Shown here: piece after piece, positions 1 to 64,000 of the stretch | Numbering within the stretch: the first letter of the stretch is position 1 | How the letters are laid out: the number at the start of each line of letters is the position of its first letter | IMG/VR virus record: IMGVR_UViG_3300020576_004709 | Span: 9,819 to 73,818 of that record | DNA length: 64,000 nt | DNA from: a virus | Lineage: Duplodnaviria; Caudoviricetes | Reading direction: 5' to 3' (one strand) | Notes under the pieces: generated by a model | What the model was told of the DNA's origin: nothing | The model's input: only the letters and a program-made list of their open reading frames with translations | The model's database searches: none | Translations under genes and position numbers: made by a program

Positions 1-258
1 CTCGCGGCCGTAGTTCTTGTAGTTGGTGTTGGCCGCCGCGAACTCGGCGCGGAGGGCCTTCGCCACTTCGACCGAGTCCTCGAACTTCTTTTCGAGCTTG
101 TCCAGGTCGATGAGCATCTTCCGCTCGGTCATGGCCGTGACGCGGTCGTATTCGAGCCAGTATTCCGGCTTCTCCCATTCCTTGAGTTCCTTGCCCTTCT
201 TCCCGGCCTTCGACGCCGGTTTTGCCTTCGTCGCGGCCTTCGGTTTCGCCTTTGCCAT
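1..258 (-). CDS. hypothetical protein, Lys-rich N-terminus, runs off the window edge
   Basis: Read by hand: ATG at 258 with GGAGG upstream, MAKAKPKAATKAKPASKAGKKGKELKEWEKPEYWLEYD..., open to position 1; not in the ORF track. Confidence 0.7.
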   Translation of the reverse strand, partial: MAKAKPKAATKAKPASKAGKKGKELKEWEKPEYWLEYDRVTAMTERKMLIDLDKLEKKFEDSVEVAKALRAEFAAANTNYKNYGRE

Positions 259-338
259 CGGTCCGATCCTCCCGTTCGAATCGCGGTCGCCGCCGGGGAG
301 TCCGGCGGGCGAATTTGCGATCCTAAAGATTGCGATTC

Positions 339-366
339 ATAATAGGCGGGGTATTACGATTGTCAA
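339..366 (-). promoter_or_regulatory. sigma70-type promoter
   Basis: Minus strand TTGACA-N16-TATTAT in an AT-rich gap upstream of the 258 gene. Confidence 0.6.
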
Positions 367-642
367 TCAATCGCCGTTCCGCTGCCGGAAGTGCTTCCGC
401 ATGTTGTCGTGGATCTCCTCGACGGCCTTCCGCGCGACGTCCCGCACGCGGTTGATGTTGGCCGTGCTCGAAACCGTGTTGAGGGCCTTGTACGCCTCGA
501 TCACTTCCTTTTGCGTCTCCTTCGAGAGGAAGTTCCAGTGGTAGCCGCAGGCCACGTTGCCGAGGGGCACTTCGGTGTGGCAACCGCCCACCTTGCAGTT
601 CGTGGACGTGCCGGCCATGCGCTTCGGCTTGATGATGCTCAT
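367..642 (-). CDS. hypothetical protein with a Cys/His cluster
   Basis: MSIIKPKR...NCKVGGC...ACGYHW; start overlaps the stop of the HD gene. Confidence 0.65.
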   Translation of the reverse strand: MSIIKPKRMAGTSTNCKVGGCHTEVPLGNVACGYHWNFLSKETQKEVIEAYKALNTVSSTANINRVRDVARKAVEEIHDNMRKHFRQRNGD

Positions 643-1205
643 CGAGCAGACTCCTTGTAATCCGGGAAAAGACTTCGAAACCGCGAGAGGAACAACTGCT
701 TCGCGACGCGCGGATTCCACGCTTCGATCCTCTCCGGGAGCGTCGTAACCCGTTCCGTGCTGATCCACGGAATCGGCGGGGTTGCCATCAGGTCGCGGCG
801 CTCGGTCGCGAGCATGACGAGGTCGATTTCCTTGACGCAATCCGGCATCGGCCAGGCGAGGCCGAACTTCGCGTTGATGATTTCGGATAGATGATCTTCG
901 ATCTCGCGGAAGCCGGCGAGCATGCGCTTGACCGGCCGCGCGACGTCCGGCAAGTACGCCTCGCTCGCGTCGTGCATCAGCGCCTGCCTCGGGTCGCCGG
1001 GGCAATGGTACGAGCAGAGCACGGAGTGCTGCGCGACGCTGTAGAAGCTCTTCGTGTGGCCGGTGTAGCGGCACTTCATCGCCAGCGCGTGGGCGATGTC
1101 CTCGATGCAGATGTCGGCCGGGTCGGGATTCAGGGGCCAGAACTGTTTGCCGGTGAAAGTTTGAATCCACGTCCGGCTACAGCGGGGCGGCAGTTCTCTC
1201 GTCAC
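639..1205 (-). CDS. HD-domain phosphohydrolase (YfbR/5'-nucleotidase-like phage family)
   Basis: WIQTFTG, IEDIAHALA..CRYTGH, YSVAQHS, ALMHDASEAY motifs; GTG start overlaps the upstream TGA. Confidence 0.85.
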   Translation of the reverse strand: MTRELPPRCSRTWIQTFTGKQFWPLNPDPADICIEDIAHALAMKCRYTGHTKSFYSVAQHSVLCSYHCPGDPRQALMHDASEAYLPDVARPVKRMLAGFREIEDHLSEIINAKFGLAWPMPDCVKEIDLVMLATERRDLMATPPIPWISTERVTTLPERIEAWNPRVAKQLFLSRFRSLFPDYKESAR

Positions 1206-1501
1206 GGGTTTTCCTTTCCGCAGTCTTGGCAGACCGGCGTTGACTCGGCCGTTCCGCGCTTGATGGTGTCGTGCTTGCAATACTGCTGCAAATGGACCCA
1301 CTTCTTCTGAATCTCGACCATTGCCTGAGCGTGTCGGCGGTTCTCGTCCTCGGTCTCCCTGCGGAGCTTCAAGGCTCGATCCTCGAACTCCTCGGCAACT
1401 CGCATCTCTCCGCTGATCCAGTTCGCCCACCCGCCGCTGCCGGGATCGTAGGGGCAACGCTTGGCGATTCGTTCGAACAGATCGGCCGCGGACCTTTTCA
1501 T
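1202..1501 (-). CDS. hypothetical protein
   Basis: MKRSAADLFERIAKRCPYD..., coiled coil plus C-terminal CxHD...CxxC; coupled to neighbours. Confidence 0.65.
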   Translation of the reverse strand: MKRSAADLFERIAKRCPYDPGSGGWANWISGEMRVAEEFEDRALKLRRETEDENRRHAQAMVEIQKKWVHLQQYCKHDTIKRGTAESTPVCQDCGKENP

Positions 1502-1503
1502 GG

Positions 1504-2169
1504 TTAACACCCCTCGCAGTCGCAGGTGGATCGTTCGTCATCGACCAATTTCTTGGAATCGCGGAAGTAGTAACCGCAGTTGTTGCAGTAATTCAGGTGC
1601 TCACACGGTCCGCTGTAGTCGATGTCTTGGGGGAAGAAATCTTTGCACTTCGAGCACCAGATACAAGGATGATCGTCGTATCCCGGCGAAACCTCGAACG
1701 GGTTGCGCGTTTTGCCACCGGAATCAGCCTTCAATAGCTTCGGTTGAGCCAAGAACCGATAGCCTTTTTTTTCGATTTGTGATCGACTCGCAGCAACTTG
1801 AACCCATTTATTTCCGCGATTGACAAGCCGAAATATTTTCACATCTTCGGCAAGCCATATGTCGCATATCCAGCCGACGGGACTACTGCAAAAGCAGTAT
1901 TCGAGTGGATCTCCACCGAAGCCGGAATTGTGGTAGAAGAGAGCGCCCCAATCCTTGCTCCAATTGAAGTCGTATTGCTTGGCTGCGGTCCCGCTCGGCT
2001 TGTCACGTCCGGGGACGAACCACGGCTTCTTAGAGTTGTCCCAATGCTCTTCGGTTGTGACCGCGTGCGGCTTCCCGCCCATGTATTCGATCGCAACGAT
2101 TCGCTCGGGTTTGTCGACGTCGGGACGCCAAATGCCGCGCCGTTTTTCGGAATTTATGATAGCGTTCAA
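1504..2169 (-). CDS. hypothetical protein with a C-terminal Cys-rich (Zn-finger-like) region, lower GC than flanks
   Basis: TTG start after GAGG, overlapping the upstream TGA; CIWCSKC..CEHLNYCNNC..CDCEGC. Confidence 0.65.
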   Translation of the reverse strand: MNAIINSEKRRGIWRPDVDKPERIVAIEYMGGKPHAVTTEEHWDNSKKPWFVPGRDKPSGTAAKQYDFNWSKDWGALFYHNSGFGGDPLEYCFCSSPVGWICDIWLAEDVKIFRLVNRGNKWVQVAASRSQIEKKGYRFLAQPKLLKADSGGKTRNPFEVSPGYDDHPCIWCSKCKDFFPQDIDYSGPCEHLNYCNNCGYYFRDSKKLVDDERSTCDCEGC

Positions 2170-2411
2170 AGTGTCACCTCGATCGCGTTGCGGATGAACC
2201 AACTCCCGTCGCCCTTCAAGTGCTCGATGATCCGGGGGAGCACGTTGGCCTTCCAGCTTTGCGCGGTCGACCAGACTTCGGAGTTGATGTCGTACACCGA
2301 CCCCTGACCGGACTCGCCGGCCGCGTACCCGATCCAGTTGGTTCGCCGGTAGGCCGCGCCGACCGGTACGCCAGGTTCGAGCCACGTCCCGCCGATCTGG
2401 ACGAAGGCCAA
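2166..2411 (-). CDS. hypothetical protein
   Basis: 81-aa ORF tiled in the operon. Confidence 0.6.
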   Translation of the reverse strand: MAFVQIGGTWLEPGVPVGAAYRRTNWIGYAAGESGQGSVYDINSEVWSTAQSWKANVLPRIIEHLKGDGSWFIRNAIEVTL

Positions 2412-2414
2412 GCC

Positions 2415-2654
2415 TTAGGCCGGAAGTTGCTGCTTGCCGTCGACGATCGGCGTCTTCCGGTGCATCACCCCGGCCGTGCGGAGCGCGAAGAACATATCCG
2501 TCGGGTTGCACCACTGCTGCTTCGGGAACTTCGGGAAGAAGCTCCGGCACTGCATGATGGGCCGGCCGACGACGGCGGCGAACGCGGCGGGGCCGCACGT
2601 CGCCTTCCAGGCGGTGTAGGCTTTTGCGATGTCGCTCGGGGCAAACAGCTTCAT
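2415..2654 (-). CDS. hypothetical protein (peptidase-like CGPAA motif, weak)
   Basis: MKLFAPSDIAK...ATCGPAAFAAV; ATGA overlap with the upstream gene. Confidence 0.55.
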   Translation of the reverse strand: MKLFAPSDIAKAYTAWKATCGPAAFAAVVGRPIMQCRSFFPKFPKQQWCNPTDMFFALRTAGVMHRKTPIVDGKQQLPA

Positions 2655-2914
2655 GATCGTGATCCGCCCATCAGGTTCGGGAACAGCGCGTCGACGATCT
2701 TGACGAGGTCGCTTTCGTAGGTCCAGAGAATCGCGTCGGGAACGGTGTAGCCGCCTTCGGATTCCCAACCGTTGACCGTCCGCGTCAGCAGCACGATCCG
2801 GTCGACCATCGGCTCGCGGAGTTTGTTCAGGTCGCGTTCTCGAACGATCATCACCAGGCGTTCGCCGATCGCGCAGACCGGATCGCACTCGTCCGGCGTC
2901 ATCCAGCGGGCCAT
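2651..2914 (-). CDS. hypothetical protein
   Basis: 87-aa ORF tiled in the operon. Confidence 0.6.
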   Translation of the reverse strand: MARWMTPDECDPVCAIGERLVMIVRERDLNKLREPMVDRIVLLTRTVNGWESEGGYTVPDAILWTYESDLVKIVDALFPNLMGGSRS

Positions 2915-2915
2915 G

Positions 2916-3467
2916 CTATTTTCCTTTCTGCGCTTGCTCGCGCGCGGCTTCGAGGAACGCTGCGTTCAACTTCGGAGAGGTCGGCGGGCGAACCTCGGCC
3001 ACGGTCTCGGTCGGGAATGCCTTCGCCGACAACTCGCCCGGTTTCAACGGCTCGGCCTCGGCATTCGCCTTTTCCATCAACAGTCGCCGTTCGGTCTGCT
3101 CGGCGTCGGCCTTCACCCACTTCAACCGGGCTTCCACCCTGCTCGCCAGGATCGCGGTGACGTCGCCGGGAAACTTCGCCGAGGCTCGAACTGCGGGGGC
3201 CATCATCGAATAGATGATGTCCCGCGCGTCCTTGATCGTCAGGTGATGCAGGTCGACCCACATCCGAATCAGGCCGGCGATTTCGAGCGGCGATGCGTGC
3301 AGGCTCGAATAGCAGACCCAAAGACGCCAGACGTCGTGCCGGAGCGCGAACGGGGCGATGTTCACCGGCTTCAACTCGACTTCGCCGCGGTGCTTCTCGT
3401 CGTGGTCCAAGGCGCCGGCCTCGGCCTTCGGGTCGATGATCGCGCTGGACGGGTATTCAGAAGCCAC
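2916..3467 (-). CDS. hypothetical protein directly downstream of the replication initiator
   Basis: 183-aa ORF overlapping the initiator stop. Confidence 0.7.
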   Translation of the reverse strand: MASEYPSSAIIDPKAEAGALDHDEKHRGEVELKPVNIAPFALRHDVWRLWVCYSSLHASPLEIAGLIRMWVDLHHLTIKDARDIIYSMMAPAVRASAKFPGDVTAILASRVEARLKWVKADAEQTERRLLMEKANAEAEPLKPGELSAKAFPTETVAEVRPPTSPKLNAAFLEAAREQAQKGK

Positions 3468-4278
3468 TTTCGCCTCCTCCGCTCGTGGGTGCCATCCTTT
3501 TCGCGTACTGGTCGAACGCCTCGCCCTTCGTCGTCGGCCGGCCGTTCTTCGAAACGGGGACGTCGGCCGGCACCTTCTCGGGGAACAGACCTTGCCACCC
3601 GTTGCGGATGGAAGCCTCGATCGCCGCGACCGCGACGGACGATCCGAACGCGGCCAGGCGTTTCAACTGCGTCCTCGCGCCGCGGTCTGTGTACGGCTTG
3701 ATGCGCTTGTCCTTCCGCTCGGACAGCCATTCCGCCCAGGCGACGCGGAACGCTTCGGTGTCGAGTTCCGGCGGAAAGGGGGTAAGGGGGTTTTCTTCTG
3801 TCTTTACCTTTGAAGACGAAGAAGAAGACGAAGAAGAAGAGTTCGCATTTGGTTCAGGTTTGGTTCGAACCAAAGGCGAACCATTTTCGAACGGTGGTTC
3901 GTTTCCGTTTTGCTTGTCATTACTCGATTTGCGCCGTGACTCGCCGGATTTACGTCCGGCCGACGCGCTCTTTTCCCGCCATTCGACCCGTTCCGACCAC
4001 AGTTCGAGGAGCCGTTTGTTGGTCAAGTAGCCCGGTTTGGACGGGTGCGCAACGAAGCAATCGCGAACCAAACGCGAACCATTTGTGAACCAACCTTCGG
4101 CCAGACCGGAGAGCCGCGCGAGGGCCTGTTCCTCGTCGGGGATCGCCGCCTCTTGGCTCGCCCAACAGTAGCAAAGGAGGCGCAAGTACGCCCCCTGTTG
4201 CTCAAGGGTCATGCAGGCCGTCCGTGGCGAGCTGAGCCAGTCGTTGACGTAGAACGGCATGGCAGGGTCTTTTGCCAT
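3457..4278 (-). CDS. phage replication initiator, DUF1376/YdaU-like N-terminus
   Basis: MPFYVNDWLS...MTLEQQGAYLRLLCYCW; poly-Ser linker; C-terminal WAEWLSERK...SIRNGWQGLFP helical domain. Confidence 0.8.
   Translation of the reverse strand: MAKDPAMPFYVNDWLSSPRTACMTLEQQGAYLRLLCYCWASQEAAIPDEEQALARLSGLAEGWFTNGSRLVRDCFVAHPSKPGYLTNKRLLELWSERVEWREKSASAGRKSGESRRKSSNDKQNGNEPPFENGSPLVRTKPEPNANSSSSSSSSSSKVKTEENPLTPFPPELDTEAFRVAWAEWLSERKDKRIKPYTDRGARTQLKRLAAFGSSVAVAAIEASIRNGWQGLFPEKVPADVPVSKNGRPTTKGEAFDQYAKRMAPTSGGGESGF
3841..3902. repeat. TGGTTC/GAACCA repeat cluster inside the initiator gene (iteron-like)
   Basis: gttcgcatttggttcaggtttggttcgaaccaaaggcgaaccattttcgaacggtggttcg. Confidence 0.5.
4053..4098. 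repeat. four 11-bp-phased GCGAACCA-type repeats inside the initiator gene
   Basis: cgaagcaatcgcgaaccaaacgcgaaccatttgtgaaccaaccttc; 39/46 identical to the inverted copy at 53391-53436. Confidence 0.7.
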
Positions 4279-4338
4279 CGTTTCCTCGGGAGCGTTGGGC
4301 ACGGCCGACTCCGCGGCGGGTGGGGACAGATCCGGCGA

Positions 4339-5586
4339 TTACTGCGGCGGGGCCTCGCGGCCGATCTCTTCGAGGTAGAGAACGACGGCCTTCTTGCCGG
4401 ATTCGAGCGACTTGTCGTTGAAGCGAGCGATCGGCGCGTTCTCCGCGACTCCCGCGCCGCGACGCGCGATGGCAACGATGGAGCCGGCGACGTGCTTGGG
4501 ATCTTTCTTGACGAGGTCCGCTTCGATGCTATCCAGCAGCTTGGAGAAATCGACTGACCCATCGCAGGCCGAGACGGACTTGGCCGCGCCCTTGAGGTAG
4601 TCGGCGAACGAAGGCACGACTTCGCCATCGGCCTCGATAACTTCGCCCTGACCGGCCGACTTCGAATTGTCCATCCGCCGGCGAAGGTCGCCGCTCGTGC
4701 CAGCGCCCGCATTCTTCGATTCGCCGCCGTCCGTCTCGTCGTCCGTGCCAATCAACAGCGGTACGGACTCCTGAGTCGGGAGTAGCTCGCCCCGCTCGCT
4801 CGCCTCGTCGACCGCGACGGCTTGGGCGAGCGCCTGAAACTCGACCGAAGACGGCAGCAACTTCGAGATGCGGCGGATGATCGTCTTCCACGCCATCCAG
4901 TGGAACCCGTTGTAGGGCACGGGGACGCCGTTCTCCGGCTCGTCGATGTCGTACCAGGGCGAGTTGTCCCGGACGCTGGCCGGCGCGTTGCGGGCCATGC
5001 AGTAGCGATTGCGGAACGCGATGGCATCTTCGAGCGTGATGACGTCGAAGGTGCTTCCGAATACCGTCTTCACGACGACGTAGTACAGTTCGACCAATCC
5101 CCGGTCGCCCCGCGCCTCCTTGTGATCGAGGAACGACCCCGTCCCCCGCTTGTATTCGAATGCGTCCTTCGCCTTCACCAGGCCGGGTTCGATGGACGTG
5201 ATCTTGCCCGACCGCCAAGCGAGGTCGGCGAGGCCCTTGTAGCCGATGACGAGCGTGGCTTGATCGACGCCGGCCTTCTTCGAGCCGAATGGTAGCAGGT
5301 AGGCGTGTCCCTGCTGGCCGCCGATTTCGAGGCCGAGGCGGGACGCTTCGAGGCACGCGCCGAAGAGGCTGATCGGCGAGCAGCCCATCAACTTCGGCGT
5401 CTTCTGACAGGTGAGGATGAGCGCCCGGACCATCTTCGCGCCTTGCCCCTGCATGAGTTTGGGCAGCGACTTGTTGATCTGGTCGACGAGCATCGAGCCG
5501 AGCTTTTCGAGGCCGTTCTTGTCGGTGGGCTTTTCCCAATCAACTTTGGCGACGGCCTTCGTCTGAGTCGCGGGTGCGGTGGCCAT
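4339..5586 (-). CDS. recT: RecT-family single-strand annealing recombinase
   Basis: PKLMGCSPISLFGACLEASRLGLE...HAYLLPF...LVIGYKGL..LAWRSG...MAWKTIIRR. Confidence 0.9.
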   Translation of the reverse strand: MATAPATQTKAVAKVDWEKPTDKNGLEKLGSMLVDQINKSLPKLMQGQGAKMVRALILTCQKTPKLMGCSPISLFGACLEASRLGLEIGGQQGHAYLLPFGSKKAGVDQATLVIGYKGLADLAWRSGKITSIEPGLVKAKDAFEYKRGTGSFLDHKEARGDRGLVELYYVVVKTVFGSTFDVITLEDAIAFRNRYCMARNAPASVRDNSPWYDIDEPENGVPVPYNGFHWMAWKTIIRRISKLLPSSVEFQALAQAVAVDEASERGELLPTQESVPLLIGTDDETDGGESKNAGAGTSGDLRRRMDNSKSAGQGEVIEADGEVVPSFADYLKGAAKSVSACDGSVDFSKLLDSIEADLVKKDPKHVAGSIVAIARRGAGVAENAPIARFNDKSLESGKKAVVLYLEEIGREAPPQ

Positions 5587-5587
5587 G

Positions 5588-6436
5588 TTATTTTTCTTCC
5601 TTCTTGGTGAAACGGAGTGAGAGGACGTTGTTCTTGTTGACGCTTCGACGGATTTTCCAGTCGCCGCAGCGGGCGACTTCCACGGTTCCCATTGCCTGTT
5701 GAATCGAGAGCTTCAACGGCTCAATCGCGGCTTCGGCCTCCTTCGCGATGTCCTTCAACCTCTGGAGTTCGTCCAGCGGCTCGCGCCATTCCTCGCCGAG
5801 CAATACCGCCTTGTCGCGCTGGACGATCCGCCGGAGGTATTCGTCCTTGAACTGATCCTCCCATTGGGGACCGGGCGGGCGGCGGGCCTCAACCATACCC
5901 CAAAACCGCTTCTCGATCGACGTCAGCCACTCGAAGAAATCCGGGTCGAAGTTGATCCGGTAAATCCTGAGCTTCCAGTTCGTCAATTCGAACGCGGCGA
6001 TGTCCATGTGGTCGCACCCGCCGCGGACGCCCATCTGGTGCTGTCCCTGCGTCCAATACTTCTCGGGGACGTAGGACGTGAACGGCTCGCCCCACTCGTC
6101 GTTCCAGAAGAGCACCGTCTTGATCTCGGTGTACCGCTCGTCGAGGCCGATGAAGTCCGGGTTCGAAATCTGCCAGGGGTTTTCCTTCGAGGTCACGAAC
6201 CCGGCCGGCCGGAGTTCGGTTCCCATTTCCTCGGCGTATTTCTTGGCGACGATCGGTTCGAGGTCGATCCCCCGTTGCAAGAAGCCCTCGATTCGGTTGA
6301 CCGGGTCCGGGTCGATCTTCGAGTTGTAGACGTCCAACGCGCTCTGGTAGCCGATGCCGATGATGCTGGCCGCGTCCGAACTCCCGATTCCCTTCTGGCG
6401 CTGCCGGAGCCAGTCTTTGCGTTCCGCTTCATTCAC
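5588..6436 (-). CDS. YqaJ/lambda-exonuclease-family recombination nuclease
   Basis: WLRQRQKGIGSSDAA...RGIDLEP...SNPDF...EIKT...QGQHQM; adjacent to RecT. Confidence 0.9.
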   Translation of the reverse strand: MNEAERKDWLRQRQKGIGSSDAASIIGIGYQSALDVYNSKIDPDPVNRIEGFLQRGIDLEPIVAKKYAEEMGTELRPAGFVTSKENPWQISNPDFIGLDERYTEIKTVLFWNDEWGEPFTSYVPEKYWTQGQHQMGVRGGCDHMDIAAFELTNWKLRIYRINFDPDFFEWLTSIEKRFWGMVEARRPPGPQWEDQFKDEYLRRIVQRDKAVLLGEEWREPLDELQRLKDIAKEAEAAIEPLKLSIQQAMGTVEVARCGDWKIRRSVNKNNVLSLRFTKKEEK

Positions 6437-7095
6437 GGTGACACCGCCTTTTCTTTCATCCAGGATTCGAGCAGGCCGCGTTCCTCTTCTTTCACGCTGT
6501 ACAGTCCGTCCGTGCAGGGCAATCCTTCGACCACCTGCGCGTAGCAGGCATAGGCCGTGAGGCAGACTTCCCCACACAGTCCGTAGCGGTTGGCAAGGTG
6601 CCGGACGAGTCGCAAGGCCAACTCGGGAAGTTGCCCCTGCGGAGTCACCATCATTTGTTGGGCGCGGGCAACCGCGTCGGGTTTCGGCAGGGTTTCGACC
6701 GGCTCGGCGAATGCGTCGTCGAACGCGCCGAGGACGGCGTTGACGTGGTCGTTGTCGAAATCCTGAAACTGATCCCGGTTGTGCAAGGCGGCATCGCGGA
6801 ACTTGATTATCGCGGATTCAAGGTAAACGATGCGCTTGATGGCCTTCTTGAGATTGTCGCTGTCGGGTTCACCGTTGAGTAGCCGGTCGATGAATTCCGG
6901 TGCCGGGTGGAGGATCTCCGGCGGCATCTTGCCCAGGCCCGGTTGGTGGCCGGCGTTGCAAGCCTTGCAGATGTTGAGGGCCTCTTGGAGCGTGTACCGC
7001 CCGGCCGAGTTGCCCGATTTGTAATAGCCCTTGCGATCCGGTCCCCACCAACCGAAATGCTCGGTGGACCAGACGAGCCAGTCTTTCCCGTTCAT
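6433..7095 (-). CDS. hypothetical protein
   Basis: MNGKDWLVWS..HFGWWGP..GY..AGRYTLQEAL, a common phage N-terminal motif. Confidence 0.7.
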   Translation of the reverse strand: MNGKDWLVWSTEHFGWWGPDRKGYYKSGNSAGRYTLQEALNICKACNAGHQPGLGKMPPEILHPAPEFIDRLLNGEPDSDNLKKAIKRIVYLESAIIKFRDAALHNRDQFQDFDNDHVNAVLGAFDDAFAEPVETLPKPDAVARAQQMMVTPQGQLPELALRLVRHLANRYGLCGEVCLTAYACYAQVVEGLPCTDGLYSVKEEERGLLESWMKEKAVSP

Positions 7096-7430
7096 GATTC
7101 GCGCCCCTCGTCTTGCGAAAGGTGAATCTCGTCCCGGATGTCGCGGCCGCACGCGCGGCAGCGGTCGGGGTTTTCCGAACCGGCGATGTGACTGTGCCGC
7201 GGCCGAGCGTACTCGAATACCGCGATGATGGTTTCGTTCAGGTTGTCGAAGTCCACCATGACGCGGTGGATCTGGAACGAGTGGAGCTTGTAACCGCGCT
7301 GGCGGTTCACTTCGATGACGTTCTCGAAGAGCGTGTTGATGGTGTCGCCCAACGTGACCGGCTGCATCGGCTCGCCCGGCTTCGGTCGACACCAGTTTTT
7401 CGAGATTTCGGCGACGATCATCTTGGCCAC
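7092..7430 (-). CDS. hypothetical protein
   Basis: GTG start after AAAGGA; first gene of the leftward operon. Confidence 0.7.
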   Translation of the reverse strand: MAKMIVAEISKNWCRPKPGEPMQPVTLGDTINTLFENVIEVNRQRGYKLHSFQIHRVMVDFDNLNETIIAVFEYARPRHSHIAGSENPDRCRACGRDIRDEIHLSQDEGRES

Positions 7431-7469
7431 GGTTCACCATTCCTTTGAGTGGAGTTGTTCGCCCGTCAA

Positions 7470-7505
7470 GTTCTACAACCGGCATTCGCCTATGACAATC
7501 GTAAA
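7470..7505 (-). promoter_or_regulatory. leftward early promoter with the shared TTTACGATTG motif
   Basis: Minus strand TTTACGA-TTGTCA-N17-TAGAAC. Confidence 0.55.
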
Positions 7506-7538
7506 TTTATGTAAAAAGCAATTTCGATTGCGGAAACG

Positions 7539-7565
7539 AAAAAACCCCCGGCAACGAGCCGGGGG
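7539..7565 (-). terminator. intrinsic terminator
   Basis: CCCCCGGC/GCCGGGGG hairpin followed by a T-run on the minus strand. Confidence 0.75.
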
Positions 7566-7606
7566 CCATATCCCTTATCCGAGGTTCGACTTTGCCCTCC
7601 TTTGCA

Positions 7607-7966
7607 CTAGGGTTTGGAGGATTTCTTCGCCGCCTCGCAGGCCGCGCACGGCGCGGCCGACCGCCCGACGGTCAACGGGACCGCCAGGACCGCCGCCGGC
7701 ATGGCCCGCGCCCGGCCGGCGAACTTCGATGTCTCGACGTGCGACGTCGTCGTCTTGGTCGTGACGACGGTCTCGGCGTGCGAGTGGTAGGCGGGGGCGG
7801 CCGCGAACAGGCCGAATCCGAACCGGCTGTTCGCCCGCTTCTCCTGCCGACTCTCTTGGCGTTGCTGCTGCCGCTCGGCCGCGTTCGCGAACAGTCCGTC
7901 GCACGCGCCCGACACGGCCGGGAAGCCCGCCATCAACACCGCCACGAGTACCAGATTCCGCAACAT
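7607..7966 (-). CDS. small secreted protein (signal peptide, low complexity)
   Basis: MLRNLVLVAVLMAGFPAVSGAC; GGAGG upstream. Confidence 0.7.
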   Translation of the reverse strand: MLRNLVLVAVLMAGFPAVSGACDGLFANAAERQQQRQESRQEKRANSRFGFGLFAAAPAYHSHAETVVTTKTTTSHVETSKFAGRARAMPAAVLAVPLTVGRSAAPCAACEAAKKSSKP

Positions 7967-8047
7967 GGATCGCCCTCCTAATCGAATCCGGCCGGACAAC
8001 CGCGCCCGGCCCGTCACTTCGTTTTACTGCCCGCCCCGCCAACGAAT

Positions 8048-8076
8048 TTGAAAAAAGCCCGGCGGATCGCTATAGT
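8048..8076 (+). promoter_or_regulatory. sigma70-type promoter for the HTH gene and tRNAs
   Basis: TTGAAA-N17-TATAGT. Confidence 0.6.
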
Positions 8077-8109
8077 TCTCGTGGGGTCAACCATTTAGGA
8101 AACGAAACT

Positions 8110-8367
8110 ATGCCAACTCGAAAGCCACCCGCGAAGAAATCCGAGAAGAGGCCGAACAAAACCTACGCGGCGCTTATCAAGATCATGAAGGCCAGCGGCA
8201 TGAACGGGATGGACTACCACCGCAAGACCGGAATCCACCAGTCCACCATCAGCCAGGCGTTGAACGGCCACCGCTGCCGTCCGTCCGCCGAGTTCTTCGC
8301 CAGCATCGCGAAGGCCAGCGGCATCACGGCCGAGGAGTTCGGCAAGCTGATGTACAAGTGCGTTTGA
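8110..8367 (+). CDS. XRE/Cro-like helix-turn-helix regulator
   Basis: YHRKTGIHQSTISQALNG...PSAEFFASIAKASGIT. Confidence 0.85.
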   Translation: MPTRKPPAKKSEKRPNKTYAALIKIMKASGMNGMDYHRKTGIHQSTISQALNGHRCRPSAEFFASIAKASGITAEEFGKLMYKCV

Positions 8368-8376
8368 CGCGACCAT

Positions 8377-8450
8377 CGGGGCGTAGTTCTAATTGGCAGA
8401 ACGCGAGATTTGGGATCTTGAGGTTGCCGGTTCGAATCCGGCCGCCCCGA
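8377..8450 (+). tRNA. tRNA-Pro (TGG), CCA not encoded
   Basis: Acceptor CGGGGCG/CGCCCCG, D stem GTTC/GAAC, anticodon arm CGAGA-TTTGGGA-TCTTG, T arm GCCGG-TTCGAAT-CCGGC. Confidence 0.93.
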
Positions 8451-8452
8451 CT

Positions 8453-8529
8453 CTACCGGAGTCCGATATTGGTTTCGCGGAACGCGACTGTGAATCGCGG
8501 CCTTGCGGGTTCGATTCCCGTCCGGTAGC
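8453..8529 (+). tRNA. tRNA-His (GTG), atypical
   Basis: Acceptor CTACCGG/CCGGTAG, anticodon arm CGCGA-CTGTGAA-TCGCG, T arm GCGGG-TTCGATT-CCCGT, discriminator C; A at position 8, 12-nt D-loop, no G-1, no CCA. Confidence 0.85.
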
Positions 8530-8562
8530 CTCCGGCAATGACGCCGGGAAGGAGTTCAGCGA

Positions 8563-8928
8563 ATGAAACGATTTCTCTTGGCGGCCGCAATCGTGGCCCT
8601 CGCCGCGATCGACACCCAGGCCCGCGACCGCCGCCGGCCGATCTTGCGGACGGTCCAGGCGACGGCAACTGCGACCCGCGGCGCGGTGTCGATCGTGGCC
8701 GGCAGCTTCGGGGCGATGGCGAAGAGCCTCCAACAGGCTAGCCAGGGCCGCATGGCCCACGTCGGCGTTCTCCAAGCCGGCACCTACGAGGGTGTCGGCT
8801 TCTCGTCGTCCTCGCCCGAACAGGCGCTCGCCGCGTGCTGCTACTCGAACAGCGGCCTACGGGTTATCGACCAGGCCGTCGTGCCCGGACCCGGCGGATG
8901 GTACGCGACGAAGATCTATTCCCGCTGA
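8563..8928 (+). CDS. secreted protein of a planctomycete-type family (EGVGF...CCY...GWYA)
   Basis: Signal peptide MKRFLLAAAIVALAA; AAGGAG RBS; family recognised from memory. Confidence 0.75.
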   Translation: MKRFLLAAAIVALAAIDTQARDRRRPILRTVQATATATRGAVSIVAGSFGAMAKSLQQASQGRMAHVGVLQAGTYEGVGFSSSSPEQALAACCYSNSGLRVIDQAVVPGPGGWYATKIYSR

Positions 8929-8959
8929 CGCGACGCGCGGCCTATACGGATTCGAAAGA

Positions 8960-8995
8960 TTTACGGTTGACATATCCGCAGGCCGGCGTTAGAAA
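8960..8995 (+). promoter_or_regulatory. promoter of the Y RNA cluster
   Basis: TTTACGG-TTGACA-N17-TAGAAA; predicted +1 near 9001-9002 coincides with the 5' end of Y RNA 1. Confidence 0.65.
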
Positions 8996-9001
8996 GGTGT
9001 G

Positions 9002-9059
9002 GCGGGCCGAATGGCGACGGTTACCTTTGTAAATCTCCGTCGTCAACAACCTTGTCCGC
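9002..9059 (+). ncRNA. Y RNA 1 (minimal, Ro60-binding)
   Basis: Terminal helix GCGGGC(C)GA / CTTGTCCGC with bulged C, then TGGCGACGG/CCGTCGTCA upper stem; lies upstream of Ro60. Confidence 0.8.
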
Positions 9060-9072
9060 AAATTTGAAATCT

Positions 9073-9164
9073 CGGGGAAGGGGCGAATGGTCGCCGCGAT
9101 TGTCCGAACTTGCCTCACCGGGCCGATGGACGTCGCAATCGAGTTCGATTCTTGAATTCCCCGC
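9073..9164 (+). ncRNA. Y RNA 2, tRNA-shaped, circularly permuted YrlA-like
   Basis: Acceptor CGGGGAA/TTCCCCG, D arm GGCG-AATGGT-CGCC, T arm TCGAG-TTCGATT-CTTGA; anticodon arm replaced by GCGAT/GTCGC, GTCC/GGAC and a Ro site CTTGCCT-CACC-GGGC(C)GA. Confidence 0.8.
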
Positions 9165-9165
9165 T

Positions 9166-9229
9166 TGGTTGGCCGAATGGTTAGGGTTCTCAGCCAAAAG
9201 AACGCCCTAGCCAAAAAACTTGCCAGCCA
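9166..9229 (+). ncRNA. Y RNA 3 (minimal, Ro60-binding)
   Basis: Terminal helix TGGTTGGC(C)GA / CTTGCCAGCCA with bulged C, upper stem TGGTTAGGG/CCCTAGCCA. Confidence 0.8.
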
Positions 9230-9236
9230 TTTTTCG

Positions 9237-9275
9237 GCCCGGTCGATCTCCTTGGAGGTCGGCCGGGCTTTTTTT
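9237..9275 (+). terminator. intrinsic terminator between the Y RNAs and Ro60
   Basis: GCCCGGTCGA/TCGGCCGGGC stem followed by T7. Confidence 0.85.
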
Positions 9276-9299
9276 GTGCCCGTCACAGAGGGAACGTAC

Positions 9300-10895
9300 A
9301 TGCGAATCGCCGAACACGTCTCGCCGAAGGCCACCCCGCAGACGGAGCCGATCCCGCACAAGCCGATGGTCCAGAACTCGGCCGGCGGCTACTCGTTCGC
9401 CGTGGACGATTGGGCGCGGCTCGATCGCTTCCTCGTCCTCGGCAGCGACGGGGGCACCTACTACGCGACCGAGCGGGCCTTGACCGTCGAGAACGCGAAG
9501 TCCGTCGTCGCGTGCGCCAAGGCCGACGCCGCCGAAGCGGTTCGCAGGATCGTCGCCGTCTCGGATGCCGGCCGCGCCCCGAAGAACGACTACGCGGTAT
9601 TCGCGCTCGCCCTCGTCGCGGCCCACGCGGACGGGCCGGGGAAGTCCGCGGCATACTCGGCCGTGCCGAAGGTCTGCCGCATCGGGACGCACCTGTTCCA
9701 GTTCGCGTCGGCCTCGAACGCGCTTCGCGGTTGGGGCAAGGGCCTCCGCGCGGCCATCGGGAACTGGTACGCATCGCAGGAGCCGAAGAACTTCGCTTTC
9801 CAGGCGATGAAGTACCAGCAGCGGGACGGGTGGAGCCACCGCGACTTGCTCCGGCTATCGCACCAGAAGTTCGAGAACGCGGATTCGAACGCCGTCGCGC
9901 GCTGGGCGGTGAAGGGGTGGGAATCCGTCGGCGAGCAGCCGCACGAGAACCCTAACCTCGCGCCAATTTGGGCCTTCGAGCGGGCGAAGCTAACCGAATC
10001 GGTCCCGGAAATCGTGAAGCTCATTTCCGAATACCGGTTGCCGCGCGAGTGCGTCCCGACGAAGTTCCTGACCGAGCCGGCGGTGTGGGAAGCGCTCCTC
10101 GATCACATGAACATGACGGCGCTCATCCGCAACTTGGCCACGATGACGAAAGTCGGACTGGTCAAGCCCATGTCGAACGCGCTCGTCCAGGTCGTCGGGA
10201 AACTCGGCGACATCGACGGAATCAAGAAGGCCCGCGTCCACCCGCTCGCGCTGTTGGTCGCCCTCGTGACCTACGCCTCGGGCCGCAGCGTCCGGGGCAG
10301 CGCCGAATGGAAGCCGGTCCAGCAGGTTTCGGACGCGCTCGACCGCGCGTTCTACCGCTCCTTCGAGGCCGTGGAGCCGACCGGCAAGCGGTTCCTGCTC
10401 GGGGTGGACGTCTCCGGCTCGATGGGAAGCAACGAAATCGCTGGCATGGCCGGGATGACGCCGAGGGTCGCCGCCGCCGCGATGGCGCTCGTGACGGCCT
10501 CCACCGAGAAGCTGTATCACGTCATGGGCTTCTCGAACCAGTTCGTCCCGCTAAACGTCAGCCCGCAGATGCGCATGGACACGGTCGTGCAGAACATCAG
10601 CGGACTCCCGTTCCAGGCGACCGATTGCGGCCTGCCGATGGTCTACGCGATGCAGAACAAGATCCCGGTCGATACCTTCATCGTTTACACCGACAACGAG
10701 ACCTACGCCGGTCCGATTCACCCGAAGCAGGCGATCGACCGCTACCGCCAGGCGACCGGCATTCCGGCGAAGCTCGTCGTCGTGGGCATGGCCTCGAACG
10801 GCTTCACGATCGCAGACCCGTCGGACGCCGGTATGATGGACGTCGTCGGCTTCGACACCGCAGCGCCGGCTGTCATCGCCGACTTCTCCTGCTGA
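9300..10895 (+). CDS. rsr: Ro60/Rsr TROVE-domain RNA-binding protein with vWA domain
   Basis: NSAGGYSF...RLDRFLVLGSDGGTYY, KYQQRDGWSHRDLLRLSH, ALIRNLATMT, MIDAS VDVSGSM, VYTDNET; RBS GAGGGA. Confidence 0.95.
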   Translation: MRIAEHVSPKATPQTEPIPHKPMVQNSAGGYSFAVDDWARLDRFLVLGSDGGTYYATERALTVENAKSVVACAKADAAEAVRRIVAVSDAGRAPKNDYAVFALALVAAHADGPGKSAAYSAVPKVCRIGTHLFQFASASNALRGWGKGLRAAIGNWYASQEPKNFAFQAMKYQQRDGWSHRDLLRLSHQKFENADSNAVARWAVKGWESVGEQPHENPNLAPIWAFERAKLTESVPEIVKLISEYRLPRECVPTKFLTEPAVWEALLDHMNMTALIRNLATMTKVGLVKPMSNALVQVVGKLGDIDGIKKARVHPLALLVALVTYASGRSVRGSAEWKPVQQVSDALDRAFYRSFEAVEPTGKRFLLGVDVSGSMGSNEIAGMAGMTPRVAAAAMALVTASTEKLYHVMGFSNQFVPLNVSPQMRMDTVVQNISGLPFQATDCGLPMVYAMQNKIPVDTFIVYTDNETYAGPIHPKQAIDRYRQATGIPAKLVVVGMASNGFTIADPSDAGMMDVVGFDTAAPAVIADFSC

Positions 10896-10954
10896 AAAAG
10901 CTGCCCGTCGACTATTGGATAAGTCGCCGGGCGGCCTTCTCAAAGGAATCCATC

Positions 10955-11431
10955 ATGGAAATTCGATACGGCGATCAGGTTATTCCCAAGCGGGCATTTG
11001 TCGAGTTCCTGAGCGATTCTGGCCGTGAAGCGTCCTATTTCACGGACGGCACGAACTGGAACACGGAGCCGGGCGACATCGTCGGCAACCTGCTCGCGCT
11101 CCGGGAGAAGTGGAAATCGCAAACCGGTCGACCGTCCATGCCGAAGGCGGATGCCGAGTCCCTCGTCGAGAGGATCGAAGGCATGATCGCCGCCGGAAAG
11201 GTCGATCGTCAGCAGGCCGAGGAAGCCATCGCCGCCATCCGCCGGGACGCCGGCCTTCTCCCTCTGCCCATCGTCGTTTCAGAGGCCGAGAAGATGGCCA
11301 TGATCCGCGACGGCGTCTTGCAAGAGTTTTTCGGCCAGACGAGCCGCTTGCACTGCTTGCCGCTGGTTGTTCTCAATTCTCCGGTCGATCAGTCCGAAGC
11401 TATTCCAGTTGTGGTTGATCGAAAGAAGTAA
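10955..11431 (+). CDS. hypothetical protein
   Basis: MEIRYGDQVIPK...; AAAGGA RBS. Confidence 0.7.
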   Translation: MEIRYGDQVIPKRAFVEFLSDSGREASYFTDGTNWNTEPGDIVGNLLALREKWKSQTGRPSMPKADAESLVERIEGMIAAGKVDRQQAEEAIAAIRRDAGLLPLPIVVSEAEKMAMIRDGVLQEFFGQTSRLHCLPLVVLNSPVDQSEAIPVVVDRKK

Positions 11432-11436
11432 TCGCA

Positions 11437-11772
11437 ATGGTCGAAATCCTCGACGGACCGGCCGAAGGCGAATCCCTGAGCCTCCGGCGGTCCCCGCTCT
11501 TCCTCCGCGTCGTTCGGTCCCGAACCGGCCATTGGGACGGGCTCGACCAACTCGACGACCAGCCGAAGGCCACGGAGACGATCTTCGTCTACCTGCGGCA
11601 CACCCAGGACACGCCGATTCACTTCAAGATGCAGCGACGGAGTGAGAGCGGATGGTACGCCCGGGCTACTTACAAGCTGTTTTCGGTTCAACCGGCCGAC
11701 TGCGACGCACGGGACAAATTTCGATGGCAGGAGTGGTGCGTCGAACAGGCGAAGAAAAACCCCGGCCAGTGA
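11437..11772 (+). CDS. hypothetical protein
   Basis: ILDGPAEGESL..RRSPLFLRVV...WDGLDQLDDQP. Confidence 0.7.
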   Translation: MVEILDGPAEGESLSLRRSPLFLRVVRSRTGHWDGLDQLDDQPKATETIFVYLRHTQDTPIHFKMQRRSESGWYARATYKLFSVQPADCDARDKFRWQEWCVEQAKKNPGQ

Positions 11773-11783
11773 TGGCCGGGTTT
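11757..11783. terminator. bidirectional terminator between convergent units
   Basis: A-run, CCCGGCCA-gtga-TGGCCGGG, TTT. Confidence 0.65.
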
Positions 11784-11804
11784 CTCTTTGGCACTTCGCC
11801 GGCT

Positions 11805-12335
11805 TCACGGCGTCGGCTTGCGGCGATCGCGGATGAACTTCGCGAGGTTGATGAACAGCGTGATGATCGCCACTGCTTCCGGGATGAACTCGACCGGCTG
11901 GCTCGGCGCGGCCGCTCGCGGCGCGATGGCCTGTTCGAAGCTCACCACGGCGTCATTGCAGGCCGCGAGCGGATCCCCCGTTGAGCTGAACAGCATCACC
12001 GGCACGCGGATCGACGGGTTCGACGGCTGGACGCTCGGATCGGCCGCGACCGGGAAGAAGGCTGCTATCAGTTTCAGGACGTCGCCGGCCTCGCCGAGGA
12101 TGCGGCCCCAATTCCCGGACTGGAACGCCAGGTAGAGTTCGAAGAACTGCATCAAGTCGATCTTGATGCCGGTCTGCTGAACGATCCATTTCAAGACCGT
12201 TTCGAGGGCCGTCGCGTCGCCGGCAGCGAGCGCGTCCTTGATCTCCTGCAACTTCGCCAAGATCGCGGCTTTGACCTTGCCGAGGATCAGGTCTTGAATG
12301 AACCCGCCGACGACGGGTTGAACGGAATTCGACAT
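11805..12335 (-). CDS. hypothetical hydrophobic/helical protein
   Basis: MSNSVQPVVGGFIQDLILG...; GGAG RBS; hydrophobic C-terminal helix. Confidence 0.7.
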   Translation of the reverse strand: MSNSVQPVVGGFIQDLILGKVKAAILAKLQEIKDALAAGDATALETVLKWIVQQTGIKIDLMQFFELYLAFQSGNWGRILGEAGDVLKLIAAFFPVAADPSVQPSNPSIRVPVMLFSSTGDPLAACNDAVVSFEQAIAPRAAAPSQPVEFIPEAVAIITLFINLAKFIRDRRKPTP

Positions 12336-12343
12336 GGAGACTC

Positions 12344-12688
12344 CTAAAGGGGTTTGGAGATTCGGATGTCGGCCGACGATGCGGCCGGCGCTGCTTGAAC
12401 GATTTCCTTCGCCGCCTGCGTCACTTCCGCGGCGGCCTGCTTCACTTCGGTTACGGCCTGCTTCACTTCGACGGCCTTTGTCGCGGTCTCGACCGCGTCG
12501 ACGCGGAAGGTTTCGAGCGCGACGTCCTGCTTGTCGAGACGCTCGACGATGACGGCCTTGTTCGCGTTGCTCGTGCGACGCTGCCAAACTTGAAGGACGC
12601 CGATGACGACCACGCCGACGGCGGCGACGAACTTCGAAGCCTCTTCGAGGAACCGGACCGCGCCGTTCCAGAATTCGCCCCAATCCAT
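12344..12688 (-). CDS. single-TM protein with coiled coil (holin/spanin-like candidate)
   Basis: FVAAVGVVVIGVLQVW TM segment followed by AVEVKQAVTEVKQAAAEVTQ heptads; GGAGG RBS. Confidence 0.6.
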   Translation of the reverse strand: MDWGEFWNGAVRFLEEASKFVAAVGVVVIGVLQVWQRRTSNANKAVIVERLDKQDVALETFRVDAVETATKAVEVKQAVTEVKQAAAEVTQAAKEIVQAAPAASSADIRISKPL

Positions 12689-12691
12689 GAT

Positions 12692-13312
12692 TTACCTCCA
12701 CCATCGCTTCGAGGTTGCCGGAGCCGCGTTCGGACACTTGCCGTCCGGACACGATTGAGCCGACGGGAAAAACGATTGGAGCGGAATGAAGCTCGGTTCC
12801 TTCGCCGGCGGTGCTTTCACCGTCTGGCCGGCCTCGGCGATCCGTGTCCACGGGTAGGCGAGGCCGGCGTGAGGCGCCGCCTTGCCGAGGTTGTCGTTTC
12901 CGTGGATGAGCGTCGTGCCGTCCGGGTACCGGTGGGCGTGGTGGCCGGCCGGAACCACGGCGGTTCCCGAGTTGGTCGCCGACTTCACCGGCTGTTCCGG
13001 CGTTATTTTCGATCCGCCGGAGTTATCGAGCGGGATGTACGAGGGTTCCCCGGTCGCGTCCGGGAAACACCAGAAAACCCCCGACTTGTGGCCGTCGAAC
13101 AATTCCAGGCGAACCGCGTCCTTCGCGTCCTTCGGGGCGTCGTGGCCGACATAGATCCTGACGGACTTGCCCGACTTCACCGCTTGCAAGACGTCCGCGT
13201 AGTCCGTCTTCAACAGAGGAGCCTGCGGCAGTTGAACGGAATTCGCCTCTCGCAGGGGCGGTGCCTGCGGAGGCGTCGAGGAGACCAAGGCCAACATTAG
13301 CAGCGTCGTCAT
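12692..13312 (-). CDS. secreted Pro-rich protein
   Basis: MTTLLMLALVSS signal; C-terminal SCPDGKCP motif. Confidence 0.65.
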   Translation of the reverse strand: MTTLLMLALVSSTPPQAPPLREANSVQLPQAPLLKTDYADVLQAVKSGKSVRIYVGHDAPKDAKDAVRLELFDGHKSGVFWCFPDATGEPSYIPLDNSGGSKITPEQPVKSATNSGTAVVPAGHHAHRYPDGTTLIHGNDNLGKAAPHAGLAYPWTRIAEAGQTVKAPPAKEPSFIPLQSFFPSAQSCPDGKCPNAAPATSKRWWR

Positions 13313-13385
13313 GGTCCAACTCCAATGAAGGTCTATGTAGCGGATATACCTTCGACGTAAGTCGAGCACTTCGAGCCAGTTTACG

Positions 13386-14261
13386 TCAAGCGGCCATGCT
13401 GTTGACGACCGACACCGAGCCGTCCGACTTGAAGTATTTGCCGCGCAGGACAACGAGGCCGCGACGGCCCCATCCCCTCCACGAGTTCAAGTCGAGCCAG
13501 CCATACGAACCCTTCTCGATCCGAACGAGGCGAAGGCCGCAGGTGGAGTGCGACCAGATGTTCCGGTCCGTGGGCACCGGGCAGTTATTGAACATACAGG
13601 TCCACCGCTGCGAGTCCTTGAGCTGTTGCGAGTAGGCCGGCTTGCCGAGGTCGTACCAGTCGTCCGTGACGATGTACTTGGCCATCGAAGCCTTAACGTC
13701 CGGGTCGTTGAAGAGCGAGTTCTTTCGCGAATGCACCGGCCATTGCCCCTCGCCGTTGCCCTCCTCCGCACAACCGATTTCGCGATACTTCGCCAGCGAC
13801 AGGCCGCACCATCCGCCTTCGTCGCGACCGCCCTTGATGATCGACGCCACCGAGTGCGGATTCAAACGGACGAAGGGCAGGTGCAGCGCGAGGCGGCGCA
13901 TCATCAGCGCGGAACCGGTGCTGTAGCTCCAACAGTAGCCGTGGCCGTTTTGGTCCAGGCACGGCCCGGTCCACTCGCGCAGGTACAAGTGCTCCAAGCT
14001 CGACTCGGTCCGCTCCTGCTCGTCATAGAGCGCGTCCAACTCGGATTCCGAGTAGACCTTCATTCCCGACGGCGCGGCCATCATGTCGGGAACGTATTGG
14101 TCGGTTTCGTGCCCCATCCGCACGGGGGTAATTTCTCCGTCGAGGAACAAGTCGTCGATCTTGACGTGCTCGTCGAGGATCGGGATGCCGTCGATGGCTC
14201 CGGCGTACTGGCCGCGCAGCATCGTTGTTGCCGTGCTGCGGTAGATTTCGGGCTTTGCCAC
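13386..14261 (-). CDS. papain-like (C1) cysteine peptidase
   Basis: DQNGHGYCWSYS (oxyanion Gln, catalytic Cys), WSHSTCG (His), LNSWRGWG (Asn); GTG start after GGAGG. Confidence 0.8.
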   Translation of the reverse strand: MAKPEIYRSTATTMLRGQYAGAIDGIPILDEHVKIDDLFLDGEITPVRMGHETDQYVPDMMAAPSGMKVYSESELDALYDEQERTESSLEHLYLREWTGPCLDQNGHGYCWSYSTGSALMMRRLALHLPFVRLNPHSVASIIKGGRDEGGWCGLSLAKYREIGCAEEGNGEGQWPVHSRKNSLFNDPDVKASMAKYIVTDDWYDLGKPAYSQQLKDSQRWTCMFNNCPVPTDRNIWSHSTCGLRLVRIEKGSYGWLDLNSWRGWGRRGLVVLRGKYFKSDGSVSVVNSMAA

Positions 14262-14262
14262 G

Positions 14263-15129
14263 TCAATTACCTCCCAGGTGCTTTTTGATGAGGGAAACCG
14301 CTTCCGTCTCGTTCGCTGGAAGCGGACCGCTGTATCCGGTCGTGCCGTTGCCGAGCATGATCCAGTCCGAACCGCCCTTCTTCGCGAACGCATTCTTGAA
14401 CACTGGTCGGGCGAGCGAAACGTCGGAGTTGGCCGGGTAGATTCGCCACTCCTTCATCACCTTGCCGGATCCGTCCTTCTCGTTTGCCGGGCCTTCCACG
14501 CACCGCTCGTTCAAGAGGTCGCGGACAGCCTTGCCGAACAGGATCGAATTTTGGGCGATCGGCCGGGTCGTGTTAGCGGTGTCGTAAATGATGAGGCAGC
14601 GGTTGCCGGCTTCGGCGAATGGGCTTGTCCCGTCTGGCTTGACGTCGGGGCCGTCCGGTTTCGGCTTTGGGCCAGGCGGCGGTGCCGGCCCGTTCACTTC
14701 GACCATGTACCGCTGGATCTTCGAAGCCTCCATCACGCCCTTCGGCACGATGGCCAACTCGGTATCGCCCTTTGCTCCATCGACCGCTTCGATCTGGTAG
14801 ACGAACTTACCCTTGAAAACCCGTGGCTCGATGCCGTTCGAATCGACGAATTCGGCCTTAATCTTGATCGGCCCCTCTTCGACGGTGTACTTGAGCATTC
14901 CCGGCGGAAAGGACAGCGGAAAGACTTCGACATCCGAGTCGATGATGAAATACTGCTTGCCGTTCAGTTTGTACTTCGAACCGGCTTCGAACGAGGGCGT
15001 GACAATGACCTTCGCCGGTTCGAGCTTCGGCAGGCGGATCGTCGGTGGTGTAACCGGAACGGGATTCGTGATTGGGTCGGCGGCAAACGACTGGACCGAC
15101 AGGAAGAGCGCGAGAAGCAGGGTTCGCAT
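14263..15129 (-). CDS. secreted protein, Pro/Lys linker, possible thioredoxin-like C-terminal fold
   Basis: Signal MRTLLLALFLSVQSFA; GPAPPPGPKPKPDGP linker; RCLIIYD...GYSGPLPANE. Confidence 0.75.
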   Translation of the reverse strand: MRTLLLALFLSVQSFAADPITNPVPVTPPTIRLPKLEPAKVIVTPSFEAGSKYKLNGKQYFIIDSDVEVFPLSFPPGMLKYTVEEGPIKIKAEFVDSNGIEPRVFKGKFVYQIEAVDGAKGDTELAIVPKGVMEASKIQRYMVEVNGPAPPPGPKPKPDGPDVKPDGTSPFAEAGNRCLIIYDTANTTRPIAQNSILFGKAVRDLLNERCVEGPANEKDGSGKVMKEWRIYPANSDVSLARPVFKNAFAKKGGSDWIMLGNGTTGYSGPLPANETEAVSLIKKHLGGN

Positions 15130-15146
15130 GGGTGGCTCGTTGGGGT

Positions 15147-15195
15147 AAAAAGTGGGCGGTGGGATATTCGCTTTCTAATACCCCACCGCCACTTT
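15147..15195 (-). terminator. long hairpin/terminator upstream of the secreted-protein cluster
   Basis: AAAGTGG(G)CGGTGGG ... CCCACCGCCACTTT with a T-run on the minus strand. Confidence 0.55.
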
Positions 15196-15217
15196 GTAAA
15201 TGATCCACCGCGTTTTG

Positions 15218-15514
15218 TCAAACCTTCACGGAGGCCGCCGCCATGCCCTCCTTGAAGATCTCGGCCCCGAGCCGGACGAGTTCGGCCGCGCTCGAGCCGC
15301 CCGGCCCGCAGCCGCACGGAACCCGAACCGCCGCGCCGAGGATCGCGCTCCGTCCCTCGATCGACGCGAACCCGCCGAGTTCCGAGGCGTCGATCCAGTC
15401 CGGGGTGCCGTAGCCTTCCCCGCTCGGATCGCAGACAACTCCGTAGAGTAGCGTTTTGCCCGGCACGCACGCGCCGGCCGGCGGATTAATCACATTGGCG
15501 GGAACCGGTACCAT
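15218..15514 (-). CDS. hypothetical protein
   Basis: 98-aa ORF with GGAG upstream. Confidence 0.5.
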   Translation of the reverse strand: MVPVPANVINPPAGACVPGKTLLYGVVCDPSGEGYGTPDWIDASELGGFASIEGRSAILGAAVRVPCGCGPGGSSAAELVRLGAEIFKEGMAAASVKV

Positions 15515-15526
15515 CGTGGGGTCTCC

Positions 15527-15922
15527 ATGAACAGGAAATGGACCTTCGGAACGGGGATCATTCTAGCCGCGATTGCGGCCTCCGCGCTGTTCGGCTTCCG
15601 GGCCAGGCCCCCGGCCGCCCCGCCATCCACGTTCAGCGTCATCGACGTGCCCCGCATGGCCTACCGGGGCGAGCTGATCGGCCGGCGAATCCGGGTCGTG
15701 CTCCGCTTCCCCCTGCACTTCTCGGACGACCGATCGACCGCAACCTATTCGCCATCGGTGAACGGCACGGCCTCGAAGACGGTCGAATTTCACTTTCGCA
15801 ACGCGGTGAACTATTCCCCCGACGTCGTCGAGGGAACGGTCCAGGAACTCCGGCTCGACGCGATCGACCGAATCAACCGCGTCCCCGGCATCGCCGTCAT
15901 GGTCGATTGCGTTCCCGACTGA
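15527..15922 (+). CDS. membrane-anchored hypothetical protein, antisense to the surrounding operon
   Basis: N-terminal TM FGTGIILAAIAASALFGF then a beta-rich domain. Confidence 0.55.
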   Translation: MNRKWTFGTGIILAAIAASALFGFRARPPAAPPSTFSVIDVPRMAYRGELIGRRIRVVLRFPLHFSDDRSTATYSPSVNGTASKTVEFHFRNAVNYSPDVVEGTVQELRLDAIDRINRVPGIAVMVDCVPD

Positions 15923-16142
15923 GTTCGAGCCGCAGTTCCCGAATCTCGGCGGTCGCCGCGGCGAGCTTGAGGTTCAGTTCCTCTTGATGGCCGATCATCT
16001 GCTCGTGCTTCTGGTTGCTCTGCTGGCGGTTCACGCACCCGCCGAAGATCGAGGCGACGAGCGTGATGGTCGTCAAAAACAGATAGGCCCGCCATTGCGG
16101 CGGGCCTTGTTCGTTGGTCGGGGGCGCTTCCGTCATGGTCAA
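15897..16142 (-). CDS. single-TM coiled-coil protein (spanin-like candidate)
   Basis: AYLFLTTITLVASIFGGC then heptad repeats. Confidence 0.55.
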   Translation of the reverse strand: MTMTEAPPTNEQGPPQWRAYLFLTTITLVASIFGGCVNRQQSNQKHEQMIGHQEELNLKLAAATAEIRELRLELSRERNRP

Positions 16143-16735
16143 GTATCCTTCGGCTTCTCGGCCGGCTTCACGTTGTCAAACGATTCGGGCAAATGCTTTT
16201 CGGGGATGCGGGTCGCAATCCGCTCCTCCGGGGTCAACGGCTTGGGTGCCGGCATCGGCGGTTGCTCCGTCGTCGCCGGCCACCCGCGAAACTGACAATA
16301 CCGCTTCCAGATCCAACTCAGCAGCGACGCTTGGAAGTTCGCGTCGTCGCGCGCCCGCGTGAACAGGTTGCCGATTCCCGCGAGCACGACGTAGCCGCCG
16401 GCACCGGCGAGGACGATGATTGCGGCGGTGAAGCCCGGTCCGCTGCCGATGCTGAACAGCGAGCCGGACATCGTCACCGCCGCGCACCCGATGATTCCGG
16501 CGGCCATCATCCGGGCCAGCACGATCGGGATTCCCGTCGTCCAACTTCCGCCCGGCTTCGTCGGCCACTTCAAGCAACACGAGACGAAGGCCACGAACGT
16601 CGCGAGAACCGACACGACGAACATCTTCGCCCAATTCTCGCGAATCCAAGCCAACGTCGCGTCGTCGTTCGAAACCTGAGCTATCAGGAAGATCGTCCCC
16701 CCGATCGCGAACTCGTGGGTCTGGTTGGAGTGCAT
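16139..16735 (-). CDS. multi-TM membrane protein (holin-like candidate)
   Basis: Three to four hydrophobic segments; GGAGG RBS. Confidence 0.65.
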   Translation of the reverse strand: MHSNQTHEFAIGGTIFLIAQVSNDDATLAWIRENWAKMFVVSVLATFVAFVSCCLKWPTKPGGSWTTGIPIVLARMMAAGIIGCAAVTMSGSLFSIGSGPGFTAAIIVLAGAGGYVVLAGIGNLFTRARDDANFQASLLSWIWKRYCQFRGWPATTEQPPMPAPKPLTPEERIATRIPEKHLPESFDNVKPAEKPKDT

Positions 16736-16862
16736 GGCGATCCTCCATGAACGGTATTGCGAAATGGCGAAAAAAGCGGACATTTTTGTTCCAGAAATTC
16801 GAGTCCCGGAATTGAACGAATTCTATTCTCCGGCGGCGAGACGCACAACCGCCGGGACCGCA

Positions 16863-17216
16863 TCAGACCCGGCCGCGAACGTGAACCAGATCCACGAGCG
16901 CGTCGAGCACGGGGTACTTGTTGCCCGCGTCGATCCGCCAGACGCCGAGCCGCACCTTGTTGATGTTCGTGAGGAACAGTTCCGATTCGGCCTTCGTCAC
17001 CGGCACGCGGATCTTGCCGGCTGCGTTGACCGTCGGCGTCACGGCCGGGTGCGCCCAATACGTTTCGGTCGCGTCGTCCGGCCCGAACCGCCCTTGCAGC
17101 GTGTAGCTGGCGACGTCGGCCGGGAGCGATCCGTACTTCGGGTCGAAGTCGAATTCGAGTTCCTGATCCGCGCCCCAATAGAGCACCTGACGCGGCAGCA
17201 CGTTTTCGATGGACAT
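16863..17216 (-). CDS. small virion/baseplate-type beta protein (BppU N-terminal-like, weak)
   Basis: ELEFDFD...DVASYTLQG...GKIRVPVTKAES. Confidence 0.55.
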   Translation of the reverse strand: MSIENVLPRQVLYWGADQELEFDFDPKYGSLPADVASYTLQGRFGPDDATETYWAHPAVTPTVNAAGKIRVPVTKAESELFLTNINKVRLGVWRIDAGNKYPVLDALVDLVHVRGRV

Positions 17217-17318
17217 GACTCAGTGCCACTTTCTGAGGATGTTGGACCAGGCGTACCAGGCCGAGGCGACCGGGGCGGCCGGTGCGAACCACCCTGACTG
17301 AATAGGGAGTCGATCGGT

Positions 17319-18968
17319 CTACGTCGAACGCGGGACCGACGGCAGCAACCAGACGGACACCGGGTTCCCGGCGAGCGACCACGTCCCCGAGACGACGTAA
17401 TCGGGGACGAACAGCGGTATGAGAGCGTGCAACTCGGCCGGGCCAGCGACCAGCGAGACGGCCGCCGTTCGAACCGAACCGGAGAAAATCGCCGAGGCCG
17501 CGAGGGAAGCGCCGCCCGAGACGAGGACAACCGCCGCGGTAAACGACACGTTCGAGGTCGTCACCGCCGCCGCGAGCACGGCCGGCGGTGCGGCCAGCGC
17601 GACGGAGGCCGAGTAGACGGGCTTGGCGAAGCTCGCGATCGACGCCAGGCTCGCGGGACCGGCCGCCAGCGCCGCCGAGGCGGTGTAGGCCGGCTTGTTG
17701 AAATCCACCAACGCGGCGAACGTGGCCGGGCCGACGGTGAGGGTCGCGACCGCCGCGTAAGTCGGCTTGGCGAACGTTGCGGCCGCGCTCAGGGTCGCCC
17801 CGGCCGCGTTCAGGGACACCGCCGCCGAGTACACCGGCTTCGAGAACGTGGCGGCCGCCGCCAGCGCCGCCGGGCCGCAGGTGAACGAGGCCGCAGCGGT
17901 GAACGATGGCTTCGTAAACGTGCTGGACGCCGCGAGGACGGCGGGGGCGGCCGCGAGCGAGGCGACCGCGCTGTACGTCGGCTTCGTGAAGGTCGCGGAC
18001 GCGGCGAAGGCGATCGACCCGGCGGCGAACGTCGCCGAGGCCGTGTACGAGGGCTTGGTGAACTTCGAGGTCGCGGCCAGCGCCGCGTGGCCGGCCAGGA
18101 GCGCGGCCGATGACGTGTAGCTCGGTTTCGTGAACGTCGCCGAGGCCGCGAGAGCCGCCTTGCCCGCCGTGAGTCCGACGGTTGCCGTGAAAACGGTGTT
18201 GGGCGCCTTCGTCGATCGCTTCGGCGGGTGAGGAGTGACGAACGCAAAAGGCGACCGCGCCCAAGCCTCCATCTGCCCCCAGGAGAGCGAGCCGTGCAGC
18301 ACGGCGGCCATGTACACCGGGCCGCACCACTGGCGGGAAGTATCGAACGAATCGACCCCGATGTACCAATCGCTGATGGTCGGGGTCGACCATGTCTGAT
18401 TCGTCGAATACCGCTTGCCGTTCATCCAGATTCGGACGTCGCCGTTCGGTGCCTGAGTGCCCGCCAACGCGATGACTTTCTCGCGGTCCGGCGTTAGCTG
18501 AGTGTCCTGCGCCCACCCGCCCCATCCCTTCGTCGAAATCGTCAGCGTCGCCGATCCGAACGTCCACATGAGGCCGTTCAGACCGTCGGACCGGGTCATG
18601 ATGAGACACCGGTTGCTGCTGGTTCCCCCGGCGGTGGGATAGCGGAAGAGGCCGAGGAAGCTGATGCCACGGGAATACACCGTGCGCCGAAGGCCCGTGC
18701 AGTTCGCGTAGTTTCCGCTCGTCGTGTTCAGGTCGAGACAGGGGATTCCGTCGGGCGAACCGTTCCACTTCGCCCGGCTGGATTCCGTGGCGTGCATCGT
18801 GATCGGAGTAGAGACACCGCTAACCAAATCCGTGATCCGACCGCCGGCCCCCTCGTTGAACAGCCAGCAGGCCGAAACGAGGTTCCCGACCGGGTTCAAC
18901 CGGTTGATGACCGCCATTCCTCGCGGCGGCTTCGTTCGCCCACCGGCGGGAAGACGCGGCGTAATCAT
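17319..18968 (-). CDS. tail/receptor-binding protein: LamG (ConA-like) domain plus 24-aa Ala/Ser/Thr repeats
   Basis: LVSACWLFNEGAGGRITDLVSG..., IWMNG, IGVDSF..WCGPVYMAAV; eight F-x-K-P-x-Y repeats. Confidence 0.8.
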   Translation of the reverse strand: MITPRLPAGGRTKPPRGMAVINRLNPVGNLVSACWLFNEGAGGRITDLVSGVSTPITMHATESSRAKWNGSPDGIPCLDLNTTSGNYANCTGLRRTVYSRGISFLGLFRYPTAGGTSSNRCLIMTRSDGLNGLMWTFGSATLTISTKGWGGWAQDTQLTPDREKVIALAGTQAPNGDVRIWMNGKRYSTNQTWSTPTISDWYIGVDSFDTSRQWCGPVYMAAVLHGSLSWGQMEAWARSPFAFVTPHPPKRSTKAPNTVFTATVGLTAGKAALAASATFTKPSYTSSAALLAGHAALAATSKFTKPSYTASATFAAGSIAFAASATFTKPTYSAVASLAAAPAVLAASSTFTKPSFTAAASFTCGPAALAAAATFSKPVYSAAVSLNAAGATLSAAATFAKPTYAAVATLTVGPATFAALVDFNKPAYTASAALAAGPASLASIASFAKPVYSASVALAAPPAVLAAAVTTSNVSFTAAVVLVSGGASLAASAIFSGSVRTAAVSLVAGPAELHALIPLFVPDYVVSGTWSLAGNPVSVWLLPSVPRST

Positions 18969-19582
18969 GTAATGGTGTCGGAATCGTAGGTTTGGGCGAG
19001 GCAGTGAAAGACGAGGGATTGGCCGCTGTTGTTGACCGGCGTGATTTCGTAGACGTCGCCGCCGGGCAACCAGATCGGAGCGCCGACGTCCGCTTGGTTC
19101 GTGACGCGGTCCCCGCTGTTGTGGGTGACGAGAAAGTTCCGATCGGTCGCGATGGTCGCGCTCGTCAGGTCGATAACCTTCACGAACTCGACGCGGTTCG
19201 CGCTCGTGTCGTCGGAGTGCAGGCAGGCCCACTGGTCGGCGGCGTAGCCGGTGCCGGAGGCCAGGACGACAGTATTCGTTCCCGACGTCCCGCCGCTGGA
19301 AACCGTCGTCGAGTTGGCCGCGACGATCGACGACACGAAATCGAAGGCGGAATTCGGGAACTGGAACGATGCGTTTTGATTGTGCGACCGGCGAATCGCG
19401 ATGTACCCCGAGCGAGTCAGGGCAGTCGCGGCACGCCGGCCGATCATGGGGTAGAGAAACGCCCCGAACTTCGTCTTCAAGTCGAGCGTTTGAAGGGTGC
19501 CGAGCGTGAGTCCCGACGCGAGAACTAACGGCGCGATAACCGTGCTGAAAGTCGGAGAGGTTGGAGTGACCACGTTCGGCAT
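18965..19582 (-). CDS. putative tail/virion protein
   Basis: Thr/Ser/Gly-rich beta-type composition; coupled to the LamG gene. Confidence 0.65.
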   Translation of the reverse strand: MPNVVTPTSPTFSTVIAPLVLASGLTLGTLQTLDLKTKFGAFLYPMIGRRAATALTRSGYIAIRRSHNQNASFQFPNSAFDFVSSIVAANSTTVSSGGTSGTNTVVLASGTGYAADQWACLHSDDTSANRVEFVKVIDLTSATIATDRNFLVTHNSGDRVTNQADVGAPIWLPGGDVYEITPVNNSGQSLVFHCLAQTYDSDTIT

Positions 19583-19592
19583 CGGGCGATCC

Positions 19593-19913
19593 TTACGGCG
19601 ACGGCGGCAAGAGGTTCCACTGCTGGACGGTCACGTTCGGCGCGACTTGCTGGACCGTCAGCGGGACCGGGACGTAGGGCGACTGGTAGCCGGGCACCGA
19701 GGCCGACGCCGTCCGCCAACCGCTGTAGGTGAACTGCGGCCCCATCGTCTGGAGCGAGTTGGCCACGTTCGTCATTTGCTCGTTGACCGCGTTCCGCACG
19801 GCCACCGCGCCGGCCGAGACGCCCATCACCATCACGCCGGCGAGCAACGTCCATTCGACGGCGAGGATTGCTCCCGCGTCGTCGTTCCACAGTTTTCGCA
19901 GCAATCGGAGCAT
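19593..19913 (-). CDS. Flp/type IVb pilin, planctomycete type
   Basis: KLWNDDAG|AILAVEWTLLAGVMVMGVSAGAVAVRNAVNEQMTNVANSL: prepilin G cleavage site, Glu at +6, hydrophobic helix. Confidence 0.8.
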   Translation of the reverse strand: MLRLLRKLWNDDAGAILAVEWTLLAGVMVMGVSAGAVAVRNAVNEQMTNVANSLQTMGPQFTYSGWRTASASVPGYQSPYVPVPLTVQQVAPNVTVQQWNLLPPSP

Positions 19914-19948
19914 GGTGACTACCTTCTTCGTTCGCCGGCAAGGGGGAA

Positions 19949-20413
19949 TCAGCGGAGTCGATCGAGCGTTGCCGGTTCCCGCCCGAGGTCGAGTTCCTTC
20001 AAGTGCCAGAGCAGGTGGAACGCGGCGTCCCGCAGTTCCTTTTGCTCGGCCGGGATCGTGTCGAACAATCCCTGCATGGCCGCGATCTCGTGCGACCACG
20101 GAATCAGTTCGTCGAGTTGCTCGCGGTGCGCGTCTTCGAGCGGGACGAGGTCGTACACCGTCTCCGTTCGAGGCTCGCCGGCCGCGACCCGCCGCAGGAG
20201 CTTCAACCGGTCGCCGTCGGTCCGCGTCGAGGCCGGCAGTTCCCACCAGTGGTCGACGGCCACGAGACACGCGAGCATCGAGTCGCGCACCGGACCCGGC
20301 GCGGAGGCCGCGAGTTGGCGGTAGCGATCCAACGATTCGTCGGTCAGGACCGGTGCCAGGCACGCGAAGGGGATCGGCTTGCCTTCGAGTTTCGCCGCGG
20401 CTGATTCGCTCAT
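19949..20413 (-). CDS. hypothetical protein
   Basis: 154-aa ORF tiled in the operon. Confidence 0.7.
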   Translation of the reverse strand: MSESAAAKLEGKPIPFACLAPVLTDESLDRYRQLAASAPGPVRDSMLACLVAVDHWWELPASTRTDGDRLKLLRRVAAGEPRTETVYDLVPLEDAHREQLDELIPWSHEIAAMQGLFDTIPAEQKELRDAAFHLLWHLKELDLGREPATLDRLR

Positions 20414-20430
20414 TGGTTGTCCCCACCCCG

Positions 20431-20871
20431 TTAGCTGATCGGCATGGTGTGCGTCGCCGACGAGACGGCGATAATTCCGCCCGCGACGACGACCGAGTTA
20501 TCGAAGTTGAAATCCCCGCTTCCTTGCCCGCACGTCGCGTCCGAGTGGATCGCGGCCCCGCTCGTCAGCAGCCGCGCGTGGCCGGCGGTCCCGCTGTTGT
20601 CCGCGCTCGTGTCCGACGTGATCGCGTTGGCGGTCGCGACCCCCGTCGACGAGGCCCCGAACGCCGTCGAGTTGAACGTCAGCGTGCCGAGGAGCGTGCC
20701 CTGCGCGGCGTCGCCGACGTTGGTCGGGACGCTGCCGGTTCGGATCTGGATCGTGCCGGAGTTGAGGAGCGCGACCCCCGCATCGTTCATCGCGTTGCGG
20801 GTGGCCGTCGCGAGTCGGTACGAGAGACCGCCAGCGAGCAGGGCGAGGATGAGGACGGCGATGAAGGACAT
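20431..20871 (-). CDS. phage structural protein (IQIRTG..P..GTLLGTL...A..SGTAGHARL family) with a hydrophobic N-terminal extension
   Basis: Recognisable tail-associated motif set. Confidence 0.75.
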   Translation of the reverse strand: MSFIAVLILALLAGGLSYRLATATRNAMNDAGVALLNSGTIQIRTGSVPTNVGDAAQGTLLGTLTFNSTAFGASSTGVATANAITSDTSADNSGTAGHARLLTSGAAIHSDATCGQGSGDFNFDNSVVVAGGIIAVSSATHTMPIS

Positions 20872-20903
20872 GGCTTTGGCCCACCCAGGTCACCGGGCTT
20901 GTG

Positions 20904-21173
20904 TCAGCCGGCCGGTTTCCCTGAGTCTACCGATTTGGCCACCGTCTCGCCAGCCGCCGGCGGGGATTTCGATTTGACTTCGAGGGGGATCGCGACGAAC
21001 TTGCCGCACTTCGGATTGCAACCGTTCGACCGGCAGACGACGCCCTCGACCTTGAGGTTGTTGAAGGTCATGCCCGCGTTGCAGACCCGCCAGACGTGCG
21101 CGTGGCCGAGTCCGGTGTCCATCCGCTCCTGACCGGTCAGTTCCCGACCCTCGTTCTTGCAGAATGGTTCCAT
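20904..21173 (-). CDS. small Cys/His-rich protein
   Basis: FCKN...HAHVWRVC...VCRSNGCNPKCGK. Confidence 0.55.
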   Translation of the reverse strand: MEPFCKNEGRELTGQERMDTGLGHAHVWRVCNAGMTFNNLKVEGVVCRSNGCNPKCGKFVAIPLEVKSKSPPAAGETVAKSVDSGKPAG

Positions 21174-21175
21174 GG

Positions 21176-21550
21176 CTAAAGCTCCTCGGCGAATAGTACG
21201 GTCATGTTGAACATCGCGCCCCAATCGGGATGCCGCCAAATGAGGTCGCGCCATTCGTTTTGCATCTTCTCCAACTCGTTATAGGCCCTCGCCCCGTCGC
21301 CCTTCTTGTAATCGGCCTCGGCCTGACGGTAGGCCGCCGAGCCGATCGGCCCCTTCGTCGAGGCGTGGGCCGAACGCTCGAACTTGAAGCTCGCGATCTT
21401 CACCTGAGACTGGCCGGCGATCTCCCGGAGCCGGAGCCGGTCGACCCGATCGGCGTAGCTCGAATGGAAGTTGCCGGCGGCGAGCGCCAGCAGGCAGACG
21501 GCCGAGACCGCGCAGCCGAATCGAACCGAGAAGGGAGTGCGTTCGTTCAT
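21176..21550 (-). CDS. membrane-anchored hypothetical protein
   Basis: FGCAVSAVCLLALAAG hydrophobic stretch. Confidence 0.6.
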   Translation of the reverse strand: MNERTPFSVRFGCAVSAVCLLALAAGNFHSSYADRVDRLRLREIAGQSQVKIASFKFERSAHASTKGPIGSAAYRQAEADYKKGDGARAYNELEKMQNEWRDLIWRHPDWGAMFNMTVLFAEEL

Positions 21551-21570
21551 GGTGAGACCCTCGAAAAACC

Positions 21571-22254
21571 TCATACTTGGATTCGGTAGTTGCCGGGCGG
21601 TCCGGGGTTCGCCGACTTGTAGGCGGCCGTCATGTCGCGCTGGCCGCTCAGGTGGAAATCGGAGAAACCCCAGGTGTAAACGTAGAAGACTTCATCCGGT
21701 TCATTCGCTCCGATCTTCCGGGGATTGCATTTGAGGTTCATTTTTGCCCAGGAATCCGCCGCCGCGTCGTGGCCGTGCGAAGTGTCCGAGTACCGGCCGA
21801 ACATGGATGACAGCTTGTAGGCGCTCGCGTGGTGCATGACGCCCTTGCCGTCGAGAACGCGATCTTGGCCGTTCTGGTGGAACCAGACCATGCCGGGATT
21901 CCAGTATTCGAATCCTTCCAGGTGCTTCGCGCTCGACTTCATCCGGTGGGGCAACGAACGATCGTCGTCTTCCCACATCATGCCGATTTCCGCGCCGCGG
22001 TGCCGCGCGAGGGCGATCATGATGTTGCATTTCACGCCGAGCGACGTCGCCCGCTCGCCCATGTTGACGCACCAAACATTCGGATGGCGGCAGGTCAGGA
22101 CGTGTCCGGGCGCATCGTTCGCGACGATCAGGATTCGGCGGTCGGCCGGGTAGTCCTGATCCAAGAAGTCCCGGACGGCGTCCTTGATAAGCTCGGGCTG
22201 GCGCGACGCGCGGCCGAACGTCGGCATCAGGGCGGCGATCATGGGCGGCGTCAT
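21571..22254 (-). CDS. glycosyltransferase family 2
   Basis: AALMPTFGR...FLDQDYP...VAND...SLGVKCN...MWEDDD (DxD-type). Confidence 0.85.
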   Translation of the reverse strand: MTPPMIAALMPTFGRASRQPELIKDAVRDFLDQDYPADRRILIVANDAPGHVLTCRHPNVWCVNMGERATSLGVKCNIMIALARHRGAEIGMMWEDDDRSLPHRMKSSAKHLEGFEYWNPGMVWFHQNGQDRVLDGKGVMHHASAYKLSSMFGRYSDTSHGHDAAADSWAKMNLKCNPRKIGANEPDEVFYVYTWGFSDFHLSGQRDMTAAYKSANPGPPGNYRIQV

Positions 22255-22496
22255 CGGCGGTTCCTTCGATGGGCTTGTTCGGCGACGATGTCGAAGAACT
22301 CGACCCGCTTGCCTTCCAGTTGCAACCGCAGGTCGCGGATTTCGACGGCCAGGACGTCGACGCGGCGTTCCAGTTCTTCGTCGGTCTGCGGGGCCGGCTG
22401 CGAATAGACGCCGTGGATCGCCGGATCGTAGGACGGCGCGTCGACCCATTCCTTGCCGGTCCAGATGTAGCCGCATTGTCCGGTTGCCGCGCTCAT
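22251..22496 (-). CDS. hypothetical protein
   Basis: Coupled small ORF. Confidence 0.55.
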   Translation of the reverse strand: MSAATGQCGYIWTGKEWVDAPSYDPAIHGVYSQPAPQTDEELERRVDVLAVEIRDLRLQLEGKRVEFFDIVAEQAHRRNRR

Positions 22497-22500
22497 CCGA

Positions 22501-22725
22501 TCAGTTCCTCCAGACTCCCGGTTCGACCCGGCCCGCGATGTTCGAAGCGATGATGCGTTCGGCGTCGTTGATGGACTTGCGAAAATCGTTGACGTCGTCC
22601 GCGTCGACGGTCCCCAACTCGACGAAAGCGTTCCAGGCCGCAACCAGATGGTCCAGAACCTTCCGTTCCGCGACCGTGAATCCATGCCCGGTTTCTTCTT
22701 GGGTCGGCGTTTCTTCGTCAGCCAT
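22501..22725 (-). CDS. hypothetical protein
   Basis: GGAGG RBS; HLVAAWNAFVEL...DFRKSINDAERII. Confidence 0.65.
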   Translation of the reverse strand: MADEETPTQEETGHGFTVAERKVLDHLVAAWNAFVELGTVDADDVNDFRKSINDAERIIASNIAGRVEPGVWRN

Positions 22726-22978
22726 GTTTGCCTCCCTGATCCCGCTTCTCGATCCCGCGCTGCTGCAACTTCAGCATCGCGTAATGGACATGGGTTTCCA
22801 GCGGTTCCAGGCTGAAATCTTCCCAAGCCCGCTTGGGCGGCATCAGCAGGAATTCGACGACTTCGGTCAGGTCGCCCGACCAAAGGGACACGGTTATCAT
22901 CGTCGGGGCTTTGGTCGTGTCGATGCTGAACCGGCGGTCCGTGCAACGCGACTTCCAAGTCATCAGCTTTTCGAACAC
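22718..22978 (-). CDS. hypothetical protein
   Basis: Tiled small ORF with GAGG RBS. Confidence 0.55.
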   Translation of the reverse strand: MFEKLMTWKSRCTDRRFSIDTTKAPTMITVSLWSGDLTEVVEFLLMPPKRAWEDFSLEPLETHVHYAMLKLQQRGIEKRDQGGKHG

Positions 22979-22985
22979 GGCAACC

Positions 22986-23123
22986 TCACCGGGCGAAGAA
23001 GAAATGGTAGATCGCCATGCCCAGCGCGACGGCCAAGACGATCAGGAAGATCAGCAGGAACAGGCAGCGGCGCAGGTCGCGTTCCAACGCGCGGCCGAAG
23101 TCGATGAAGGTAACGCGGCTCAT
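22986..23123 (-). CDS. small single-TM protein
   Basis: Read by hand: MSRVTFIDFGRALERDLRRCLFLLIFLIVLAVALGMAIYHFFFAR; ATGA overlap. Confidence 0.55.
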   Translation of the reverse strand: MSRVTFIDFGRALERDLRRCLFLLIFLIVLAVALGMAIYHFFFAR

Positions 23124-23440
23124 TTCAATTCCTTCGCGGCGAAGTTCCGGCAAAGTTCTTGAAGCTCCGGATGCTTGGGGTTGACCCAGCGGTCGTCCCC
23201 GACGTCGCAGACCTTGATCTTGTCAGCATACGCGGCCGGGATTTGCTTCGCAAACTTGCCTTCCATGACGACGACGACTTCCGCCCAGCGGCAAAGCGTG
23301 TCCATCAGTTCCGGGCCGGCCGTCGACCAGCCGATGCAGACCGCGTCGCGCTCGAATTCTTCCTTCAGAACCCAAGCCATCGCCGCGCTACGACTGTTCC
23401 CCCGCAGGCAGACCGCCAGAATCCGCTGCGGGGACATCAC
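23120..23440 (-). CDS. low-molecular-weight phosphatase (LMW-PTP/ArsC fold)
   Basis: ILAVCLRGNSRS = C-x5-R-S P-loop; WAEVVVVME; DDRWVNP. Confidence 0.75.
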   Translation of the reverse strand: MMSPQRILAVCLRGNSRSAAMAWVLKEEFERDAVCIGWSTAGPELMDTLCRWAEVVVVMEGKFAKQIPAAYADKIKVCDVGDDRWVNPKHPELQELCRNFAAKELK

Positions 23441-25380
23441 TGTTTTTGGACGGGGTTCCCGTCTTCATCCTTTTTCCACGTCCCGATGGGGCATTCCTCG
23501 GCCGCCCAACTGGCCTTCTTCTGGACCGGACAGCCGCATTTGCCGCAGACATCGGCGAAGCGCTGCGGGCAGACCAGGCAAAGCTCGATCCGCCGATTGT
23601 ATTCGCCCTCGGACGTCGGCGCGGCCCCGTTCGCCGCGTGCCGGACGACGGCCCGGAAGAAGCCCAACGCCTGGCGGGCGATGTTCGGCGGCGCGGTCTT
23701 GTCCCGGTCGTCGCGGCTGATGACCGTCAGGCCGTTGTTGTTGCGGTCCCGGCGGATCATCGTCCATTCGGGATGTTCGACGAGCCAGCGGCGGATCGCC
23801 GGCATCACGCCGGGCTTGTCGCCGTACAGTTCCCCGAAAATCTCGGTGTCGTGGAAGACGATGTAGCGCGAGACCTTCGGCGCGTGCAGGCTCAGTTCCG
23901 CGTACACCCGCTCGGCCGTGTGCGGGTCGGTGTCGACGAGGAGCACGTCGCAATCCTCGGCCTCGCCCTTCGTCGTGTCGGCCGCCCGCATTTCGTACCG
24001 CGTGCCGGGCAAGTCGCGCGCGACGTACTTCGCGAGCTTCCGGGCCTTCGCCGTGTTGACGAGGTCGTAAGTCACCAGGCTCGCCGGCTTGCCCGCGAGC
24101 AGGGCCGTCGTGCTGACGCCGAATCGCGTGCCCAACTCGACGACGCGGGCCGTCGGTCCGACCGTCTCGACGAGCGCCCGCAGCGTGGGCAAATGCTCGT
24201 TGATGTCGGACGGCTCGGCGCAGACGCGGGCGAACTCGACTTCGAGCACGTCGCCCTCGGCGAGCGGGGCATCGGCGGCCTTCGCGTTCTCCGCGCACGG
24301 CGTGTTCGGTTGGCACGGCGTCTTGGCCGGTCCCGCGAATACCGGGAACGCGACCGGCGGCGGCTGGACGGCCGGCGCGTGCGGGTCGCCGCGGAGCGCG
24401 GCTTCGGTCCACGAAGCCGGCACGAGGCCCGTCCCGATGAAGTGTTCCCGCAAGCGAGTCGGATCGAGGCCGAGTTCCGCGTGCCCGAGTTCGTAGTTGC
24501 GGTACTTCTGCCAGAGCGTGATGGGGTACTGGACGCCGCCGGGCCGCGCGAAGCGGTGCGACCACAGCATTCCCGAGACGCACCAGACCTTCCGCCCGGC
24601 CTTGCGAAACTTCTCGTGGATGTACCATTCCTCGCCGCCGAATCCCGTGAAGCTGGGGTTGAACCCCAGGAACGACGACTTGCGGCACGCGAAGAGGCCC
24701 ATGCCCTGCGCCGGGATCTCGAACCACTTCGCGACGGGCTTCGGCAATTCCGGCTGGTGCTTCGGCACCTTGTAGACCTGTTGCGTCTCCGGGTGGATAC
24801 GCTCCTCGAAGTCGGTCGACGTCTCCCAAAGCATCTTGGGGAAGGCGTTGAAATCCCGCTGCCACCGCCCCCACATTTGCGACGGGCGGCGCTCGGTCCG
24901 CTTCTCCTTCGTGTTCGGGTCCGTGATCTCGACGTCGTCGATCGGCCAGACGTCTTCGAAGTGGGTCGCCAGTTCGACGAAGTTGTCCATCAGCAGCGGG
25001 CCGTGAACCAGATCCTCGCTCTTCGGGTTCGCGTGGTAGAACTCGGCCAGCGATTCGAGAGCGCCGGCCGCGAGCATGATATGGGAGTCCATGCAGACGA
25101 CGTGTTCGAACCGCGCCTGCTCGAAAACCTGCTGCTTGGCGAGCGCCGGCCCCTTCGGTTCGGGGAACCGGACGTACCGCACGCCCGGGCACTGGTTGCA
25201 GAAGTCCCGCGTCGTGCGGCCTTGATCGGAATCGGGGTTGTTGTCGATGACGATAATCTCGGCAATCCGCCGGCTGAAATACAGCCGCAGCGCCTGCAAC
25301 GTCATCCAGACCCCGTTGAAGTCGTCGTAAACCGGCATACCGACGCTGAAACGCAAACCGGACATGGGGCACTTCTCCAT
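23437..25380 (-). CDS. GT2 glycosyltransferase + SAM methyltransferase (Methyltransf_24-like) + C-terminal Cys-rich DUF6171-like domain
   Basis: SVGMPVYDD...IIVIDNNP...VCMDSH; VVELGTRFGVST...LVDTDPH...VFHDT; RRIELCLVCP...CGKCGCPVQKKA...CPIGTW. Confidence 0.85.
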   Translation of the reverse strand: MEKCPMSGLRFSVGMPVYDDFNGVWMTLQALRLYFSRRIAEIIVIDNNPDSDQGRTTRDFCNQCPGVRYVRFPEPKGPALAKQQVFEQARFEHVVCMDSHIMLAAGALESLAEFYHANPKSEDLVHGPLLMDNFVELATHFEDVWPIDDVEITDPNTKEKRTERRPSQMWGRWQRDFNAFPKMLWETSTDFEERIHPETQQVYKVPKHQPELPKPVAKWFEIPAQGMGLFACRKSSFLGFNPSFTGFGGEEWYIHEKFRKAGRKVWCVSGMLWSHRFARPGGVQYPITLWQKYRNYELGHAELGLDPTRLREHFIGTGLVPASWTEAALRGDPHAPAVQPPPVAFPVFAGPAKTPCQPNTPCAENAKAADAPLAEGDVLEVEFARVCAEPSDINEHLPTLRALVETVGPTARVVELGTRFGVSTTALLAGKPASLVTYDLVNTAKARKLAKYVARDLPGTRYEMRAADTTKGEAEDCDVLLVDTDPHTAERVYAELSLHAPKVSRYIVFHDTEIFGELYGDKPGVMPAIRRWLVEHPEWTMIRRDRNNNGLTVISRDDRDKTAPPNIARQALGFFRAVVRHAANGAAPTSEGEYNRRIELCLVCPQRFADVCGKCGCPVQKKASWAAEECPIGTWKKDEDGNPVQKQ

Positions 25381-25428
25381 TGGTAAAACGGTCACAATTC
25401 ACGGCGGATCTTCGCCGCCTCCGGGTTC

Positions 25429-27885
25429 TTAGGTCACCATTCCGCATCCGATTTGACACAGGATGCTGCTGGCCCACGGACCGAGCCAGCCGCCGGGGTT
25501 GTCCGCGTAGAACCCGCACGACAGGCCGGAGCCAGTTCCGGGGCAGTAGTAGCCGGGACCGCTCCCGTCGGCACCGCACCCGCTGCCGGCGCAATTGGCC
25601 TCGCTGATGTACGGGCCGGTGCAACCGCCGGGATTACCCGATTCGAAATACTCGTTGCAATTCCCATCGCAACACCACCATTCCGTAACCGGCGCATCGG
25701 TCGTGGTCGTGGGCGGCGGTGGCGTCGTCGGCGTGGTAGTCGTCGTCGTGGAAGACGGCGGTGAGGTCGTGGTTGTCGTCGTGGTGGTCGTGCTCGTCGG
25801 CGGGGGCGTCGTCGTGCTCGTGCAGGGGCTTGCGTCGCACTCGCCTTCGGTATCGAACGGGCCGGCCAGGACGACGTAGTAGTAGCCGTTCCCGCCGCAG
25901 GAATGGTTGTAGGTGTTTCCGACGACCGTCATGGACGGGAACCGCTGGAAGCAGAACGTCGATCCAATTCCGTCCGGCGAGCAGTCCGAGAATCCCCACA
26001 GGGTTGTCACGCGAACGCAATACCACTTCATCGCCTCGGTTGTCGTCGTGGTGGTCGTGCTCGTTGTCGTCGTCGTGCTGGTGGTCGTCGTGCTCGTCGT
26101 CGTCGAGGTCGTCGTCGTTGGGGGCGGGGTGGTGGTCGTCGTCCGGTCCGTACAAGGCGTCTCGTCGATCGAGCAATCGTTCACGCCGGCATAGACCGGC
26201 TCGTAGCAATCGCAATTCCCCTCGCAGTTCTCGGAGCCGAGGAAGATCCATTCGGACGTGAACGCGCTCCAACGGAACCGGCACTTGCCGCTGCAAGTCG
26301 GGGTCGTGGTGGTTGTCGTGGGCGGTGGGGGTGTCGTCGGCGTGCAGGGGTTGGGCGCCGCAGTGGTCGTGGTCGGGCAGTTGTCTTCGACCGGGCACCC
26401 CGTCACGGCCATGTTTCCGCAGACCGGATTCGCCGGCGGCACGGTGGGCGCTCGGCACGGTCCGCACGTCTTGCAGTCCGGGAAGTTCGTGAAGCAACCG
26501 CCGCCGATGTACAGCCAGCCAATTTCCTCGTCGATCCAGACCCAACGGCAGGAGCCGTGGCAGAACTTCGGCGGTGCCGGGGTGGTCGTTGTCGTGGTGC
26601 AATCGAACGGCACGTCGTAACAGACGGAACCGCTGCCGGACGGCGGGGGCGGACACCGGCAGTTGCTACCAGGCGTCCCCGCGCAGTTGTTCCGCTTGAC
26701 GATGAACCCGAATCCGGGGATCCAGGTGTAGACGCACCCCGAGCAGTCCGGCGGGGGCGTCGTGGTCGGGCACGGCGTGGTGGTCGTCAGCGGGTCGGGG
26801 GTCGTGCTCGTAGTGGTCGTGCTGGTGGTCGTCGTCGTGAAGGCCGGGCAGGGCGTGGTGGTCGTCGTGGTGCGCGGCCGCTCGCAGTAGGTCTTAATCG
26901 TCGCGCACCCGTCGTCCGGTTGGGGGCAGACGGTCGGGTAGGCCGGCACGCAGCCGGGCGAGCAGCAGATTTCCTTGAGCTTCCAGATTCCCAACGCGAA
27001 ATCGAATTCCCACGACGAGAGGCCGCCGCAGGGTGCCGGCGTCGTGCTCGTGGTAGTCGTGGTCGGGGGCGGGCCGGAATCGCGGATGCCGACGAAGACG
27101 CGGCGATCGTACTCGACGCCGTGCTCCTCGACGGGGATCAAGCTGCCGATGACGGGTGCCCGGCCGTAGACGTCCCGGAACCAAACGAGGATGTCCGATT
27201 CGAGCCAGAGGTCGCCGTAGGTGTAGTAGTAGACCAGCTTGGCCGAATAGAACCTCTGCCCGTCGGTGTGAGGGTACGGCGTCGTGGTCGTGCTCGTCGT
27301 GCTGGTGGGCGCGGGGGTTGTCGTTGTGGTCGTGGTCGTCGTTGGCGCTTCGGTCGTGGTCGGAACGCAGGTGGTCGAAGTGGGTGCCGGCGTGGTGGTC
27401 GGAACTGCGGTTGTCGTGGTGGTCGTCGGTCCCGGCCGGTCGCTCAGGATCTTGACGTAGGCTTGCATTCCCACCCGGACGACGGGAACCGTGTCCATGT
27501 CGTCCGGCTCGCCGTCGATCTTGAAGCCGAGACGCCCCTTGCCGAGTTGGAAGCTGCCGGCGACCGGACCCCAAATCTCGCCGATCTTCGGTTGGCCATC
27601 CGCCGGGTTGAAAGCCGCGCGGATCGGGGACGAGTACGAGGCCCACCCAGCGCCGGTGAAACCCCGGACCGCGTCGGCCGGCGGGATCGAGTACGGCCCG
27701 GCGATGTAGCAGCCGGGTTCCCCGTCGGCGGTCGGCTTCCCGACGACCTTGCGGCCCTCGGCGTCGGGAAACGCAGTGTTGGCAACGCACCCGCCCGGCG
27801 GTATGGTATCGCTTGTGGCGTTGACCATTGGAATGGGATTACAACTGAGGGTGTAATCCTGACTCGACGGTCTGAGCACAACCAT
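25429..27885 (-). CDS. mucin-like Thr-rich, Cys-rich tail (fibre-like) protein; start uncertain (27906, 27885 or 27828)
   Basis: Seven poly-Thr/Pro tracts alternating with C-x-G-x-C-x-[WFY]-x-W type modules. Confidence 0.8.
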   Translation of the reverse strand: MVVLRPSSQDYTLSCNPIPMVNATSDTIPPGGCVANTAFPDAEGRKVVGKPTADGEPGCYIAGPYSIPPADAVRGFTGAGWASYSSPIRAAFNPADGQPKIGEIWGPVAGSFQLGKGRLGFKIDGEPDDMDTVPVVRVGMQAYVKILSDRPGPTTTTTTAVPTTTPAPTSTTCVPTTTEAPTTTTTTTTTPAPTSTTSTTTTPYPHTDGQRFYSAKLVYYYTYGDLWLESDILVWFRDVYGRAPVIGSLIPVEEHGVEYDRRVFVGIRDSGPPPTTTTTSTTPAPCGGLSSWEFDFALGIWKLKEICCSPGCVPAYPTVCPQPDDGCATIKTYCERPRTTTTTTPCPAFTTTTTSTTTTSTTPDPLTTTTPCPTTTPPPDCSGCVYTWIPGFGFIVKRNNCAGTPGSNCRCPPPPSGSGSVCYDVPFDCTTTTTTPAPPKFCHGSCRWVWIDEEIGWLYIGGGCFTNFPDCKTCGPCRAPTVPPANPVCGNMAVTGCPVEDNCPTTTTAAPNPCTPTTPPPPTTTTTTPTCSGKCRFRWSAFTSEWIFLGSENCEGNCDCYEPVYAGVNDCSIDETPCTDRTTTTTPPPTTTTSTTTSTTTTSTTTTTSTTTTTTTEAMKWYCVRVTTLWGFSDCSPDGIGSTFCFQRFPSMTVVGNTYNHSCGGNGYYYVVLAGPFDTEGECDASPCTSTTTPPPTSTTTTTTTTTSPPSSTTTTTTPTTPPPPTTTTDAPVTEWWCCDGNCNEYFESGNPGGCTGPYISEANCAGSGCGADGSGPGYYCPGTGSGLSCGFYADNPGGWLGPWASSILCQIGCGMVT

Positions 27886-27900
27886 CCCCCCGTGTGAACC

Positions 27901-28638
27901 ATGCAAGCAGTGTACGGGGCATTTTTTCTACCGGCGAATTGCTGCTCGATCACGCGACAGATCGAATCCGAGACGACCGACGTCGGCAAACCCTACCGCG
28001 AAACCCACTCCCTGCACTGCCGCGTGACCCTCGTCTCGGCTTACTCGGCCCCGCTCGATCGTCAACGCGACCTGACGTTCCAGGAGGCCCGCATCCGCGC
28101 GGCGACGTCGGAACCCGGCCTCGACTTCCAGTTCTTCGACGACGGCGGACTCCGCTCCGATCTCTGCCTGCTCAACGCGGGGTGCGAGGAAAAGGTGCGG
28201 CGGGTCCACTGGAGTAACCCGGAGGGCGGCAACTCCGAACTGGCCGGCAAGCGAACACTCGAATTCGTCATGCAGGCCGTCTACCCGAGCTTCGGGGCGT
28301 TCGGCACGATCCTCTCCCTCCAAGAGACGTACACCGTGGACGGCGACGGCTCGCCGTACATCGTGATGCACGAGTTGCAGGACGGAATCGTCGAACAGGT
28401 CACGCGGGCCGCGACCATCAGCCGCGCCTACCAGACCGGGTCGGCGGTCGGCTACAAGACGTGGCCCAACCTCGGCCCGTACAACGGCTTCCCCAAGCAG
28501 AAGTTCCCGAAGGGCTTTCGCGGGTTCCGATCGCAGGTGTCCCGCGAACTGCCGAAGCGCCGGGGCGAGGGATTCAACAGCCACTTCGGGATGCACTGGT
28601 CGTACTACTCCGAAGGCGCGACACCCTACAAGGTCTGA
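27901..28638 (+). CDS. putative tail protein on the opposite strand
   Basis: 245-aa ORF, MQAVYG...; distal-tail-like composition. Confidence 0.7.
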   Translation: MQAVYGAFFLPANCCSITRQIESETTDVGKPYRETHSLHCRVTLVSAYSAPLDRQRDLTFQEARIRAATSEPGLDFQFFDDGGLRSDLCLLNAGCEEKVRRVHWSNPEGGNSELAGKRTLEFVMQAVYPSFGAFGTILSLQETYTVDGDGSPYIVMHELQDGIVEQVTRAATISRAYQTGSAVGYKTWPNLGPYNGFPKQKFPKGFRGFRSQVSRELPKRRGEGFNSHFGMHWSYYSEGATPYKV

Positions 28639-28653
28639 GAGAGGTAACGAGCC

Positions 28654-29880
28654 ATGCCGTCCGAAAAACTGTACTACGCACGCGCCGGCGTCCGAAAGCG
28701 GATTCAGACGCTCACCATCAATTCGGCGACCGCCACGAACATCGCGGGCGCGGCGATCGGTCCCCGGACCGAACTCTACACCATCGGCACCGGCATGACG
28801 ACCGCGCTCGTGGCCGCCGCGCTCGCCGCGCAACTCCAAGCCTCGCTCGCCCCGGAGTTCCAAGAACTCAGCTATTCCCCCAGCTCGAACGTCATCACGA
28901 TCACGAGCATCGACACCGGGGTCGATTTCGTGGTAACGGCCGCCGGCACCGGCGGCGTCGTATCCGCCGCGACCGTGCAGACGGCGACCGGCGGCATGGA
29001 TTGGGCCAACGTCGACAATTGGGGCGGGGCGCTGCCGGTCAACGGCGATTCGATCGTCGTCGACATCCCGGATACGCCGATCACGATGAACCTCGACGCG
29101 CTCGCCGGCGTGGACATCGCGACGATGACGGTTCGCAACCGCAGCAACCGCGGCGCGGGCCTCACCAACTTCCGCCGGACGAACGGGGCGATCTACATCG
29201 AGTACCGCGGCCGCTACGTCCAGCTCAAGACCCTGACCCGGCTCGTCGTCGAAGGGGACGGTCCCGGCCCGGACGTCCTGCACGTCCAACTGATGACCGG
29301 CGGGAACACGACTTGCGACATCAGTTCCAACAACAGTTCGGACAACGACGAGGTCGCGCCGATCCAACTGCTGCTGAAATCGACGGGGAACAAGCTCAAC
29401 CTGAACAAGGGCTACGCCTCGATTCCGAAGGACGAGATCCTCGGCCTGCTCGGGGTGTGCGCGACGGTGAACGTGGGCCGCGAGGGGGACAACGAGGAAG
29501 CGCCGTTCGCGAACGTGGACGGGACCGTGTCGGCGGTCAACAACTATTCCGGCCAGACGCGGGCCTCGTCGAACATCACGCTCTTCATGGGTCGGGACTC
29601 GGTCGACCACCTGCAAACGGCCGGCAACCTGACCGTCAGCGGGTCGGCCGGCAACGTCGATTACCGGCCGGCGGGGACGATCACGTTCAACATCACCGAG
29701 AACTGCACGCTCTACTTGAACCGATCGACCGCGACGAAGACGCTCGGCTCGCTCTGTTCGGGACTCAACGGCGGTGCCGTCATCGACCCGAACGGCACGA
29801 TGGCCGGCTCGTTCACCCTCGATCAAAAGTCGCTGCAGCGATCGCGGTTGAAGGACGGGACCGGCGTCACGGTGACGTAG
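28654..29880 (+). CDS. putative tail protein (beta-helix-like C-terminus) on the opposite strand
   Basis: 408 aa; DWANVDNWGGALPVNGDSIVVD; GAGAGG RBS. Confidence 0.75.
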   Translation: MPSEKLYYARAGVRKRIQTLTINSATATNIAGAAIGPRTELYTIGTGMTTALVAAALAAQLQASLAPEFQELSYSPSSNVITITSIDTGVDFVVTAAGTGGVVSAATVQTATGGMDWANVDNWGGALPVNGDSIVVDIPDTPITMNLDALAGVDIATMTVRNRSNRGAGLTNFRRTNGAIYIEYRGRYVQLKTLTRLVVEGDGPGPDVLHVQLMTGGNTTCDISSNNSSDNDEVAPIQLLLKSTGNKLNLNKGYASIPKDEILGLLGVCATVNVGREGDNEEAPFANVDGTVSAVNNYSGQTRASSNITLFMGRDSVDHLQTAGNLTVSGSAGNVDYRPAGTITFNITENCTLYLNRSTATKTLGSLCSGLNGGAVIDPNGTMAGSFTLDQKSLQRSRLKDGTGVTVT

Positions 29881-29890
29881 GAAAAAGGAA

Positions 29891-29918
29891 ACGGACCGAC
29901 TGCCCCTAGTCGGTCCGT
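29891..29918. terminator. hairpin between the convergent plus block and the tape measure gene
   Basis: Perfect 11-bp stem ACGGACCGACT/AGTCGGTCCGT. Confidence 0.65.
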
Positions 29919-29963
29919 CCCTTTGCCCACTTCACTCCGTCAAGAGAAGTGGAAGGCGTTGTA

Positions 29964-31784
29964 TCAGCGGTTCTGCTTGGCGGCCAGCTTTGCGAGTGCG
30001 GCGTTCATGATGTCGGCCGCCTCCTGCCTCGCGGCGGCCTTCGAGATTTCGACCATCTTGTCCGAGAGCAATTCCTTGTTCACCCCCTCTTGAAGCTCCT
30101 TCTGAATCTCGAACTTGAGGGTGATGGCCCGGTTGGAAAGCTCCTGTTCCTTCGTCCGCGCGTCCTTCGACGAGTCGCGGTATTCCTCGCCGAACTGTTC
30201 CTTGAGCAACCGCGTGATGGGGTCGTTGGCCCCCTTCTCCTCGAACCGCTTTTCGAGCGTCTTCGGAATCAGTCGGCCGGCCGCGCCGAGGACGTCGTCG
30301 GGCAGCATGTCGAGGTTCGCCGTGTTCTTCACGAGCAACGCGCTCTGGAACGCGAACTGCCGTTCGAGCGGACCCATGCGGCCGACGTTCTGTTCCTGGC
30401 CGGCGGCCGTCTGCGCACGCTCCGACCACTCCCGCTGTTGGAGTTGGATCATCTGCAGTTGGTTTTCCTTGATGGCCCGGTCGTTCTGGAGAATCTCGCC
30501 CTTCAACTGCTTCTGCCGTTCGATCAGCTCGTTTTGCTTCTCCATGTTCTTCGCGATGTCCGCGTCGATTCGCTCGACTTCGCGCGCGGCTTCGAGCCGC
30601 TTGGCGTCCGTCGCCGAGGAGTTCGGGAGCCAACTGTCTTCATCGGTTCCGGCGGCAAGCGAAGCCTTGCGGCGGCGCTGGTCGAGCGCCTTCCGCTCCT
30701 CCCGCGTCTTGCCCAACATCGCATCGGTGTCCCCCGCCTGGATTCGCAGGGCCGCGCCCTCGCGCGCGATGTTGAATTCCTGCTCGCGGATCGGTTGCCG
30801 GCCCCGTTCGATCATGAACTCGAACTCGCCGCCGACGGTCGATCGGTCGATGAACGGCATCGTCGCGGTGCGCGGGTCGGCGTTCATCGCTGCGATGCGG
30901 GACCGCGTTTCGCTGCGGCGGATGCCCATCTCGTAGTCGATGCGGCCGGTCACTTCCCCCCGCCGGCCGAGCACTTGGTCGCGCTGGCGGTTCAACTCCG
31001 CGCGCTCGGCCGTGATTTCGGCCTTCGCGAACAGCCCGCCACGGTCGGAGATCGTGTCGTAAACGCCGAGGGCCTGGCGGCTGAAGAAGTTCGAGTTGAC
31101 CGAGGCCCGCATCGCGTCGCTGCCGGTCCCGCCGCTGAACATCGCGAGGTCGGCCGCGTTCCGGGCACCGGCCGCCGCCGTCGTCGCCGCGATGCCGGCC
31201 AGCGGCGCGCCGAACCGGCCGTAACGCGACTGGATGAACTTCGAAAACGCGCTCGGATCGTTCCGGGGAATGTCGTTGTCCCACGACTCGCCGCCGGGCA
31301 TCCCCGTTGTCTTGTTCTGCCAGCCCACGTCGCCGTAGTTGGCTGACCGGTACTGGCCGGGGAACAGGATCGGCGTCGGCGGCAGCGTGGTCGAAGGGTT
31401 CACCGCGCCGCGGAAGGGGATCGGGACCGGGGGCGGCAGCGGGGCGGCGTTCATCCCGGTCTGGTTGTTCCACGACAGCGGCATCCCGTTCGGCCACGTC
31501 GGGGGGTTAGGGTCGTGGAAGAGCGACATTCCGCCGGGCCACGTCGGCGCGGACGGGCCGCCGCCACGCCGCCCGCCGCCCCCGATGTTGCCGCCCCAAC
31601 CGCCGGTCGATTGCCGCTGCGGGAGTCCCGATTCGTCCTTGAGGCCCTTGTTGTACTCGATCTGCGACTTGGCCATCCGCTCGAGCGCGGCGGCCATCCG
31701 CTCGGCCTTCGAGACGTCCTCGGCGCGGATGTCGAAACTCAGGGTCGCGGAGACTTCTTCGCCCTTCTCGTTGTCGCTCGCCAT
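29964..31784 (-). CDS. tape measure protein
   Basis: Follows the chaperones and hub; Ala/Gln/Glu/Arg helical coiled coil; Gly/Pro-rich insert near the N-terminus. Confidence 0.7.
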   Translation of the reverse strand: MASDNEKGEEVSATLSFDIRAEDVSKAERMAAALERMAKSQIEYNKGLKDESGLPQRQSTGGWGGNIGGGGRRGGGPSAPTWPGGMSLFHDPNPPTWPNGMPLSWNNQTGMNAAPLPPPVPIPFRGAVNPSTTLPPTPILFPGQYRSANYGDVGWQNKTTGMPGGESWDNDIPRNDPSAFSKFIQSRYGRFGAPLAGIAATTAAAGARNAADLAMFSGGTGSDAMRASVNSNFFSRQALGVYDTISDRGGLFAKAEITAERAELNRQRDQVLGRRGEVTGRIDYEMGIRRSETRSRIAAMNADPRTATMPFIDRSTVGGEFEFMIERGRQPIREQEFNIAREGAALRIQAGDTDAMLGKTREERKALDQRRRKASLAAGTDEDSWLPNSSATDAKRLEAAREVERIDADIAKNMEKQNELIERQKQLKGEILQNDRAIKENQLQMIQLQQREWSERAQTAAGQEQNVGRMGPLERQFAFQSALLVKNTANLDMLPDDVLGAAGRLIPKTLEKRFEEKGANDPITRLLKEQFGEEYRDSSKDARTKEQELSNRAITLKFEIQKELQEGVNKELLSDKMVEISKAAARQEAADIMNAALAKLAAKQNR

Positions 31785-31788
31785 GTTG

Positions 31789-34077
31789 TCACCCGTTTCG
31801 CTGGATTCGACCCTGCGCCATCGCCGCGAAGACGTTGCCGATCAGGGCCGGCTTCGAGAACTCGCGGTTCTGCCGTGCGGCCTCCGCGTCCGGCCGGATG
31901 GCCTCGCGGAAACGCCTGGTGTCGTAATTCGGCATGTAGTGATCGTGCTCGACGTTTCGGCTCAGGGTCGAACCCATCGCCTCGCGGCCGAAGTCGATCG
32001 TCATTTGACCGATTGCCCCGTCGAGCTTGACGACCGGCACGCCCTTGTAGTGGATCGTCGTCCCGCCTTCGAGGACGATCCGGTTCAGGTGCTCGTCGAG
32101 GTACTTGTCGGCGGCCGCCGTCGCGTTGTCGTACTCGTCGGCGATCGACTCCGTGAACAGGTGCCGGCGCTTGGCGTTGTCCACCCCGTACCGCTGGACC
32201 CACGTTCGAACCACGTCGTCGTGCTCGAACCATTTGATTTGGGGATCCTTGTCCCAAATGTACGCCTTCGCGTCGTTGTCCTTCCGTGCCAGCTTCTTCG
32301 GGGACTGGCGCTTGTCCCCGATCTCGCCCTTCTCGTCGGCGAACTTCACCCAGCGCCGGTACCGGAGAATCTCGTGCGTCTCCCGGTCGCGGAGGTAGGC
32401 AGAGAACTCGAACACGATGCGGGGGATCTGGACCTTGAGCGAGTTGCCGGCCGGCACGACTTCGAGCACGGGCGAGGCGAACGTCACGACGTAGGAGCCG
32501 GGATCGAACGTGAAGGGAACTTCGATCCGCTGCTTGAACTCGGTGTTGAGTTGCGCGGAGTCCAGCTTCCGGTGGACCGGCGACGAATGTCGGTGGTAGA
32601 TCGCCCCGTAGCACTCGCTGGACCGGTCCCGGCTCCACCCGTCGTAATAGTCGGGGACGTCCGCGATGATGTCGCCGCTGCCGCCGCGAATCCGGTTTGG
32701 GTCGCGCTCGGTCGGCACCACCTGCTCGACGCGGGAGTTGAACGGGACCATCGAATGCAGGTCGAGAACGTGGCCGTAGCGCCGGACGTAGAGCGTCTGC
32801 TGCGGGTCGGTCGGCCCCCGCGACGGATCGAGGAGCGTGACGCGGTACATCTTGTAAACGCCGGCCTGCGCCAGTTCCATCGCCTTGTTGAAGGTGAGTT
32901 GGTCAGTCGCGTGGACGCCGGGGAAGATCGGCGGGTTGCAGAACTCCCAAGCGGTCTGCACGCCGACCGTCGTCACGTTTACGGTGAAAGTCGCGAGGTT
33001 GTCGCCGCGGCGAACGTCCGGGGTATGGCCGTTCGTCCGGCCGGCGATGTAGAGCGCCGGCCCGGCTTCCACTCTGGCCGCCACGCGACTCCCGACGGAC
33101 GAGTTCGCGTTGATGGCCGCCGCCATGTCGTTGAGAACTTGGGTCGCATCGGTGGTTCCGACGACGGAGAACGGCCATCCGTCCACGAGGAGGCGGAAGT
33201 TCTCGCCCGTCAAGAACGGGATGTCGCAGAAAACCTGCACTTCGCCGGGCCTCGGCGGGTTCACCGGCGCGTAGCTGAGGATGTCGATCGTGTTGAGTTG
33301 CGAACCGTAGTCCGGCGCGACGGCGTCGAGGACGACGCGGAATTGCCACCGGATCGGGGCACCCCTCACCCCGACGCCGGCGGGGATCGGCGGGAGGTTG
33401 ATCGCCCCGCCGCCCGAATCGACGTGGTCGGTCGGAAGCTCGGCCCCGACCGAACGCTTCTCGATTCGCACCCGCCGCTCGATGTTGCACCAGATCGGCA
33501 CCATGTAGAACTGGTCGCACAGCCGCGCGAGGGCCTCGCGGGTCGGGGTGCCGTTCCACTCGATGCGGGGGTTCAACTCGGGCTTGGTGCTCTTGACTCC
33601 CTCGCCGGCTCCGGGGAACTCGTTCGGCGGGACGTCGCCCTCCTTCACCCCCTCGGGCATCAGCGAGACGTCGAAGCCCTGCTCGCCGAGGTTCAGGAGC
33701 GCGATCTTAACCAGTTCTCGCGGCGTCTTGACGCGGCCGGGTAAGAGGTTCTGGTGCGTGTCCTGCTGGTTGTAGTCGCCGTCGATGACGGCGTTCTCCC
33801 AGCGCCAGCGGTGGTCTTTGAGGATGATCTGCCACGAGTTTCCCGCGCGGCTGAAATTGGGCAGGATGCGTTCGACCCGGCAGTCGGGGACGGTGTATTC
33901 CCGCTCGCCGTCGCGGAACACGAAATCGCCGTAGCGGCGCAGGGCGAGCGGTTCAACCTTGACCACGACGGAAATCTCGTCCGGCTCGACGCCCTGGTTG
34001 TAGGTGTAGTTCGCGGTATCGACGCCTTCGAGGCCGGGGTAGGAGACGGAACAGTTCTGCCGTTTGTAGAAGGCCAT
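31789..34077 (-). CDS. tail hub/baseplate-like protein
   Basis: 762 aa between the chaperones and tape measure; YTYNQGVEPD...LKDHRWRW. Confidence 0.65.
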   Translation of the reverse strand: MAFYKRQNCSVSYPGLEGVDTANYTYNQGVEPDEISVVVKVEPLALRRYGDFVFRDGEREYTVPDCRVERILPNFSRAGNSWQIILKDHRWRWENAVIDGDYNQQDTHQNLLPGRVKTPRELVKIALLNLGEQGFDVSLMPEGVKEGDVPPNEFPGAGEGVKSTKPELNPRIEWNGTPTREALARLCDQFYMVPIWCNIERRVRIEKRSVGAELPTDHVDSGGGAINLPPIPAGVGVRGAPIRWQFRVVLDAVAPDYGSQLNTIDILSYAPVNPPRPGEVQVFCDIPFLTGENFRLLVDGWPFSVVGTTDATQVLNDMAAAINANSSVGSRVAARVEAGPALYIAGRTNGHTPDVRRGDNLATFTVNVTTVGVQTAWEFCNPPIFPGVHATDQLTFNKAMELAQAGVYKMYRVTLLDPSRGPTDPQQTLYVRRYGHVLDLHSMVPFNSRVEQVVPTERDPNRIRGGSGDIIADVPDYYDGWSRDRSSECYGAIYHRHSSPVHRKLDSAQLNTEFKQRIEVPFTFDPGSYVVTFASPVLEVVPAGNSLKVQIPRIVFEFSAYLRDRETHEILRYRRWVKFADEKGEIGDKRQSPKKLARKDNDAKAYIWDKDPQIKWFEHDDVVRTWVQRYGVDNAKRRHLFTESIADEYDNATAAADKYLDEHLNRIVLEGGTTIHYKGVPVVKLDGAIGQMTIDFGREAMGSTLSRNVEHDHYMPNYDTRRFREAIRPDAEAARQNREFSKPALIGNVFAAMAQGRIQRNG

Positions 34078-34080
34078 CCG

Positions 34081-34506
34081 CTATTCCAACCTTCGGAGGA
34101 TCGGGGCAACCGCGCGAAGGGATGCCATCAGTTCCATCAGCGGCCGCTGTTCCGCGACCGTCTGAATGGGTTTTATGATAACCGCGAACTCCTTCATCCA
34201 GTAGTTGCGGGGGAAGCGCCCGACCGCGTCGCACTTCAAATACTCGTAGACGATTTGGAAGTGAACGGGATCCGGTTCGTCCGCGTCGGCCGACGTGAGG
34301 TACCGCCCGTCCTCGATCGCCCGTTCCTTGACGTCGCGGGAGATCTTCGGGCACGAGTTGCAGGGAGTGACGGGCGGGTGGTCTTGGGGAACGAACTCGC
34401 CGCCGCGAACCATGCGGCGGCCGTAGTTTTCCGAACTCGGTTCCTGGTCGTACAGCCACGTCTCGCAGTCGAGGCACGTCCGGTTCCACTCCGGCTTCAA
34501 CAGCAT
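34081..34506 (-). CDS. tail assembly chaperone T part (frameshift extension)
   Basis: In the -1 frame of the upstream gene; RTCLDCETW...PCNSCPK. Confidence 0.7.
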   Translation of the reverse strand: MLLKPEWNRTCLDCETWLYDQEPSSENYGRRMVRGGEFVPQDHPPVTPCNSCPKISRDVKERAIEDGRYLTSADADEPDPVHFQIVYEYLKCDAVGRFPRNYWMKEFAVIIKPIQTVAEQRPLMELMASLRAVAPILRRLE

Positions 34507-34949
34507 CAGGAGGGCGGCGACTCGGGTTTTTTTTTATCCGCGTCGATTTGCTTGCCGGCCGCGTAGCCGAGGGCTACCGCGTAGATGGCGCGGAAGAGGT
34601 TGAGGGGCAGGAGCGCGAGGTACTCGGGGTCCAGCGGCCACGCCTCGCCGCCGTCGGCGTAGTCCCAAGACTTCAACCGCGAAAAGAGGAACGTGACTTC
34701 CTCGCGGGCGACCGCCTCGAACTGCTCTTCGAGGGCCTCGTCGTGAACGTCCGGGTTCTTCGCCGGCTCGAACGTCGCGACGTCCTTGAAGCCGCGGGCC
34801 TCGATCGACTTCCGGTAGGCCCGCTTCCCGGCGGTCTGCCTCGCCTGGTCGTGGCGCTGGACCTTCGGCATCGGGGTCGGTTCGAACGTGATAGTCACGT
34901 CCTTGAAACCTTCCTGCTGGACGACTCGCTTGACGGTGAACGCGGGCAT
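34506..34949 (-). CDS. tail assembly chaperone G
   Basis: Downstream of the tube gene; RLKSWD motif; ends in DKKKPESPPS. Confidence 0.75.
   Translation of the reverse strand: MPAFTVKRVVQQEGFKDVTITFEPTPMPKVQRHDQARQTAGKRAYRKSIEARGFKDVATFEPAKNPDVHDEALEEQFEAVAREEVTFLFSRLKSWDYADGGEAWPLDPEYLALLPLNLFRAIYAVALGYAAGKQIDADKKKPESPPS
34527..34535 (-). other. -1 programmed frameshift slippery site (A9)
   Basis: GAT AAA AAA AAA CCC; the -1 frame is open into the 34506 ORF. Confidence 0.75.
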
Positions 34950-34965
34950 GGTTGAACGCCTGGGG

Positions 34966-35925
34966 TTATTCGCCGGCCGCGCGGATCTTCGCGCTGACCT
35001 GGGTGGACGGCCCGGCCGTTGTATCGTAACCGACCGCGAGATTCAAATCCCACGGGATCGACGCCTTGCCCGGCACGCCCGGCTCGCGGAGTCCCTCGGC
35101 CACGGTGTACGGCGTGTCGAAGATGAGCGTGCGGCGGGTGGACGTCGCCCCGTAGTCGAGCGTGACGAGCGCCGCGACGACCGCCGCGTTGCGGTACAGG
35201 TCGAAGATCGCCGGCCCGACCTTCCACGGAAACCGCACGGCGAGGCGGATCGTCCGCGCGGCCGACGGGAACGCCGTCGGCGTGACGCTGTTCATGTACT
35301 GCGTGTCGATCGCGTACTGGAACGAGAGCGAGAAGTTGTAGATGTCGTAAGCGGTGCCGCCGACGGTGATTTGAAGCTGCGGGAAGATGAACGGCTTCCC
35401 GGCGGTCGGAATGACGAGTGCCGGCCAAGTGTACGGGTTGACGAGCGCGTCGCGGTCGGTGCCGACGGACTGGACCGACATCCGCAGCGGCTGGCGCTCG
35501 CTCGCCGTGAAGTTCGCGGACACCACCCGCTGCTGTCGGTACTTGTGGAGGTTCGAGTTGATGTAGGCGAAGACGTCGAAGCACGGCCGCGTCTCGGCCA
35601 TCAGGACCGTCTTGAGGCCGGTCGTCGGGCTTCCGAGCGCCCCGCCGAGGATGCGGGGAAGCCAGCGTTCGAGGTCGCCTCCGGTCGGCCGGCAGTTGAA
35701 ACCGCCCCGCGCGTTGCGGCTCATCTCGACGTACCGCTCGGTCGGCATCGCCTCCGTGCCCCGGATGCCGCTCGTGTCCTGGTTCTCGATTTCGAGGGTG
35801 TAATCCTGGTCGTCGTATTCGAGTTGCTCCGTCGGATCGGTCGGCGCGGAAACGGTGTCGCTCGCGGCGAAGCCGAGTTTCGTGTTGACGCCCTGGGTCG
35901 TGCGTTCCGGGTTGCAGTTCGCCAT
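34966..35925 (-). CDS. major tail tube protein
   Basis: Position and motif set: TKLGFAAS...TSGIRGT...ARGGFNCRP. Confidence 0.75.
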   Translation of the reverse strand: MANCNPERTTQGVNTKLGFAASDTVSAPTDPTEQLEYDDQDYTLEIENQDTSGIRGTEAMPTERYVEMSRNARGGFNCRPTGGDLERWLPRILGGALGSPTTGLKTVLMAETRPCFDVFAYINSNLHKYRQQRVVSANFTASERQPLRMSVQSVGTDRDALVNPYTWPALVIPTAGKPFIFPQLQITVGGTAYDIYNFSLSFQYAIDTQYMNSVTPTAFPSAARTIRLAVRFPWKVGPAIFDLYRNAAVVAALVTLDYGATSTRRTLIFDTPYTVAEGLREPGVPGKASIPWDLNLAVGYDTTAGPSTQVSAKIRAAGE

Positions 35926-35952
35926 CGTCGTTCCCCCGCCGCCTCGCGGCCG

Positions 35953-36660
35953 TTAGAATCCCCGCGACTGTTTTAGAGTACAGTCCACGGTGAAGCCCGA
36001 ACCGGTGAAAATTAGCTCGGTCCCGCTCTTCACCGACCGGTAGTTCTGGAAGATGTTCCCGCCGTTCGATCGGGTCCAGTGAATCGACGGGTTCGCCGGG
36101 TGCATCCAGTCGAACCCCCTCATCAGCACTTCGCGGAGGTACGAACACTGGTCGGCGACCGCCTGCTCGACGATCTCGCCCCGCACGCCGATCAAGACCT
36201 TCACCGCGTAGACGCGGTCGGTCCTGAGATTCGTGCCGTCCCCGGTGTCCCGGTCGTTCGCGTCCTCGGTGAATACCCAAATTGCCGGGTAGCTGCGCGA
36301 GATATCCTTCGGGTACGGTTCGCGGTAGACGCGGTCGCCGATGCCCGGCAAGTTCGCGCTCAGAATCGTTTGCCAGACGAGCGTCTGGCACTGCTTCAGG
36401 GTCGATCCGGCGGGGTCGATAACGTGCAGGTGCGTCGCGTCGGAGAGCGTCGCCCCGGACTGCGCGAAGACGACGTAGATTCCCGGCTCCATCGCCACCG
36501 GTCCGACGGTCCCGTCGCCCGCGAACGCGACGACGGTCGCCGGCGCGAGTTGGTGGAATCCGGCGGTCAGGCGGAACGCCTTTACGCTGCCCGCGCCCGG
36601 AGTCGCGGAAAGCGCGAACAGCACTTCGTCGTCTATGTTGAAATCGACGTCCAGCCGCAT
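35953..36660 (-). CDS. tail terminator/completion protein
   Basis: Position between the morphogenesis and tube genes; YPAIWV...YAVKVLI. Confidence 0.6.
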   Translation of the reverse strand: MRLDVDFNIDDEVLFALSATPGAGSVKAFRLTAGFHQLAPATVVAFAGDGTVGPVAMEPGIYVVFAQSGATLSDATHLHVIDPAGSTLKQCQTLVWQTILSANLPGIGDRVYREPYPKDISRSYPAIWVFTEDANDRDTGDGTNLRTDRVYAVKVLIGVRGEIVEQAVADQCSYLREVLMRGFDWMHPANPSIHWTRSNGGNIFQNYRSVKSGTELIFTGSGFTVDCTLKQSRGF

Positions 36661-36661
36661 T

Positions 36662-37306
36662 TCAATCTCCCTGCCAGATCCACGCAAGGCACCGCGCCCG
36701 GACGTGGACGGTGACGATTTCGACCGTGGTTTTCGAGAACCCGACGAACCGGCGGGACGGCACTTCGACCCGCTTCGTCATGTAGAACTGCACTTCGAGC
36801 AACGTGAGCTGAATCCGCGTCGGCCGGATTCCCTCGGGAACCGGGCCGATCAAGACCCCGCTGACGCCGCCCTTGCGAATCATCGGGATGAGGCGCCCGT
36901 CGAAGTTTCGCGGACTCTTCGCCCGCTTCGCCTCCACCGTGGCCGGGATGCACAGGAACTTCGCGTTCACCGGCACCACGACCCCGCCGTAGTGCAACAG
37001 CCTGGCCCCGATCCGGTTCGTCCCGACCGTCAGCGACGTCGCGTTGGCCACCGCGACGATCGACGCCATCAGCCGGCCGGTATCGCGGAGGGCCTCGCCG
37101 AGTTCGGCTTCGCCCGGCCGCTTGAACTTCAACCTCGGCCACGGATCGCCGTCCGGCGTCTTCTGCTCGACGAAGCACTGTTTCACGCCGGCCACCGCGA
37201 CCGGCTCGCATTCCTTGAGGGCCTCGGCCATGACGTTGGCCATGCGGCCCCGGTCGGCCAGACGGCGACAGGCCCGCGCGAGTTGCTGGAACGTGAGGGC
37301 CGCCAT
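36662..37306 (-). CDS. virion morphogenesis protein (Mu gpG-like)
   Basis: FVEQKTPDGDPWPRL...LRDTGRLMASI...VGTN...LHYGG...VPSRRFVGFS. Confidence 0.9.
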   Translation of the reverse strand: MAALTFQQLARACRRLADRGRMANVMAEALKECEPVAVAGVKQCFVEQKTPDGDPWPRLKFKRPGEAELGEALRDTGRLMASIVAVANATSLTVGTNRIGARLLHYGGVVVPVNAKFLCIPATVEAKRAKSPRNFDGRLIPMIRKGGVSGVLIGPVPEGIRPTRIQLTLLEVQFYMTKRVEVPSRRFVGFSKTTVEIVTVHVRARCLAWIWQGD

Positions 37307-37324
37307 CGCCCGCCCCCGTCGAGT

Positions 37325-37837
37325 TCAATAGGTGGTGTCGGTCCGGGTCGGCCATTCCGATTGGTTGAACCGGCCGCCGTTGATGCGGCTGTTGCCGCGG
37401 CGGTCGATGCCGTCGACGCCGTCGTCGTCTTCCTCGGCGAGCGAGTCGGGCTTCAACTGGTTGCCGGACGAGTCCGTCGGCCACCAGTCCTTGTCCTTGA
37501 ACTTCTCGATGTGGTTGAAGGACTGCGGCTTGGCCTCGGCCGTGATCGCCGAGAGCACAGTAACCTGCTCGAACGTGCGGAAAATCGACTGCTGGATGTA
37601 GACGGCCTTCCGCGCGTGCCACTCGCCGAGCTTCGAGAGGTTCAGGCCCCGGTTGCCGCCGGCGAGGTAGCCCATGATGTCGTCCGTCGCGGTCGCCATG
37701 CCGAACGTCACGGCCGCGATCAACCGGCCCGCGTCCTCGGAACGCAAATCGACGTTGCGCTCCTTGAGGATGACGAGCAGTTGGTCGCGAACCTCGTCTT
37801 CCGTCGCCCACGGCAAGAGGTTGAATGTGATCGGCAT
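37325..37837 (-). CDS. head-tail adaptor (Mu gp36/DUF1320-like)
   Basis: WATEDEV...ATDDIMGYLAG; position. Confidence 0.6.
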   Translation of the reverse strand: MPITFNLLPWATEDEVRDQLLVILKERNVDLRSEDAGRLIAAVTFGMATATDDIMGYLAGGNRGLNLSKLGEWHARKAVYIQQSIFRTFEQVTVLSAITAEAKPQSFNHIEKFKDKDWWPTDSSGNQLKPDSLAEEDDDGVDGIDRRGNSRINGGRFNQSEWPTRTDTTY

Positions 37838-37872
37838 GGCTTCCCCCGACTCCTAGTGATGGAACCCGGCCG

Positions 37873-38325
37873 TCACGGCGCGGGCGGCGCGTCCGGCGCG
37901 GGCGGTTCGACCGGCGGGACCGGTGCCGGCTTGGTCAGGTTCTCGATCTGCAAGTCCTGCTCGTCGACGATTCCCTTCAACCGGGCGATCTCCTTCGTCT
38001 TGTCGCCGCACTCCTTCGAGAGCGCGTCGTTGCTGGTGCGGAGCGCCGCCGCCTCCTCTTCGAGGAGCTTCGCCCGCGCCAGCAGGGCCGCGTTTTCGGT
38101 CTGCGCGTCCTTCATCTGCGTGAAGAGCACCGCGTTCTGCGGGATGATCTGCGGGGCGGTCTCGTCGATCGTCACGTTGACCGGGTCGCTCGTCCACTGG
38201 AACGTGCCGATGCGGAGGTTGTCTTCGAGTTTGCCGTCGAAGTTCGCGACGGCCTCGGGGATGATCGTGCCGTGGGGGAACTTCCCGAACGCGCCGATCA
38301 TGACTTTCAGGTTCTTCGCGGCCAT
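37873..38325 (-). CDS. hypothetical protein after the capsid gene
   Basis: Small N-terminal domain, coiled coil and Pro-rich tail. Confidence 0.7.
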   Translation of the reverse strand: MAAKNLKVMIGAFGKFPHGTIIPEAVANFDGKLEDNLRIGTFQWTSDPVNVTIDETAPQIIPQNAVLFTQMKDAQTENAALLARAKLLEEEAAALRTSNDALSKECGDKTKEIARLKGIVDEQDLQIENLTKPAPVPPVEPPAPDAPPAP

Positions 38326-38348
38326 TCAAACACCTGGGTTGGGAACGG

Positions 38349-38375
38349 AAAAAGCCCCGGCCTTTGCCGGGGCTT
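38349..38375 (-). terminator. terminator after the major capsid gene
   Basis: AAGCCCCGGC/GCCGGGGCTT followed by a T-run on the minus strand. Confidence 0.75.
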
Positions 38376-38392
38376 ACGGAACAGCATAGCCA

Positions 38393-39490
38393 TCACGTCC
38401 AAGTAATCGAGGCGTGGCCCTCGGGGTGAATCGGAGCCGGCCCGCCGTTGAACCCGACGTCGCCGATAACCTGCGGCGGCATCAACCGGTACTGGACGAG
38501 GGTGTACATCCCGGACGAGATCGCGTTCTTGTTCGCGTACTCGTCCGTCCGGCTGTCGATGCCGCCGCCCGGCAGCGCCTCCTTCGCCATCGAGCGGGTG
38601 AACTGCCACTGGCCGAGCGGCTCGCCGTCCTTGCGCTTGCCCGCCCAAATGACGCGCCGGGTCGTCAACTGCCGCACCCAATTCGCCGGGTCGCGGGAGA
38701 GCGCCTTCGTCGGGTAGTAACCGGCGTCGTAAAGCTCGATCTGCGGGAGATCGTAGCTGCCGAGAAGCTGGTTCACCTTCTTGAGGCCGTTGACCGTGTC
38801 CCCGCCGTCGATCCGAATCTTGTTGGAGATCTGGTCGATCTTGAGGAACTCCGCGAGCGAGAGTTCGTTCATGTACAGCTTCGATTCCGGTCCGAAGTTG
38901 GTCGACCGGCCGGCCTGGAGTTGGGCCTTCCACGTCAGCAGGTCGAAGATCGGCACCGCCGTCGCCGCCGTGCTCCAAGTGATCGTCGGCACGAACTTCT
39001 GGCGGGTCGAGTAGTTCTCGATCGTGTCGCCGTAGGTCACGCTCCCGTCCGCCGAGCGGGCGATGAACGTCCCGTCGAGCATGAGGCTGATGATGATGTC
39101 GCGGATCTCCACGACCGTCTGGCCGAGCAGGTTGCCCATGCCGAGCATGACGAGCGTCGAGATCCCCATCGGGTCGCTGGCCGTGCCCGGCTGGCGCTGT
39201 TCGAGCATCTGCTTCTCGGTCAGGACGAACCGAGACCCGAAGAGGCCGGGGTCCATCGAGAACCGCTTGTAGCCGGGGATCGGAGTGACCGTCGGCTCGC
39301 CGTCGAGTCCGCGCAGTTCCATCTTCCCGAACGGGTTTTCCTGTTGCTCCCAAATCACCGAGAATTCCTTCTGGTAGGTCGAAGGAAAGAGTTGGATGAT
39401 CGGGTCGCTTTCCATCTCGGCCTGGAGGAGTTCCGCCGCGACGAGTTGCGTCGAGAAGCTCCGCGTCAGGTTCAGGGTTTCGGCCGGCAT
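38393..39490 (-). CDS. major capsid protein (lambda gpE-like)
   Basis: IIQLFPS...SVIWEQ...ELRGLDGEP...TWSTAATAVPIFDL...IELYDAGY; follows decoration gene, followed by terminator. Confidence 0.85.
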   Translation of the reverse strand: MPAETLNLTRSFSTQLVAAELLQAEMESDPIIQLFPSTYQKEFSVIWEQQENPFGKMELRGLDGEPTVTPIPGYKRFSMDPGLFGSRFVLTEKQMLEQRQPGTASDPMGISTLVMLGMGNLLGQTVVEIRDIIISLMLDGTFIARSADGSVTYGDTIENYSTRQKFVPTITWSTAATAVPIFDLLTWKAQLQAGRSTNFGPESKLYMNELSLAEFLKIDQISNKIRIDGGDTVNGLKKVNQLLGSYDLPQIELYDAGYYPTKALSRDPANWVRQLTTRRVIWAGKRKDGEPLGQWQFTRSMAKEALPGGGIDSRTDEYANKNAISSGMYTLVQYRLMPPQVIGDVGFNGGPAPIHPEGHASITWT

Positions 39491-39558
39491 GATTTCACCT
39501 TCGAGTTATGTGATTGAGAAACGGCACCTGGGATTTACTGCACCGACACCGGCCCGAA

Positions 39559-40350
39559 TCACACCCCGACGTGAATCCACCCTTCCGCGTCCGTCACGGC
39601 GGTCCCGCTGACGATCTTGCCGAGTCCGTTCGTGATCGCGGTCGCGTCGAGTCCGGTCAGTTGGGAGCACTTGTAGTAGCCGTCGATCGCGACCGGCGAG
39701 TTGTACGGCTGCTGGATGCCGCCCCGCTGGTCCACGAGCGCGTTCCCGCCGACCGAATTCGTCAGCGTGTTGTAGCAGTTGACCGCGCGGGGGTTCTCGC
39801 TGCCGTTGGAGTTGCCCGAGGCGTAGACGTCGAGTTGCGCACCGGCACCCGCGCGGCCCGGCGTGGTGTACGCGATCGTCGTCGTCGGCGTCGTGCCGGC
39901 GGTGTACGTCGAACTGACGGTGTAGAGGCCGCCGATGAGCCGGTTGGCCAAGATGCCGGTGTACGTCACCGCGTAGGCCCACGGGCCGGTGCCGGTCCGC
40001 GCGACCGTCACGTTGCCGACGCCGTGGATGGCCTCGAGCGCGGTTTGCATTTCGGCGGCCGTCGGGATGGTCGTGACGAGGTTGGCCGTGATGCCCTGGT
40101 AGACGCGGTCGCCGTACCATGTGATCGTGGTCTTGGCCCCGGTCGGCTGCGCCGCGCCGTCGATGGTGATGGTGTTGACGTGATTCCGGGCCGCGCCGGA
40201 GACCCAACCGAGCAGCGTGCCCTTGAGGATGACGCCGCCGACCAAGTGAACGCCGCCGACGGGGAGAACCCCCGACTTGCGGATTTCGAGTTCCGGCCGG
40301 ATGATCGGTTCGAGCTTTTCTTGGTCGAAGTAAGTGTTCGGACCCGCCAT
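39559..40350 (-). CDS. head decoration protein with an inserted domain
   Basis: ILKGTLLG...VYASGNSNGSENPRAV...GYYKCSQLTGLD; insert AAEMQTALEAIHGVGNVTV. Confidence 0.75.
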   Translation of the reverse strand: MAGPNTYFDQEKLEPIIRPELEIRKSGVLPVGGVHLVGGVILKGTLLGWVSGAARNHVNTITIDGAAQPTGAKTTITWYGDRVYQGITANLVTTIPTAAEMQTALEAIHGVGNVTVARTGTGPWAYAVTYTGILANRLIGGLYTVSSTYTAGTTPTTTIAYTTPGRAGAGAQLDVYASGNSNGSENPRAVNCYNTLTNSVGGNALVDQRGGIQQPYNSPVAIDGYYKCSQLTGLDATAITNGLGKIVSGTAVTDAEGWIHVGV

Positions 40351-40452
40351 GATGTTCGCCCCTGAAGTTGTTTCAGAAGGCGCGTTCGCGTTGCCTGGTG
40401 TTTTGTCGGTGTGCCCCGCGGCCCCGTCCTATATCGCGTCCGGTTTCCCGGT

Positions 40453-41853
40453 TCAGTTCGCGCCCGCCGTCTGCTTGGCCAACCGCGCCTCGCGCAGCCG
40501 CATCGCGTGCCGGCCCTGCGAGGTCTTGCTGAGGAGGTCGTCGGCCGTCATTTGGAACGGGAGATCCTCGTTGGTGGCGTTCAACTCGCCCGTCCCGTCG
40601 GCGTTGGTCTGGTTGGCCGGCGGCGCGGTCGGGAAGATGCGGTTGCCGAACCCACGATCGGGCAGGCTCATCACGAGCTTCTTGCCGTCCTCGAACTTCG
40701 CCGGGTCCGAGAGCATGTTTTCCCACGTCTCGCGGTGTTGGTTGCCGCCGATGCGGGCCTTGACCGCCGTCGAGTCGAGGAACGTCCGCACGTTCGTCAG
40801 GTGCGCGGCCTTCGCGTCGCTGTCGGCCTTCTTCTTCTGGTCGGCGAGCATCGTGTCGAACCGGCTGATGATGCCGTTCTGCTTCCGCACCACGTTGACG
40901 AGCGCCTTCTGCCGCGTCGCGAGGTCGGTGAACGCCTTCACGCCGGCCGCCGGCATCCCGGCCATCGCGTTCGGGTCGACGTCCATGCCGTCCGGCGGGA
41001 GTTCGTCCATCATGTTGATGGGTTGGTCCGACGGCATGGCCGGCGCGCCCTCGGCCGGCGGTGGCGGCGCGTCGGTCGGGGCGGGACCGCCCCCCATGAC
41101 GCCTTGCAGGATGGTCACGACCTGTTGCAGGGCCGCTTGAATCTTCGGGTCCATTTTCAAAATCTCCACGGGTACGCTGCCGTAGGCAGCTTGGTCAGAA
41201 AACGCACGCACCGGCCTCGGCGGCTTCGGTTGCCCCCGGACGCTCGGCGGTTCGCCGCCACACAGCGTAACGGCTCGCATGATGATCCCCCACGCCTGGC
41301 CGTTCGGCCGGCGCGGGAACCCCGCCTTCGTCTCGATCTCTTCCCGGTAGGTATCCCAAAACTCCACCGATGCCTGGTCGAACAGCAGGGTATCGAGGGC
41401 GATCGCCGTCGGGTGGTTCACGGCCAGCGTGACCCACATCCAAGCGCCGTCCCAACCGCAATCGACGACCCAACCGAGAACGAACCCGTTGTCGTGCTTG
41501 AGCGTGACGCGGGGAACGTGGTAGGGCGTCTCGCTGTTGATCGGCTGCGTGAACTGGTGGAAGTTCCGAACCATGTCCTCGCAGTCTTTCGCCGTCCACT
41601 CGCTCGTGCCGTCTTCGTTTGGCCCGCCGTTCCACGGTCCGGGGCAGAAGATCGCCCACTTCTCCACGAGGTAGACGGCGCGGTCGAGCGCCGGGTCGTC
41701 GCTGTCGTCGCCAAAAGTGTCGGTGAGCCGCGGGTTCGAGGAGTCCTTCCGCCGCACCGAATCGACGAGCCGGAGCGCGTCGAGATCCTCGGTTTTCAGC
41801 GGCCGGATCTGCGACGGCCGGCGGATTTTCAGGGTTTGAAGGGAGGCGACCAT
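40453..41853 (-). CDS. Mu-like prohead protease/scaffold
   Basis: WAIFCPGPWNG...VTLKHDNGFVLGWV...QASVEF...RAVTLCGGEPPSVRG, then low-complexity coiled-coil scaffold. Confidence 0.8.
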   Translation of the reverse strand: MVASLQTLKIRRPSQIRPLKTEDLDALRLVDSVRRKDSSNPRLTDTFGDDSDDPALDRAVYLVEKWAIFCPGPWNGGPNEDGTSEWTAKDCEDMVRNFHQFTQPINSETPYHVPRVTLKHDNGFVLGWVVDCGWDGAWMWVTLAVNHPTAIALDTLLFDQASVEFWDTYREEIETKAGFPRRPNGQAWGIIMRAVTLCGGEPPSVRGQPKPPRPVRAFSDQAAYGSVPVEILKMDPKIQAALQQVVTILQGVMGGGPAPTDAPPPPAEGAPAMPSDQPINMMDELPPDGMDVDPNAMAGMPAAGVKAFTDLATRQKALVNVVRKQNGIISRFDTMLADQKKKADSDAKAAHLTNVRTFLDSTAVKARIGGNQHRETWENMLSDPAKFEDGKKLVMSLPDRGFGNRIFPTAPPANQTNADGTGELNATNEDLPFQMTADDLLSKTSQGRHAMRLREARLAKQTAGAN

Positions 41854-41894
41854 GTTTTACTCTTGGAACTTAATCTAATTTGGGCAAGCCCGTC

Positions 41895-42797
41895 TCACCA
41901 TGCAAGGGGAATCTCGCCCGTCCGTTGAAGTTCCCGCTTGCCGGGCGCGAGACGGTTCCAAATCAACTTGTGGATCGGCGTCCAGTTGCACCGGCAGTTG
42001 CACACGTCCTTCGCTTCGAGTCCCCGCACGACGACGAACGGCGTCGAGATCGGGTAGTACAGCCCGTCCTTCTCGCGGTGCCACGGCCGGGTGCGCTCGT
42101 CGCGGATCGCGTGGTATTGCCACGCGGGGAACTCGGCCCGCATCCCGCTCGCGTTCAACTCGTCCTGCTGCCCACGGTTGAGCGCGTCCATGACGTTCGT
42201 GCGCACGACCATCTGCGAGTATTGCGAGTGCAGGGGCGAAATGCCCGCGTCCTTGAGGATGCCTTCGACCGTCAGCGTGGCATCCTGGCCGCCGACCAGC
42301 TCGTTCGCGATGGCCTGCTGGATCTTCTTCGTGACGACGTCCTCCGTCGTGACCGCGACGTTGAACACTTCCCGCTGGATCCCCTGCGCGTAGTTGTTCG
42401 GGTTCTGCCCGACGCGCGGCACGAGCGAGGAGAAGTACCGGATGGCCGCGTGCGGTTTCAGCGGCCGCAACTCGGCGACCGCCTCGGCGAACTCCGGCAA
42501 CGTCACGTTCCCGGTCGAACCGTAGAAGCGGGTTCGCCCGACGAGGTCGCTCGGCACGATGACGGCCTCGACGACTTCGTTGAGCGCCGCCCGATCCTTC
42601 GCGTCGAAGATCCAGCCGAGGTTCCGAAGCACCTGGCCGGACGCGACCCGCTTCTTCAAGGCGCCTTCGACGATCGTGCTCAGCGCGATCGACCCGAACG
42701 CGACTGCCTCGGCCAGCCAGTCGGCGATCGACCGGCCGCCGGGTCCGGGCACGGTCTCGGGGTTCGGCGCGTCGGGCGGTCCTGCGTACTCGTTCAC
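41895..42797 (-). CDS. MuF / SPP1 gp7-like minor head protein
   Basis: VVRTNVMDALNRG...WQYHAIRDERTRPWH...CNCRCNW; GTG overlaps the stop of the giant ORF. Confidence 0.9.
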   Translation of the reverse strand: MNEYAGPPDAPNPETVPGPGGRSIADWLAEAVAFGSIALSTIVEGALKKRVASGQVLRNLGWIFDAKDRAALNEVVEAVIVPSDLVGRTRFYGSTGNVTLPEFAEAVAELRPLKPHAAIRYFSSLVPRVGQNPNNYAQGIQREVFNVAVTTEDVVTKKIQQAIANELVGGQDATLTVEGILKDAGISPLHSQYSQMVVRTNVMDALNRGQQDELNASGMRAEFPAWQYHAIRDERTRPWHREKDGLYYPISTPFVVVRGLEAKDVCNCRCNWTPIHKLIWNRLAPGKRELQRTGEIPLAW

Positions 42798-45700
42798 TTC
42801 GATTTCTCCGCTTCGGGGGTTCCTTCGGCCGGCTTCTTGTTCTCGCCCTTCAACTCCTCTTCGAGCTTCTTGAGGGCCTCCATCTTCTGCTTCAACTCGG
42901 CGGCCTTCGGGAACTCCTTGCCGATGCCCGCCTTCGTCCGTGCGATGTCGGCCTTCGCGCGGGCGATGTCGTCCTTCGCGGCGTCCGCGCCCTTCTGCAA
43001 GTTCCGGGCGACGTACTCGATCGACTTCAACGACTCGCCGACACCGAACCGGCTGTCGTGGTGTTTCGATTCGAGGTAGAGCTTTTCGCCCCGCCGCATG
43101 AGTTGGAGTCCCTTGAACTGCCCGACCCGCACGCCGATCCCGTAGGGGTCCTGCACGTCCTTCAACGCCTGTTCGAGGGCCTTTTCCGCCTCGGGCCGAT
43201 CGGCGTAGTCCTGGCCGTTCAGGTGGATCTTGAAATCGACGTGCTTCTCCATGTCCCCCGCGTCCTTCGCGAGGTTCTCGGCATGGCGCTCGAGCATCGG
43301 CAAGTTCCGCTCGCCAGACGCGACCGCCGCCTTGAGCTTGTACTGTTCCGAATCGTGGCGCTTCCGACCCGCGTGCAGGTTCTTCAAGTCCTCGTCGAGC
43401 TGGACCTTTTGCAGGACGCGGGGGTCGCCCGACGCGGCGGCCATCAACTGCTCGGGGGTGAGCTGCGCCGCGTCCTCTTCGCCCACGGCCCGCTGCGTCG
43501 TCCCGCCCGGCGTCATGACCTGTTTCACGAACCGGAGCTTGTTGCCGATGATCTGCCAGAACGTCCGGTCGAGACTGCCTTCCGTGACGTAGCTGACGAT
43601 CTTCACCTGCTGCTCGTGCGCGGCCTTCGAGGGGTCGTTCATGTTCCCCTGACGCCATGCCCGCCCGTTCCGCTGCTCGACGCTCGCCGGGGTCCACGGC
43701 ACGTCCAAGTGGTGCAGCGCGTACAGCTTGTCCTGGACGTTGACCCCGGTGCCCATCTTCTTCGAACTGCCGATGGCGACGAGGATCTTGCCTTCCCGCA
43801 TCGCCTGCATCGCGTTTTCCTTCTTCTCGCCGGCGAGCTTGGAGAAGTCCGCGATCTTCTCGCGCGGGATGCCGCCCTTGACGAGCTTCTCGATGATGTC
43901 GCCGTAGAGGTTGAAGGAGTTCCCCGCGTTCACGTCCCCTTCCTCGCCCGGCTTGTCGTACACGTCGGCGAGGCCGAGGTTGTCGTCGTCCCCGCCCTTC
44001 TCGCCAATGTCGTTGACCCCGATGTCGGAGAAGATCATTTGCGTCCGGCCCGGATGTTCCTTGTTGATCTTCAAGACGTTGCGGACCGCGAGGTTCGTCT
44101 TGCTGTCCGGGTGGTCGACCGCGTTGGGATCGAGGAGCCGCATGTCGAGCGCCCCCTTCCGCCCGTCCGTGCAGATGACGAGCATGTTGTCCTTACCGCC
44201 CCGCTTCAAGTTCTGGGCGCGGGTTTGGAGGCTGTCCATCAGGCGGGCGATCTCCGGCGTCTTCGGCGCGGTCTCGTAGGAGTCCTCGCGCTTCGGCCGG
44301 ATGAGGGACGCCGAGCCGTCGGGGTTCTTCATCGCGTCGGCCCGCTGGATGTCCAGCATTTGCCGGCTCATCTGCATGAGTTCCGGGATGTTGGTGAACT
44401 TCGCGAAGCGGGATACCGGCTTGTAGTCGCCGGCGACGGTGAACTCCATCTTCGTCTGCACGTCGCCGAAGGTGGACGCCCACGCATCGAACGTGTGCAG
44501 CCCGCGTTCCTTCAACTCCTGCGGTTGGAGGTAGCGCTGCATGTTGTAGAGTTCGGCCATCGTGTTATCGACCGGGGTGCCCGTCGCGAACACGACCCCC
44601 CGGCCGCCGTTGTTCTCCATCAACCACTTCGTGCGCATGTACATGGCCGTGGCCTTCGCGCTGCGGCCGGTCGGAACCCCCTTCAAGCCCTGCTGCTTCG
44701 TGTAGCACGGCAGCGACTTGTAGTTGTGGGCCTCGTCCACGAAGATGTGGTCGATGCCGGTCTCTTCGAAGAACACGGCGTCGTCCTTGCGGCTCGGGTC
44801 GAGCGCCTCTTGGAGCTTGGCCTCGAGGTTCTTCTTGGCGTTCTCCAGCGACGTCTGTGCCCGGCTCTGTTTGCCCTTCGGCTCGTTCGCCATCATTTCG
44901 GACCGCACGGCTTCGAGTTCCTTCAACTCGTCGCGAATGTGTTCGGCGACGGTCTCCGGCTTCATTTGGAGCATGTCGAGGTTGTCGTGCGTCATGATGA
45001 CCATGTCGTAATCGCCGGTCGCGATTTGGCTGATCGTCTTCTTCCGGTTCGCCTTGTCGAAGTTGTCCACGGTCGAGAGGATCTTGGCCCCCGGATACAG
45101 GTGTTGCAACTCGCGCGTCACCTGCTCGATGTTCGCCTTGAGGCACGCGATGGCCGGCTTCTTCGCGAGGCCGAGCCTGCGGAGTTCCATCGCGGCCGCA
45201 CCCATCGTATAAGTTTTCCCGGTCCCGACTTCGTGGCCGAGTAGCCCCTTGCCCGTCGTCACGACTTGCCACACCGCGTTCGCCTGGTGGTCGCGCAGCT
45301 TCACGCCGGGGTTCATGCCGGGGAATTGCAGGTGTTGGCCGTTGTACTTCATCGGCACGACGTTGTTGAAGTTGTCGTTGTAGTGCCGGTGCAGTCGGTC
45401 CCGGCGCTCGTCGTCGGTCCACAGCCATTCCTTGAACTTGTCCTTGATCTCCTGAATCTTGGCGTTCGCGTTGTCGGTCTCTTCCCGGTTCACGACGGTC
45501 GATCCGTCCGAAATCTTGTCGGTGACGCGCACGCTCGTGTTGTTCAGCGCGGCCTCGAACAGTTCGTCGAACGACTTGCGGGGCGTGGCCCAAACCTCCG
45601 TCGCGGTCTTGGTGTTGGCGACGTACCGCTTGCCCTCGTTCGAGTAGTTCGCGATCCACGCGCCGGAGTGCGGCAAGTAGCTGATCTTGAAGTGGTGGTT

Positions 45701-48700
45701 CTGGCCGCCGAGCAACGACGCGGCGAACTCCGAGACGTCGGACGACGGCACCCACGGCACGCCGAGCTTGGCTTCGATGTCCTCGTGCGACACGTCCTCG
45801 GGCTGAACCTTTTCGAGCGCCGCCACGTTCGCGGCGAACTTCGGGTCGGTCTCGGCCGCCGCCCGCGCCATGGCCAGCTTCCGCCGGACGTTCCCCGAAA
45901 GGTACTGGTCGGCGGGTTGCCACCCGGCCGACGGGTCGGAGTAGGCGAGGCCGGCATCGACCAAATGCTTTTCGACCGCCTCGCGCGGCAGCGACGTCAG
46001 CGCCGCGATCCGGTCCACGTCCACGCCGCCGGATTCGTGGAGCACGACGCCGAGCGCCTCGGACGGGTCGTTCGCCTTCTCCACCTTCGACACGGCCTTG
46101 ATCGTGTCCTTGTGGAAGATGTCGGCCTTCTCGAACTTGCCCGTCTTCGGGTTGGCCTTCTCCATCGCCAGCAGGATCGGCGAATCGGGGTCGGTTCGGA
46201 ACGCCGCCTTGTTGCCCTTCGCGTTGAGCGGTCCGTGTTCCTTGACGAATTGATCGTAGACCGCGTTCAGCATGGCCCGCGCGGCGGTCGCGTCGCCGCC
46301 CGCGATCTGCGTGTTGAGCACGTCCCGCATCGCGTCCCGCACGGTCATGTGGGCCTGGATCTTCGCCGCGACCGCCGGCTTCACGTCGGCCTGCTCAACC
46401 ATCTGGTCGCCCTGGCGGATGTAGACCTTCCCGCCGTCCACCTTGAACCCGCCCGCGCGAACCTCGCCCGGTGCCGGGGTTGCCGCCGGTCCCGCGTACC
46501 GCTCCTTCGGCGCGGTCGCCGCCGAGTAGAGGCCCTTCGGCAGACGGTCGATCGCCGCGGCGAGCCGCTGTTCGTAGTCGGCCGTTCGCGTGACGTTGAC
46601 GCTGTTGCCCTGGTACATGGAACCGGTTCGGTCCACCGTGCCGAGCACCTGGCCGGGATTCTCCGCGAAGTAGCGGTTGATCGGGATGGCCTCGCCGCCG
46701 GCCGGGTCGGGAACGGTCGTCGTCTCCATCCAGTTCGTCGCGGACGGCGGTTCGCCCGGCAACCGCTTCCGCAGGATGAGCATGTCGGTCACGACGTCGG
46801 TGCCGGCGTTCGACTTGTGGGCACCGGACGGGAAGCGGATCGCCGAGACGAGGTCGCACGTCTTGCCGAGTTGCTGGCGGATGGACGGGTCCATCTTGTC
46901 CAGCGTGCCAGTGCTCGTGATGTGCATCACGAGGCCGCCGGGCCGCACGAGGTCGGCCGATTTGAGGAAGAAATAATCGTGGATGTTCGCGCCGTGCTTG
47001 TTGTACTTCGGGTCGTGGACGCGGTAGTCGCCAAACGGCACGTTGGAAGCCACGAGATCGTAGAAGCCCTCGGGTGATTGGAGCTTCTCGAACCCGTGGA
47101 CCTTCACGTTCGCGTTCGGGTAGAGGTGGCCGAGCATCCCGCCGGTCGTCGGGTCGAGTTCGACGGCGGTCGTCTTCGTGTTGCCCGCGATGTGCGACGG
47201 CATCATGCCGAGGTAGTACCCGATCCCGGCCGACGTTTCGAGAAATCGCCCGCCCTTGAAGCCGAGGCGGTCGGCCATCTTCCAGTGGGCGTCGACCACT
47301 TCCGGGGCGGTGTAGTGCGCGTTGAGCTTCGAGGCGCTCGCCGCGTCGTACTCTTCCGGGGTGAGGAGTCCTTCGAGGATCTCTCGTTCCTTGCGCCACT
47401 CGTTGCCGTACCGGTTGAACAGGCCGGGGAACTGCCCCCACCCGACGTACCGCGACATGACTTGCTGCTCTTCCGGGGTCGCGGTGGTGCGGCCCTCGGC
47501 CTTGATCGCTTGAAGGGTCTTGATCGCCGCGACGTTGGCCGCGAACTTCGTCCGCGCGCCGCCCGTCGCGAAGTCCTTCGACGTGTACTGGAAATTGCCG
47601 GTGCCCGCGTCCGTCGGGTTCTCCGGCGTCGAGGGCTTGGCTACCGACTGTTCAGCGGGAGATTGAGCAACAACTTCCGGGTTGACTCCATCTGGTCGGA
47701 CATCCCGGCTTCCACTTCCCACGCCTCGGGCCGGGCGACTTCGTCCGGCGGGGTCGGCAGAAATTGACTCAGGACGAACTCTCTCGCCGCCGACGGGTCG
47801 TTGCCCGCCGTCTCCATCCGGTCCAGCAGGTCCATCGCTTCCCAAGTCTGCGACTGTAGGTACGGCTCGAAGTCGCCCGACGTCTGCATTTCCGCCGCCA
47901 GTTCCGGGAAGTTCCGCAGCAGGTGCGCCCGGAGCATCTGTTCCCACTGGTTGCCCGGCTGGTAGCCCTGGTTCGCCGCGTCGCGGGCCTTCGTTTTCCA
48001 GTTGGTTTCGCTGCTCATCGGATGCCGCCGGGGTTTGAGGTTCTGACCCTATGCTATTCGTAATACCCTGCCCATCGAGTAGTTCGCCCATCTTCGGGGA
48101 ATCTTTGACCTTCCGCGCGGTCGGTACCTTCTCGCCCTTGCCCGCGATCGGCTGGCCGGACGCCTGATCTACTTCCTGAACTTCGTTCCCGTTCACGCGG
48201 TACGGCTTGCCGTCCACCGTCCAGAGGTTGCCCCGCGACTTCTTGATCTTCGCCCCATCGATCGGGATGCGCTTGTTCTTCATCCACGCGCCGAGGACGT
48301 GCGCGTCGCTCATGTTCGACGTGGGCAAGTGCGGGTTCTCGCCCGCGTGCGCGTTCGCGTAGCCGTGCTTGAACGCCTCGCTCGGGTTCGTCGGGGCGGC
48401 CGTCAGCCCGTGATCCTCGTCGCCCGCGTAGCCCGCGGCGAAACTACCATCCGCGTCCTGCTTCACCTGGAACTTGCCGGAGTTGTCCCCCATCTGCGGC
48501 TTCGTCTCGCCCGGCTTCGGCATCGCGGATTCCATGCCGCCGTGCAGTTCGAGGGCCTTCTCCCGCGTGATCGGCTTCCACTTCACCGCGAGGGTCTTTT
48601 GGACCGGCGCGGCCTGGCCCGCCGGAACGCCCGCCGTCGCCGGCGGCTCCGCTGGCTTCGCGCCGCCCGGCGCGGCCTCGCGCCCGCCCGCGCCGCCGGC

Positions 48701-51700
48701 CGGCTTGCCGTCCTTGTCGAACTTCAACGAGCCGAGCGTCACTTGGCCCGGACCGGCGGCCGCATTAACTCCCAACGACTGACCATCAACTCCCAACGAA
48801 GCGGGCTTTTCTGTCGTCGGCTGCGCGTCGGCTGATTCCTTTGCGACCGGGTAGCCGTCTGCGGCCTTGCCAACGCGGTACCATTCGCCGTCCATCTTGA
48901 ACCGGCTGCCCGCCGCGCGCTGCTCGATATTCAATCCGTGCTCGGCGGCGAACTCCTCGGCTTTCTGGTGGTCGAGTTCCCGGTGCGCGTCGTCGAGGCT
49001 GAGTTGCTGGCCGGCCTTCGGCGAGGCGGCCGGGAGTTTGATGAGGTCGCCGAGGAGGTTGCGCGTCATGCCGGGCGGCGTCGGCTTGTCGCCCGCGTCC
49101 GGTGCCGGCGGGATGGCCTCGCCGGGGTTCGGGTCTTTTCGTGCCGGGGAAACCGATGCGGGTTGATCGTCGGCGGATTGGCCTCGGGCCTTCGCGTACT
49201 CGGCCCGCTGCTTGTCGCTGAGGGAGTTCCACGGAGTCTTGGCGAGGGTCTCGGCATACTCGTCGTCGTGGCCCGCGTTGGTCCAGTGCTCCAAGCGATC
49301 CTCGTGCGCGTCGGCCTGGTAGTCGTCGGAGGTGAGGTTCTTCTTGCCGAACGCTTCGTCGTTGAGATCGGGCGCGGCGGGCTTTGGCTGCTCGGCCGGC
49401 TTCGCGAGGAAGTCGCCGAGGATGTCGTCCTGCTGCTTCGATGCCGGTTTGGATTCGGGCTTTGCAATCTCGGCATCGAGCAAGTCGTTCGGAGCGTGCG
49501 GCGACGCGCTCAGACCTGGGGCTTGATTTGGGCCTGCTGGCTGAGGAGTTCCCGCGTCCCCCGTTCCGCCCGCTGCTTTTGCTCCGGCGTCATCGCCCAC
49601 GGCCGGGGCACCGGCGGGGGTTGTGAGGGGGCGGCCGAGTTCGGCGTCGATGGCGGCGTTGATGCCGGCAAGGGACTGCTGCTTGACATGATCCTTCTCC
49701 GTTTGCGACTTCGCCGTCGCGAGCTGGATGGCGGCCACCTTGACCGCCTGGGAAATCGGGCCGCTGCGGTTCTGCAAGCGGTTGAACACTTCGAGGCGGT
49801 ACGCGGAGTCCTGCTTCCGCTTCTGGTTCTCGTCGATCGCCAGCACGTTGCCGGCACCGGCCACCCGCCCCGCGCGGGCCTCGCTGGACACCGCCGCGTA
49901 GTCGCCGACCGCCTGGGAGAGCTTTCGCCCGGCGAACGACTGGATTTCAACCTCCTGGTCGAACGTGTTCTTCTCGTTCTCGAAATCGCCGAAGAGGTTC
50001 GTTTCCTTCTCGGTGTAGCTTCCCGCGTCGGCCATCTTCCGCGCGGCGGTCTCGATCTCGGAACGGTTCCATTCCCGTTCGCCGTTCTCGGCCCGGCGCT
50101 CGAGCTTCTGGAACAACTGCTCTTGCCTCGCGTGGTCGGGGAGATTCTTCGCCACCGCGACGGCGGTTGCCTCGTCGAGTTGGCCGTTCGTGAGCCGCTG
50201 GAACGACCGCTCGTTCAGGTTCGCGAGCGCGACCGCGTCTTGGGCCATCTTGCCCGAAACGCTCAGGCCGGCGTTGCGCAGGTGCTCGATGCCCTCGCCG
50301 GTGTCGCGCAGGTACTTCGCCGCGTCGATGGCCGTGCCACGCCCCTCGGCGATGTTGGCCAGCGCGCCGCGGCTGCGGGCTTCGACCGCGTCCTTCGCGT
50401 CGATGTACCGGACGTTCATCGTGTCCTGGCCGGTCCGCTCGGCGAGGCCGTGCCGGTTGTGGCCGTTGACGACCACGTCTTGACCGCTCGCGGGATCCCG
50501 CCACGCGAGGATCGCCCCGCCGAGTTCCGGGTTCCACTTCGCGGCGCCTTTGAGTTCGCTGCCGATCCCGCCCTCGTCGACGTCCATCACCTTGTACTGG
50601 AACCGCTTCGGGTCGCGTACCAAACTCGACGTCGGCACGGTGTAGACGTCCGACGGCGACGGTACCGACGGCGTACCGTTCGGTCGCTTGGCCACTTCGC
50701 CGGACTGGACGGCGGCAACCGGTCGATCGACCGACGCGCCGGCGGCCTTCGTCTCGGGTCGCAACCACTGCTGCATGGTCGATTCGGTCGCGCCGGCGGT
50801 CGCGTCCTTGCGGTACGGCTCGACTTCGTCGCCCTTCAAGAGCTTGTCCGACTGCTCGGTCCCGTAGGCCGCGCGCGGGCTGGCCCCGTGCATTCCGCCC
50901 GTCATGCCCTTGATGACCGCGTCGGCCATCTGGTGCCGGCTCATGCCGAACGTGTTGCCCCATTGGGTGTGCTTCTCGACCATGTCGGCGAGTTCGCCCC
51001 TCGGGATCTTGTGGAGGTTCTCTTGGAGATCCTTGACGTGCTCGCCGGTGAACTGGCCCTGTCCGTGCGCGGCGGCCGCGCGCTGCACCGCTTCCTGGTG
51101 CGGCGAGAACTGCGGCCCCTTGTCCTTGCCCGCGTGCGGGTCGGGGATGTAGCCGGCCTGGATGAGCGCGTGCGTCTGTAGCGATTGCACCATCGCGTCC
51201 CGCCGGCGGCCGTTGGTGAACCGCGTCGCGAGGCGGTCGCGCACCCGCTTCAACTCGTTCACGTTCAGCGCGTCGAGATGGCCCGCCAACTGGCGGAACG
51301 TCTTCGGAGAAGCCTTGTCGTTCATCACGTCGCCGGCCAGCTTGATCGCGTCGGCCTTCGACGCCTGGGTCTTGTCGTATTTCTGCTTCGACTCGGTCGC
51401 CGCCTGCGCGTAGTGCTGTTCGCCGCCCTGCTGCGCGTGGAGCGCGGCCTTCGCCTTCGGGCCGTACAGCGTCTTGCCCGCGTGGTCGCCCATCCCGACC
51501 GCCTTCACGTTGCCGGTCGAAGTCTGCTGCGCCATCCACATGAACGCGCGGGGCTGCTGCCCCGCCTGCATCGCGTCCATCGAATCGCCGGCCGAGTTGT
51601 CCCCGCTGAGCATGTCCTGCAAAACGTCGATCGCGTGCCCGAAACCGTGCTGGTGCCCCTCCATCTGGGCGCGTAGCCGCAGGTTCATGATCGCGAGCAG

Positions 51701-53302
51701 GATCGCCCGCGACATTTCGGGGTTGCCGTTAACCTGGCGTTCGCCCGGTGCCGGATCGGTGTCGACTTCGGTGCCCTCGCCCGACGCGCCTTCGAGGTCG
51801 GTATCGTCCTCGTCCTCGACGTCCTCGTGACCGCCGAACGCCGTGACGCCCTTGACCGGCTGGCCGTCCTTGCCGGGGATGCCGGCCTTCGGATCGAAAT
51901 CCGGCTTGCCGCCGCCGGCGGGCGGTGCGGTCGGAGCGCCCGGCACCGGAGCGCCGCCCATGCCACCCATTCCGCCCATGCCCGGAAACCCGCCGACCGA
52001 CATGCCGGACATGGCCGCGTTCTGGCCGACGAGTTTGTCGGCCGCGTTCTTCGGCGATTCGAGGCCGAGCGTCTGTTGCACCTGCGCGAGGGACAGGCCG
52101 TGCATTCCGAGGAGGTCTTGGCCGAGCTTGAGCACGTTGCCCCGCTTCAAGCGCTGGTCGGGCGACATGCCGCCGAGGAGCACGCGGGGAAGCCCGATGT
52201 CCCGGTCGGTGTAGTTGAGCTTCATCAACGGCTTGACGATCTGGTAGCGGATGACGTTACACACTTCCATCGCGAGCATCCATTCGCCGAGTTCCGTGAC
52301 GCCCCGCGCGACGGTCGAATCGCCGATGTCCGATCCGCTCTGCCCTTCGAGGAACGGCAGGTAGGCCCACCGCGTCGCCGTGTAGACTTCCTTCCGCCAG
52401 TCGTCGAGGGCCGACTGAAACGTCTCGCTCGTCCCGGTCGCGAAGTCGAGAACTTCAATCGAATCTTCCGGGGCGCAGTTGATGTAACCCATCGACCGGG
52501 CGCGTTCGAGGAGATCGGCCGCGACGAGCCTGGCTTCCGGGTCGCTGAACTTGCCGACCAAGAACGGCCCGGTGAAGTTCTGGATCATGATGAGCCGGAG
52601 CTTCGTCGTGCTCTCGATCATCGTCGCCGCCCGCAACGCGCCGCGGAACATGCTGCGGCCATACGGGTTCTTGAAGAGCGATTGGTAGCTGAAGAGCGTG
52701 AACTTGCCGGGGTCGAACAGGATGCCGGAGTTTGCCCGGTTCGCGCGGATGCCCACGACGTTTCGGAATGCGTCGATGTCCATGTTGACGTAGTTGACGT
52801 CGATGGGATCGAGCGCCGCGAGACAGAGGTATTTCCGCCACGAACCCATTTCCGGATAGTCAAGCACGATTTCGTTGAGGCCGTAGCCGTCGATGAGCGC
52901 ACCGGTCGCGATGTTCTTGATGACCGCGTGCCAACCGCCGTTCGCGCATTCGTCGATCGCCGCCTTCGCGTACTCCGCGGCCTCCTTGTTCTTCGGGTGC
53001 CGGTCGTCATACGGCAACACCTGCGGCTCGTAGGAACAGATCCGGGCAATCATCGAGTCGAACGCCGAAATCACCGTCGGCTCGCGAAGCATCAGTTCCC
53101 GGTACTTCTGGCGCTTCTCCGGCGTTTCGAGCGTGAGGTTCTCGAAGCTGTTCGGGTTCGTGAAGAACGACCGCATCCACTCCGTTCGGAACTGCCGGCG
53201 CTGGAACTCGGTCACGTCCGGCATGACCAGTTGCCGGCCGCTCGGCCCGGTGCCGTACTGGTTGAGCTTGTCGTTGGAGTTCGCGTACAGCGTCGAGAAC
53301 AT
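42794..53302 (-). CDS. 3502-aa fusion: portal (DUF935/Mu gp29-like) + ParB-like domain + N6-adenine MTase + SNF2/DEAH helicase (DarB-like polyvalent protein)
   Basis: Portal: YRELMLREP..NPYGRSMFR..GPFLVGKF; ParB-like: RFQYK..KWNPELGG..VVNGHNR; MTase: FLETSAGIG, SNVPFG; helicase: HEVGTGKT, VDEAH, ATGTP, QRNGRAWRQGN; no stop in 10.5 kb. Confidence 0.9.
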   Translation of the reverse strand: MFSTLYANSNDKLNQYGTGPSGRQLVMPDVTEFQRRQFRTEWMRSFFTNPNSFENLTLETPEKRQKYRELMLREPTVISAFDSMIARICSYEPQVLPYDDRHPKNKEAAEYAKAAIDECANGGWHAVIKNIATGALIDGYGLNEIVLDYPEMGSWRKYLCLAALDPIDVNYVNMDIDAFRNVVGIRANRANSGILFDPGKFTLFSYQSLFKNPYGRSMFRGALRAATMIESTTKLRLIMIQNFTGPFLVGKFSDPEARLVAADLLERARSMGYINCAPEDSIEVLDFATGTSETFQSALDDWRKEVYTATRWAYLPFLEGQSGSDIGDSTVARGVTELGEWMLAMEVCNVIRYQIVKPLMKLNYTDRDIGLPRVLLGGMSPDQRLKRGNVLKLGQDLLGMHGLSLAQVQQTLGLESPKNAADKLVGQNAAMSGMSVGGFPGMGGMGGMGGAPVPGAPTAPPAGGGKPDFDPKAGIPGKDGQPVKGVTAFGGHEDVEDEDDTDLEGASGEGTEVDTDPAPGERQVNGNPEMSRAILLAIMNLRLRAQMEGHQHGFGHAIDVLQDMLSGDNSAGDSMDAMQAGQQPRAFMWMAQQTSTGNVKAVGMGDHAGKTLYGPKAKAALHAQQGGEQHYAQAATESKQKYDKTQASKADAIKLAGDVMNDKASPKTFRQLAGHLDALNVNELKRVRDRLATRFTNGRRRDAMVQSLQTHALIQAGYIPDPHAGKDKGPQFSPHQEAVQRAAAAHGQGQFTGEHVKDLQENLHKIPRGELADMVEKHTQWGNTFGMSRHQMADAVIKGMTGGMHGASPRAAYGTEQSDKLLKGDEVEPYRKDATAGATESTMQQWLRPETKAAGASVDRPVAAVQSGEVAKRPNGTPSVPSPSDVYTVPTSSLVRDPKRFQYKVMDVDEGGIGSELKGAAKWNPELGGAILAWRDPASGQDVVVNGHNRHGLAERTGQDTMNVRYIDAKDAVEARSRGALANIAEGRGTAIDAAKYLRDTGEGIEHLRNAGLSVSGKMAQDAVALANLNERSFQRLTNGQLDEATAVAVAKNLPDHARQEQLFQKLERRAENGEREWNRSEIETAARKMADAGSYTEKETNLFGDFENEKNTFDQEVEIQSFAGRKLSQAVGDYAAVSSEARAGRVAGAGNVLAIDENQKRKQDSAYRLEVFNRLQNRSGPISQAVKVAAIQLATAKSQTEKDHVKQQSLAGINAAIDAELGRPLTTPAGAPAVGDDAGAKAAGGTGDAGTPQPAGPNQAPGLSASPHAPNDLLDAEIAKPESKPASKQQDDILGDFLAKPAEQPKPAAPDLNDEAFGKKNLTSDDYQADAHEDRLEHWTNAGHDDEYAETLAKTPWNSLSDKQRAEYAKARGQSADDQPASVSPARKDPNPGEAIPPAPDAGDKPTPPGMTRNLLGDLIKLPAASPKAGQQLSLDDAHRELDHQKAEEFAAEHGLNIEQRAAGSRFKMDGEWYRVGKAADGYPVAKESADAQPTTEKPASLGVDGQSLGVNAAAGPGQVTLGSLKFDKDGKPAGGAGGREAAPGGAKPAEPPATAGVPAGQAAPVQKTLAVKWKPITREKALELHGGMESAMPKPGETKPQMGDNSGKFQVKQDADGSFAAGYAGDEDHGLTAAPTNPSEAFKHGYANAHAGENPHLPTSNMSDAHVLGAWMKNKRIPIDGAKIKKSRGNLWTVDGKPYRVNGNEVQEVDQASGQPIAGKGEKVPTARKVKDSPKMGELLDGQGITNSIGSEPQTPAASDEQRNQLENEGPRRGEPGLPAGQPVGTDAPGAPAAELPGTGGGNADVGRLRAVPTVADLGSDGPAGPDGDGGQRPVGGERVRPESISADPAGRSRPARGVGSGSRDVRPDGVNPEVVAQSPAEQSVAKPSTPENPTDAGTGNFQYTSKDFATGGARTKFAANVAAIKTLQAIKAEGRTTATPEEQQVMSRYVGWGQFPGLFNRYGNEWRKEREILEGLLTPEEYDAASASKLNAHYTAPEVVDAHWKMADRLGFKGGRFLETSAGIGYYLGMMPSHIAGNTKTTAVELDPTTGGMLGHLYPNANVKVHGFEKLQSPEGFYDLVASNVPFGDYRVHDPKYNKHGANIHDYFFLKSADLVRPGGLVMHITSTGTLDKMDPSIRQQLGKTCDLVSAIRFPSGAHKSNAGTDVVTDMLILRKRLPGEPPSATNWMETTTVPDPAGGEAIPINRYFAENPGQVLGTVDRTGSMYQGNSVNVTRTADYEQRLAAAIDRLPKGLYSAATAPKERYAGPAATPAPGEVRAGGFKVDGGKVYIRQGDQMVEQADVKPAVAAKIQAHMTVRDAMRDVLNTQIAGGDATAARAMLNAVYDQFVKEHGPLNAKGNKAAFRTDPDSPILLAMEKANPKTGKFEKADIFHKDTIKAVSKVEKANDPSEALGVVLHESGGVDVDRIAALTSLPREAVEKHLVDAGLAYSDPSAGWQPADQYLSGNVRRKLAMARAAAETDPKFAANVAALEKVQPEDVSHEDIEAKLGVPWVPSSDVSEFAASLLGGQNHHFKISYLPHSGAWIANYSNEGKRYVANTKTATEVWATPRKSFDELFEAALNNTSVRVTDKISDGSTVVNREETDNANAKIQEIKDKFKEWLWTDDERRDRLHRHYNDNFNNVVPMKYNGQHLQFPGMNPGVKLRDHQANAVWQVVTTGKGLLGHEVGTGKTYTMGAAAMELRRLGLAKKPAIACLKANIEQVTRELQHLYPGAKILSTVDNFDKANRKKTISQIATGDYDMVIMTHDNLDMLQMKPETVAEHIRDELKELEAVRSEMMANEPKGKQSRAQTSLENAKKNLEAKLQEALDPSRKDDAVFFEETGIDHIFVDEAHNYKSLPCYTKQQGLKGVPTGRSAKATAMYMRTKWLMENNGGRGVVFATGTPVDNTMAELYNMQRYLQPQELKERGLHTFDAWASTFGDVQTKMEFTVAGDYKPVSRFAKFTNIPELMQMSRQMLDIQRADAMKNPDGSASLIRPKREDSYETAPKTPEIARLMDSLQTRAQNLKRGGKDNMLVICTDGRKGALDMRLLDPNAVDHPDSKTNLAVRNVLKINKEHPGRTQMIFSDIGVNDIGEKGGDDDNLGLADVYDKPGEEGDVNAGNSFNLYGDIIEKLVKGGIPREKIADFSKLAGEKKENAMQAMREGKILVAIGSSKKMGTGVNVQDKLYALHHLDVPWTPASVEQRNGRAWRQGNMNDPSKAAHEQQVKIVSYVTEGSLDRTFWQIIGNKLRFVKQVMTPGGTTQRAVGEEDAAQLTPEQLMAAASGDPRVLQKVQLDEDLKNLHAGRKRHDSEQYKLKAAVASGERNLPMLERHAENLAKDAGDMEKHVDFKIHLNGQDYADRPEAEKALEQALKDVQDPYGIGVRVGQFKGLQLMRRGEKLYLESKHHDSRFGVGESLKSIEYVARNLQKGADAAKDDIARAKADIARTKAGIGKEFPKAAELKQKMEALKKLEEELKGENKKPAEGTPEAEKSK
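47641..48018 (-). CDS. nested same-strand gene inside the giant ORF (TnpV-like helical protein, tentative)
   Basis: Protein-like composition (MLRAHLLRNFPELAAEMQTSGDFEPYLQ..EAMDLLDRM) where the giant frame reads as Gly/Arg/Pro-rich off-frame text. Confidence 0.6.
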   Translation of the reverse strand: MSSETNWKTKARDAANQGYQPGNQWEQMLRAHLLRNFPELAAEMQTSGDFEPYLQSQTWEAMDLLDRMETAGNDPSAAREFVLSQFLPTPPDEVARPEAWEVEAGMSDQMESTRKLLLNLPLNSR

Positions 53303-53390
53303 GGGGGTTGCCGCCGGTGAGGTCGTTGAGCCGTCTTGGGTTCGATCTTATGCGATGCCGCGAGGAAATGAAACGCCGTCGCCCGACCGC

Positions 53391-53436
53391 GAAGGTTGGT
53401 TGAAATTTGGTTCGCATTTGGTTCGCGTTTGGTTCG
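53391..53436. repeat. four 11-bp-phased TGGTTCG repeats
   Basis: Cores at 53397, 53408, 53419, 53430; inverted near-copy of 4053-4098. Confidence 0.75.
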
Positions 53437-53447
53437 TTTTCGAGAAA

Positions 53448-53486
53448 CGAGCGCATTTCGAGCGATTTCCGAGCGCAATTCGAGCG
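53448..53486. repeat. four 11-bp-phased CGAGCG repeats
   Basis: Cores at 53448, 53459, 53470, 53481. Confidence 0.65.
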
Positions 53487-53521
53487 CCGCCCGGTCGAAA
53501 TCGGGCGCGCACCACCGGCAT

Positions 53522-53890
53522 TATCCTCCAACACTGCTAACCGCAGGGAAGACAAGGGAATTAGAGTGCTGCGCCAACGTGGCCGAAACCACACCAAACG
53601 AGCGAACTTCGGAACCGGCAGTTGCGTCCTGTGACGGACTGAGTGTTGGAGTCCCCGTTGACAGCCATTGGTCAGAGCGGGGTTTATTGCAACTGCGATC
53701 GGCCCTCCCGAAGTCCTTCACTTCCCCTGCGGTGCCCGGTGGTGAGGCACCGCCCTCGACGGGGAACTCTCGCGGGTACGCTATGCCCCGCGCCGGCCGG
53801 CCGATAGGTAAGAACGCCGCGCGAACGGGCGAAAGCCCCGTTCTGAAGAACCATGCCGCGCTGAGGACGGCTATTCGGCTGTTGCTTTTT
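53522..53890 (+). ncRNA. candidate large structured ncRNA of unknown class
   Basis: More than ten stems in two multibranch domains, a 10-bp pseudoknot, a GAAA tetraloop and a terminal hairpin plus T5, in a gap with no credible ORF. Confidence 0.65.
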
Positions 53891-54134
53891 ATCGACCGCT
53901 TTGGTGGAAAGTGACCGAAATGCGTTGAAGTGGCCTATTCGGAATCGTATTATTCCGACGTCGACCGCTGCATTTCAATCGAGCCGCTCGAAGCTATCAA
54001 CTTCGGCGGCTTTTTCATTTCCTTCGCCTCATCGGTTCTAGGCCACCCCCGGCCGCGCGTCCAAGAAAAAATCCGCTTGACGTTCCGGGGAACATCAAGC
54101 GGATTGCTTAACAAGCCAAATCTGTCAAGTAATC

Positions 54135-54923
54135 TCAGGCTTTCGGCCGGCCCGACAACCGCGAAAGTTCCTGGTTGATGAACTGCTTCGTCGTCATCGG
54201 GAAATCGCCGCCGAGCATCCACCGCGCGTACCCGATCTCCGATTCGAGCGTGAGGCCCTTGTGCTTCCCGAAAGCGTAGCAGGCCGCGCCGTTCGCGTCG
54301 CGGTAGAACTTGCCGGCCGGGTCCGCAATCGCGTTGCCAAACCGGGCGATGGTCGCGATCTCCTGTGGCGTCTTGCCGCCGAGGATCTCGGGATGCCGTT
54401 CGACCATGCCTTGCAAGATTCCGGCAACCACCGCGGCATCGGCGGCCGCGCCGTGGGCCTTCTCCGCGTGCTCAGCCGCAGCCTGGCGGCCGATGTACTT
54501 CTCGACGGCCGCCGCGAGCGTGCGGGGATCGAGGATCGTGTAGAGGTTGCCCGCGTCGATCCACGTCACCGAGCGCCAATCGAACTTCTCGCCCGCGCGG
54601 GCCATTTCCTCGCACAGGATGGGCACGTCGAACGTGTTCGACTTGAAGCCGACGACGACTTGCTTTTCAAGGAAGCTGGCGACGGTCGTCGCGACCTGGC
54701 GGAAGTTCGGGCAGTCCTTGACGTCGGCGTCGGTGATGCCGTGGATGTCCGATGCCTCCTTCGGGATCGGCCGGCCGGGGTTGATGCGGCGGTCGAACAG
54801 CGGTCGTCCGTTCGTGCCGGACTCGGGGTCGACCGAGAAGATAGCGATCTCGACGATGCGGTCATTGGCGACGTCGACCCCGGTCGTTTCGAGGTCGAAG
54901 GTCAGGAACTTCATAATTGTCAT
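54135..54923 (-). CDS. DEDDh 3'-5' exonuclease (DnaQ-like) with C-terminal FGKHKG (DUF3820-like) domain
   Basis: FLTFDLETTG, NTFDVPIL, HGAAADA, FGKHKG. Confidence 0.9.
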   Translation of the reverse strand: MTIMKFLTFDLETTGVDVANDRIVEIAIFSVDPESGTNGRPLFDRRINPGRPIPKEASDIHGITDADVKDCPNFRQVATTVASFLEKQVVVGFKSNTFDVPILCEEMARAGEKFDWRSVTWIDAGNLYTILDPRTLAAAVEKYIGRQAAAEHAEKAHGAAADAAVVAGILQGMVERHPEILGGKTPQEIATIARFGNAIADPAGKFYRDANGAACYAFGKHKGLTLESEIGYARWMLGGDFPMTTKQFINQELSRLSGRPKA

Positions 54924-55099
54924 TGGTCACTCCGAACGATGGTAAAGTAAGCGGGAACGACGTAGCCCGAAGGACCGCGCCGGGTAGCTCGAATGCAAAT
55001 GTACGATGCAAGGTGCGCAGGAAAGTATTCCGGATCGTACTGTTTCATCCATTCCGGCAACCAGCCGGTGGGCCAGAAGTATTGGGGAAGCTCGTTCAC
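54920..55099 (-). CDS. small hypothetical protein
   Basis: GTG start overlapping the upstream TGA. Confidence 0.5.
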   Translation of the reverse strand: MNELPQYFWPTGWLPEWMKQYDPEYFPAHLASYICIRATRRGPSGYVVPAYFTIVRSDQ

Positions 55100-55326
55100 G
55101 GTCCATCCTTGAGCTTGAGAGAACCCGGTGTTATGTAACCCCGGTCGCGCCCGTCGTCGAACTGCACGTTCGCCAAGATCCTGTGGCCGCCCGGCCGCGT
55201 CAGCGTGAGCACCGTCCCCGCGTGGACGCCCTCGCGGTTCTCGTAAGTAACGCGGTCGCCCTCGCGGATGGTGCGGCCGCTCTTGCCTTCCCACACTCCG
55301 GGCCGGCGGTTGCGTTTCATCGTCAT
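55096..55326 (-). CDS. small SH3/KOW-like hypothetical protein
   Basis: IREGDRVTY...GTVLTL...NVQFDDG. Confidence 0.6.
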   Translation of the reverse strand: MTMKRNRRPGVWEGKSGRTIREGDRVTYENREGVHAGTVLTLTRPGGHRILANVQFDDGRDRGYITPGSLKLKDGP

Positions 55327-55964
55327 CGTCCGCCCCTGTTCGGGTCGTCGAACTCGCGGCCGCACTTCGGGCAGACCGCGCAATACTTGGCGTGCGATTG
55401 TTCGGTTCGAACGTCGCAGTTCGTGCAGATGGGCAGCGCCTTCGGCCCCTTGACTTCGAGGCCGAGCAACGCGCGAATCTCGTTCGCGACGTGGATCATG
55501 TCAAGGTGAAGGCCGGTCCCGTCGCCGTACCTTCGCTCTTGGGTCGCGAGGATTTTTTCGAGCAGGCCACGCGTTCGCTTGGACCCGGCCCGCATGTCTT
55601 CGACCAGATCGCGAAGGAAGCCAATCGAATCGGGAGTCATCGGTTCCGAGTTCCCGATGAGTTTCCGCAGCATCGCGTTCTCGTCCTGGGCGAGTTTCAG
55701 GGCCGCGATGTCGCCGGCCGGGTCGCAGCGGGTTTCGAGGTCGTGGACGAACCGGCGGACAGCCTCGGGCAGTTCGTTGATGTTCTCGGGTGTCGGTTGC
55801 CAATCGTTGTTCAGCCGTAGAAACTCATCCGCGAGGCGCTCGGCATCCGCGACGATGCAGACAGTGGATCCCCGGTGTGTCTCGTGGTAAAGCGTCCGGC
55901 CTTTTATGGCGATGGCCACTAAATCGGCACGCTTCGGATATGGCTTTGCTTGCTCACTCATCAC
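55323..55964 (-). CDS. hypothetical protein with C-terminal Zn ribbon
   Basis: WQPTPENINELPEAVRRFVHDLETRCDPAGD; CTNC...CAVCPKCG. Confidence 0.75.
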   Translation of the reverse strand: MMSEQAKPYPKRADLVAIAIKGRTLYHETHRGSTVCIVADAERLADEFLRLNNDWQPTPENINELPEAVRRFVHDLETRCDPAGDIAALKLAQDENAMLRKLIGNSEPMTPDSIGFLRDLVEDMRAGSKRTRGLLEKILATQERRYGDGTGLHLDMIHVANEIRALLGLEVKGPKALPICTNCDVRTEQSHAKYCAVCPKCGREFDDPNRGGR

Positions 55965-56185
55965 TTGGCCCTCCCCGCCCGAAGGATGCGGTCCTGCTCT
56001 TCGGCGCTCATGCCGTCGAGAATCGTTTGCCGGTAGATCGCCGTACTCGCGTCGTGCGCGTCGTTCGGCTCAATGCCGATCCTGACGCGGTCGCCCTTGA
56101 TCTCCGAGAGCGAGACGGTCAGGCGGAAGCCGTCGGGACGGCCGACGATGATCGCCTCGTGGCGCTTGACAGAAAGTACGAGCAT
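55961..56185 (-). CDS. csrA: CsrA/RsmA-like RNA-binding regulator
   Basis: MLVLSVKRHEAIIVG...LTVSLSEIKGDRVRIGIEP...AIYRQTI. Confidence 0.8.
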   Translation of the reverse strand: MLVLSVKRHEAIIVGRPDGFRLTVSLSEIKGDRVRIGIEPNDAHDASTAIYRQTILDGMSAEEQDRILRAGRAK

Positions 56186-56268
56186 GATTGCCCAATTCCT
56201 TTGGCGAGAGTTGTTCGTTCGGCGTTGGTGCCGATTTCGAAACAGTATATGCGAATCGTAATAGTCGG

Positions 56269-58023
56269 TCAATTCGAGAACGCGGCCCCGGCGAGCGCCC
56301 TGGCCTGCTTCACTTCGACCGCGTTGCCGATCTGCTTCACCTGCTCGCCGAGGTTCCCGGTGATGATGTAATCCGGGTCGAATCCCATAGCCGCCTTCAA
56401 CTCGTGCGGCCGCAGCATTCGGAACAGGATGTCGATCGCCACCTGCTCGCTCCCGTTCATTTGTGGTTCGATGAGCGCGAACCGGTCCTTTGTCGTGACC
56501 GTGGCGAGTGGCTCTTCGGTCGATGCCGGTCCGCTCGTGCCGTAGTACGGCGTGATGTAGGGTTGAACGATAGCGTGCGACTTGCCCCCGGCCATGATCG
56601 TTCCGAGCGGGTCGTTAATGCTCTGCGCTCGCCGTTCGTGCCCGCCCCCGTCCTTGTCCGCTCCGTGGTTCGCCTGGACGATGTACGGCTCGACGATCGC
56701 CGTGTGACTGCCGCCCGCCGTGATGGTCGGGTGCGGCTCGCCGACGTCGCGGGCCGTGCGTTCCAACGCCTTGGGGTCGGTGCCCCGCATGTCGCACAGG
56801 TACGGTTGCACGACGCCGATCTCGCCCCGCTTGGCGGTCGTCACCGTCGGCAACGGTTCGTCAACGCTCAACTCCCGCCCGCCGTGCGTGAGCTGGACCA
56901 TGCAGCCGCGGGCGATGCCGTGCGTCTGCCCGCCGGCGACGACCGTCGGGAGCGGTTCTTCGACCGAATGGCAACGCGGGGCCTGGCCCTCGCGCTCGCC
57001 GTAGTTCGTCGGCACGATGACGCCCTCGGCCAGCGCTATGCACCGCCCGTTCGTCGCGTCGATCGTGCGAATCGGGTTATTGATGTCGTCGACGTCCATC
57101 CGCTCGAACTTGCGGTGCGGCAAGATGAAAGCGAAGCGGTTGCCCTGACTCGTGATCGTGGGCAAAGGCTCGTTGAGGCCGTGGACCGATCGCGCGTCGT
57201 TGCCCCGCTCCTTCAAGTAGTTCATCGCCACGATGAACGGCTCGGCGTTCGCGCCGCCGAACTTCTTCAAGCCCGCCTCGATGCGGGCCATCGTGTTCGC
57301 CGAGAGCGGTCGGCTGCGGGTGAAGATCGACGTGCCGAGGAGGTTCCAGTCGATGATCTCGCGGGCACCCCGCCACTTCGGGAGCCGGCCGAAGAGGTTG
57401 TCACGCTGATCCTTCGAGTGCGTCGGCTCGGGCCACACGATGCGGCGACGACCGCCCTTAACCGCCTGGATGAACAGACGCCGCCGGCTTGTCGCCGCCC
57501 CGTAGTCGGCGGCGTTCAGCGTCTTGTACTCGACGCGGTAGCCGCTGGCCACGAGCGCCGCGATGAACGCGCGGAACGTTTCGCCCTTCTTCGAGGCGAG
57601 CGCCTTGCCGTTCGAGCCTATTGGCCCCCAAGATTGGAACTCGGGTACGTTTTCGATCAAGACGCGGTCCACCTGCAGCGCGTTGACCCATTCGAGCACG
57701 ACCCACGCGCTCGCCCGGCTCTGGTCGTTCTTCGGCTTCCCGCCCCTCGCGTTCGAATGGTGCGTGCATTCGGGACTGGCGACGAGCAAGTCGAGGCGTC
57801 CGCCCGGCACCGCCTCGCCCGGCTTCAACCGCGTCAGATCCTGACAGAAGTGATTCGCTTTGGGGTGGTTCTTAGCGTGCGTCTCGACCGCGCGGTCCCA
57901 ATGGTTCACCGCGACGAGGTCCAGCTTGCGGCCAACCGATTCCGCGTACTGCGCGACTCCGGTCGAAGTCCCGCCGCACCCGCAAAACAGGTCGGCCACC
58001 TTGATAGGCTTCATGCGTTCCAT
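56269..58023 (-). CDS. DNA cytosine-5 methyltransferase with repeated variable region
   Basis: DLFCGCGG, ASPECTHHS, IENVPEF, SRRRLFIQ, QIGNAV; seven P-x-x-T repeats. Confidence 0.92.
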   Translation of the reverse strand: MERMKPIKVADLFCGCGGTSTGVAQYAESVGRKLDLVAVNHWDRAVETHAKNHPKANHFCQDLTRLKPGEAVPGGRLDLLVASPECTHHSNARGGKPKNDQSRASAWVVLEWVNALQVDRVLIENVPEFQSWGPIGSNGKALASKKGETFRAFIAALVASGYRVEYKTLNAADYGAATSRRRLFIQAVKGGRRRIVWPEPTHSKDQRDNLFGRLPKWRGAREIIDWNLLGTSIFTRSRPLSANTMARIEAGLKKFGGANAEPFIVAMNYLKERGNDARSVHGLNEPLPTITSQGNRFAFILPHRKFERMDVDDINNPIRTIDATNGRCIALAEGVIVPTNYGEREGQAPRCHSVEEPLPTVVAGGQTHGIARGCMVQLTHGGRELSVDEPLPTVTTAKRGEIGVVQPYLCDMRGTDPKALERTARDVGEPHPTITAGGSHTAIVEPYIVQANHGADKDGGGHERRAQSINDPLGTIMAGGKSHAIVQPYITPYYGTSGPASTEEPLATVTTKDRFALIEPQMNGSEQVAIDILFRMLRPHELKAAMGFDPDYIITGNLGEQVKQIGNAVEVKQARALAGAAFSN

Positions 58024-58090
58024 TCCTTTGAGTAGAGTTGAATCCGAGTTATCACGATACGAAATGATTTCGTTTCCGAATAGACCGCAT

Positions 58091-59788
58091 TTAGAAACTC
58101 GCGTCCTTCGGGTTCCAGCCGATCTGAGACGAGCGCCACCGCTCCTTCGTCTCGGCCTGGGCGGTTTGATCCTTCTTCGCGGCCGCGATGGACGATTGCA
58201 CCTTCACGTCGAGCCGGCGGGCCAGCATTTCGAGCGCGTCCGGGCCGTCGTCGTGCAGGCCGGTGAACAGGTTGCTCAACTGGTGGACGAGTTCCCGGCC
58301 GCCCCGCGTGTTGCGCACCCGGATCTGGCGGCGCGCGAGGAACGTGTCGAGGCGCCGGATGCGAATCTCCTTCGGGTCCGAGTTGTCGATCCCGTGGAAC
58401 TTCGGACGGTTGATGCCCCGCTCCTTCGCGATACGCTGGAGTTCGGTGTCGATGAGGTCGCCGAAGATGTTCGTCTCGGCCGTGAGTTCCTCGACGCCGT
58501 TGAACTGCTCGACGATCTGGATCGTGCGGCCGAGCATCGAGTTCGCCGCCTCGCGCTGGAAGTCGGCATCGACGTAGATCTTGCCGTCCACGGCCGAGAC
58601 GCCGCCCCAAACGTGGGCCTGGAAGTCCCCCGGCTTGTCCGTCTTCCCCTTGCTCGGGTCGAGCGCGTAGCCCTTGAACCGCAGCGCGGCCGGCCACTCG
58701 TTGAAGTACATAGTCTCGTGGTTGAAATACTCCTCGCCCCACTCGCACACGCCGCCCGCGCTCGTGATCGCCTGGTACTCGGTGTCGAAAGCCTTCGGTC
58801 CCCGCTCGGCCCGAGCGAGCATGAGCGCGAGCAACGGTTTCCACGAGGGCCAGAGCACCCGCGCACCACGCTCCATTTCCTTCTGGTTGCAACGGTAGAA
58901 CTCGGCCGCCGTGTCGTTCCGCCGCGGGTCGCCGAGGTTCGTGAGCAGCGATTCCCACTTCTCCCAAAGGTCCATCCGCTCCGGCCAGTTCATGATCGCC
59001 TGGAAAGACTTGCCTTCCCAACGAGGCGTCTTTGTGAGCTGGACCGCGATACAGTCCCGGTGGAGCGCCGTCCCGACCGAAATGAAATTGGTGTCTTCGC
59101 CGCCGGCCGGGATGACTTCCATCGTGAGCCAGTCCCAAGCGTTGATCCGGCGCTTCTCGCTCGTGATGTCCTTGTTGTTCTGGACGTCGTCGAGGACGAT
59201 CTTCGTCGGCCGCGCCTCGCCCCGCTTGATGCCCCGGATCGAACTGCCCTTCCCATACGCCTCGACGCGAATACCGTTGCGGGTCTCGATCTCGTCGGCC
59301 TTCCACACGAGGCCCTTGCCGTGCGCCTGCGGATAGTGCTCCTTGATGAGCGGGTTCAGTTCGAGTTGCTCCTTGATCTCGAACAGGAACTTTTCGGCCT
59401 GGCTGTCGGTGTCGGAGAAGATGACGATGTACCGCTCTCGCCCCTCGCAGATGTCGCGCAGCAGGTCGATGAGCGTCGTCCAGACCGATTTGCCCGACTC
59501 GCGGGGGGCGATGAAAGCGTGCCGCGATCCCCGCTTCTGCCAAGCGTTCGAAAGGTTGATGTCGAGGTAGCGGTGAAACAGGCTCGGCTCAGACTTGCAG
59601 AATCGCGGGGTGAACGCCTGGCCCCACTCAATTAGACTCCGCGCCGGCTGCTGGATGGTAGCCGTTGAGGAGTTGTTGACCGGCGGCGGTGGGGGCAACG
59701 GCGGGAGGTTCGTCCACCACTCCCTTACGGCGGAACGTGGAGCGAAGTACCTCAGCGACCTTATGTTGGAGATCGAGCGGGAGCGCAT
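58091..59788 (-). CDS. terL: terminase large subunit (true start uncertain, probably near 59630-59700)
   Basis: IAPRESGKS, IVLDDVQ, VGTALH, ALDPSKG, HDDGPDALE. Confidence 0.9.
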   Translation of the reverse strand: MRSRSISNIRSLRYFAPRSAVREWWTNLPPLPPPPPVNNSSTATIQQPARSLIEWGQAFTPRFCKSEPSLFHRYLDINLSNAWQKRGSRHAFIAPRESGKSVWTTLIDLLRDICEGRERYIVIFSDTDSQAEKFLFEIKEQLELNPLIKEHYPQAHGKGLVWKADEIETRNGIRVEAYGKGSSIRGIKRGEARPTKIVLDDVQNNKDITSEKRRINAWDWLTMEVIPAGGEDTNFISVGTALHRDCIAVQLTKTPRWEGKSFQAIMNWPERMDLWEKWESLLTNLGDPRRNDTAAEFYRCNQKEMERGARVLWPSWKPLLALMLARAERGPKAFDTEYQAITSAGGVCEWGEEYFNHETMYFNEWPAALRFKGYALDPSKGKTDKPGDFQAHVWGGVSAVDGKIYVDADFQREAANSMLGRTIQIVEQFNGVEELTAETNIFGDLIDTELQRIAKERGINRPKFHGIDNSDPKEIRIRRLDTFLARRQIRVRNTRGGRELVHQLSNLFTGLHDDGPDALEMLARRLDVKVQSSIAAAKKDQTAQAETKERWRSSQIGWNPKDASF

Positions 59789-60365
59789 TCAACAACGACT
59801 CCAACGGGCTGGCCGGCTTGTCGAGGCCCAAATGCCTCATCAGCATCTGCAACGCCCTGATCTTATCGTGAAGCCGCACCCTGGTGGTAACGGTAACGGT
59901 CTCGGTCGTCGTCCCGTCCTTGTGGTGGTGTACGGTCTTGGTCTCGGTCTGTTCGATGGACTGGATGGCCCGCTGAGCTTCGGCCGAGATCTCTTCCGCC
60001 GGCTTCATCTTAGGCATCCCCTTCGAGTCGAACTCGAAGTAGTCGCCCATCGTGGCCTTGCCGATGATGCAGACTTCGCGGAGGAGCGCGTCGGCCTCGA
60101 TCCTCAGCGAGCGACGGACGGACTCCGTCGCCACCTTGATCGCGGCCTTCATTTCGGCGGTATTCAACAGGCGGTAAGCGTAACTGCGTGCCTTCGCGAG
60201 TTCGTCTTCGGTCTTGCAATTGAAAGCCTTGACGAAGCAGAAATACGGCTTGCCCTTGAGCAGGTACAGACGGAGAAACTCCCGCTGCCGAATCGTCAGG
60301 CCGGTCGGGGGGACCGTGCAGGGCGATTCAGCAACGGGAGTCGGTGTCGGCTCGACGGCTTCCAT
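59628..60365 (-). CDS. terS: terminase small subunit
   Basis: LTIRQREFLRLY...AYRLL...LLREVCIIG...KVRLHDKIRALQMLMRHLG-type motifs. Confidence 0.85.
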   Translation of the reverse strand: MEAVEPTPTPVAESPCTVPPTGLTIRQREFLRLYLLKGKPYFCFVKAFNCKTEDELAKARSYAYRLLNTAEMKAAIKVATESVRRSLRIEADALLREVCIIGKATMGDYFEFDSKGMPKMKPAEEISAEAQRAIQSIEQTETKTVHHHKDGTTTETVTVTTRVRLHDKIRALQMLMRHLGLDKPASPLESLLNALPLDLQHKVAEVLRSTFRRKGVVDEPPAVAPTAAGQQLLNGYHPAAGAESN

Positions 60366-60383
60366 GACAATCAGAATAGGCCG

Positions 60384-61715
60384 TTACGCGGGCTTCGTCG
60401 CGGTGTTGGCCGCCTTCACGAAATCCTCGAATCTCATGCCGCAGACGGCGCAGGCCGCGAGTCCTTCGAGCGTGATGAAGTTGTGGAGTTGGCACGGCTT
60501 GCCGGATGGACCGACCAAAACGGCCGGCTTCGCTTCCTCGTCCGGCAGCTTCGCCACGATCGACGGGCCATCCGGCCCTCGATTGACCGTGACGTCGCCC
60601 CGTGTCTCAGATCGAACGTGGCCGCACCGCGAGCAGACGAGCTTGCTTCCGTCATTGCTGTTCCGCAACACCATCTGGTGGCCGATGCCAGCACAGACCG
60701 CTTCGGGGCTACTGAACTTCACGGCGGGCACGGTTTTCTCGACCGGTTTCTCGGTCGTGCCGCGAACAGGCTGCGGCAGTTGCCCCGTGCAGCCGGTGCC
60801 CATCGAACCGTAGTTCCCGACGAACGTTTCGAGGCGGAAACATTTCTTGCACTTCATGTATCCGTTCCCGGCCTGCTCGAAGTCGTGCGGCGAGTCCTCG
60901 GCCCCGAGTCCGCACTTGTTGCAGAACGCCTGGCCCTGGCGGACGACGAAATCGTGCTGCTTGCAGCACAGTTGGATTTCGCCTTGCAGTTTGTCGGCGA
61001 CGGGTCGCTTCGGGCCGGCATACGGGAAGGGCGGGATCGTCTCCTGCTTCGGCGTCGCGACCGGCGACGACTTCCGCATCTCGTGATTGCGGCGAATGAG
61101 GTAGCCGGCCAGTTCCATCAGCGCCGGCTTTCCGTGCGTCGGCCTCTCGATCTCCATCCAGTCCTGCCACGCGACCCAGCGCGAGATGGGCCGCAGGTCG
61201 GAGAACCAGCCGATGAGTTCGTGCCGGTCGCCCCGGTCGTCGAAGCAGACGATCGGTAATCCTGGGTAGCCGTTTTGCAGTTGCGACGGGTGGAAGTACG
61301 CGAACTCGCCCCCCTTGTTGTCGGGGATCTTCGTCGTGGTCGCGACCGGTAGGCCGATCTTGCCGAAGTGCTCGCGCACCGATTGCACCACCTTCGGGTT
61401 CAGGCCGTCCACGAAGGTGTAGGCGGTGTAGTCCTTACCGACGTCGCCGTAATCGACGCCGAAATTACGCGGGCATTGCGCCGCGGCTGCGGGCTTCGCG
61501 GCCGGCACGAGTTCGGCCAGTTCCGCGAGTTGCTCTTCGAGGGCCTTGACGCGGGACGAGAGTGCTTCGTGGTTGGAACTGCGAATCTTCGTGCCTCGCT
61601 CGATCTGCTTTCGAAGCTCGGCGATCTGCTCGAAAACGTCCTTGAAAATCAGGTTGAGCGAATCCAAGATCCTCGCGGCGGCCTCGTCGGAAAAGGATTT
61701 GATAGGGTCGGCCAT
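60384..61715 (-). CDS. hypothetical protein, N-terminal coiled coil and several H...CxxC Zn ribbons
   Basis: QHDF..FCNKCG, HDF..KCKKC, GHQM..VCSRCG, HNF..ACAVCG; GGAG RBS. Confidence 0.75.
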   Translation of the reverse strand: MADPIKSFSDEAAARILDSLNLIFKDVFEQIAELRKQIERGTKIRSSNHEALSSRVKALEEQLAELAELVPAAKPAAAAQCPRNFGVDYGDVGKDYTAYTFVDGLNPKVVQSVREHFGKIGLPVATTTKIPDNKGGEFAYFHPSQLQNGYPGLPIVCFDDRGDRHELIGWFSDLRPISRWVAWQDWMEIERPTHGKPALMELAGYLIRRNHEMRKSSPVATPKQETIPPFPYAGPKRPVADKLQGEIQLCCKQHDFVVRQGQAFCNKCGLGAEDSPHDFEQAGNGYMKCKKCFRLETFVGNYGSMGTGCTGQLPQPVRGTTEKPVEKTVPAVKFSSPEAVCAGIGHQMVLRNSNDGSKLVCSRCGHVRSETRGDVTVNRGPDGPSIVAKLPDEEAKPAVLVGPSGKPCQLHNFITLEGLAACAVCGMRFEDFVKAANTATKPA

Positions 61716-61886
61716 GTCGTCGTTCTCCGTGCGTTTCGTTCCGGCGGAATTCGCCGGACTCTATTATGATTCGAAATTCGGTTTCGGACAGTTCGCGATT
61801 TGAAACGCGGTCAAGTTGCAAATTACTTCGCCTCGAAATCGCGGTACGTTGAAAGCGTTTTCTGTCTATTTTGTTTTTTAGAACAA

Positions 61887-61921
61887 TTTACGATTGAAAA
61901 TGTTTTGGCCGGTGTTACTCT
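61887..61921 (+). promoter_or_regulatory. rightward early promoter with the shared motif
   Basis: TTTACGA-TTGAAA-N16-TACTCT. Confidence 0.55.
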
Positions 61922-61961
61922 ACTGGTGTCGAACGATGTCACCACCCAACGGAGAACGGCG

Positions 61962-62156
61962 ATGAAGATGTTCACCATCTACGGTTACAACGAGGCCAAG
62001 AACTTCGCGGCCGAAATGATGATCTTCGCGAGCGACCTTCCCGAAGCCTGCAAGGTCGCGGCGAAGGAATGGCCGGGTTGCGTGACGAACGCGATGGGTA
62101 CCCGCGACACCCTACCGACGGCCTTCGTCGAGACCTATCGCCGCGCCACCCGCTGA
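61962..62156 (+). CDS. small hypothetical protein
   Basis: GGAG RBS; MKMFTIYGYNEAKNF. Confidence 0.65.
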   Translation: MKMFTIYGYNEAKNFAAEMMIFASDLPEACKVAAKEWPGCVTNAMGTRDTLPTAFVETYRRATR

Positions 62157-62245
62157 ACCGGATTGCCCCGGCCGACCGGGGCGGGTCGCGGGAATGTACC
62201 CGCCTGACGATGGCCCCACCGGGCCGAAACCCAAAGGAATGTCCC

Positions 62246-62749
62246 ATGCTCATCGGCATCGTCTACAACTGCGAAATCGCGTCGCTCCTCGACGTTCCGC
62301 AAGCCTCGTTCAAGCGCCATTTCCTGGCCCTGTTCAACGAGAGCGACCGGTACGGCTACCTCGACTTGACGGTCAACTTCCACGAGCGCCGTTCGGAAGT
62401 GCTGCCGATCTTCACGTCCGGCGACGCGACGAGCAATTCCGCCGTCGTCGAGGACGACATGCGGGACATGGCCGAGCGGGCCTTCCTGCTCTGCTGCTGC
62501 GTCAAGCCGATGACGAAGTCCGCGGCGCTGCGGTTCGTGAACCGGTTGCAGGACAAGATCGGCGTCGGCTATCACCCCGACACCCGCGCGGCCGAGTACG
62601 TCAACGACGATGACGAGCCGCTGTTCTCCGAGTTGGAGGCCGAAGAGATCGACGAGAACATGGACCGCGTGTTCGACCTGCTTGGCGACGAGGTCTACGA
62701 GATCGGCCTGAACCGGCAGCACATGATGGTTCTCGCGGAGGGCGAATAA
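62246..62749 (+). CDS. hypothetical protein
   Basis: AAAGGA RBS; acidic C-terminus GYHPDTRAAEY. Confidence 0.7.
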   Translation: MLIGIVYNCEIASLLDVPQASFKRHFLALFNESDRYGYLDLTVNFHERRSEVLPIFTSGDATSNSAVVEDDMRDMAERAFLLCCCVKPMTKSAALRFVNRLQDKIGVGYHPDTRAAEYVNDDDEPLFSELEAEEIDENMDRVFDLLGDEVYEIGLNRQHMMVLAEGE

Positions 62750-62750
62750 C

Positions 62751-62855
62751 GTGAACCTCAACATCATCTTCTGGCGGATCGTGTTCGCAATCGGGGTCGG
62801 TCTCATTACGCTGGCCGAACTCAACACCGACGAGGAATGGGAGGAACTCGAATGA
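62751..62855 (+). CDS. small single-TM protein
   Basis: Read by hand: VNLNIIFWRIVFAIGVGLITLAELNTDEEWEELE. Confidence 0.5.
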   Translation: MNLNIIFWRIVFAIGVGLITLAELNTDEEWEELE

Positions 62856-63055
62856 CAACCGAAGAACGCAAGGCCAAGTTCAACGCGACTGTTGAAGAAT
62901 TGGACCAACTAGCATCGCGCGTCGGCAAGTTGGCCGATCAGGTCGAACTCACCGGAACGGCACCGCAGTTCGACACTATTGCCAAGAAAATCGACGAGGC
63001 CCGCCGCATCCTCCGGGATGCACACAACTCCCTCATATCCTTGAGGCCAACGTGA
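62852..63055 (+). CDS. small coiled-coil protein
   Basis: GGAGG RBS; ATGA overlap. Confidence 0.65.
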   Translation: MTTEERKAKFNATVEELDQLASRVGKLADQVELTGTAPQFDTIAKKIDEARRILRDAHNSLISLRPT

Positions 63056-63360
63056 AAGCCACACCACCGACGCGGCCCGGTGTCTGCCGCTGGCTCGCCC
63101 GAGCCGAGAACGGCAACCGGCGGATCAACATAAACGGCGTCATCTACGAGGTCGAAGAAGGTGCCAACGGCCTCGTGCTAAGCTACCAGAAAGGATCGCA
63201 GACCGTGCGGTACGCGATCGACACCACCGGCGAGGTCTGGATCTGCGACTGTTCGGATGCCCGGTACCGGTGGAACCGGCCGGGCGGCGGTTGCAAGCAT
63301 GTCCGGGCGCTCCAAGCCGCCTACGCCGTCCTTCAAGCTCAAACCGGAGAAACGCCATGA
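63052..63360 (+). CDS. SWIM zinc-finger protein
   Basis: WICDCSDARYR...GCKHVRAL. Confidence 0.8.
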   Translation: MKATPPTRPGVCRWLARAENGNRRININGVIYEVEEGANGLVLSYQKGSQTVRYAIDTTGEVWICDCSDARYRWNRPGGGCKHVRALQAAYAVLQAQTGETP

Positions 63361-63650
63361 CGACCCGAGAAGTCGAAGCCGCAGCCGAGCACTATTACGA
63401 CTCGATGCAGGTCGAATACGAACGGCGGCGCTGTCCCGACCCCGACGATTTCGACGACCGCATCGGCGACCCGAAGGGCCGCGACGTCCTGCTCAAGAAC
63501 GGCCAGCGGGCCGAGATCCTCGCGACCGAGCGCAGCGACTACCGCGACGGCTCTTGGCACGCGCAGACCTTCGGCGACCAAGATTGGTTCGTCTGGCCCG
63601 ACGGCACGGTCCTGGACGACGACAACAACGAGGTCGGCAAGGTCGACTGA
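63357..63650 (+). CDS. small acidic hypothetical protein
   Basis: GGAG RBS; ATGA overlap. Confidence 0.65.
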   Translation: MTTREVEAAAEHYYDSMQVEYERRRCPDPDDFDDRIGDPKGRDVLLKNGQRAEILATERSDYRDGSWHAQTFGDQDWFVWPDGTVLDDDNNEVGKVD

Positions 63651-63681
63651 TTCCCCCACCCCAAGCGAGCGAGCATCGAAC

Positions 63682-63912
63682 ATGGAAATCAATTTCCCGC
63701 CCGAGCACGTCGCGGCGATGAAGGAGAAGAACCCCGGCCAATGGGAAATTGGCGACCGCGTCTTGATGAAATCGACGCTGGCCATCGGCACCATCCTCGG
63801 CATCTACCGCGAATGGTTCTGGATCGTCTTCGACGAGTCCGGCGGGATGCCGAACAACGTCACCGCGAAGCAACTGAGCTTCTACGCACCGAAGGAGGCC
63901 GCAAAGCCATGA
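63682..63912 (+). CDS. small SH3-like hypothetical protein
   Basis: WEIGDRVLMK...GTILGIYREWFWIVFD. Confidence 0.65.
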   Translation: MEINFPPEHVAAMKEKNPGQWEIGDRVLMKSTLAIGTILGIYREWFWIVFDESGGMPNNVTAKQLSFYAPKEAAKP

Positions 63913-64000
63913 TGATCGTCTCCATCGCCCTGCCCGCGAACTACCTCGCCCCGACACCGCCGCCCGGCTGGATTCTCGCGCAGGTCGAAATCTGCTGCGA
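63909..64000 (+). CDS. hypothetical protein, truncated by the window end
   Basis: GGAGG RBS, ATGA overlap, MMIVSIALPANYL..., open to the end. Confidence 0.5.
   Translation, partial: MMIVSIALPANYLAPTPPPGWILAQVEICC

What the first reader, a model, noticed from the sequence alone, without database searches (positions are those of the whole stretch)
9073..9164. Circularly permuted Y RNA: a tRNA whose anticodon arm ends in a Ro60-binding site
Seen: true tRNA connectivity (acceptor stem at the termini, D arm with GG, T arm with TTCGATT). In place of an anticodon there is an extended stem ending in CTTGCCT-CACC-GGGC(C)GA, so the two Ro-site strands are in reversed order and capped by a tetraloop. 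Established: in standard YrlA RNAs the Ro stem is formed by the termini and the acceptor is loop-closed. Inference: this is the permuted form, possibly a tRNA-to-Y-RNA intermediate. RNase P and 3' tRNA processing at its ends would also release Y RNA 1 and Y RNA 3, which starts 1-2 nt after it. It could gain CCA and act as a Ro-tethered tRNA decoy. I cannot exclude that rare permuted YrlAs are already published, so check the literature alignments.
Basis: partly seen in the sequence, partly recalled or inferred. Interest (0 to 1): 0.85.

Follow-up and report, generated by a model that had tools for sequence, protein, structure and literature searches.

The report
tRNA-shaped Y RNA beside phage Ro60
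This phage gene encodes a small RNA shaped like an ordinary tRNA, except that the anticodon arm ends in a hairpin carrying the Ro60 docking site; it belongs to a widespread layout of bacterial "Y RNAs" that I could not find described in print.

Summary
Window 9073-9164 folds as a cloverleaf with the acceptor stem at its ends, a D arm with GG and a T loop UUCGAUU. Its long anticodon-position arm ends in CUUGCCU-CACC-GGGC(C)GA. This is the same bulged-C Ro60 site as in the two ordinary Y RNAs on either side, but closed by a tetraloop. A Ro60/Rsr gene starts 136 nt downstream.

It is not a one-off. I found at least 127 such units in 73 Rsr loci, 22 viral and 51 cellular. The cellular loci span Chloroflexota, Armatimonadota, Myxococcota, Planctomycetota and Verrucomicrobiota. 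All helices covary strongly. In Limnoglobus roseus the four units sit only beside rsr. A model built from short forms, without the window's sequence, finds the element (23 bits, E 3.6e-4).

Published YrlA RNAs have the opposite connectivity (T arm, loop-closed acceptor, D arm, open Ro stem). I confirmed that form in two actinophages. No accessible paper describes the tRNA-connectivity form, but two key reviews could not be read.

This scan noted the same layout earlier in cyanobacteria (e1-2630374).

The window's copy is a reduced, divergent member. Processing by RNase P and RNase Z, and Ro60 binding, are inferred and not shown.

The parts
8967..8995 (+). Promoter-like TTGACA, 17-nt spacer, TAGAAA. 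The predicted start near 9001-9002 coincides with the first paired base of Y RNA 1.
   Evidence: Read from the sequence. The consensus scan did not list it, because the second hexamer lacks the final T. Inference only.
9001..9060 (+). Y RNA 1, ordinary topology. The 5' strand GGCGGGC(C)GA pairs with the 3' strand UUGUCCGC, and the inner stem-loop carries GGUUACC.
   Evidence: Fold z = -2.85. Weak full-length match to Deinococcus_Y_RNA, 20.5 bits.
9073..9164 (+). tRNA-shaped Y RNA, the finding itself. Acceptor 9073-9079/9157-9163. D arm 9082-9095. Arm stem 9096-9106/9127-9136. Internal loop AAC 9107-9109. T arm 9139-9155. Unpaired A9156. Discriminator C9164.
   Evidence: MFE cloverleaf. ARAGORN at -ps80. 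R1 12.1 bits over 1-121. R2 23.0 bits, E 3.6e-4.
9109..9126 (+). Hairpin-closed Ro60 site: CUUGCCU, loop CACC, then GGGC(C)GA with bulged C9124.
   Evidence: Same motif as in Y RNA 1 and Y RNA 3. Aligned at high posterior to the class consensus. Nearly identical to hairpins in Limnoglobus (L083) and L085 units.
9166..9234 (+). Y RNA 3, ordinary topology. 5' UGGUUGGC(C)GA pairs with 3' UUGCCAGCCA, followed by a U5 tail.
   Evidence: Fold z = -4.46, 0 of 200 shuffles.
9236..9276 (+). Intrinsic terminator: 15-bp stem followed by a T7 run. It closes the three-RNA unit, 24 nt before the rsr start codon.
   Evidence: Terminator scan.
9300..10895 (+). Ro60/Rsr gene, 531 aa.
   Evidence: Pfam TROVE 1.3e-40 and vWA_Ro60 4.6e-65. 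PHROG 850. 64% identical to Limnoglobus roseus Rsr.
8377..8530 (+). Context: phage tRNA-Pro (8377-8451) and tRNA-His (8454-8530), neither with an encoded CCA.
   Evidence: ARAGORN. Rfam tRNA 61.3 bits for tRNA-Pro only.

Best explanation
9073-9164 encodes a roughly 92-nt Y RNA with native tRNA connectivity. The ends of the RNA form the acceptor stem. D and T arms can form a tRNA elbow. The arm that replaces the anticodon arm carries, at its tip, the bulged-C Ro60-binding helix closed by a CACC loop. It is the middle gene of a three-Y-RNA transcription unit, running from a promoter near 8967 to a terminator at 9236-9276, directly upstream of the phage rsr gene. Most likely mechanism (inferred): the precursor is cut by RNase P at 9072/9073 (or 9073/9074), and by RNase Z or an equivalent 3' pathway just after the discriminator. 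These cuts release the tRNA-shaped RNA. The 5' cut leaves Y RNA 1 with a short 3' trailer, and the 3' cut creates the 5' end of Y RNA 3. Phage Ro60 then binds the hairpin site, while the tRNA-like elbow and free acceptor end are presented to a tRNA-recognising partner, as proposed for YrlA. Shown: the sequence anatomy, membership of a conserved covarying class, and exclusive linkage of that class to rsr. Inferred: transcription, the cleavage sites, Ro60 binding and any effector.
For: The anatomy and fold match the description. An independent short-form model finds the element end to end, and so does the long-form model. The class is real. On 150 aligned matches, 93.7% of cells are paired and 32 of 33 pairs have double changes. 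The covariation score is 0.533, against 0.150 shuffled and at most 0.087 when partners are slid. The acceptor helix formed by the termini is 98.9% paired, with all 7 pairs covarying. In 17 tandem neighbour pairs, a unit's own ends pair at 6.97 of 7. The YrlA-like reading across units gives 4.7 of 7, against a null of 3.9. The Ro helix encloses only 3-8 nt in 84 of 114 units. In the 9.4-Mb Limnoglobus roseus genome the four long matches all lie within 2.2 kb upstream of rsr, and every other match is an ordinary roughly 72-nt tRNA. A Y RNA directly follows the discriminator about ten times more often than expected. There is precedent for tRNA enzymes acting on a Y RNA: M. smegmatis YrlA is cut by RNase P and receives CCA in vivo (PMC4201824).
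Against: There are no expression, end-mapping or binding data. The window's copy departs from the class consensus. It has GG instead of UA at positions 8-9, a 6-nt D loop, and GCAAUC where the class has GUUAUC. Only 2-3 nt lie between the arm and the T stem, and there is an extra A (or a G-A mismatch) at the acceptor/T junction. Its scores are modest (12 and 23 bits), and the Rfam tRNA model misses it although it detects many class members. All copies I recovered of this phage's locus are identical, so this particular copy offers no covariation. In the Xenopus Ro60-Y RNA complex the terminal helix is reported to be pried open (as summarised in PMC12135203). A tetraloop four pairs from the bulge might hinder that.
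Confidence: 0.7

Rival explanations
1. The tRNA shape is mainly a processing signal (tRNA punctuation). It exists to recruit RNase P and RNase Z so that Y RNA 1 and Y RNA 3 are cut out of one transcript. The excised middle piece is a by-product whose Ro site has little role.
For: Y RNAs directly abut the element on both sides. The same juxtaposition recurs in other loci. The window's copy is reduced relative to the class.
Against: Both strands of the Ro helix and the bulged C are conserved in 114 units. Many units stand alone or in tandem with each other rather than next to ordinary Y RNAs. A plain tRNA would serve equally well as a punctuation mark.
Confidence: 0.12
2. It is a decaying copy of a tRNA-shaped Y RNA captured from a planctomycete host and no longer functional.
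For: Departures from class-invariant positions, low model scores, and no variant copies in which to test selection.
Against: All helices are intact: 7-bp acceptor, 4-5-bp D stem, 5-bp T stem and a 10-bp arm. The T loop and Ro site are canonical. It sits in frame with promoter, flanking Y RNAs and terminator. Compact 95-97-nt forms exist elsewhere (L009, L059, L104).
Confidence: 0.1
3. It is a true but unusual tRNA or tRNA pseudogene, for example one interrupted in the anticodon arm, with no relation to Ro60.
For: Cloverleaf with a canonical T loop. ARAGORN at a relaxed threshold calls it a tRNA with a 9-nt intron. Real tRNA genes lie 540 nt upstream.
Against: There is no 7-nt anticodon loop on a 5-bp stem. 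The insert is the same Ro motif as in the two neighbours. The class is confined to rsr loci. No Rfam tRNA match even at E up to 10.
Confidence: 0.03
4. The RNA actually made has the published YrlA connectivity, and the tRNA-like reading is an artefact of adjacent repeats.
For: In tandem arrays with near-identical acceptor sequences, the Rfam YrlA model can span the T arm of one unit and the D arm of the next (L080 336-448, 37.9 bits).
Against: The window holds only one tRNA-like unit, so no second unit can supply a partner strand. Across 17 tandems the cross-unit pairing is near the null. The Ro hairpin loop is only 4 nt long.
Confidence: 0.02

Closest known systems
YrlA RNAs (Rfam RF02553; Chen et al. 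2014, PMC4201824; crystal structure in Wang et al. 2018, bioRxiv 10.1101/312249)
   Same: Encoded next to rsr on the same strand. tRNA-like D and T arms that can form an elbow. The Ro60-binding module occupies the anticodon-stem position. The class shares the GNCGAA-type motif, the YUAY/GUUAUC motif and a V arm. M. smegmatis YrlA is an RNase P and CCA-adding substrate.
   Different: The connectivity is circularly permuted. YrlA runs Ro 5' strand, V, T arm, loop-closed acceptor, D arm, Ro 3' strand. This RNA runs acceptor 5', D arm, Ro hairpin, T arm, acceptor 3'. Here both strands of a metazoan-like bulged-C helix are present, whereas in Salmonella and M. smegmatis YrlA only the 5' strand is recognisable. 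The Rfam YrlA model gives no match to the element, and none at gathering in 20 cellular loci rich in the new form.
Deinococcus radiodurans Yrn1 and metazoan Y RNAs / nematode sbRNAs
   Same: Bulged-C helix GGNC(C)GA paired with CUUGNCC. In Yrn1 the D-like element precedes the T arm, as here. The small open-ended Y RNAs that accompany the class in other loci reach the gathering score of the nematode sbRNA family RF01656.
   Different: In those RNAs the Ro helix is formed by the 5' and 3' ends. In Yrn1 it stands in the acceptor position (PMC4201824). Here it is an internal hairpin in the anticodon position, and the ends form an acceptor stem.
Canonical tRNA, and tRNA-like processing signals such as the mascRNA-type elements cited in 10.1101/312249
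   Same: 7-bp acceptor at the termini, D loop with GG, T loop UUCGAUU, discriminator, and no encoded CCA, like the phage's own tRNAs. Many class members exceed the Rfam tRNA gathering score.
   Different: No anticodon loop. The anticodon arm is replaced by a 41-nt arm carrying a protein-binding site. The window's copy falls below the thresholds of tRNA detectors.
Circularly permuted tRNA genes of red algae and one archaeon (cited in 10.1101/312249)
   Same: They show that tRNA-shaped RNAs can exist in both connectivities related by permutation.
   Different: Those are precursors of real tRNAs, processed through a circular intermediate. Nothing suggests that here.

Membership tests
Y RNA (Ro60-binding RNA, general) | Conserved bulged-C helix: GGNC(C)GA paired with CUUGNCC | tested here: met
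   9109-9115 and 9120-9126 with bulged C9124. Aligned to the class consensus at high posterior.
Y RNA (Ro60-binding RNA, general) | The Ro helix is formed by the 5' and 3' ends of the RNA | tested here: not met
   The two strands are 4 nt apart and capped by CACC. The order of the strands is reversed.
Y RNA (Ro60-binding RNA, general) | Encoded beside, and bound by, a Ro60 orthologue | tested here: inconclusive
   Adjacency is met: rsr starts 136 nt downstream on the same strand. Binding cannot be tested with these tools.
YrlA (RF02553) | T arm lies 5' of the D arm, with a loop-closed acceptor stem between them | tested here: not met
   The D arm (9082-9095) precedes the T arm (9139-9155), and the acceptor is formed by the termini. 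Compare Alice and Cashline.
YrlA (RF02553) | Rfam gathering score of 69 bits | tested here: not met
   No YrlA match to 9073-9164 even at E up to 10.
YrlA (RF02553) | GNCGAAN0-1G motif and YUAY at the start of the V region | tested here: inconclusive
   GCCGAUGG has one A fewer than the motif. GCAAUC stands where the class has GUUAUC.
tRNA (RF00005) | Cloverleaf with a 7-bp acceptor at the termini, D loop with GG, and a T loop of the UUCRANN type | tested here: met
tRNA (RF00005) | 5-bp anticodon stem with a 7-nt loop, and detection by standard models | tested here: not met
   A 41-nt arm with a 4-nt loop. No RF00005 match. ARAGORN default is negative.
tRNA-connectivity Y RNA class (defined here; also e1-2630374) | Module order: acceptor 5', D arm, stem, CUUGNC-short loop-GGNCCGR, stem, T arm, acceptor 3' | tested here: met
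   Full-length alignments to R1 and to R2 (E 3.6e-4; seed did not contain the window).
tRNA-connectivity Y RNA class (defined here; also e1-2630374) | Located within a few kb of rsr on the same strand | tested here: met
tRNA-connectivity Y RNA class (defined here; also e1-2630374) | Class-typical U8 A9, 8-nt D loop, GUUAYC, and a 4-5-nt variable loop or V arm | tested here: not met
   The window has G8 G9, a 6-nt D loop, GCAAUC, and 2-3 nt before the T stem. It is a reduced member.

The most novel reading that the evidence does not exclude
tRNA-connectivity Y RNAs are the form from which YrlA arose, or the reverse, by tandem duplication. The stretch between the Ro hairpins of two adjacent units is already a YrlA: Ro 5' strand, T arm, acceptor 3', spacer, acceptor 5', D arm, Ro 3' strand. 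This would give concrete form to the published 'dimeric tRNA' origin model. Because these RNAs keep free acceptor ends, they would also be matured, given CCA and perhaps charged like tRNAs while carrying Ro60. That would put Ro60 into tRNA pathways in many bacterial phyla and their phages.
Probability: 0.3. Interest if true: 0.85.

Novelty: new variant of a known kind. Interest (0 to 1): 0.72.

Why it matters
Bacterial Y RNAs are currently described as circularly permuted tRNA mimics without a free acceptor end. That description shapes ideas about what they can bind.

If a large share of Ro60-linked RNAs instead have ordinary tRNA connectivity, with an open acceptor stem and an internal Ro60 site, several things follow:
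- They are plausible substrates of RNase P, RNase Z, the CCA-adding enzyme and possibly other acceptor-end enzymes.
- Many are probably being annotated as tRNAs or pseudo-tRNAs, since the Rfam tRNA model scores them above threshold.
- Lineages where YrlA searches failed, such as delta-proteobacteria and cyanobacteria in Chen 2014, may simply use this form.
- The two connectivities give a testable route for how YrlA evolved from tandem tRNA-like genes.

Two cultured Gemmataceae, Limnoglobus roseus and Fimbriiglobus ruber, carry arrays of these RNAs beside rsr. Experiments are therefore feasible.

Tried and rejected
- **Rfam on the window.** Neither gathering nor E up to 10 gave a tRNA or YrlA match to the element. 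The sX11, sX13 and CyaR matches near Y RNA 3 are driven by the terminator hairpin and were ignored.
- **Single-protein scan of viral contigs.** The scan with Rsr alone found nothing. The alignment-based scan worked.
- **Loose regular-expression scans.** Scans for 'TTG..loop..CCGA' and for cloverleaves were very noisy. They served only to pick seeds.
- **Pattern scan of viral contigs.** The pattern GCCGATGG, 8-22 nt, GTTCGATTC was meant to find close relatives of the window's short form. It returned ordinary tRNAs almost exclusively when checked with R2.
- **R1 on actinophages.** R1 gave partial hits in phages Alice and Cashline. Inspection showed classical YrlA, not the new form.
- **The two ORFs after rsr** (10955-11431 and 11437-11772) have no Pfam or PHROG match, so they give no hint of an effector.
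- **Copies of the same phage** in two other samples are 100% identical over the RNA region, so they offer no covariation for this copy.
- **Papers not held.** The reviews by Sim and Wolin (2018) and Sim et al. (2020), and Burroughs and Aravind (2016), could not be read. Prior description there cannot be excluded.

Full report
**What is in the window**

The window is a virus record. On the + strand it carries, in order:
- tRNA-Pro (8377-8451) and tRNA-His (8454-8530)
- a 121-aa ORF
- a promoter-like TTGACA, 17-nt spacer, TAGAAA (8967-8995; my reading, not listed by the consensus scan)
- three small structured RNAs
- a strong terminator (9236-9276)
- a Ro60/Rsr gene at 9300-10895 (TROVE 1.3e-40, vWA_Ro60 4.6e-65)

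The first RNA (about 9001-9060) and the third (9166-9234) are ordinary Y RNAs. Their 5' strand GGNC(C)GA pairs with a 3' strand UUGNCC, and each has a unit-specific extension of that helix (fold z = -2.85 and -4.46).

**The observation**

The middle RNA, 9073-9164, folds at minimum free energy into a cloverleaf. It has a 7-bp acceptor stem made by its two ends, a D arm with loop AAUGGU, and a 5-bp T stem with loop UUCGAUU. In place of the anticodon arm there is a 41-nt arm: ten pairs with one bulge, an AAC internal loop, and then CUUGCCU-CACC-GGGC(C)GA. That tip has the same two strands as the Ro site of the neighbours, in reversed order and joined by four bases.

Thermodynamic stability alone is unremarkable (z = -1.70). 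ARAGORN needs a relaxed threshold, and Rfam reports neither a tRNA nor a YrlA match. The case therefore rests on comparison.

**A class, not an oddity**

Using an alignment of Rsr homologues I fetched 80 viral Rsr loci and 80 cellular ones. I also fetched the loci of the closest Rsr proteins, from Limnoglobus roseus, Fimbriiglobus ruber and metagenomic relatives. Many carry RNAs with the same module order:
- acceptor 5' strand, D arm, a stem
- (A)ACUUGCC, a short loop, GGGCCGR
- the returning stem strand, GUUAYC
- sometimes a small extra hairpin (V arm)
- T arm, acceptor 3' strand

A covariance model of the long form (R1) gave 91 matches in viral loci and 373 in cellular loci. I filtered for length of at least 90 nt, a Ro 5'-strand motif and an intact acceptor. 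That leaves at least 127 units in 73 loci, 22 viral and 51 cellular. This is a lower bound, because only 150 of the 373 cellular matches were aligned.

On the 150 best cellular matches, 93.7% of cells are paired. Thirty-two of 33 pairs show changes on both sides. The covariation score is 0.533, against 0.150 for shuffles (0 of 500 reach it) and at most 0.087 when the partners are slid. The acceptor helix formed by the termini is 98.9% paired, and every one of its pairs covaries. The Ro helix encloses only 3-8 nt in 84 of 114 units.

In the 9.4-Mb Limnoglobus roseus genome, the four long matches all lie within 2.2 kb upstream of rsr. All other matches are ordinary tRNAs of about 72 nt.

**Which connectivity is real**

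Where units are tandem, one could instead read T arm of unit 1, spacer, D arm of unit 2. That is the published YrlA order, and the Rfam YrlA model does this weakly at L080.

In 17 tandem neighbour pairs, a unit's own two acceptor strands pair at 6.97 of 7 positions. The cross-unit combination pairs at 4.7 of 7, against 3.9 for random combinations. The tRNA connectivity is therefore the supported one. In the window there is only one such unit, so the alternative does not arise.

Classical YrlA exists as well. In Mycobacterium phage Alice and Gordonia phage Cashline I read the published order directly: Ro 5' strand, V, T arm, an acceptor stem closed by a loop (UUCG in one Cashline copy), D arm, Ro 3' strand. 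The two forms are circular permutations of one design.

**Does the window's element belong?**

A second model (R2) was built from 13 short forms from other loci, without the window's sequence. It finds 9074-9163 end to end at 23.0 bits, E 3.6e-4, over the whole window. The only better hit is the real tRNA-Pro. R1 also aligns it end to end, at 12.1 bits. Its Ro hairpin is almost the same as CUUGCCCUCACGGGCCGA in units from Limnoglobus and a related contig.

It is nevertheless a reduced member:
- G8 G9 instead of U8 A9
- a 6-nt D loop
- GCAAUC where the class has GUUAUC
- only 2-3 nt before the T stem
- either a bulged A9156 or a G-A mismatch at the acceptor/T junction, which leaves the ends uncertain by one base

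Compact relatives of 95-97 nt exist (L009, L059, L104).

**Mechanism**

Shown: the anatomy, the conservation and the linkage to rsr.

Inferred: one transcript from about 9001 to the terminator. RNase P cuts before C9073 or G9074 (U9072 precedes it). RNase Z or an equivalent 3' pathway cuts after the discriminator, since there is no encoded CCA, as in the phage's own tRNAs. The 3' cut would create the 5' end of Y RNA 3, which begins 1-2 nt later. The 5' cut would leave Y RNA 1 with a 13-nt trailer.

The same juxtaposition recurs. A Y RNA follows the discriminator within 22 nt in 18 of 128 units, against 42 of 3000 random positions.

There is precedent for tRNA enzymes acting on a Y RNA. M. smegmatis YrlA is cut by RNase P in vitro and gains CCA in vivo (PMC4201824). 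Ro60 binding to a hairpin-closed site is plausible, because Ro60 mainly contacts the 5' strand (same paper). It is untested, and the closing loop might interfere with the helix opening reported for the Xenopus complex (as summarised in PMC12135203).

The effector is unknown. The two ORFs after rsr have no family match.

**Literature**

Chen et al. 2014 and Wang et al. 2018 describe YrlA as resembling circularly permuted tRNAs with loop-closed acceptor stems. They cite a model in which YrlA arose from a dimeric tRNA transcript. Chen et al. discarded matches overlapping annotated tandem tRNA genes, and they found few YrlAs in cyanobacteria and delta-proteobacteria.

Full-text searches found no description of a tRNA-connectivity Y RNA. 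Two reviews and one comparative-genomics paper could not be read. In 20 cellular loci rich in the new form, Rfam YrlA gives no match, while the Rfam tRNA model scores about 25 of the units above its threshold. These RNAs are therefore probably being annotated as tRNAs.

I reached the same conclusion independently, in other lineages.

**Verdict**

The window's copy is a divergent, compact member of it. The class is a new variant of a known kind (Y RNA/YrlA) that is apparently undescribed in print. Function, processing and Ro60 binding remain to be shown.

Noticed in passing
Alignment A6 (cellular loci L083-L168), V arm of long-form units; e.g. L072:1867-1988, L080:270-389, L027:2159-2281: The small hairpin between GUUAYC and the T arm has a 7-nt loop in 63 of 114 units. 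The loop shows an anticodon-loop signature: Y at position 1 (53/63), U at 2 (56/63), variable 3-5, R at 6 (58/63), A at 7 (42/63). About 5 nt follow before the T stem. The so-called V arm may be a relic anticodon arm, with the Ro arm inserted 5' of it.
   Followed up: partly
L083:2426-2494, L103:1055-1126 and 1890-1959, L111:330-398: The small open-ended Y RNAs that alternate with tRNA-shaped units reach the gathering score of the Rfam nematode stem-bulge RNA family RF01656 (39.6-42.8 bits). Their Ro helix is therefore strikingly metazoan-like.
   Followed up: no
L174:875-962, L175:413-497, L083:2865-2950, L084:2871-2953: These tRNA-like units of about 85 nt have an acceptor stem, Ro hairpin arm, UUAUC and T arm but no D arm. 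They are a third, D-armless sub-type in Gemmataceae-like loci.
   Followed up: no
L170:2607-2946 (Mycobacterium phage Alice, NC_028986.1): The annotated hypothetical proteins gp218 and gp219 lie on top of the classical YrlA and a second Y RNA upstream of the Ro gene. They are probably spurious CDS calls over non-coding RNA genes.
   Followed up: partly
L048:1149-1243; L061:1593-1688 (= L062): These 95-96-nt tRNAs have a long variable arm and an apparent CUA anticodon, so they are possible amber suppressors. They lie in viral contigs near Rsr.
   Followed up: no
L172:403-509 (= L173:210-316): In the contig with the closest Rsr (64%), the tRNA-shaped unit has the hairpin UUUGCCC-GUAA-GGGC followed by UUCAA instead of CGA. 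The 5'-strand Ro motif seems lost. Three ordinary Y RNAs follow it.
   Followed up: no
window 8454-8530: ARAGORN calls this tRNA-His (GUG). The Rfam tRNA model does not report it at gathering, and the best clan match there is tRNA-Sec at 22.9 bits. It is therefore an atypical tRNA.
   Followed up: no
Class units versus ordinary tRNAs in the same loci (A5, A6): The discriminator is C in 57 of 138 tRNA-shaped units but in only 5 of 60 neighbouring ordinary tRNAs. CCA is encoded after 11 of 138 units, against 18 of 60 tRNAs.
   Followed up: partly
L149, L140, L136, L142, L145, L150, L152: Many cellular Rsr loci are embedded in dense arrays of ordinary tRNA genes, ten or more within 6 kb.
   Followed up: no

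Follow-up and report, generated by a model that had tools for sequence, protein, structure and literature searches.

A predicted Mu-type portal and a DarB-like polyvalent protein encoded by a single open reading frame in a tailed phage genome

The window analysed here is a stretch of 64,000 nucleotides, positions 9,819 to 73,818 of the IMG/VR record IMGVR_UViG_3300020576_004709, assigned to the Caudoviricetes. The full record is a complete genome of 73,818 bp, from an uncultured virus, with terminal repeats (CheckV 100%). The head genes follow the order TerL, portal fusion, MuF, probable protease, a 263-aa gene and major head protein, and this order is retained in relatives. The genes and domains of this region are the following:

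58091..59788, minus strand: terminase large subunit (phrog_38, E 2.7e-65), upstream of the portal
42794..53302, minus strand: whole fusion gene, a single ORF of 3502 aa and 378.9 kDa, portal plus polyvalent cargo
52028..53302, minus strand: Mu-type portal domain, aa 1-425, 47.9 kDa (PF06074 at aa 67-413)
51719..52027, minus strand: linker 1, aa 426-528, Gly/Met/Pro-rich and then acidic, pI 4.05, a candidate cleavage zone
50693..51718, minus strand: unnamed conserved module U1, aa 529-870, basic, pI 8.9
49628..50692, minus strand: predicted ParB/Noc-fold domain, aa 871-1225, with a GHNR motif at 947
47993..49627, minus strand: middle region, aa 1226-1770, low-complexity linkers and a small module at aa 1325-1400
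42830..47992, minus strand: DarB-like methylase-helicase dyad, aa 1771-3491 (phrog_10089)
46403..47605, minus strand: N6-adenine methyltransferase domain, aa 1900-2300, motif IV NVPF at aa 2087
43523..45322, minus strand: SNF2/SF2 helicase, aa 2661-3260, GTGKT, and DEAH at aa 2856
41895..42797, minus strand: MuF/SPP1 gp7-like minor head protein gene, 300 aa (PF04233, E 5.6e-15; TIGR01641)
40453..41853, minus strand: probable head maturation protease/scaffold, 466 aa, homologous to syntenic genes of relatives
38393..39490, minus strand: major head protein, 365 aa (phrog_29, E 6.4e-8), at the same position in relatives

The fusion ORF starts with ATG and runs through 3,502 codons in the window, and its cargo part amounts to 3,077 residues with a computed mass of 331 kDa. 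Such an ORF might be an artefact, a missed stop, a frameshift or a chimeric assembly having merged two distinct genes, one for a portal and the other DarB-like, and the junction sequence is indeed low-complexity and GC-rich. The contigs of one relative (run X4) even break at the junction, leaving 51758-51953 uncovered; we rejected this gap as evidence, as it is a low-complexity assembly break, and the indels of the same relative are multiples of three or compensated. Logan contigs from three runs, all of a single study and possibly with the source sample among them, span 42700-53400 with 0, 0 and 1 differences and no gaps, the sole difference being the substitution S432Y; RNA data bearing on expression were absent from the listed sequencing runs. 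Unbroken fusion ORFs were found in independent samples at portal identities of 90%, 45% and 40%, and the frame is retained in the relatives P0002 (3568 aa), P0007 (3512 aa) and P0153 (3668 aa). Furthermore, dN/dS is below 1 in each segment of the gene: 0.12 in the portal domain, 0.33 in linker 1, which also speaks against an artefact, 0.28 in U1, 0.11 in the ParB/Noc-fold domain, 0.79, 0.21 and 0.23 in the middle region (aa 1226-1324, 1325-1410 and 1411-1770), 0.18 in the methyltransferase and 0.11 in the helicase. The fusion gene is intact and under purifying selection, and we regard an artefact as extremely improbable. A preliminary description had read the locus as one 3502-codon ORF joining a portal to a DarB-like protein; the ORF reading, domain matches, contigs and relatives all bear this out, and no missed stop came to light.

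The portal assignment rests on a full-length family match. Portal_Mu (PF06074) aligns with aa 67-413 over profile positions 4-335 of 336 (E 2.6e-23 with the whole protein, 1.2e-24 with the portal piece alone; 83.3 bits against a cut-off of 23.9), and the portal family phrog_113 matches aa 65-429. This is the one Portal_Mu match in the whole 73,818-bp genome, where the portal families PF04860, PF05133, PF12236, PF05136 and PF16510 gave no match, the blank for PF12236 being uninformative as this profile was also silent in every control genome. The earlier statement that there is no other portal gene therefore holds, and on profile evidence the fusion is the single portal gene of this phage, a member of the Mu gp29 family. 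An HMMER search with the portal returned 765 matches, and the portal is N-terminal in all 150 of the matches listed. An initial word-index search had found no shorter portal homologues; this apparent absence was rejected by the full HMMER search, whose matches show that the empty result came from low sensitivity.

Linker 1 begins at the end of the Portal_Mu profile, as does the part of Mu gp29 that is absent from virions (PMC11915804). Its length differs among relatives, with all indels in frame. Comparison of the linker in relatives revealed no conserved cleavage motif, and a candidate 'x-A-F' motif was discarded, as the AF dipeptide count is 7, below the expected 10.8, and relatives do not conserve the sites in the linker. 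Module U1 follows, with an identity of about 30% at the same position in P0004, P0006 and P0007 and of 35% in P0153, and has no match in Pfam, PHROG, NCBIfam or ESM Atlas. Over the wider stretch of aa 426-1900, Pfam and NCBIfam supplied no names.

The next domain was recognised from its fold. Its AF2 model (pLDDT 84.9) retrieved Noc 7nfu and ParB 6t1f in Foldseek (E 4e-6, prob 1.00), and Noc, ParB, KorB and Spo0J matched at E 4e-6 to 9e-3, with sulfiredoxin at about 0.07. The C-terminal part of phrog_21 matches the domain (E 1e-91), and an alignment (A2) has 72 invariant columns, among them a G-H-x-R motif that reads GHNR in this protein. These matches and the motif agree with the ParB/Srx superfamily, which is characterised by an Srx-like N-terminal fold, a GxxR motif and a helical DNA-binding part, and support a ParB/Noc fold for aa 871-1225. 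No Pfam family matched aa 870-1300 at E<=0.5, P1 DdrB did not match the A2 profile in hhalign (probability 0.2%), and the ParB-like region, its profile and the DarB-like module found no usable match among PDB sequences. Because there is no sequence match to DdrB or to a ParB-type Pfam family, we assign the domain to the ParB fold only. The identity of the ParB-like domain claimed previously is upheld by the model and its Foldseek matches; its extent is wider than the aa 885-1035 first proposed. In the middle region beyond it, the small module at aa 1325-1400 is common to P0007.

The remainder of the protein is a DarB-like module. phrog_10089, 'DarB-like antirestriction', covers aa 1771-3491 (E=0), and BLASTP against P1 DarB gave three collinear matches, in the methylase (3e-18), the N-terminal part of the helicase (5e-29) and its C-terminal part (9e-12). 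An adenine methylase is followed by an SF2/SNF2 helicase, in the order of P1 DarB. The helicase matches PF00176, PF04851 and PF00271 (SNF2/ResIII/Helicase_C) over aa 2667-3219, and the catalytic motifs are present in both enzymes: NVPF as methylase motif IV, and GTGKT and DEAH as helicase motifs I and II. The anatomy of portal, methylase and helicase given earlier was thus correct, as the Pfam and PHROG matches and the NVPF and DEAH motifs attest. No HExxH peptidase motif occurs in the 3502-aa protein. With a ParB-fold domain, a methylase and a helicase on one polypeptide encoded in the packaging module, the protein has the two or more effector domains that define a polyvalent protein.

The MuF gene lies immediately downstream, as a separate gene just as had been described, its PF04233 match at 41985-42329 on the minus strand being in a different frame from the fusion ORF; no PF04233 match was found inside the fusion, which is not, then, a MuF-fused effector. 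The GTG start of MuF overlaps the TGA stop of the fusion (GTGA), with GGAG 8 nt upstream, and the two genes are probably translationally coupled. Two genes downstream of the fusion, the 466-aa protein has homologues encoded at the syntenic position in relatives (E 5e-16 and 1e-7). Among five aligned homologues there are three matches to PHROG head-maturation-protease families, none of them in the window's own copy, and the Atlas lead for the protein is Mu-like_Pro (0.95). The copy of this genome has no direct HMM match, the protease profiles PF10123, PF04586, PF00574 and PF01343 have no match in the genome, hhalign found no match to Mu gpI, and the AF2 model is of low confidence (pLDDT 40). 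Because it is linked to proteases by transitive homology through relatives, we assign the 466-aa gene as a probable head maturation protease and a candidate for releasing the cargo.

In phage heads the C-terminus of the portal points into the capsid, and procapsid assembly starts from the portal ring. A C-terminal extension of the portal would carry U1, the ParB/Noc-fold domain and the P1 DarB-type dyad into the procapsid, and loading by this route fits both the inward orientation and the conserved architecture. Since the C-terminus lies inside and the ring starts the procapsid, each head could hold up to 12 copies of the cargo beneath the portal, about 4 MDa in all, and would need no further system to target it to the capsid. 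The preliminary proposal that the cargo is ejected first requires that it be cut off, because the portal stays in the virion. The cut would fall in the Gly/Pro/acidic linker and would be made by the head maturation protease, probably the product of the 466-aa gene. Such cleavage would parallel the trimming of Mu gp29, whose last 124 residues, which lie past the portal fold, are not seen in the virion structure, a loss attributed to protease I (PMC11915804); it is from this precedent and the probable protease gene that we infer cleavage of the cargo from the portal. Once free, the cargo would pass out by way of the portal and tail, either together with the DNA or ahead of it, and would protect the entering genome from restriction in the manner of P1 DarB. 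We favour this whole reading of a portal-loaded, cleaved and ejected anti-restriction cargo as moderately probable; encapsidation, copy number, cleavage, ejection and anti-restriction activity are the steps in it that we infer.

The cargo might instead never be released, remaining on the portal crown inside the head and acting there, for instance by methylating or handling DNA at packaging or exit. All DNA crosses the portal twice and would meet a tethered methylase-translocase and ParB-type clamp; the linkers are long and flexible, no protease has been assigned directly in the genome, and the linker yielded no cleavage motif. Against this, a free cytoplasmic methylase would be a simpler way to do the same job, and the Mu portal loses its C-terminal part in virions (PMC11915804). 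P1 DarB and its polyvalent relatives are regarded as injected proteins (PMC5512222), and the same modules occupy ejection-protein positions in cultured podophages. Furthermore, in relatives the cargo is an ADP-ribosyltransferase (ART), kinase, NUDIX or deaminase, with targets in the host cell. We consider permanent tethering unlikely.

Copy number deserves separate consideration, as a single ring bearing twelve cargoes of 331 kDa might interfere with assembly or packaging. The ring might be made mostly of short portals, arising by early proteolysis, premature termination or recoding in the linker, with few cargo-bearing subunits and a copy number well below 12. Stops lie at codon 539 in the +1 frame and at codon 524 in the -1 frame, so that a shifted ribosome would make a short portal. 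Engineered T4 portal-GFP fusions reportedly assemble and package best in mixed rings, which counts towards such an arrangement. No canonical slippery heptamer, however, is present over aa 380-900 of the fusion gene, P0002 or P0007, and the linker, variable in both sequence and length, contains no conserved nucleotide signal. A mixed ring is in our view unlikely.

An injected cargo might also serve mainly another purpose, the ParB-type clamp and the methylase-helicase organising or circularising the incoming genome or starting its replication or transcription. The ParB/Noc fold is a DNA-clamp/CTPase fold, U1 and other modules carry no assigned function, and anti-restriction activity is here a prediction. 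The dyad is, however, homologous to and collinear with P1 DarB, which is known to protect against type I restriction (cited in PMC5512222). A main role other than anti-restriction appears to us very unlikely.

Long portals are common in this clade, in which 114 of 151 representatives exceed 600 aa. When 35 of the long ones were scanned, the swapped effectors included ADP-ribosyltransferase, InPase, NUDIX, kinase and MuF domains as well as inteins, MuF being fused to the portal in 4 of the 35; deaminase cargo likewise occurs on portals of clade relatives. HINT/intein or C39 peptidase domains occur in some relatives and might serve to release the cargo. From the other side, among the 120 best DarB-like giants a Mu-type portal is present in 15 and MuF in 9. 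Thus the same architecture recurs in many phages known from metagenomes, at least 15 database clusters having the portal plus DarB-like layout, one of which bears the automatic JGI name 'N12 class adenine-specific DNA methylase/phage gp29-like protein'. The same fusion was found in P0002, P0007 and P0153. A Mu-portal lineage at greater distance has it as well, in P0194, P0205, P0213, P0216, P0217, P0233, P0240, P0249 and P0256; a lambda-type portal fusion (P0157) is read solely from precomputed Pfam labels. We tentatively suggest, as a possibility falling somewhat short of a probable one, that Mu-type portals may be a general modular capsid-loading platform, in which the protease-trimmed C-terminal part of gp29 would have become an exchangeable cargo arm across a large uncultured clade. 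Such an arm would place a fixed dose of exchangeable effectors at the DNA exit, at most 12 copies, be they DarB-like dyads, ARTs, kinases, NUDIX, InPase, deaminases or topoisomerase, the sole portal doubling as an anti-defence delivery device, and may have arisen in at least two Mu-portal lineages and, by those precomputed Pfam labels, in lambda-type portals.

If the cargo rides on the portal, capsid targeting would be achieved without a dedicated loading system of the kind reported for P1, at a dose of at most 12 copies per virion and with the enzymes placed at the DNA exit. The system would offer a test bed for the packaging of very large proteins, their release from a structural ring and their threading out of a capsid. 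Natural portal fusions show how much cargo the ring tolerates, which bears on the use of phage heads as protein-delivery vehicles, and long portal ORFs, easily taken for annotation errors, would be a widespread reservoir of anti-defence effectors.

Effector-portal fusions as such have precedents. In the parts of the literature considered here, Iyer et al. 2017 (PMC5512222) describe portal domains fused to PBECR, 2H and InPase, for example BcepF1.124, and place the methylase-helicase dyad third in prevalence among the domains of polyvalent proteins. Further portal fusions, with Nudix, 2H and ART, come from Iyer et al. 2022 (PMC9503650), and both papers interpret such fusions as packaged and injected. 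The earlier remark, which knew of no described portal fusion of this kind, needs correction in view of these fusions and the clusters sharing the layout. The portal fusions in those parts of the two papers are 'simplest architectures' with single small effectors, and a full 3,000-residue DarB-dyad array on a sole portal is not among them; the present protein extends portal-effector fusions already in the literature, as far as these sections go.

The head module of Mu has the same gene order of portal, MuF, protease and head protein. Its portal gp29 (512 aa) belongs to the same Pfam family, covering profile positions 2-336, and the profile ends at aa 402 in Mu and at aa 413 here. In contrast to the fusion, gp29 has a short C-terminal part with no enzyme domains, and pairwise similarity of the two portals is weak; the best BLAST match between them (E 0.02) was rejected as too weak and compositional, both C-terminal regions being proline-rich and acidic. 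MuF-fused cargo resembles the present case in having a head-internal assembly protein as N-terminal carrier. In the present genome, by contrast, that carrier is the portal, and MuF is encoded on its own downstream.

Stand-alone DarB-like giants are found in Klebsiella LASTA (gp01, 4,433 aa), Vibrio VvAW1 (gp01, 3,640 aa), Erwinia PEp14 and Burkholderia BcepMigl, with about 33-38% identity over about 81-91% of the DarB-like module. They lie in the virion module beside structural or DNA-ejection genes, and in cultured phages ParB-like domains and DarB-like giants occupy virion or ejection-protein positions. Unlike the fusion, these giants are encoded by genes of their own at the end of the structural module, and none is annotated there as a portal. 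In P1, DarB (2,255 aa) has a homologous adenine methylase and SF2/SNF2 helicase in collinear order, and is a head-internal protein linked to restriction protection. It is loaded into the head via Hdf, DarA and DdrA. The P1 gene darB adjoins the portal gene prt, from which it is divergently transcribed. Whereas DarB of P1 is free, in the fusion the dyad is covalently joined to the portal and follows a predicted ParB-fold domain for which no sequence relation to P1 DdrB was detected.

A single open reading frame of 3,502 codons, from ATG to TGA (42794-53302, minus strand), carries both a portal and a DarB-like methylase-helicase, as the preliminary description had proposed; Pfam, PHROGs, sequence motifs and a comparison with DarB of phage P1 concur on this point. 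GC3 is 0.80-0.93 throughout the frame. Along the protein the following features were found.

aa 67-413: complete Mu-type portal domain (Pfam; E 2.6e-23; 83 bits, cut-off 24; positions 4 to 335 of the 336-position profile), which PHROGs likewise calls phrog_113 'portal protein', over aa 65-429
aa 426-528: linker, Gly/Met/Pro-rich and acidic after that, pI 4.05
aa 529-870: basic module, about 30% identical in the homologous database proteins P0004, P0006 and P0007 and 35% in P0153
aa 871-1225: predicted ParB-fold domain
C-terminal 1,720 residues: match to phrog_10089 'DarB-like antirestriction' (E=0)
aa 2087: methylase motif IV, NVPF
aa 2667-3219: SNF2, ResIII and Helicase_C (Pfam), with helicase DEAH at aa 2856

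Three collinear matches to P1 DarB (methylase, E 3e-18; helicase N-lobe, 5e-29; helicase C-lobe, 9e-12) mean that 'DarB-like' denotes homology and the same domain order, beyond a database label. The module at aa 529-870 had no named match in any database searched.

A fusion of this kind could be an artefact of assembly or of a missed stop, an explanation that several lines of evidence effectively exclude. Logan contigs from three runs of one study, possibly including the source sample, cover 42700-53400 in single gap-free pieces; two runs match the window exactly and the third departs from it once, by a Ser432Tyr substitution. In a relative from a groundwater metagenome of another study, every indel in the frame either has a length divisible by three (3, 6, 12, 21) or belongs to a compensated pair. 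The frame is also kept in the independent assemblies of P0002 (3,568 aa; portal identity 90%; on a syntenic 29-kb contig), P0007 (3,512 aa; portal 45% and cargo 58% identity; directly after TerS and TerL) and P0153 (3,668 aa; portal identity 40%). Codon-level dN/dS against P0002 is 0.12 in the portal, 0.33 in the linker, 0.28 in the module at aa 529-870, 0.11 in the ParB-fold region, 0.18 in the methylase and 0.11 in the helicase, and near-neutral values in the same comparison are confined to two low-complexity stretches (0.79 and 0.64). With contigs spanning the junction and the frame kept in relatives, no missed stop or frameshift follows the portal domain. The observation of the portal-cargo fusion is thus confirmed, and the interpretation first placed on it, that the portal itself loads the cargo for early ejection, is partly supported.

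The window corresponds to bases 9819-73818 of a 73,818-bp IMG/VR virus record, which carries direct terminal repeats and whose completeness CheckV puts at 100%. In this complete record there is one Portal_Mu match, and the HK97, SPP1, T7, lambda and P22 portal families gave none (the T7-type model was silent in control genomes too, so its blank carries no weight), in keeping with the proposal that the fusion is the only portal gene. The head module is arranged as follows.

58091-59788: terminase large subunit, at the start of the module
54135-58023, minus strand: genes for a 584-aa C5 cytosine methylase, a 103-aa CsrA-like protein, a 213-aa protein without match and an RNase T-like exonuclease
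53303-54134: about 830 nt between the exonuclease gene and the portal start, with no ORF above calling thresholds
42794-53302, minus strand: portal-cargo fusion
42797-42795, minus strand: GTG start of MuF, followed by the 466-aa gene, a 263-aa gene and the major head protein

MuF is indeed a separate gene with its own start at the end of the fusion frame. Its GTG overlaps the fusion-gene TGA (42796-42794) as GTGA, and a GGAG stands 8 nt ahead of this start; MuF is probably coupled in translation to the 10.5-kb portal frame. The related locus L008 has a BubE-family gene separating the portal fusion from MuF, and the genes between terminase and portal form a similar, not identical, set that includes HNH, DUF4326 and RNase H genes.

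A ParB-like domain had been noted within the cargo; it is present, and its extent proved larger, aa 871-1225. The region has 72 invariant columns in an alignment of nine homologues, matches no Pfam family at E<=0.5, and gave a negative result in profile comparison with P1 DdrB. Its AlphaFold2 model (mean pLDDT 84.9) retrieved Noc, ParB, KorB and Spo0J with Foldseek (E 4e-6 to 9e-3, probability 0.99-1.00); sulfiredoxin followed lower in the same list. On this predicted structure we class the domain as ParB-fold, not DdrB-type.

Further along, within aa 1771-1900, where the main frame encodes a Gly/Pro/Arg-rich linker, the +1 frame contains an ORF of 125 codons (47641-48018, minus strand). It is open and conserved in P0002 (72.6% identity) and P0007 (50%, E 5e-39) and has no Pfam match, so that a TnpV-like identity finds no support. 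Main-frame synonymous divergence is minimal exactly there (pS 0.217, dN/dS 0.64), and the region looks like dual coding.

The same architecture was found in other genomes, for example in P0002, P0007 and P0153. With aa 1-440 as the query, a full HMMER search of 1.84 billion cluster representatives returned 765 relatives, and the portal domain is N-terminal in all 150 of those listed. Together with the query these make 151 proteins of 351 to 4,399 aa, 114 of which exceed 600 aa and 60 of which exceed 1,000 aa; by these length counts, a stand-alone portal is the minority state in the clade. Pfam scans found Portal_Mu in 35/35 long members, followed by varied cargo: ADP-ribosyltransferase (4), MuF (4), intein splicing domain (3), InPase (2), and one each of Pretoxin-HINT, NUDIX, topoisomerase IB, Kinase-PolyVal, 2H phosphoesterase, peptidase C39, DddA-like deaminase and SAP. 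Similarity to the ParB-fold region occurs in 20/150 listed relatives, over most of its length in 9. P0009 (4,128 aa) and P0013 (4,399 aa) have the portal and the same ParB-fold with an AAA_34/Helicase_C_4 helicase replacing the DarB dyad: the frame of portal and ParB-fold is conserved and the cargo has been exchanged. Their loci, L009 and L010, gave no MuF Pfam match downstream of the fusion.

Among the best 120 DarB-like giants, drawn from 6,626 matches, precomputed Pfam labels name Portal_Mu in 15, MuF in 9 and the lambda-type portal PF05136 in 2. The last two are P0157 (5,046 aa) and P0164 (5,827 aa); if the labels are correct, portal-cargo fusion arose in a second portal family. There is also a second Mu-portal lineage, more distant, in which a purpose-built portal HMM located the portal domain at the N-terminus of nine proteins. 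Two of these, P0217 and P0194, have Portal_Mu at about aa 89-480 by Pfam scan, and the automatic JGI annotation calls P0194 'N12 class adenine-specific DNA methylase/phage gp29-like protein'. By tblastn, cultured phages yielded no close portal relative, weak Bacillus phage matches only. The cargo modules, by contrast, are present in cultured phages, within stand-alone giants whose genes lie with those for virion or ejection proteins: LASTA gp01 (4,433 aa), VvAW1 gp01 (3,640 aa; a 'DNA ejection' protein is encoded two genes upstream), a Prochlorococcus autographivirus protein (2,563 aa) and a giant protein of Ruegeria phage 45A6 (>3,900 aa).

Portals nucleate procapsid assembly and their C-termini point into the capsid interior, so that a C-terminal extension would be an internal passenger. 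Each cargo copy amounts to 331 kDa and, arithmetically, twelve copies to about 4.0 MDa, a mass that internal protein bodies such as the T7 core and the phiKZ inner body span in their range. Since the portal stays in the particle, injection of the cargo would require cleavage from it, which three observations make plausible. First, the last 124 residues of Mu gp29, type member of the portal family, are missing from the virion structure, a loss attributed to protease I (PMC11915804); the Portal_Mu profile ends at residue 402 of Mu and 413 of the fusion, so the cargo starts where the missing part of gp29 starts. Second, the 466-aa gene occupies the position of Mu gene I, the head maturation protease. 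It is homologous to syntenic genes of relatives (E 5e-16 and 1e-7), and its Atlas lead is Mu-like_Pro. Three matches to PHROG 'head maturation protease' families were obtained among five aligned homologues and none in the window's own copy; for this protease candidate HMM searches gave no direct match either, comparison with Mu gpI by hhalign gave nothing, and the predicted fold was too poor to use. Third, HINT/intein or C39 peptidase domains in some relatives' extensions could release cargo. Neither a conserved cleavage motif nor a recoding signal yielding a short portal was found, and a proposed 'x-A-F' cleavage motif had no support. That the cargo is packaged, cut from the portal, ejected and active against restriction is inferred, as are its stoichiometry and its place in the order of ejection.

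The preliminary description was aware of no published portal fusion of this kind; effector-portal fusions had in fact been reported, and the concept of an effector on the portal is published. The definition of polyvalent proteins comes from Iyer et al. 2017 (PMC5512222), who ranked the methylase-helicase dyad, archetype DarB, third among their domains by prevalence and described PBECR, 2H and InPase fused to portal domains, e.g. BcepF1.124, read as packaged and injected; Iyer et al. 2022 (PMC9503650) added fusions of Nudix, 2H and ART, with either MuF or a portal as partner. In the main text of these papers we found no account of a sole portal with a full array of about 3,000 residues and the DarB dyad, or of a portal clade in which the majority of proteins bear such arms. 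In P1 (locus L017, 10469-19021), darB directly adjoins the portal gene prt and is divergently transcribed, its promoter overlapping the prt start; this adjacency is the gene-neighbour counterpart of the portal-DarB fusion. The portal-borne polyvalent protein recurs, is extreme in its structure and lends itself to direct tests.

Follow-up and report, generated by a model that had tools for sequence, protein, structure and literature searches.

An intergenic gap in the stretch of viral DNA analysed here (64,000 nt; hereafter, the window) harbours what comparative data identify as a real structured RNA, the helices and pseudoknot of which are kept by compensating mutations in a distant phage. Judged from the way its base pairs change between lineages, this RNA is encoded by the minus strand and has the orientation of the flanking genes in both contigs in which it was compared. 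It is a previously unclassified structured RNA by all family searches made, standing outside any known family. We favour, with moderate confidence, its reading as a self-contained, minus-strand accessory non-coding RNA module, which may work as a conformational switch. An initial annotation had proposed a novel large phage non-coding RNA with a pseudoknot and of no known family, and this proposal was borne out by the lack of an Rfam match, by strong covariation and by the covariation of the pseudoknot itself.

The source record is a complete 73.8-kb virus with direct terminal repeats, of which the window comprises bases 9819-73818. All genes around the element are on the minus strand, and the local arrangement is as follows:

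58091-59788, minus strand: terminase-like gene, 4.2 kb from the element
56269-58023, minus strand: C5 methylase gene
about 2 kb from the element, minus strand: csrA
54135-54923, minus strand: RNase_T-type exonuclease gene, immediate neighbour of the gap
53303-54134 (832 bp): gap with the RNA element
42794-53302, minus strand: portal-fusion gene, a 3502-aa ORF with a Mu-type portal domain first, followed by SNF2 helicase domains

The earlier placement of the element between terminase and portal was therefore right only loosely, since its direct neighbours are the exonuclease and portal-fusion genes, with the terminase-like gene further off. The tRNA genes of the window are located 45 kb from the RNA element.

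Two independent lineages carrying the RNA were found, namely the window with a strain variant, and a second phage represented by two identical contigs. The strain variant (L008) is a 2762-nt contig, which was fetched via its variant of the exonuclease gene and has the element at about 96% identity. The second lineage consists of L011, a 17.7-kb Logan contig from another study that was fetched solely for its 48%-identical exonuclease, and of L012. A covariance model of domain 1 (R1; 53720-53570, minus strand), built from the window and L008 and searched against all collected loci, matched L011 at 490-632, and likewise L012, over its full length with 55.8 bits (E about 6e-10). A second covariance model, for domain 2 (R2; 53892-53715, with user-specified structure), matched the adjacent segment of L011 at 332-497 with 59.8 bits (E about 2e-13). 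A covariance model from a single lineage was thus sufficient for detecting a distant homologue. Only the exonuclease gene and the RNA are common to the window and L011, the order of these two being swapped, and the RNA nucleotide identity between them is 59%.

Other searches returned no further copies. With blastn, no homologue of the element was detected in phage and plasmid collections, and exact-pattern scans of viral, metagenome and genome contigs gave chance matches only (L005, L009 and L010). The portal protein has one relative, of 90% identity, in a collection of 5.8 billion proteins (L002), and the exonuclease has a handful. The portal-based search for related loci revealed no homologue of the element, the leaders of L002 and of a further phage, L006, showed neither blastn similarity to it nor a match to R1 or R2, and no RNA element was found in the other exonuclease-bearing contigs (L007, L013 and L014).

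The predicted architecture, from the outermost helix inwards and then from the 5' to the 3' domain, comprises the following parts:

53493-53916, minus strand: full structured RNA, about 425 nt, with predicted 5' end near 53916 and 3' end near 53493, bounded by P0
53913-53916 with 53493-53496, minus strand: P0a, GGUC with GACC
53903-53907 with 53512-53516, minus strand: P0b, CCACC with GGUGG
53876-53887 with 53810-53819, minus strand: H1, long-range helix AAG.AAC.GCCG with CGGC.GUU.CUU, enclosing H2 and H3
53855-53871, minus strand: H2, hairpin with two one-sided G-U changes
53823-53843, minus strand: H3, hairpin with four compensatory pairs
53771-53792, minus strand: H4, hairpin CGCGGG/CCCGCG with a conserved 10-nt loop, GCAUA(G/C)CGUA
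within 53722-53766, minus strand: H5, UUCCCC/GGGGAA, enclosing H6, one compensatory pair
53729-53753, minus strand: H6, hairpin GCGGUGCCU/GGGCACCGC with four compensatory pairs
53604-53716, minus strand: domain 1, a three-way junction supported by folding energy (MFE z-score), covariation and the fold of L011
53707-53716 with 53604-53613, minus strand: P1
53700-53703 with 53614-53617, minus strand: P1b
53689-53696 with 53618-53625, minus strand: P2
53653-53682, minus strand: P3
53626-53639, minus strand: P4
53642-53651, minus strand: 5' strand of the pseudoknot, CUCCAACACU, in junction J3/4 of domain 1
53526-53535, minus strand: 3' strand of the pseudoknot, AGUGUUGGAG, about 107 nt downstream
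53574-53597, minus strand: G-U-rich hairpin with a UUCG loop, specific to the window lineage
53543-53552 with 53525-53534, minus strand: alternative local hairpin, which uses the 3' strand of the pseudoknot

Because the terminal helix P0 joins both ends, we place the limits of the RNA at about 53493-53916, instead of the roughly 370 nt proposed initially. P0a shifts by one pair in L008, where G53916>A loses a pair and C53497>U gains one, and its position in L011 is taken by GACUCU/AGAGUC or GGAC/GUCC. P0b reads CUGCC/GGCGG in L011, with one compensatory pair and one C-G to U-G change.

Across the window, L008 and L011, 21 of the 91 modelled pairs are doubly changed yet still paired, a number reached by none of 500 shuffles; as with every covariation count given here, this is one deep comparison between two lineages, in alignments fitted to models built on the minus strand. 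Within domain 1, 97.8% of the cells are paired and 11 pairs show double changes, against 4.2+-1.7 in shuffles (0/500) and 0-3 in slid controls. The 5' domain behaves in the same manner (99.2% of cells paired; 10 double-change pairs against 3.4+-1.5 in shuffles, 0/500; slid controls 0-2). Compensatory changes hence exceed both kinds of control in either domain. Moreover, L011 folded by itself yields the same three-way junction.

Several helices have been rewritten outright. P2 changes from GCAGUUGC/GCAACUGC in the window to CGGAUCGC/GCGAUCCG in L011, H6 from GCGGUGCC/GGCACCGC to UCGCCCCC/GGGGGCGA, and H3 from GAACGGG/CCCGUUC to UCCGG/CCGGA. H4 has one compensatory pair (C-G to G-C) and a loop that is almost unchanged in L011, and H1 is identical in all three sequences, which makes it neutral as evidence. 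Most of the helices listed in the initial annotation are among those kept in L011, mostly with compensatory changes: ACTTCGG/CCGAAGT, GCAGTTGC/GCAACTGC, GTCC/GGAC and CCCCG-TGAC/GTCA-CGGGG in domain 1, and TTCCCC/GGGGAA, GCGGTGCC/GGCACCGC, the CGCGGG stem and the GAACGGG hairpin in domain 2. Some of its details did not hold. The CTTCA/TGAAG helix supposed to close domain 2 has two of its five pairs broken in L008, and U53720 pairs instead with G53599, this U-G becoming C-G; the CGGC/GCCG stem has no counterpart in L011; and the hairpin of L011 homologous to the one with the GAAA loop has GAAA on the other strand, so that the sense of this loop is not conserved.

The 10-bp pseudoknot, likewise part of the initial annotation, is both kept and covarying in L011. 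All ten pairs are present in the window and in L011, and nine plus a gap in L008; the pair A53646-U53531 becomes U-A in L011, where CUCCAACACU/AGUGUUGGAG is replaced by ACUCCAUCACUC/GAGUGAUGGAGU and the pairing extends to 12 bp (557-568 with 669-680). The local hairpin that competes for the same 3' strand keeps eight of eight pairs in L011, where one pair is changed on both sides and two are changed on one side each. Pseudoknot and local hairpin are both conserved and exclude one another, which suggests a conformational switch at the 3' end.

The closer comparison, between the window and L008, adds to this picture for domain 1 and its 3' flank. Five substitutions separate the two between 53574 and 53720. 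One of these changes amounts to a clean compensatory pair, T53580G with A53591C, in the G-U-rich hairpin at 53574-53597 (found also in run X7; this hairpin is not clearly conserved in L011), and three substitutions convert minus-strand G-U pairs to Watson-Crick pairs. Together the five stabilise the MFE structure of the window (ddG -2.8 kcal/mol, random mutants +3.3+-2.7; P about 0.01). In the 5' half (domain 2) taken alone, the mutation test between the window and L008 gave no signal of structure preservation, and with the global 446-nt MFE structure the L008 substitutions were no more structure-preserving than random ones (not significant).

The sequence upstream of the RNA is shared more widely than the RNA itself. 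Two features are of relevance here:

54070-54105, minus strand: intrinsic terminator that ends the upstream operon, with a 16-bp stem and a T-run behind it, separating the RNA module from the exonuclease gene
53945-54040, minus strand: conserved upstream block, common to the window, L002, L006 and L011 in alignments

The terminator is conserved in L002 and L006, with an analogous one at 83-100 of L011. The block is composed of TAGAACC..GGAAAUGAAAAA, a hairpin, an inverted repeat, GGAATAATAC and CCGA.U..CACUUC; the motif GGAAT(A/C)ATAC runs through all four phages, and the stem of the hairpin (53982-54010) covaries, being different in each of them. In the window, the minus strand of the block has a good sigma-70-like TTGAAA-18-AATAAT (53978-53949), from which transcription is predicted to start near 53942, and the block is probably a promoter/operator. 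Its role as promoter of the large RNA is uncertain, because the opposite strand has a good -10 element (TATTAT/TATGAT) followed by a hairpin and T-run of canonical terminator type. The opposite strand of the block could as such give a plus-strand RNA of about 55 nt.

Both L002 and L006 retain the first ~129 nt of the gap, i.e. the terminator of the exonuclease operon and the conserved block, and L002 also retains the last ~130 nt, with an iteron array and a promoter-like TTTCAT-17-TAAGAT before the portal gene. Between these shared flanks, L002 has about 400 nt of non-coding sequence and an RNase H-like gene, and L006 about 530 nt of non-coding sequence and DUF4326 and other genes. Since the sequence that the two relatives hold in this place is unrelated, the element appears to occupy an exchangeable cargo slot.

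The preferred reading follows from this organisation: the RNA would be a 'moron-like' accessory non-coding module, sitting behind the terminator of the upstream operon and the promoter/operator-like block. Its self-contained character is suggested by its own upstream terminator and block, by closure through P0 and by promoter-like sites before the next gene, and further by the fact that the next gene differs between the lineages (portal in the window, exonuclease in L011) and that the same slot holds protein-coding cargo in relatives. Such an RNA may act as a folded molecule in its own right, as a scaffold binding proteins or a ligand, or possibly as a switch, rather than as the leader of a single gene. 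Its 3' end might arise by trimming back to P0; speculatively, this trimming could be done by the RNase_T-type exonuclease encoded beside the RNA, an idea that stems from the linkage of this gene to the RNA in both lineages.

The main rival, which we consider rather unlikely, is a cis-acting 5' leader that would exert riboswitch- or attenuator-like control over the portal/late operon in the window and over the exonuclease in L011, with the alternation of pseudoknot and local hairpin as the expression platform. In its favour, RNA and downstream gene agree in sense in both lineages and are near to one another, with a distance of about 190 nt and about 110 nt, respectively; the 3' end offers the two exclusive conserved pairings, and conservation extends to the segment that follows the pseudoknot, GGAG(G/U)AUAA(U/A)GCCGG. 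No intrinsic terminator was found on the minus strand 3' of the RNA, that is, between it and the downstream gene, an arrangement that fits a stand-alone RNA as well as a leader. The downstream genes, however, are unrelated and of different classes, and promoter-like sites intervene between RNA and gene, namely TTTCAT-17-TAAGAT in the window, which is present in the RNA-less L002 too, and TTGACT-16-TAGACT in L011. The SD-like GGAGGA with AUG of the window lacks the AUG in L011, and the ORF behind it is cut to eight codons in L008, so that no start codon is conserved; nor does either of the alternative pairings form a terminator, and none is conserved between the lineages. The closure of the RNA on itself via P0 also speaks against a leader.

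Another alternative is the model of the initial annotation, a plus-strand RNA that starts at ~53526 and runs to an intrinsic terminator, either a weak one at 53866-53890 or a stronger one at 53982-54015; this we regard as very unlikely. Watson-Crick covariation is blind to strand, plain G-U counts are symmetric between the strands and RNAalifold energies are similar (-132.0 and -136.7), and therefore the strand call rests on evolutionary toggles between Watson-Crick and G-U pairs. Counting flanking positions, 11 such toggles stay paired on the minus strand and one on the plus strand, to which three further minus-only toggles in P0b and the local hairpin can be added. The earlier statement that G-U pairs favour the plus strand is thereby reversed. 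At one pair of P1, the window has G-U where L011 has G-C and L008 has A-U, a classic wobble intermediate. Read on the plus strand, the window would have A-C mismatches at three positions within helices where L008 or L011 has Watson-Crick pairs.

The plus-strand model does have a canonical hairpin with T-run at its 3' side in four of four phages, the stem of which covaries. The look-up of sequencing runs listed no RNA data set as a carrier of the stretch, but a run labelled as RNA-Seq (X9) contains one 163-nt contig over 53854-54011 that stops at this hairpin; the contig is strandless, the run may hold DNA and no contig covers the remaining element, which leaves the run uninformative on expression, strand and ends. 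Against the model, domain 1, with its 113 nt, folds more stably and into a better-defined structure on the minus strand (MFE z-score -3.8, with an MFE frequency of 0.34) than on the plus strand (-1.75), a search of the plus strand for promoter-like sites upstream of 53526 gave none, and G53911>T in L008 breaks a plus-specific 15-bp hairpin. The hairpin plus T5 that had been taken for the end of domain 2 and a terminator lies on the wrong strand, its A-run being the 5' strand of the invariant helix H1.

Taken alone, the window sequence would have given no proof of structure, as its inverted repeats are enriched mildly and its folding energy is near that of shuffled sequence. All motif pairs listed in the initial annotation are indeed present where it had placed them, among them ACTTCGG at 53606 with CCGAAGT at 53708, GCAGTTGC at 53618 with GCAACTGC at 53689, and CTCCAACACT at 53526 with AGTGTTGGAG at 53642. 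Perfect inverted repeats of at least 7 bp number eight, against 4.0+-1.8 in dinucleotide shuffles, a value reached by 9 of 200 shuffles; the enrichment is about twofold over shuffle expectation (P about 0.03-0.05), and a 10-bp inverted repeat arises in 15 of 300 shuffles. The MFE z-score of the whole region is -0.06 on the plus strand and -0.99 on the minus strand, and z-scores for the whole region and the L011 domains span from -1.6 to +0.8, domain 1 of the window being the sole part to stand out. The case for a real RNA structure accordingly comes from the comparison with L011, and it illustrates that real structures in GC-rich phage DNA can escape folding-energy z-scores.

The weakest explanation, and one that is scarcely credible, is that there is no functional RNA and that the segment, in a recombination hot spot, is either filler or an element working at the level of DNA, for instance part of a second origin adjoining the iteron array, with stems as by-products of GC-richness: the near-zero whole-region z-scores, the absence of the segment from the 90%-identical relative L002 and the iteron-like repeats, shared with a replication gene, directly beside the element would agree with it, but 21 doubly changed pairs at 59% identity and a covarying long-range pseudoknot in otherwise near-unrelated phages are unexpected for neutral DNA, and G-U-specific toggles indicate RNA and not duplex DNA.

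The element is non-coding and single-copy. The ORFs of the gap have GC3 of 0.52-0.62, as compared with 0.8-0.9 in the real genes of the phage, and show no codon-position bias, and a Pfam/PHROG search with them gave no match. No ORF of the region stays intact in L008, which has lost 1 nt (53642) and 10 nt in two deletions and has a new stop, located after eight codons of the 57-aa ORF. The long ORFs on the opposite strand are unrelated between the window and L011, and the gap does not resemble the RNase H gene found at this place in L002. A protein-coding or decayed gene was rejected for the low GC3, the lack of family matches, the frames broken in L008 and the unrelated ORFs.

A covariance-model search of the window against Rfam 15, a check proposed in the initial annotation, returned tRNA only at gathering thresholds, and the element matched no family, be it tmRNA, RNase P, group I/II introns, riboswitches, GOLLD, ROOL, HEARO, pRNA, 6S or any other. 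At E<=10, the gap, L002 and L011 gave scattered matches of 13-20 bits, none of which is common to the window and L011. A tRNA-like element was considered for a mascRNA-type match at 53465-53522 (20 bits) and rejected: ARAGORN reported nothing there and 10 nt of the site are deleted in L008. Closer to a known motif is the P3-P4 part (53630-53691, minus strand), which resembles the consensus of freshwater-1 (RF02979), a motif also from freshwater metagenomes, in that both have an internal loop CUC/A and, flanking it, CCCxGCUCUG..CAACxGG. This resemblance may serve as a lead, but membership was rejected, as the match scores 19.2 bits against a gathering threshold of 72 and covers 62 nt of the 425-nt RNA, and freshwater-1 had no match in L011 even with 96 nt searched alone.

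CsrB/RsmZ-type sponge RNAs come to mind for the proximity of csrA and a few AGGGA/ACGGA motifs, and a sponge role had been raised before. GGA motifs, though, are not enriched (plus strand: 9, with 9.1 expected; minus strand: 7, with 6.1 expected), and L002 and L006 also have csrA without the RNA element, on which grounds a CsrA sponge was rejected.

Phage pRNA of the phi29 type, which has about 120-174 nt and loop-loop pairing between copies as its hallmark, is similarly phage-encoded, built on a three-way junction and located near head-assembly genes. The present RNA differs from it by the lack of an Rfam match and by its long-range pairing, which is intramolecular and connects the junction with a 3' segment; besides, the L011 copy resides in an early-looking region beside the exonuclease gene and not the portal. 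Riboswitch-type leaders share with it the pseudoknot-locked fold, the exclusive pairings at the 3' end and the sense of the downstream gene. In contrast to them, the window RNA is much larger than typical aptamers, matches no known class, precedes unrelated genes and shows no terminator or start-codon sequestration conserved in both lineages.

To our knowledge, large and intricately folded RNAs of bacteria and phages are rare, and nearly all of their understood classes turned out to be ribozymes, riboswitches, RNPs or RNA-only assemblies. GOLLD and ROOL are large, ornate RNAs that are often prophage-borne; cryo-EM work on them is given in bioRxiv 10.1101/2024.12.08.627333, and they are treated in PMC5737381. 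Like the RNA described here, they are large, multi-domain, structured and non-coding accessory cargo of phages that was recognised only via covariation. Our RNA has no match to them in Rfam 15 at E<=10, is shorter with about 425 nt as compared with roughly 600-800 nt, is not situated beside tRNA genes and comes from GC-rich freshwater/groundwater phages.

Somewhat short of an even chance, and thus offered tentatively, is the broader proposal that with this RNA a new class of phage RNAs might have its first member, a class marked by large size (about 425 nt), two domains and a pseudoknot. Such RNAs would be autonomous folded machines, be it a switchable scaffold, a ribozyme or a ROOL/GOLLD-like self-assembling particle. 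They would form an interchangeable cargo downstream of a common promoter/terminator cassette, and the RNase_T-type exonuclease to which they would be linked may be responsible for their maturation. What the data provide is a complete phage genome with a new large folded RNA that combines a terminal helix, a three-way junction, a covarying pseudoknot and a conserved alternative pairing. The portable expression cassette, together with relatives that hold other cargo and serve as natural 'minus' controls, makes the RNA directly testable.

It should also be mentioned that L008 has an additional DpdA gene inserted upstream. A look-up in sequencing runs pointed to the presence of the stretch in river, groundwater, aquatic and wastewater metagenomes.

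On the strand opposite the large RNA, the conserved block that the window shares with two related phages carrying other cargo in this slot (L002 and L006) and with a distant contig bearing a large-RNA homologue (L011) contains what resembles a small transcription unit. It is listed below together with the repeats, genes and non-coding stretches considered here.

Features of the conserved block and of other sites (window coordinates unless a contig is named)
53925-54015 (+), and 301-212 (-) in L011: promoter-like site and canonical intrinsic terminator in the conserved block, opposite to the large RNA
54012-54040 (-): strongly conserved GGAAAUGAAAAAG, possible start of tiny ORFs (MKK..., 15-22 aa)
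4744-5100 in L002 and 6012-6506 in L006: GC-rich non-coding stretches of 350-500 nt behind the conserved block
1317-2126 in L008: additional DpdA gene (7-deazaguanine DNA modification family)
53440-53490: second array, 4-5 GCGCUCGAAAU-like units with ~11-nt spacing, adjoining the large RNA on its 3' side
53396-53439: iteron-like TGGTTCGC repeats with 11-bp phasing, directly upstream of the portal gene
3841-4099: second site of iteron-like TGGTTCGC repeats, within the DUF1376/YdaU-like replication gene (3457-4302, -)
42794-53302 (-): unbroken portal-fusion ORF of 3502 aa, a Mu-type portal domain (aa 67-413) joined to SNF2/helicase domains
55961-56185 (-): phage-encoded CsrA homologue

The window and L002 have TATTAT as the -10 of the promoter-like site, and L006 and L011 have TATGAT. 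The terminator lies ~30 nt further on, and its stem has a different sequence in each of these four phages. As judged from these signals, the unit would produce a small RNA of ~55 nt that runs antisense to the stretch upstream of the large RNA. In a run that is labelled RNA-Seq but may contain DNA, a single 163-nt contig (53854-54011), which carries no strand information, ends at the terminator hairpin. The tiny ORFs possibly starting in GGAAAUGAAAAAG are probably not coding, since their sequences diverge between the window, L002 and L006.

The GC-rich stretches of L002 and L006 are unrelated to one another and to the large RNA, and are followed by an RNase H-like gene and a DUF4326 gene, respectively; they could represent further unclassified RNAs or long leaders. 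In L008, a 96% strain variant of the window, the inserted DpdA gene separates the exonuclease gene from the terminator of the exonuclease operon, which makes this site a second swappable slot.

TGGTTCGC occurs 10 times in the window, against 4.2 copies expected, with clustering at its two listed sites, and the portal-proximal array is also present in L002. In the GCGCUCGAAAU-like array, L008 lacks approximately one unit (10 nt) compared with the window. The domain layout of the portal fusion is identical in a 3568-aa relative, and the portal ORF of L006 exceeds 1930 aa. Phage csrA is conserved across the window, L002 and L006, and L007, another exonuclease-bearing contig, gives a weaker match; the occurrence of csrA is independent of the presence or absence of the large RNA.
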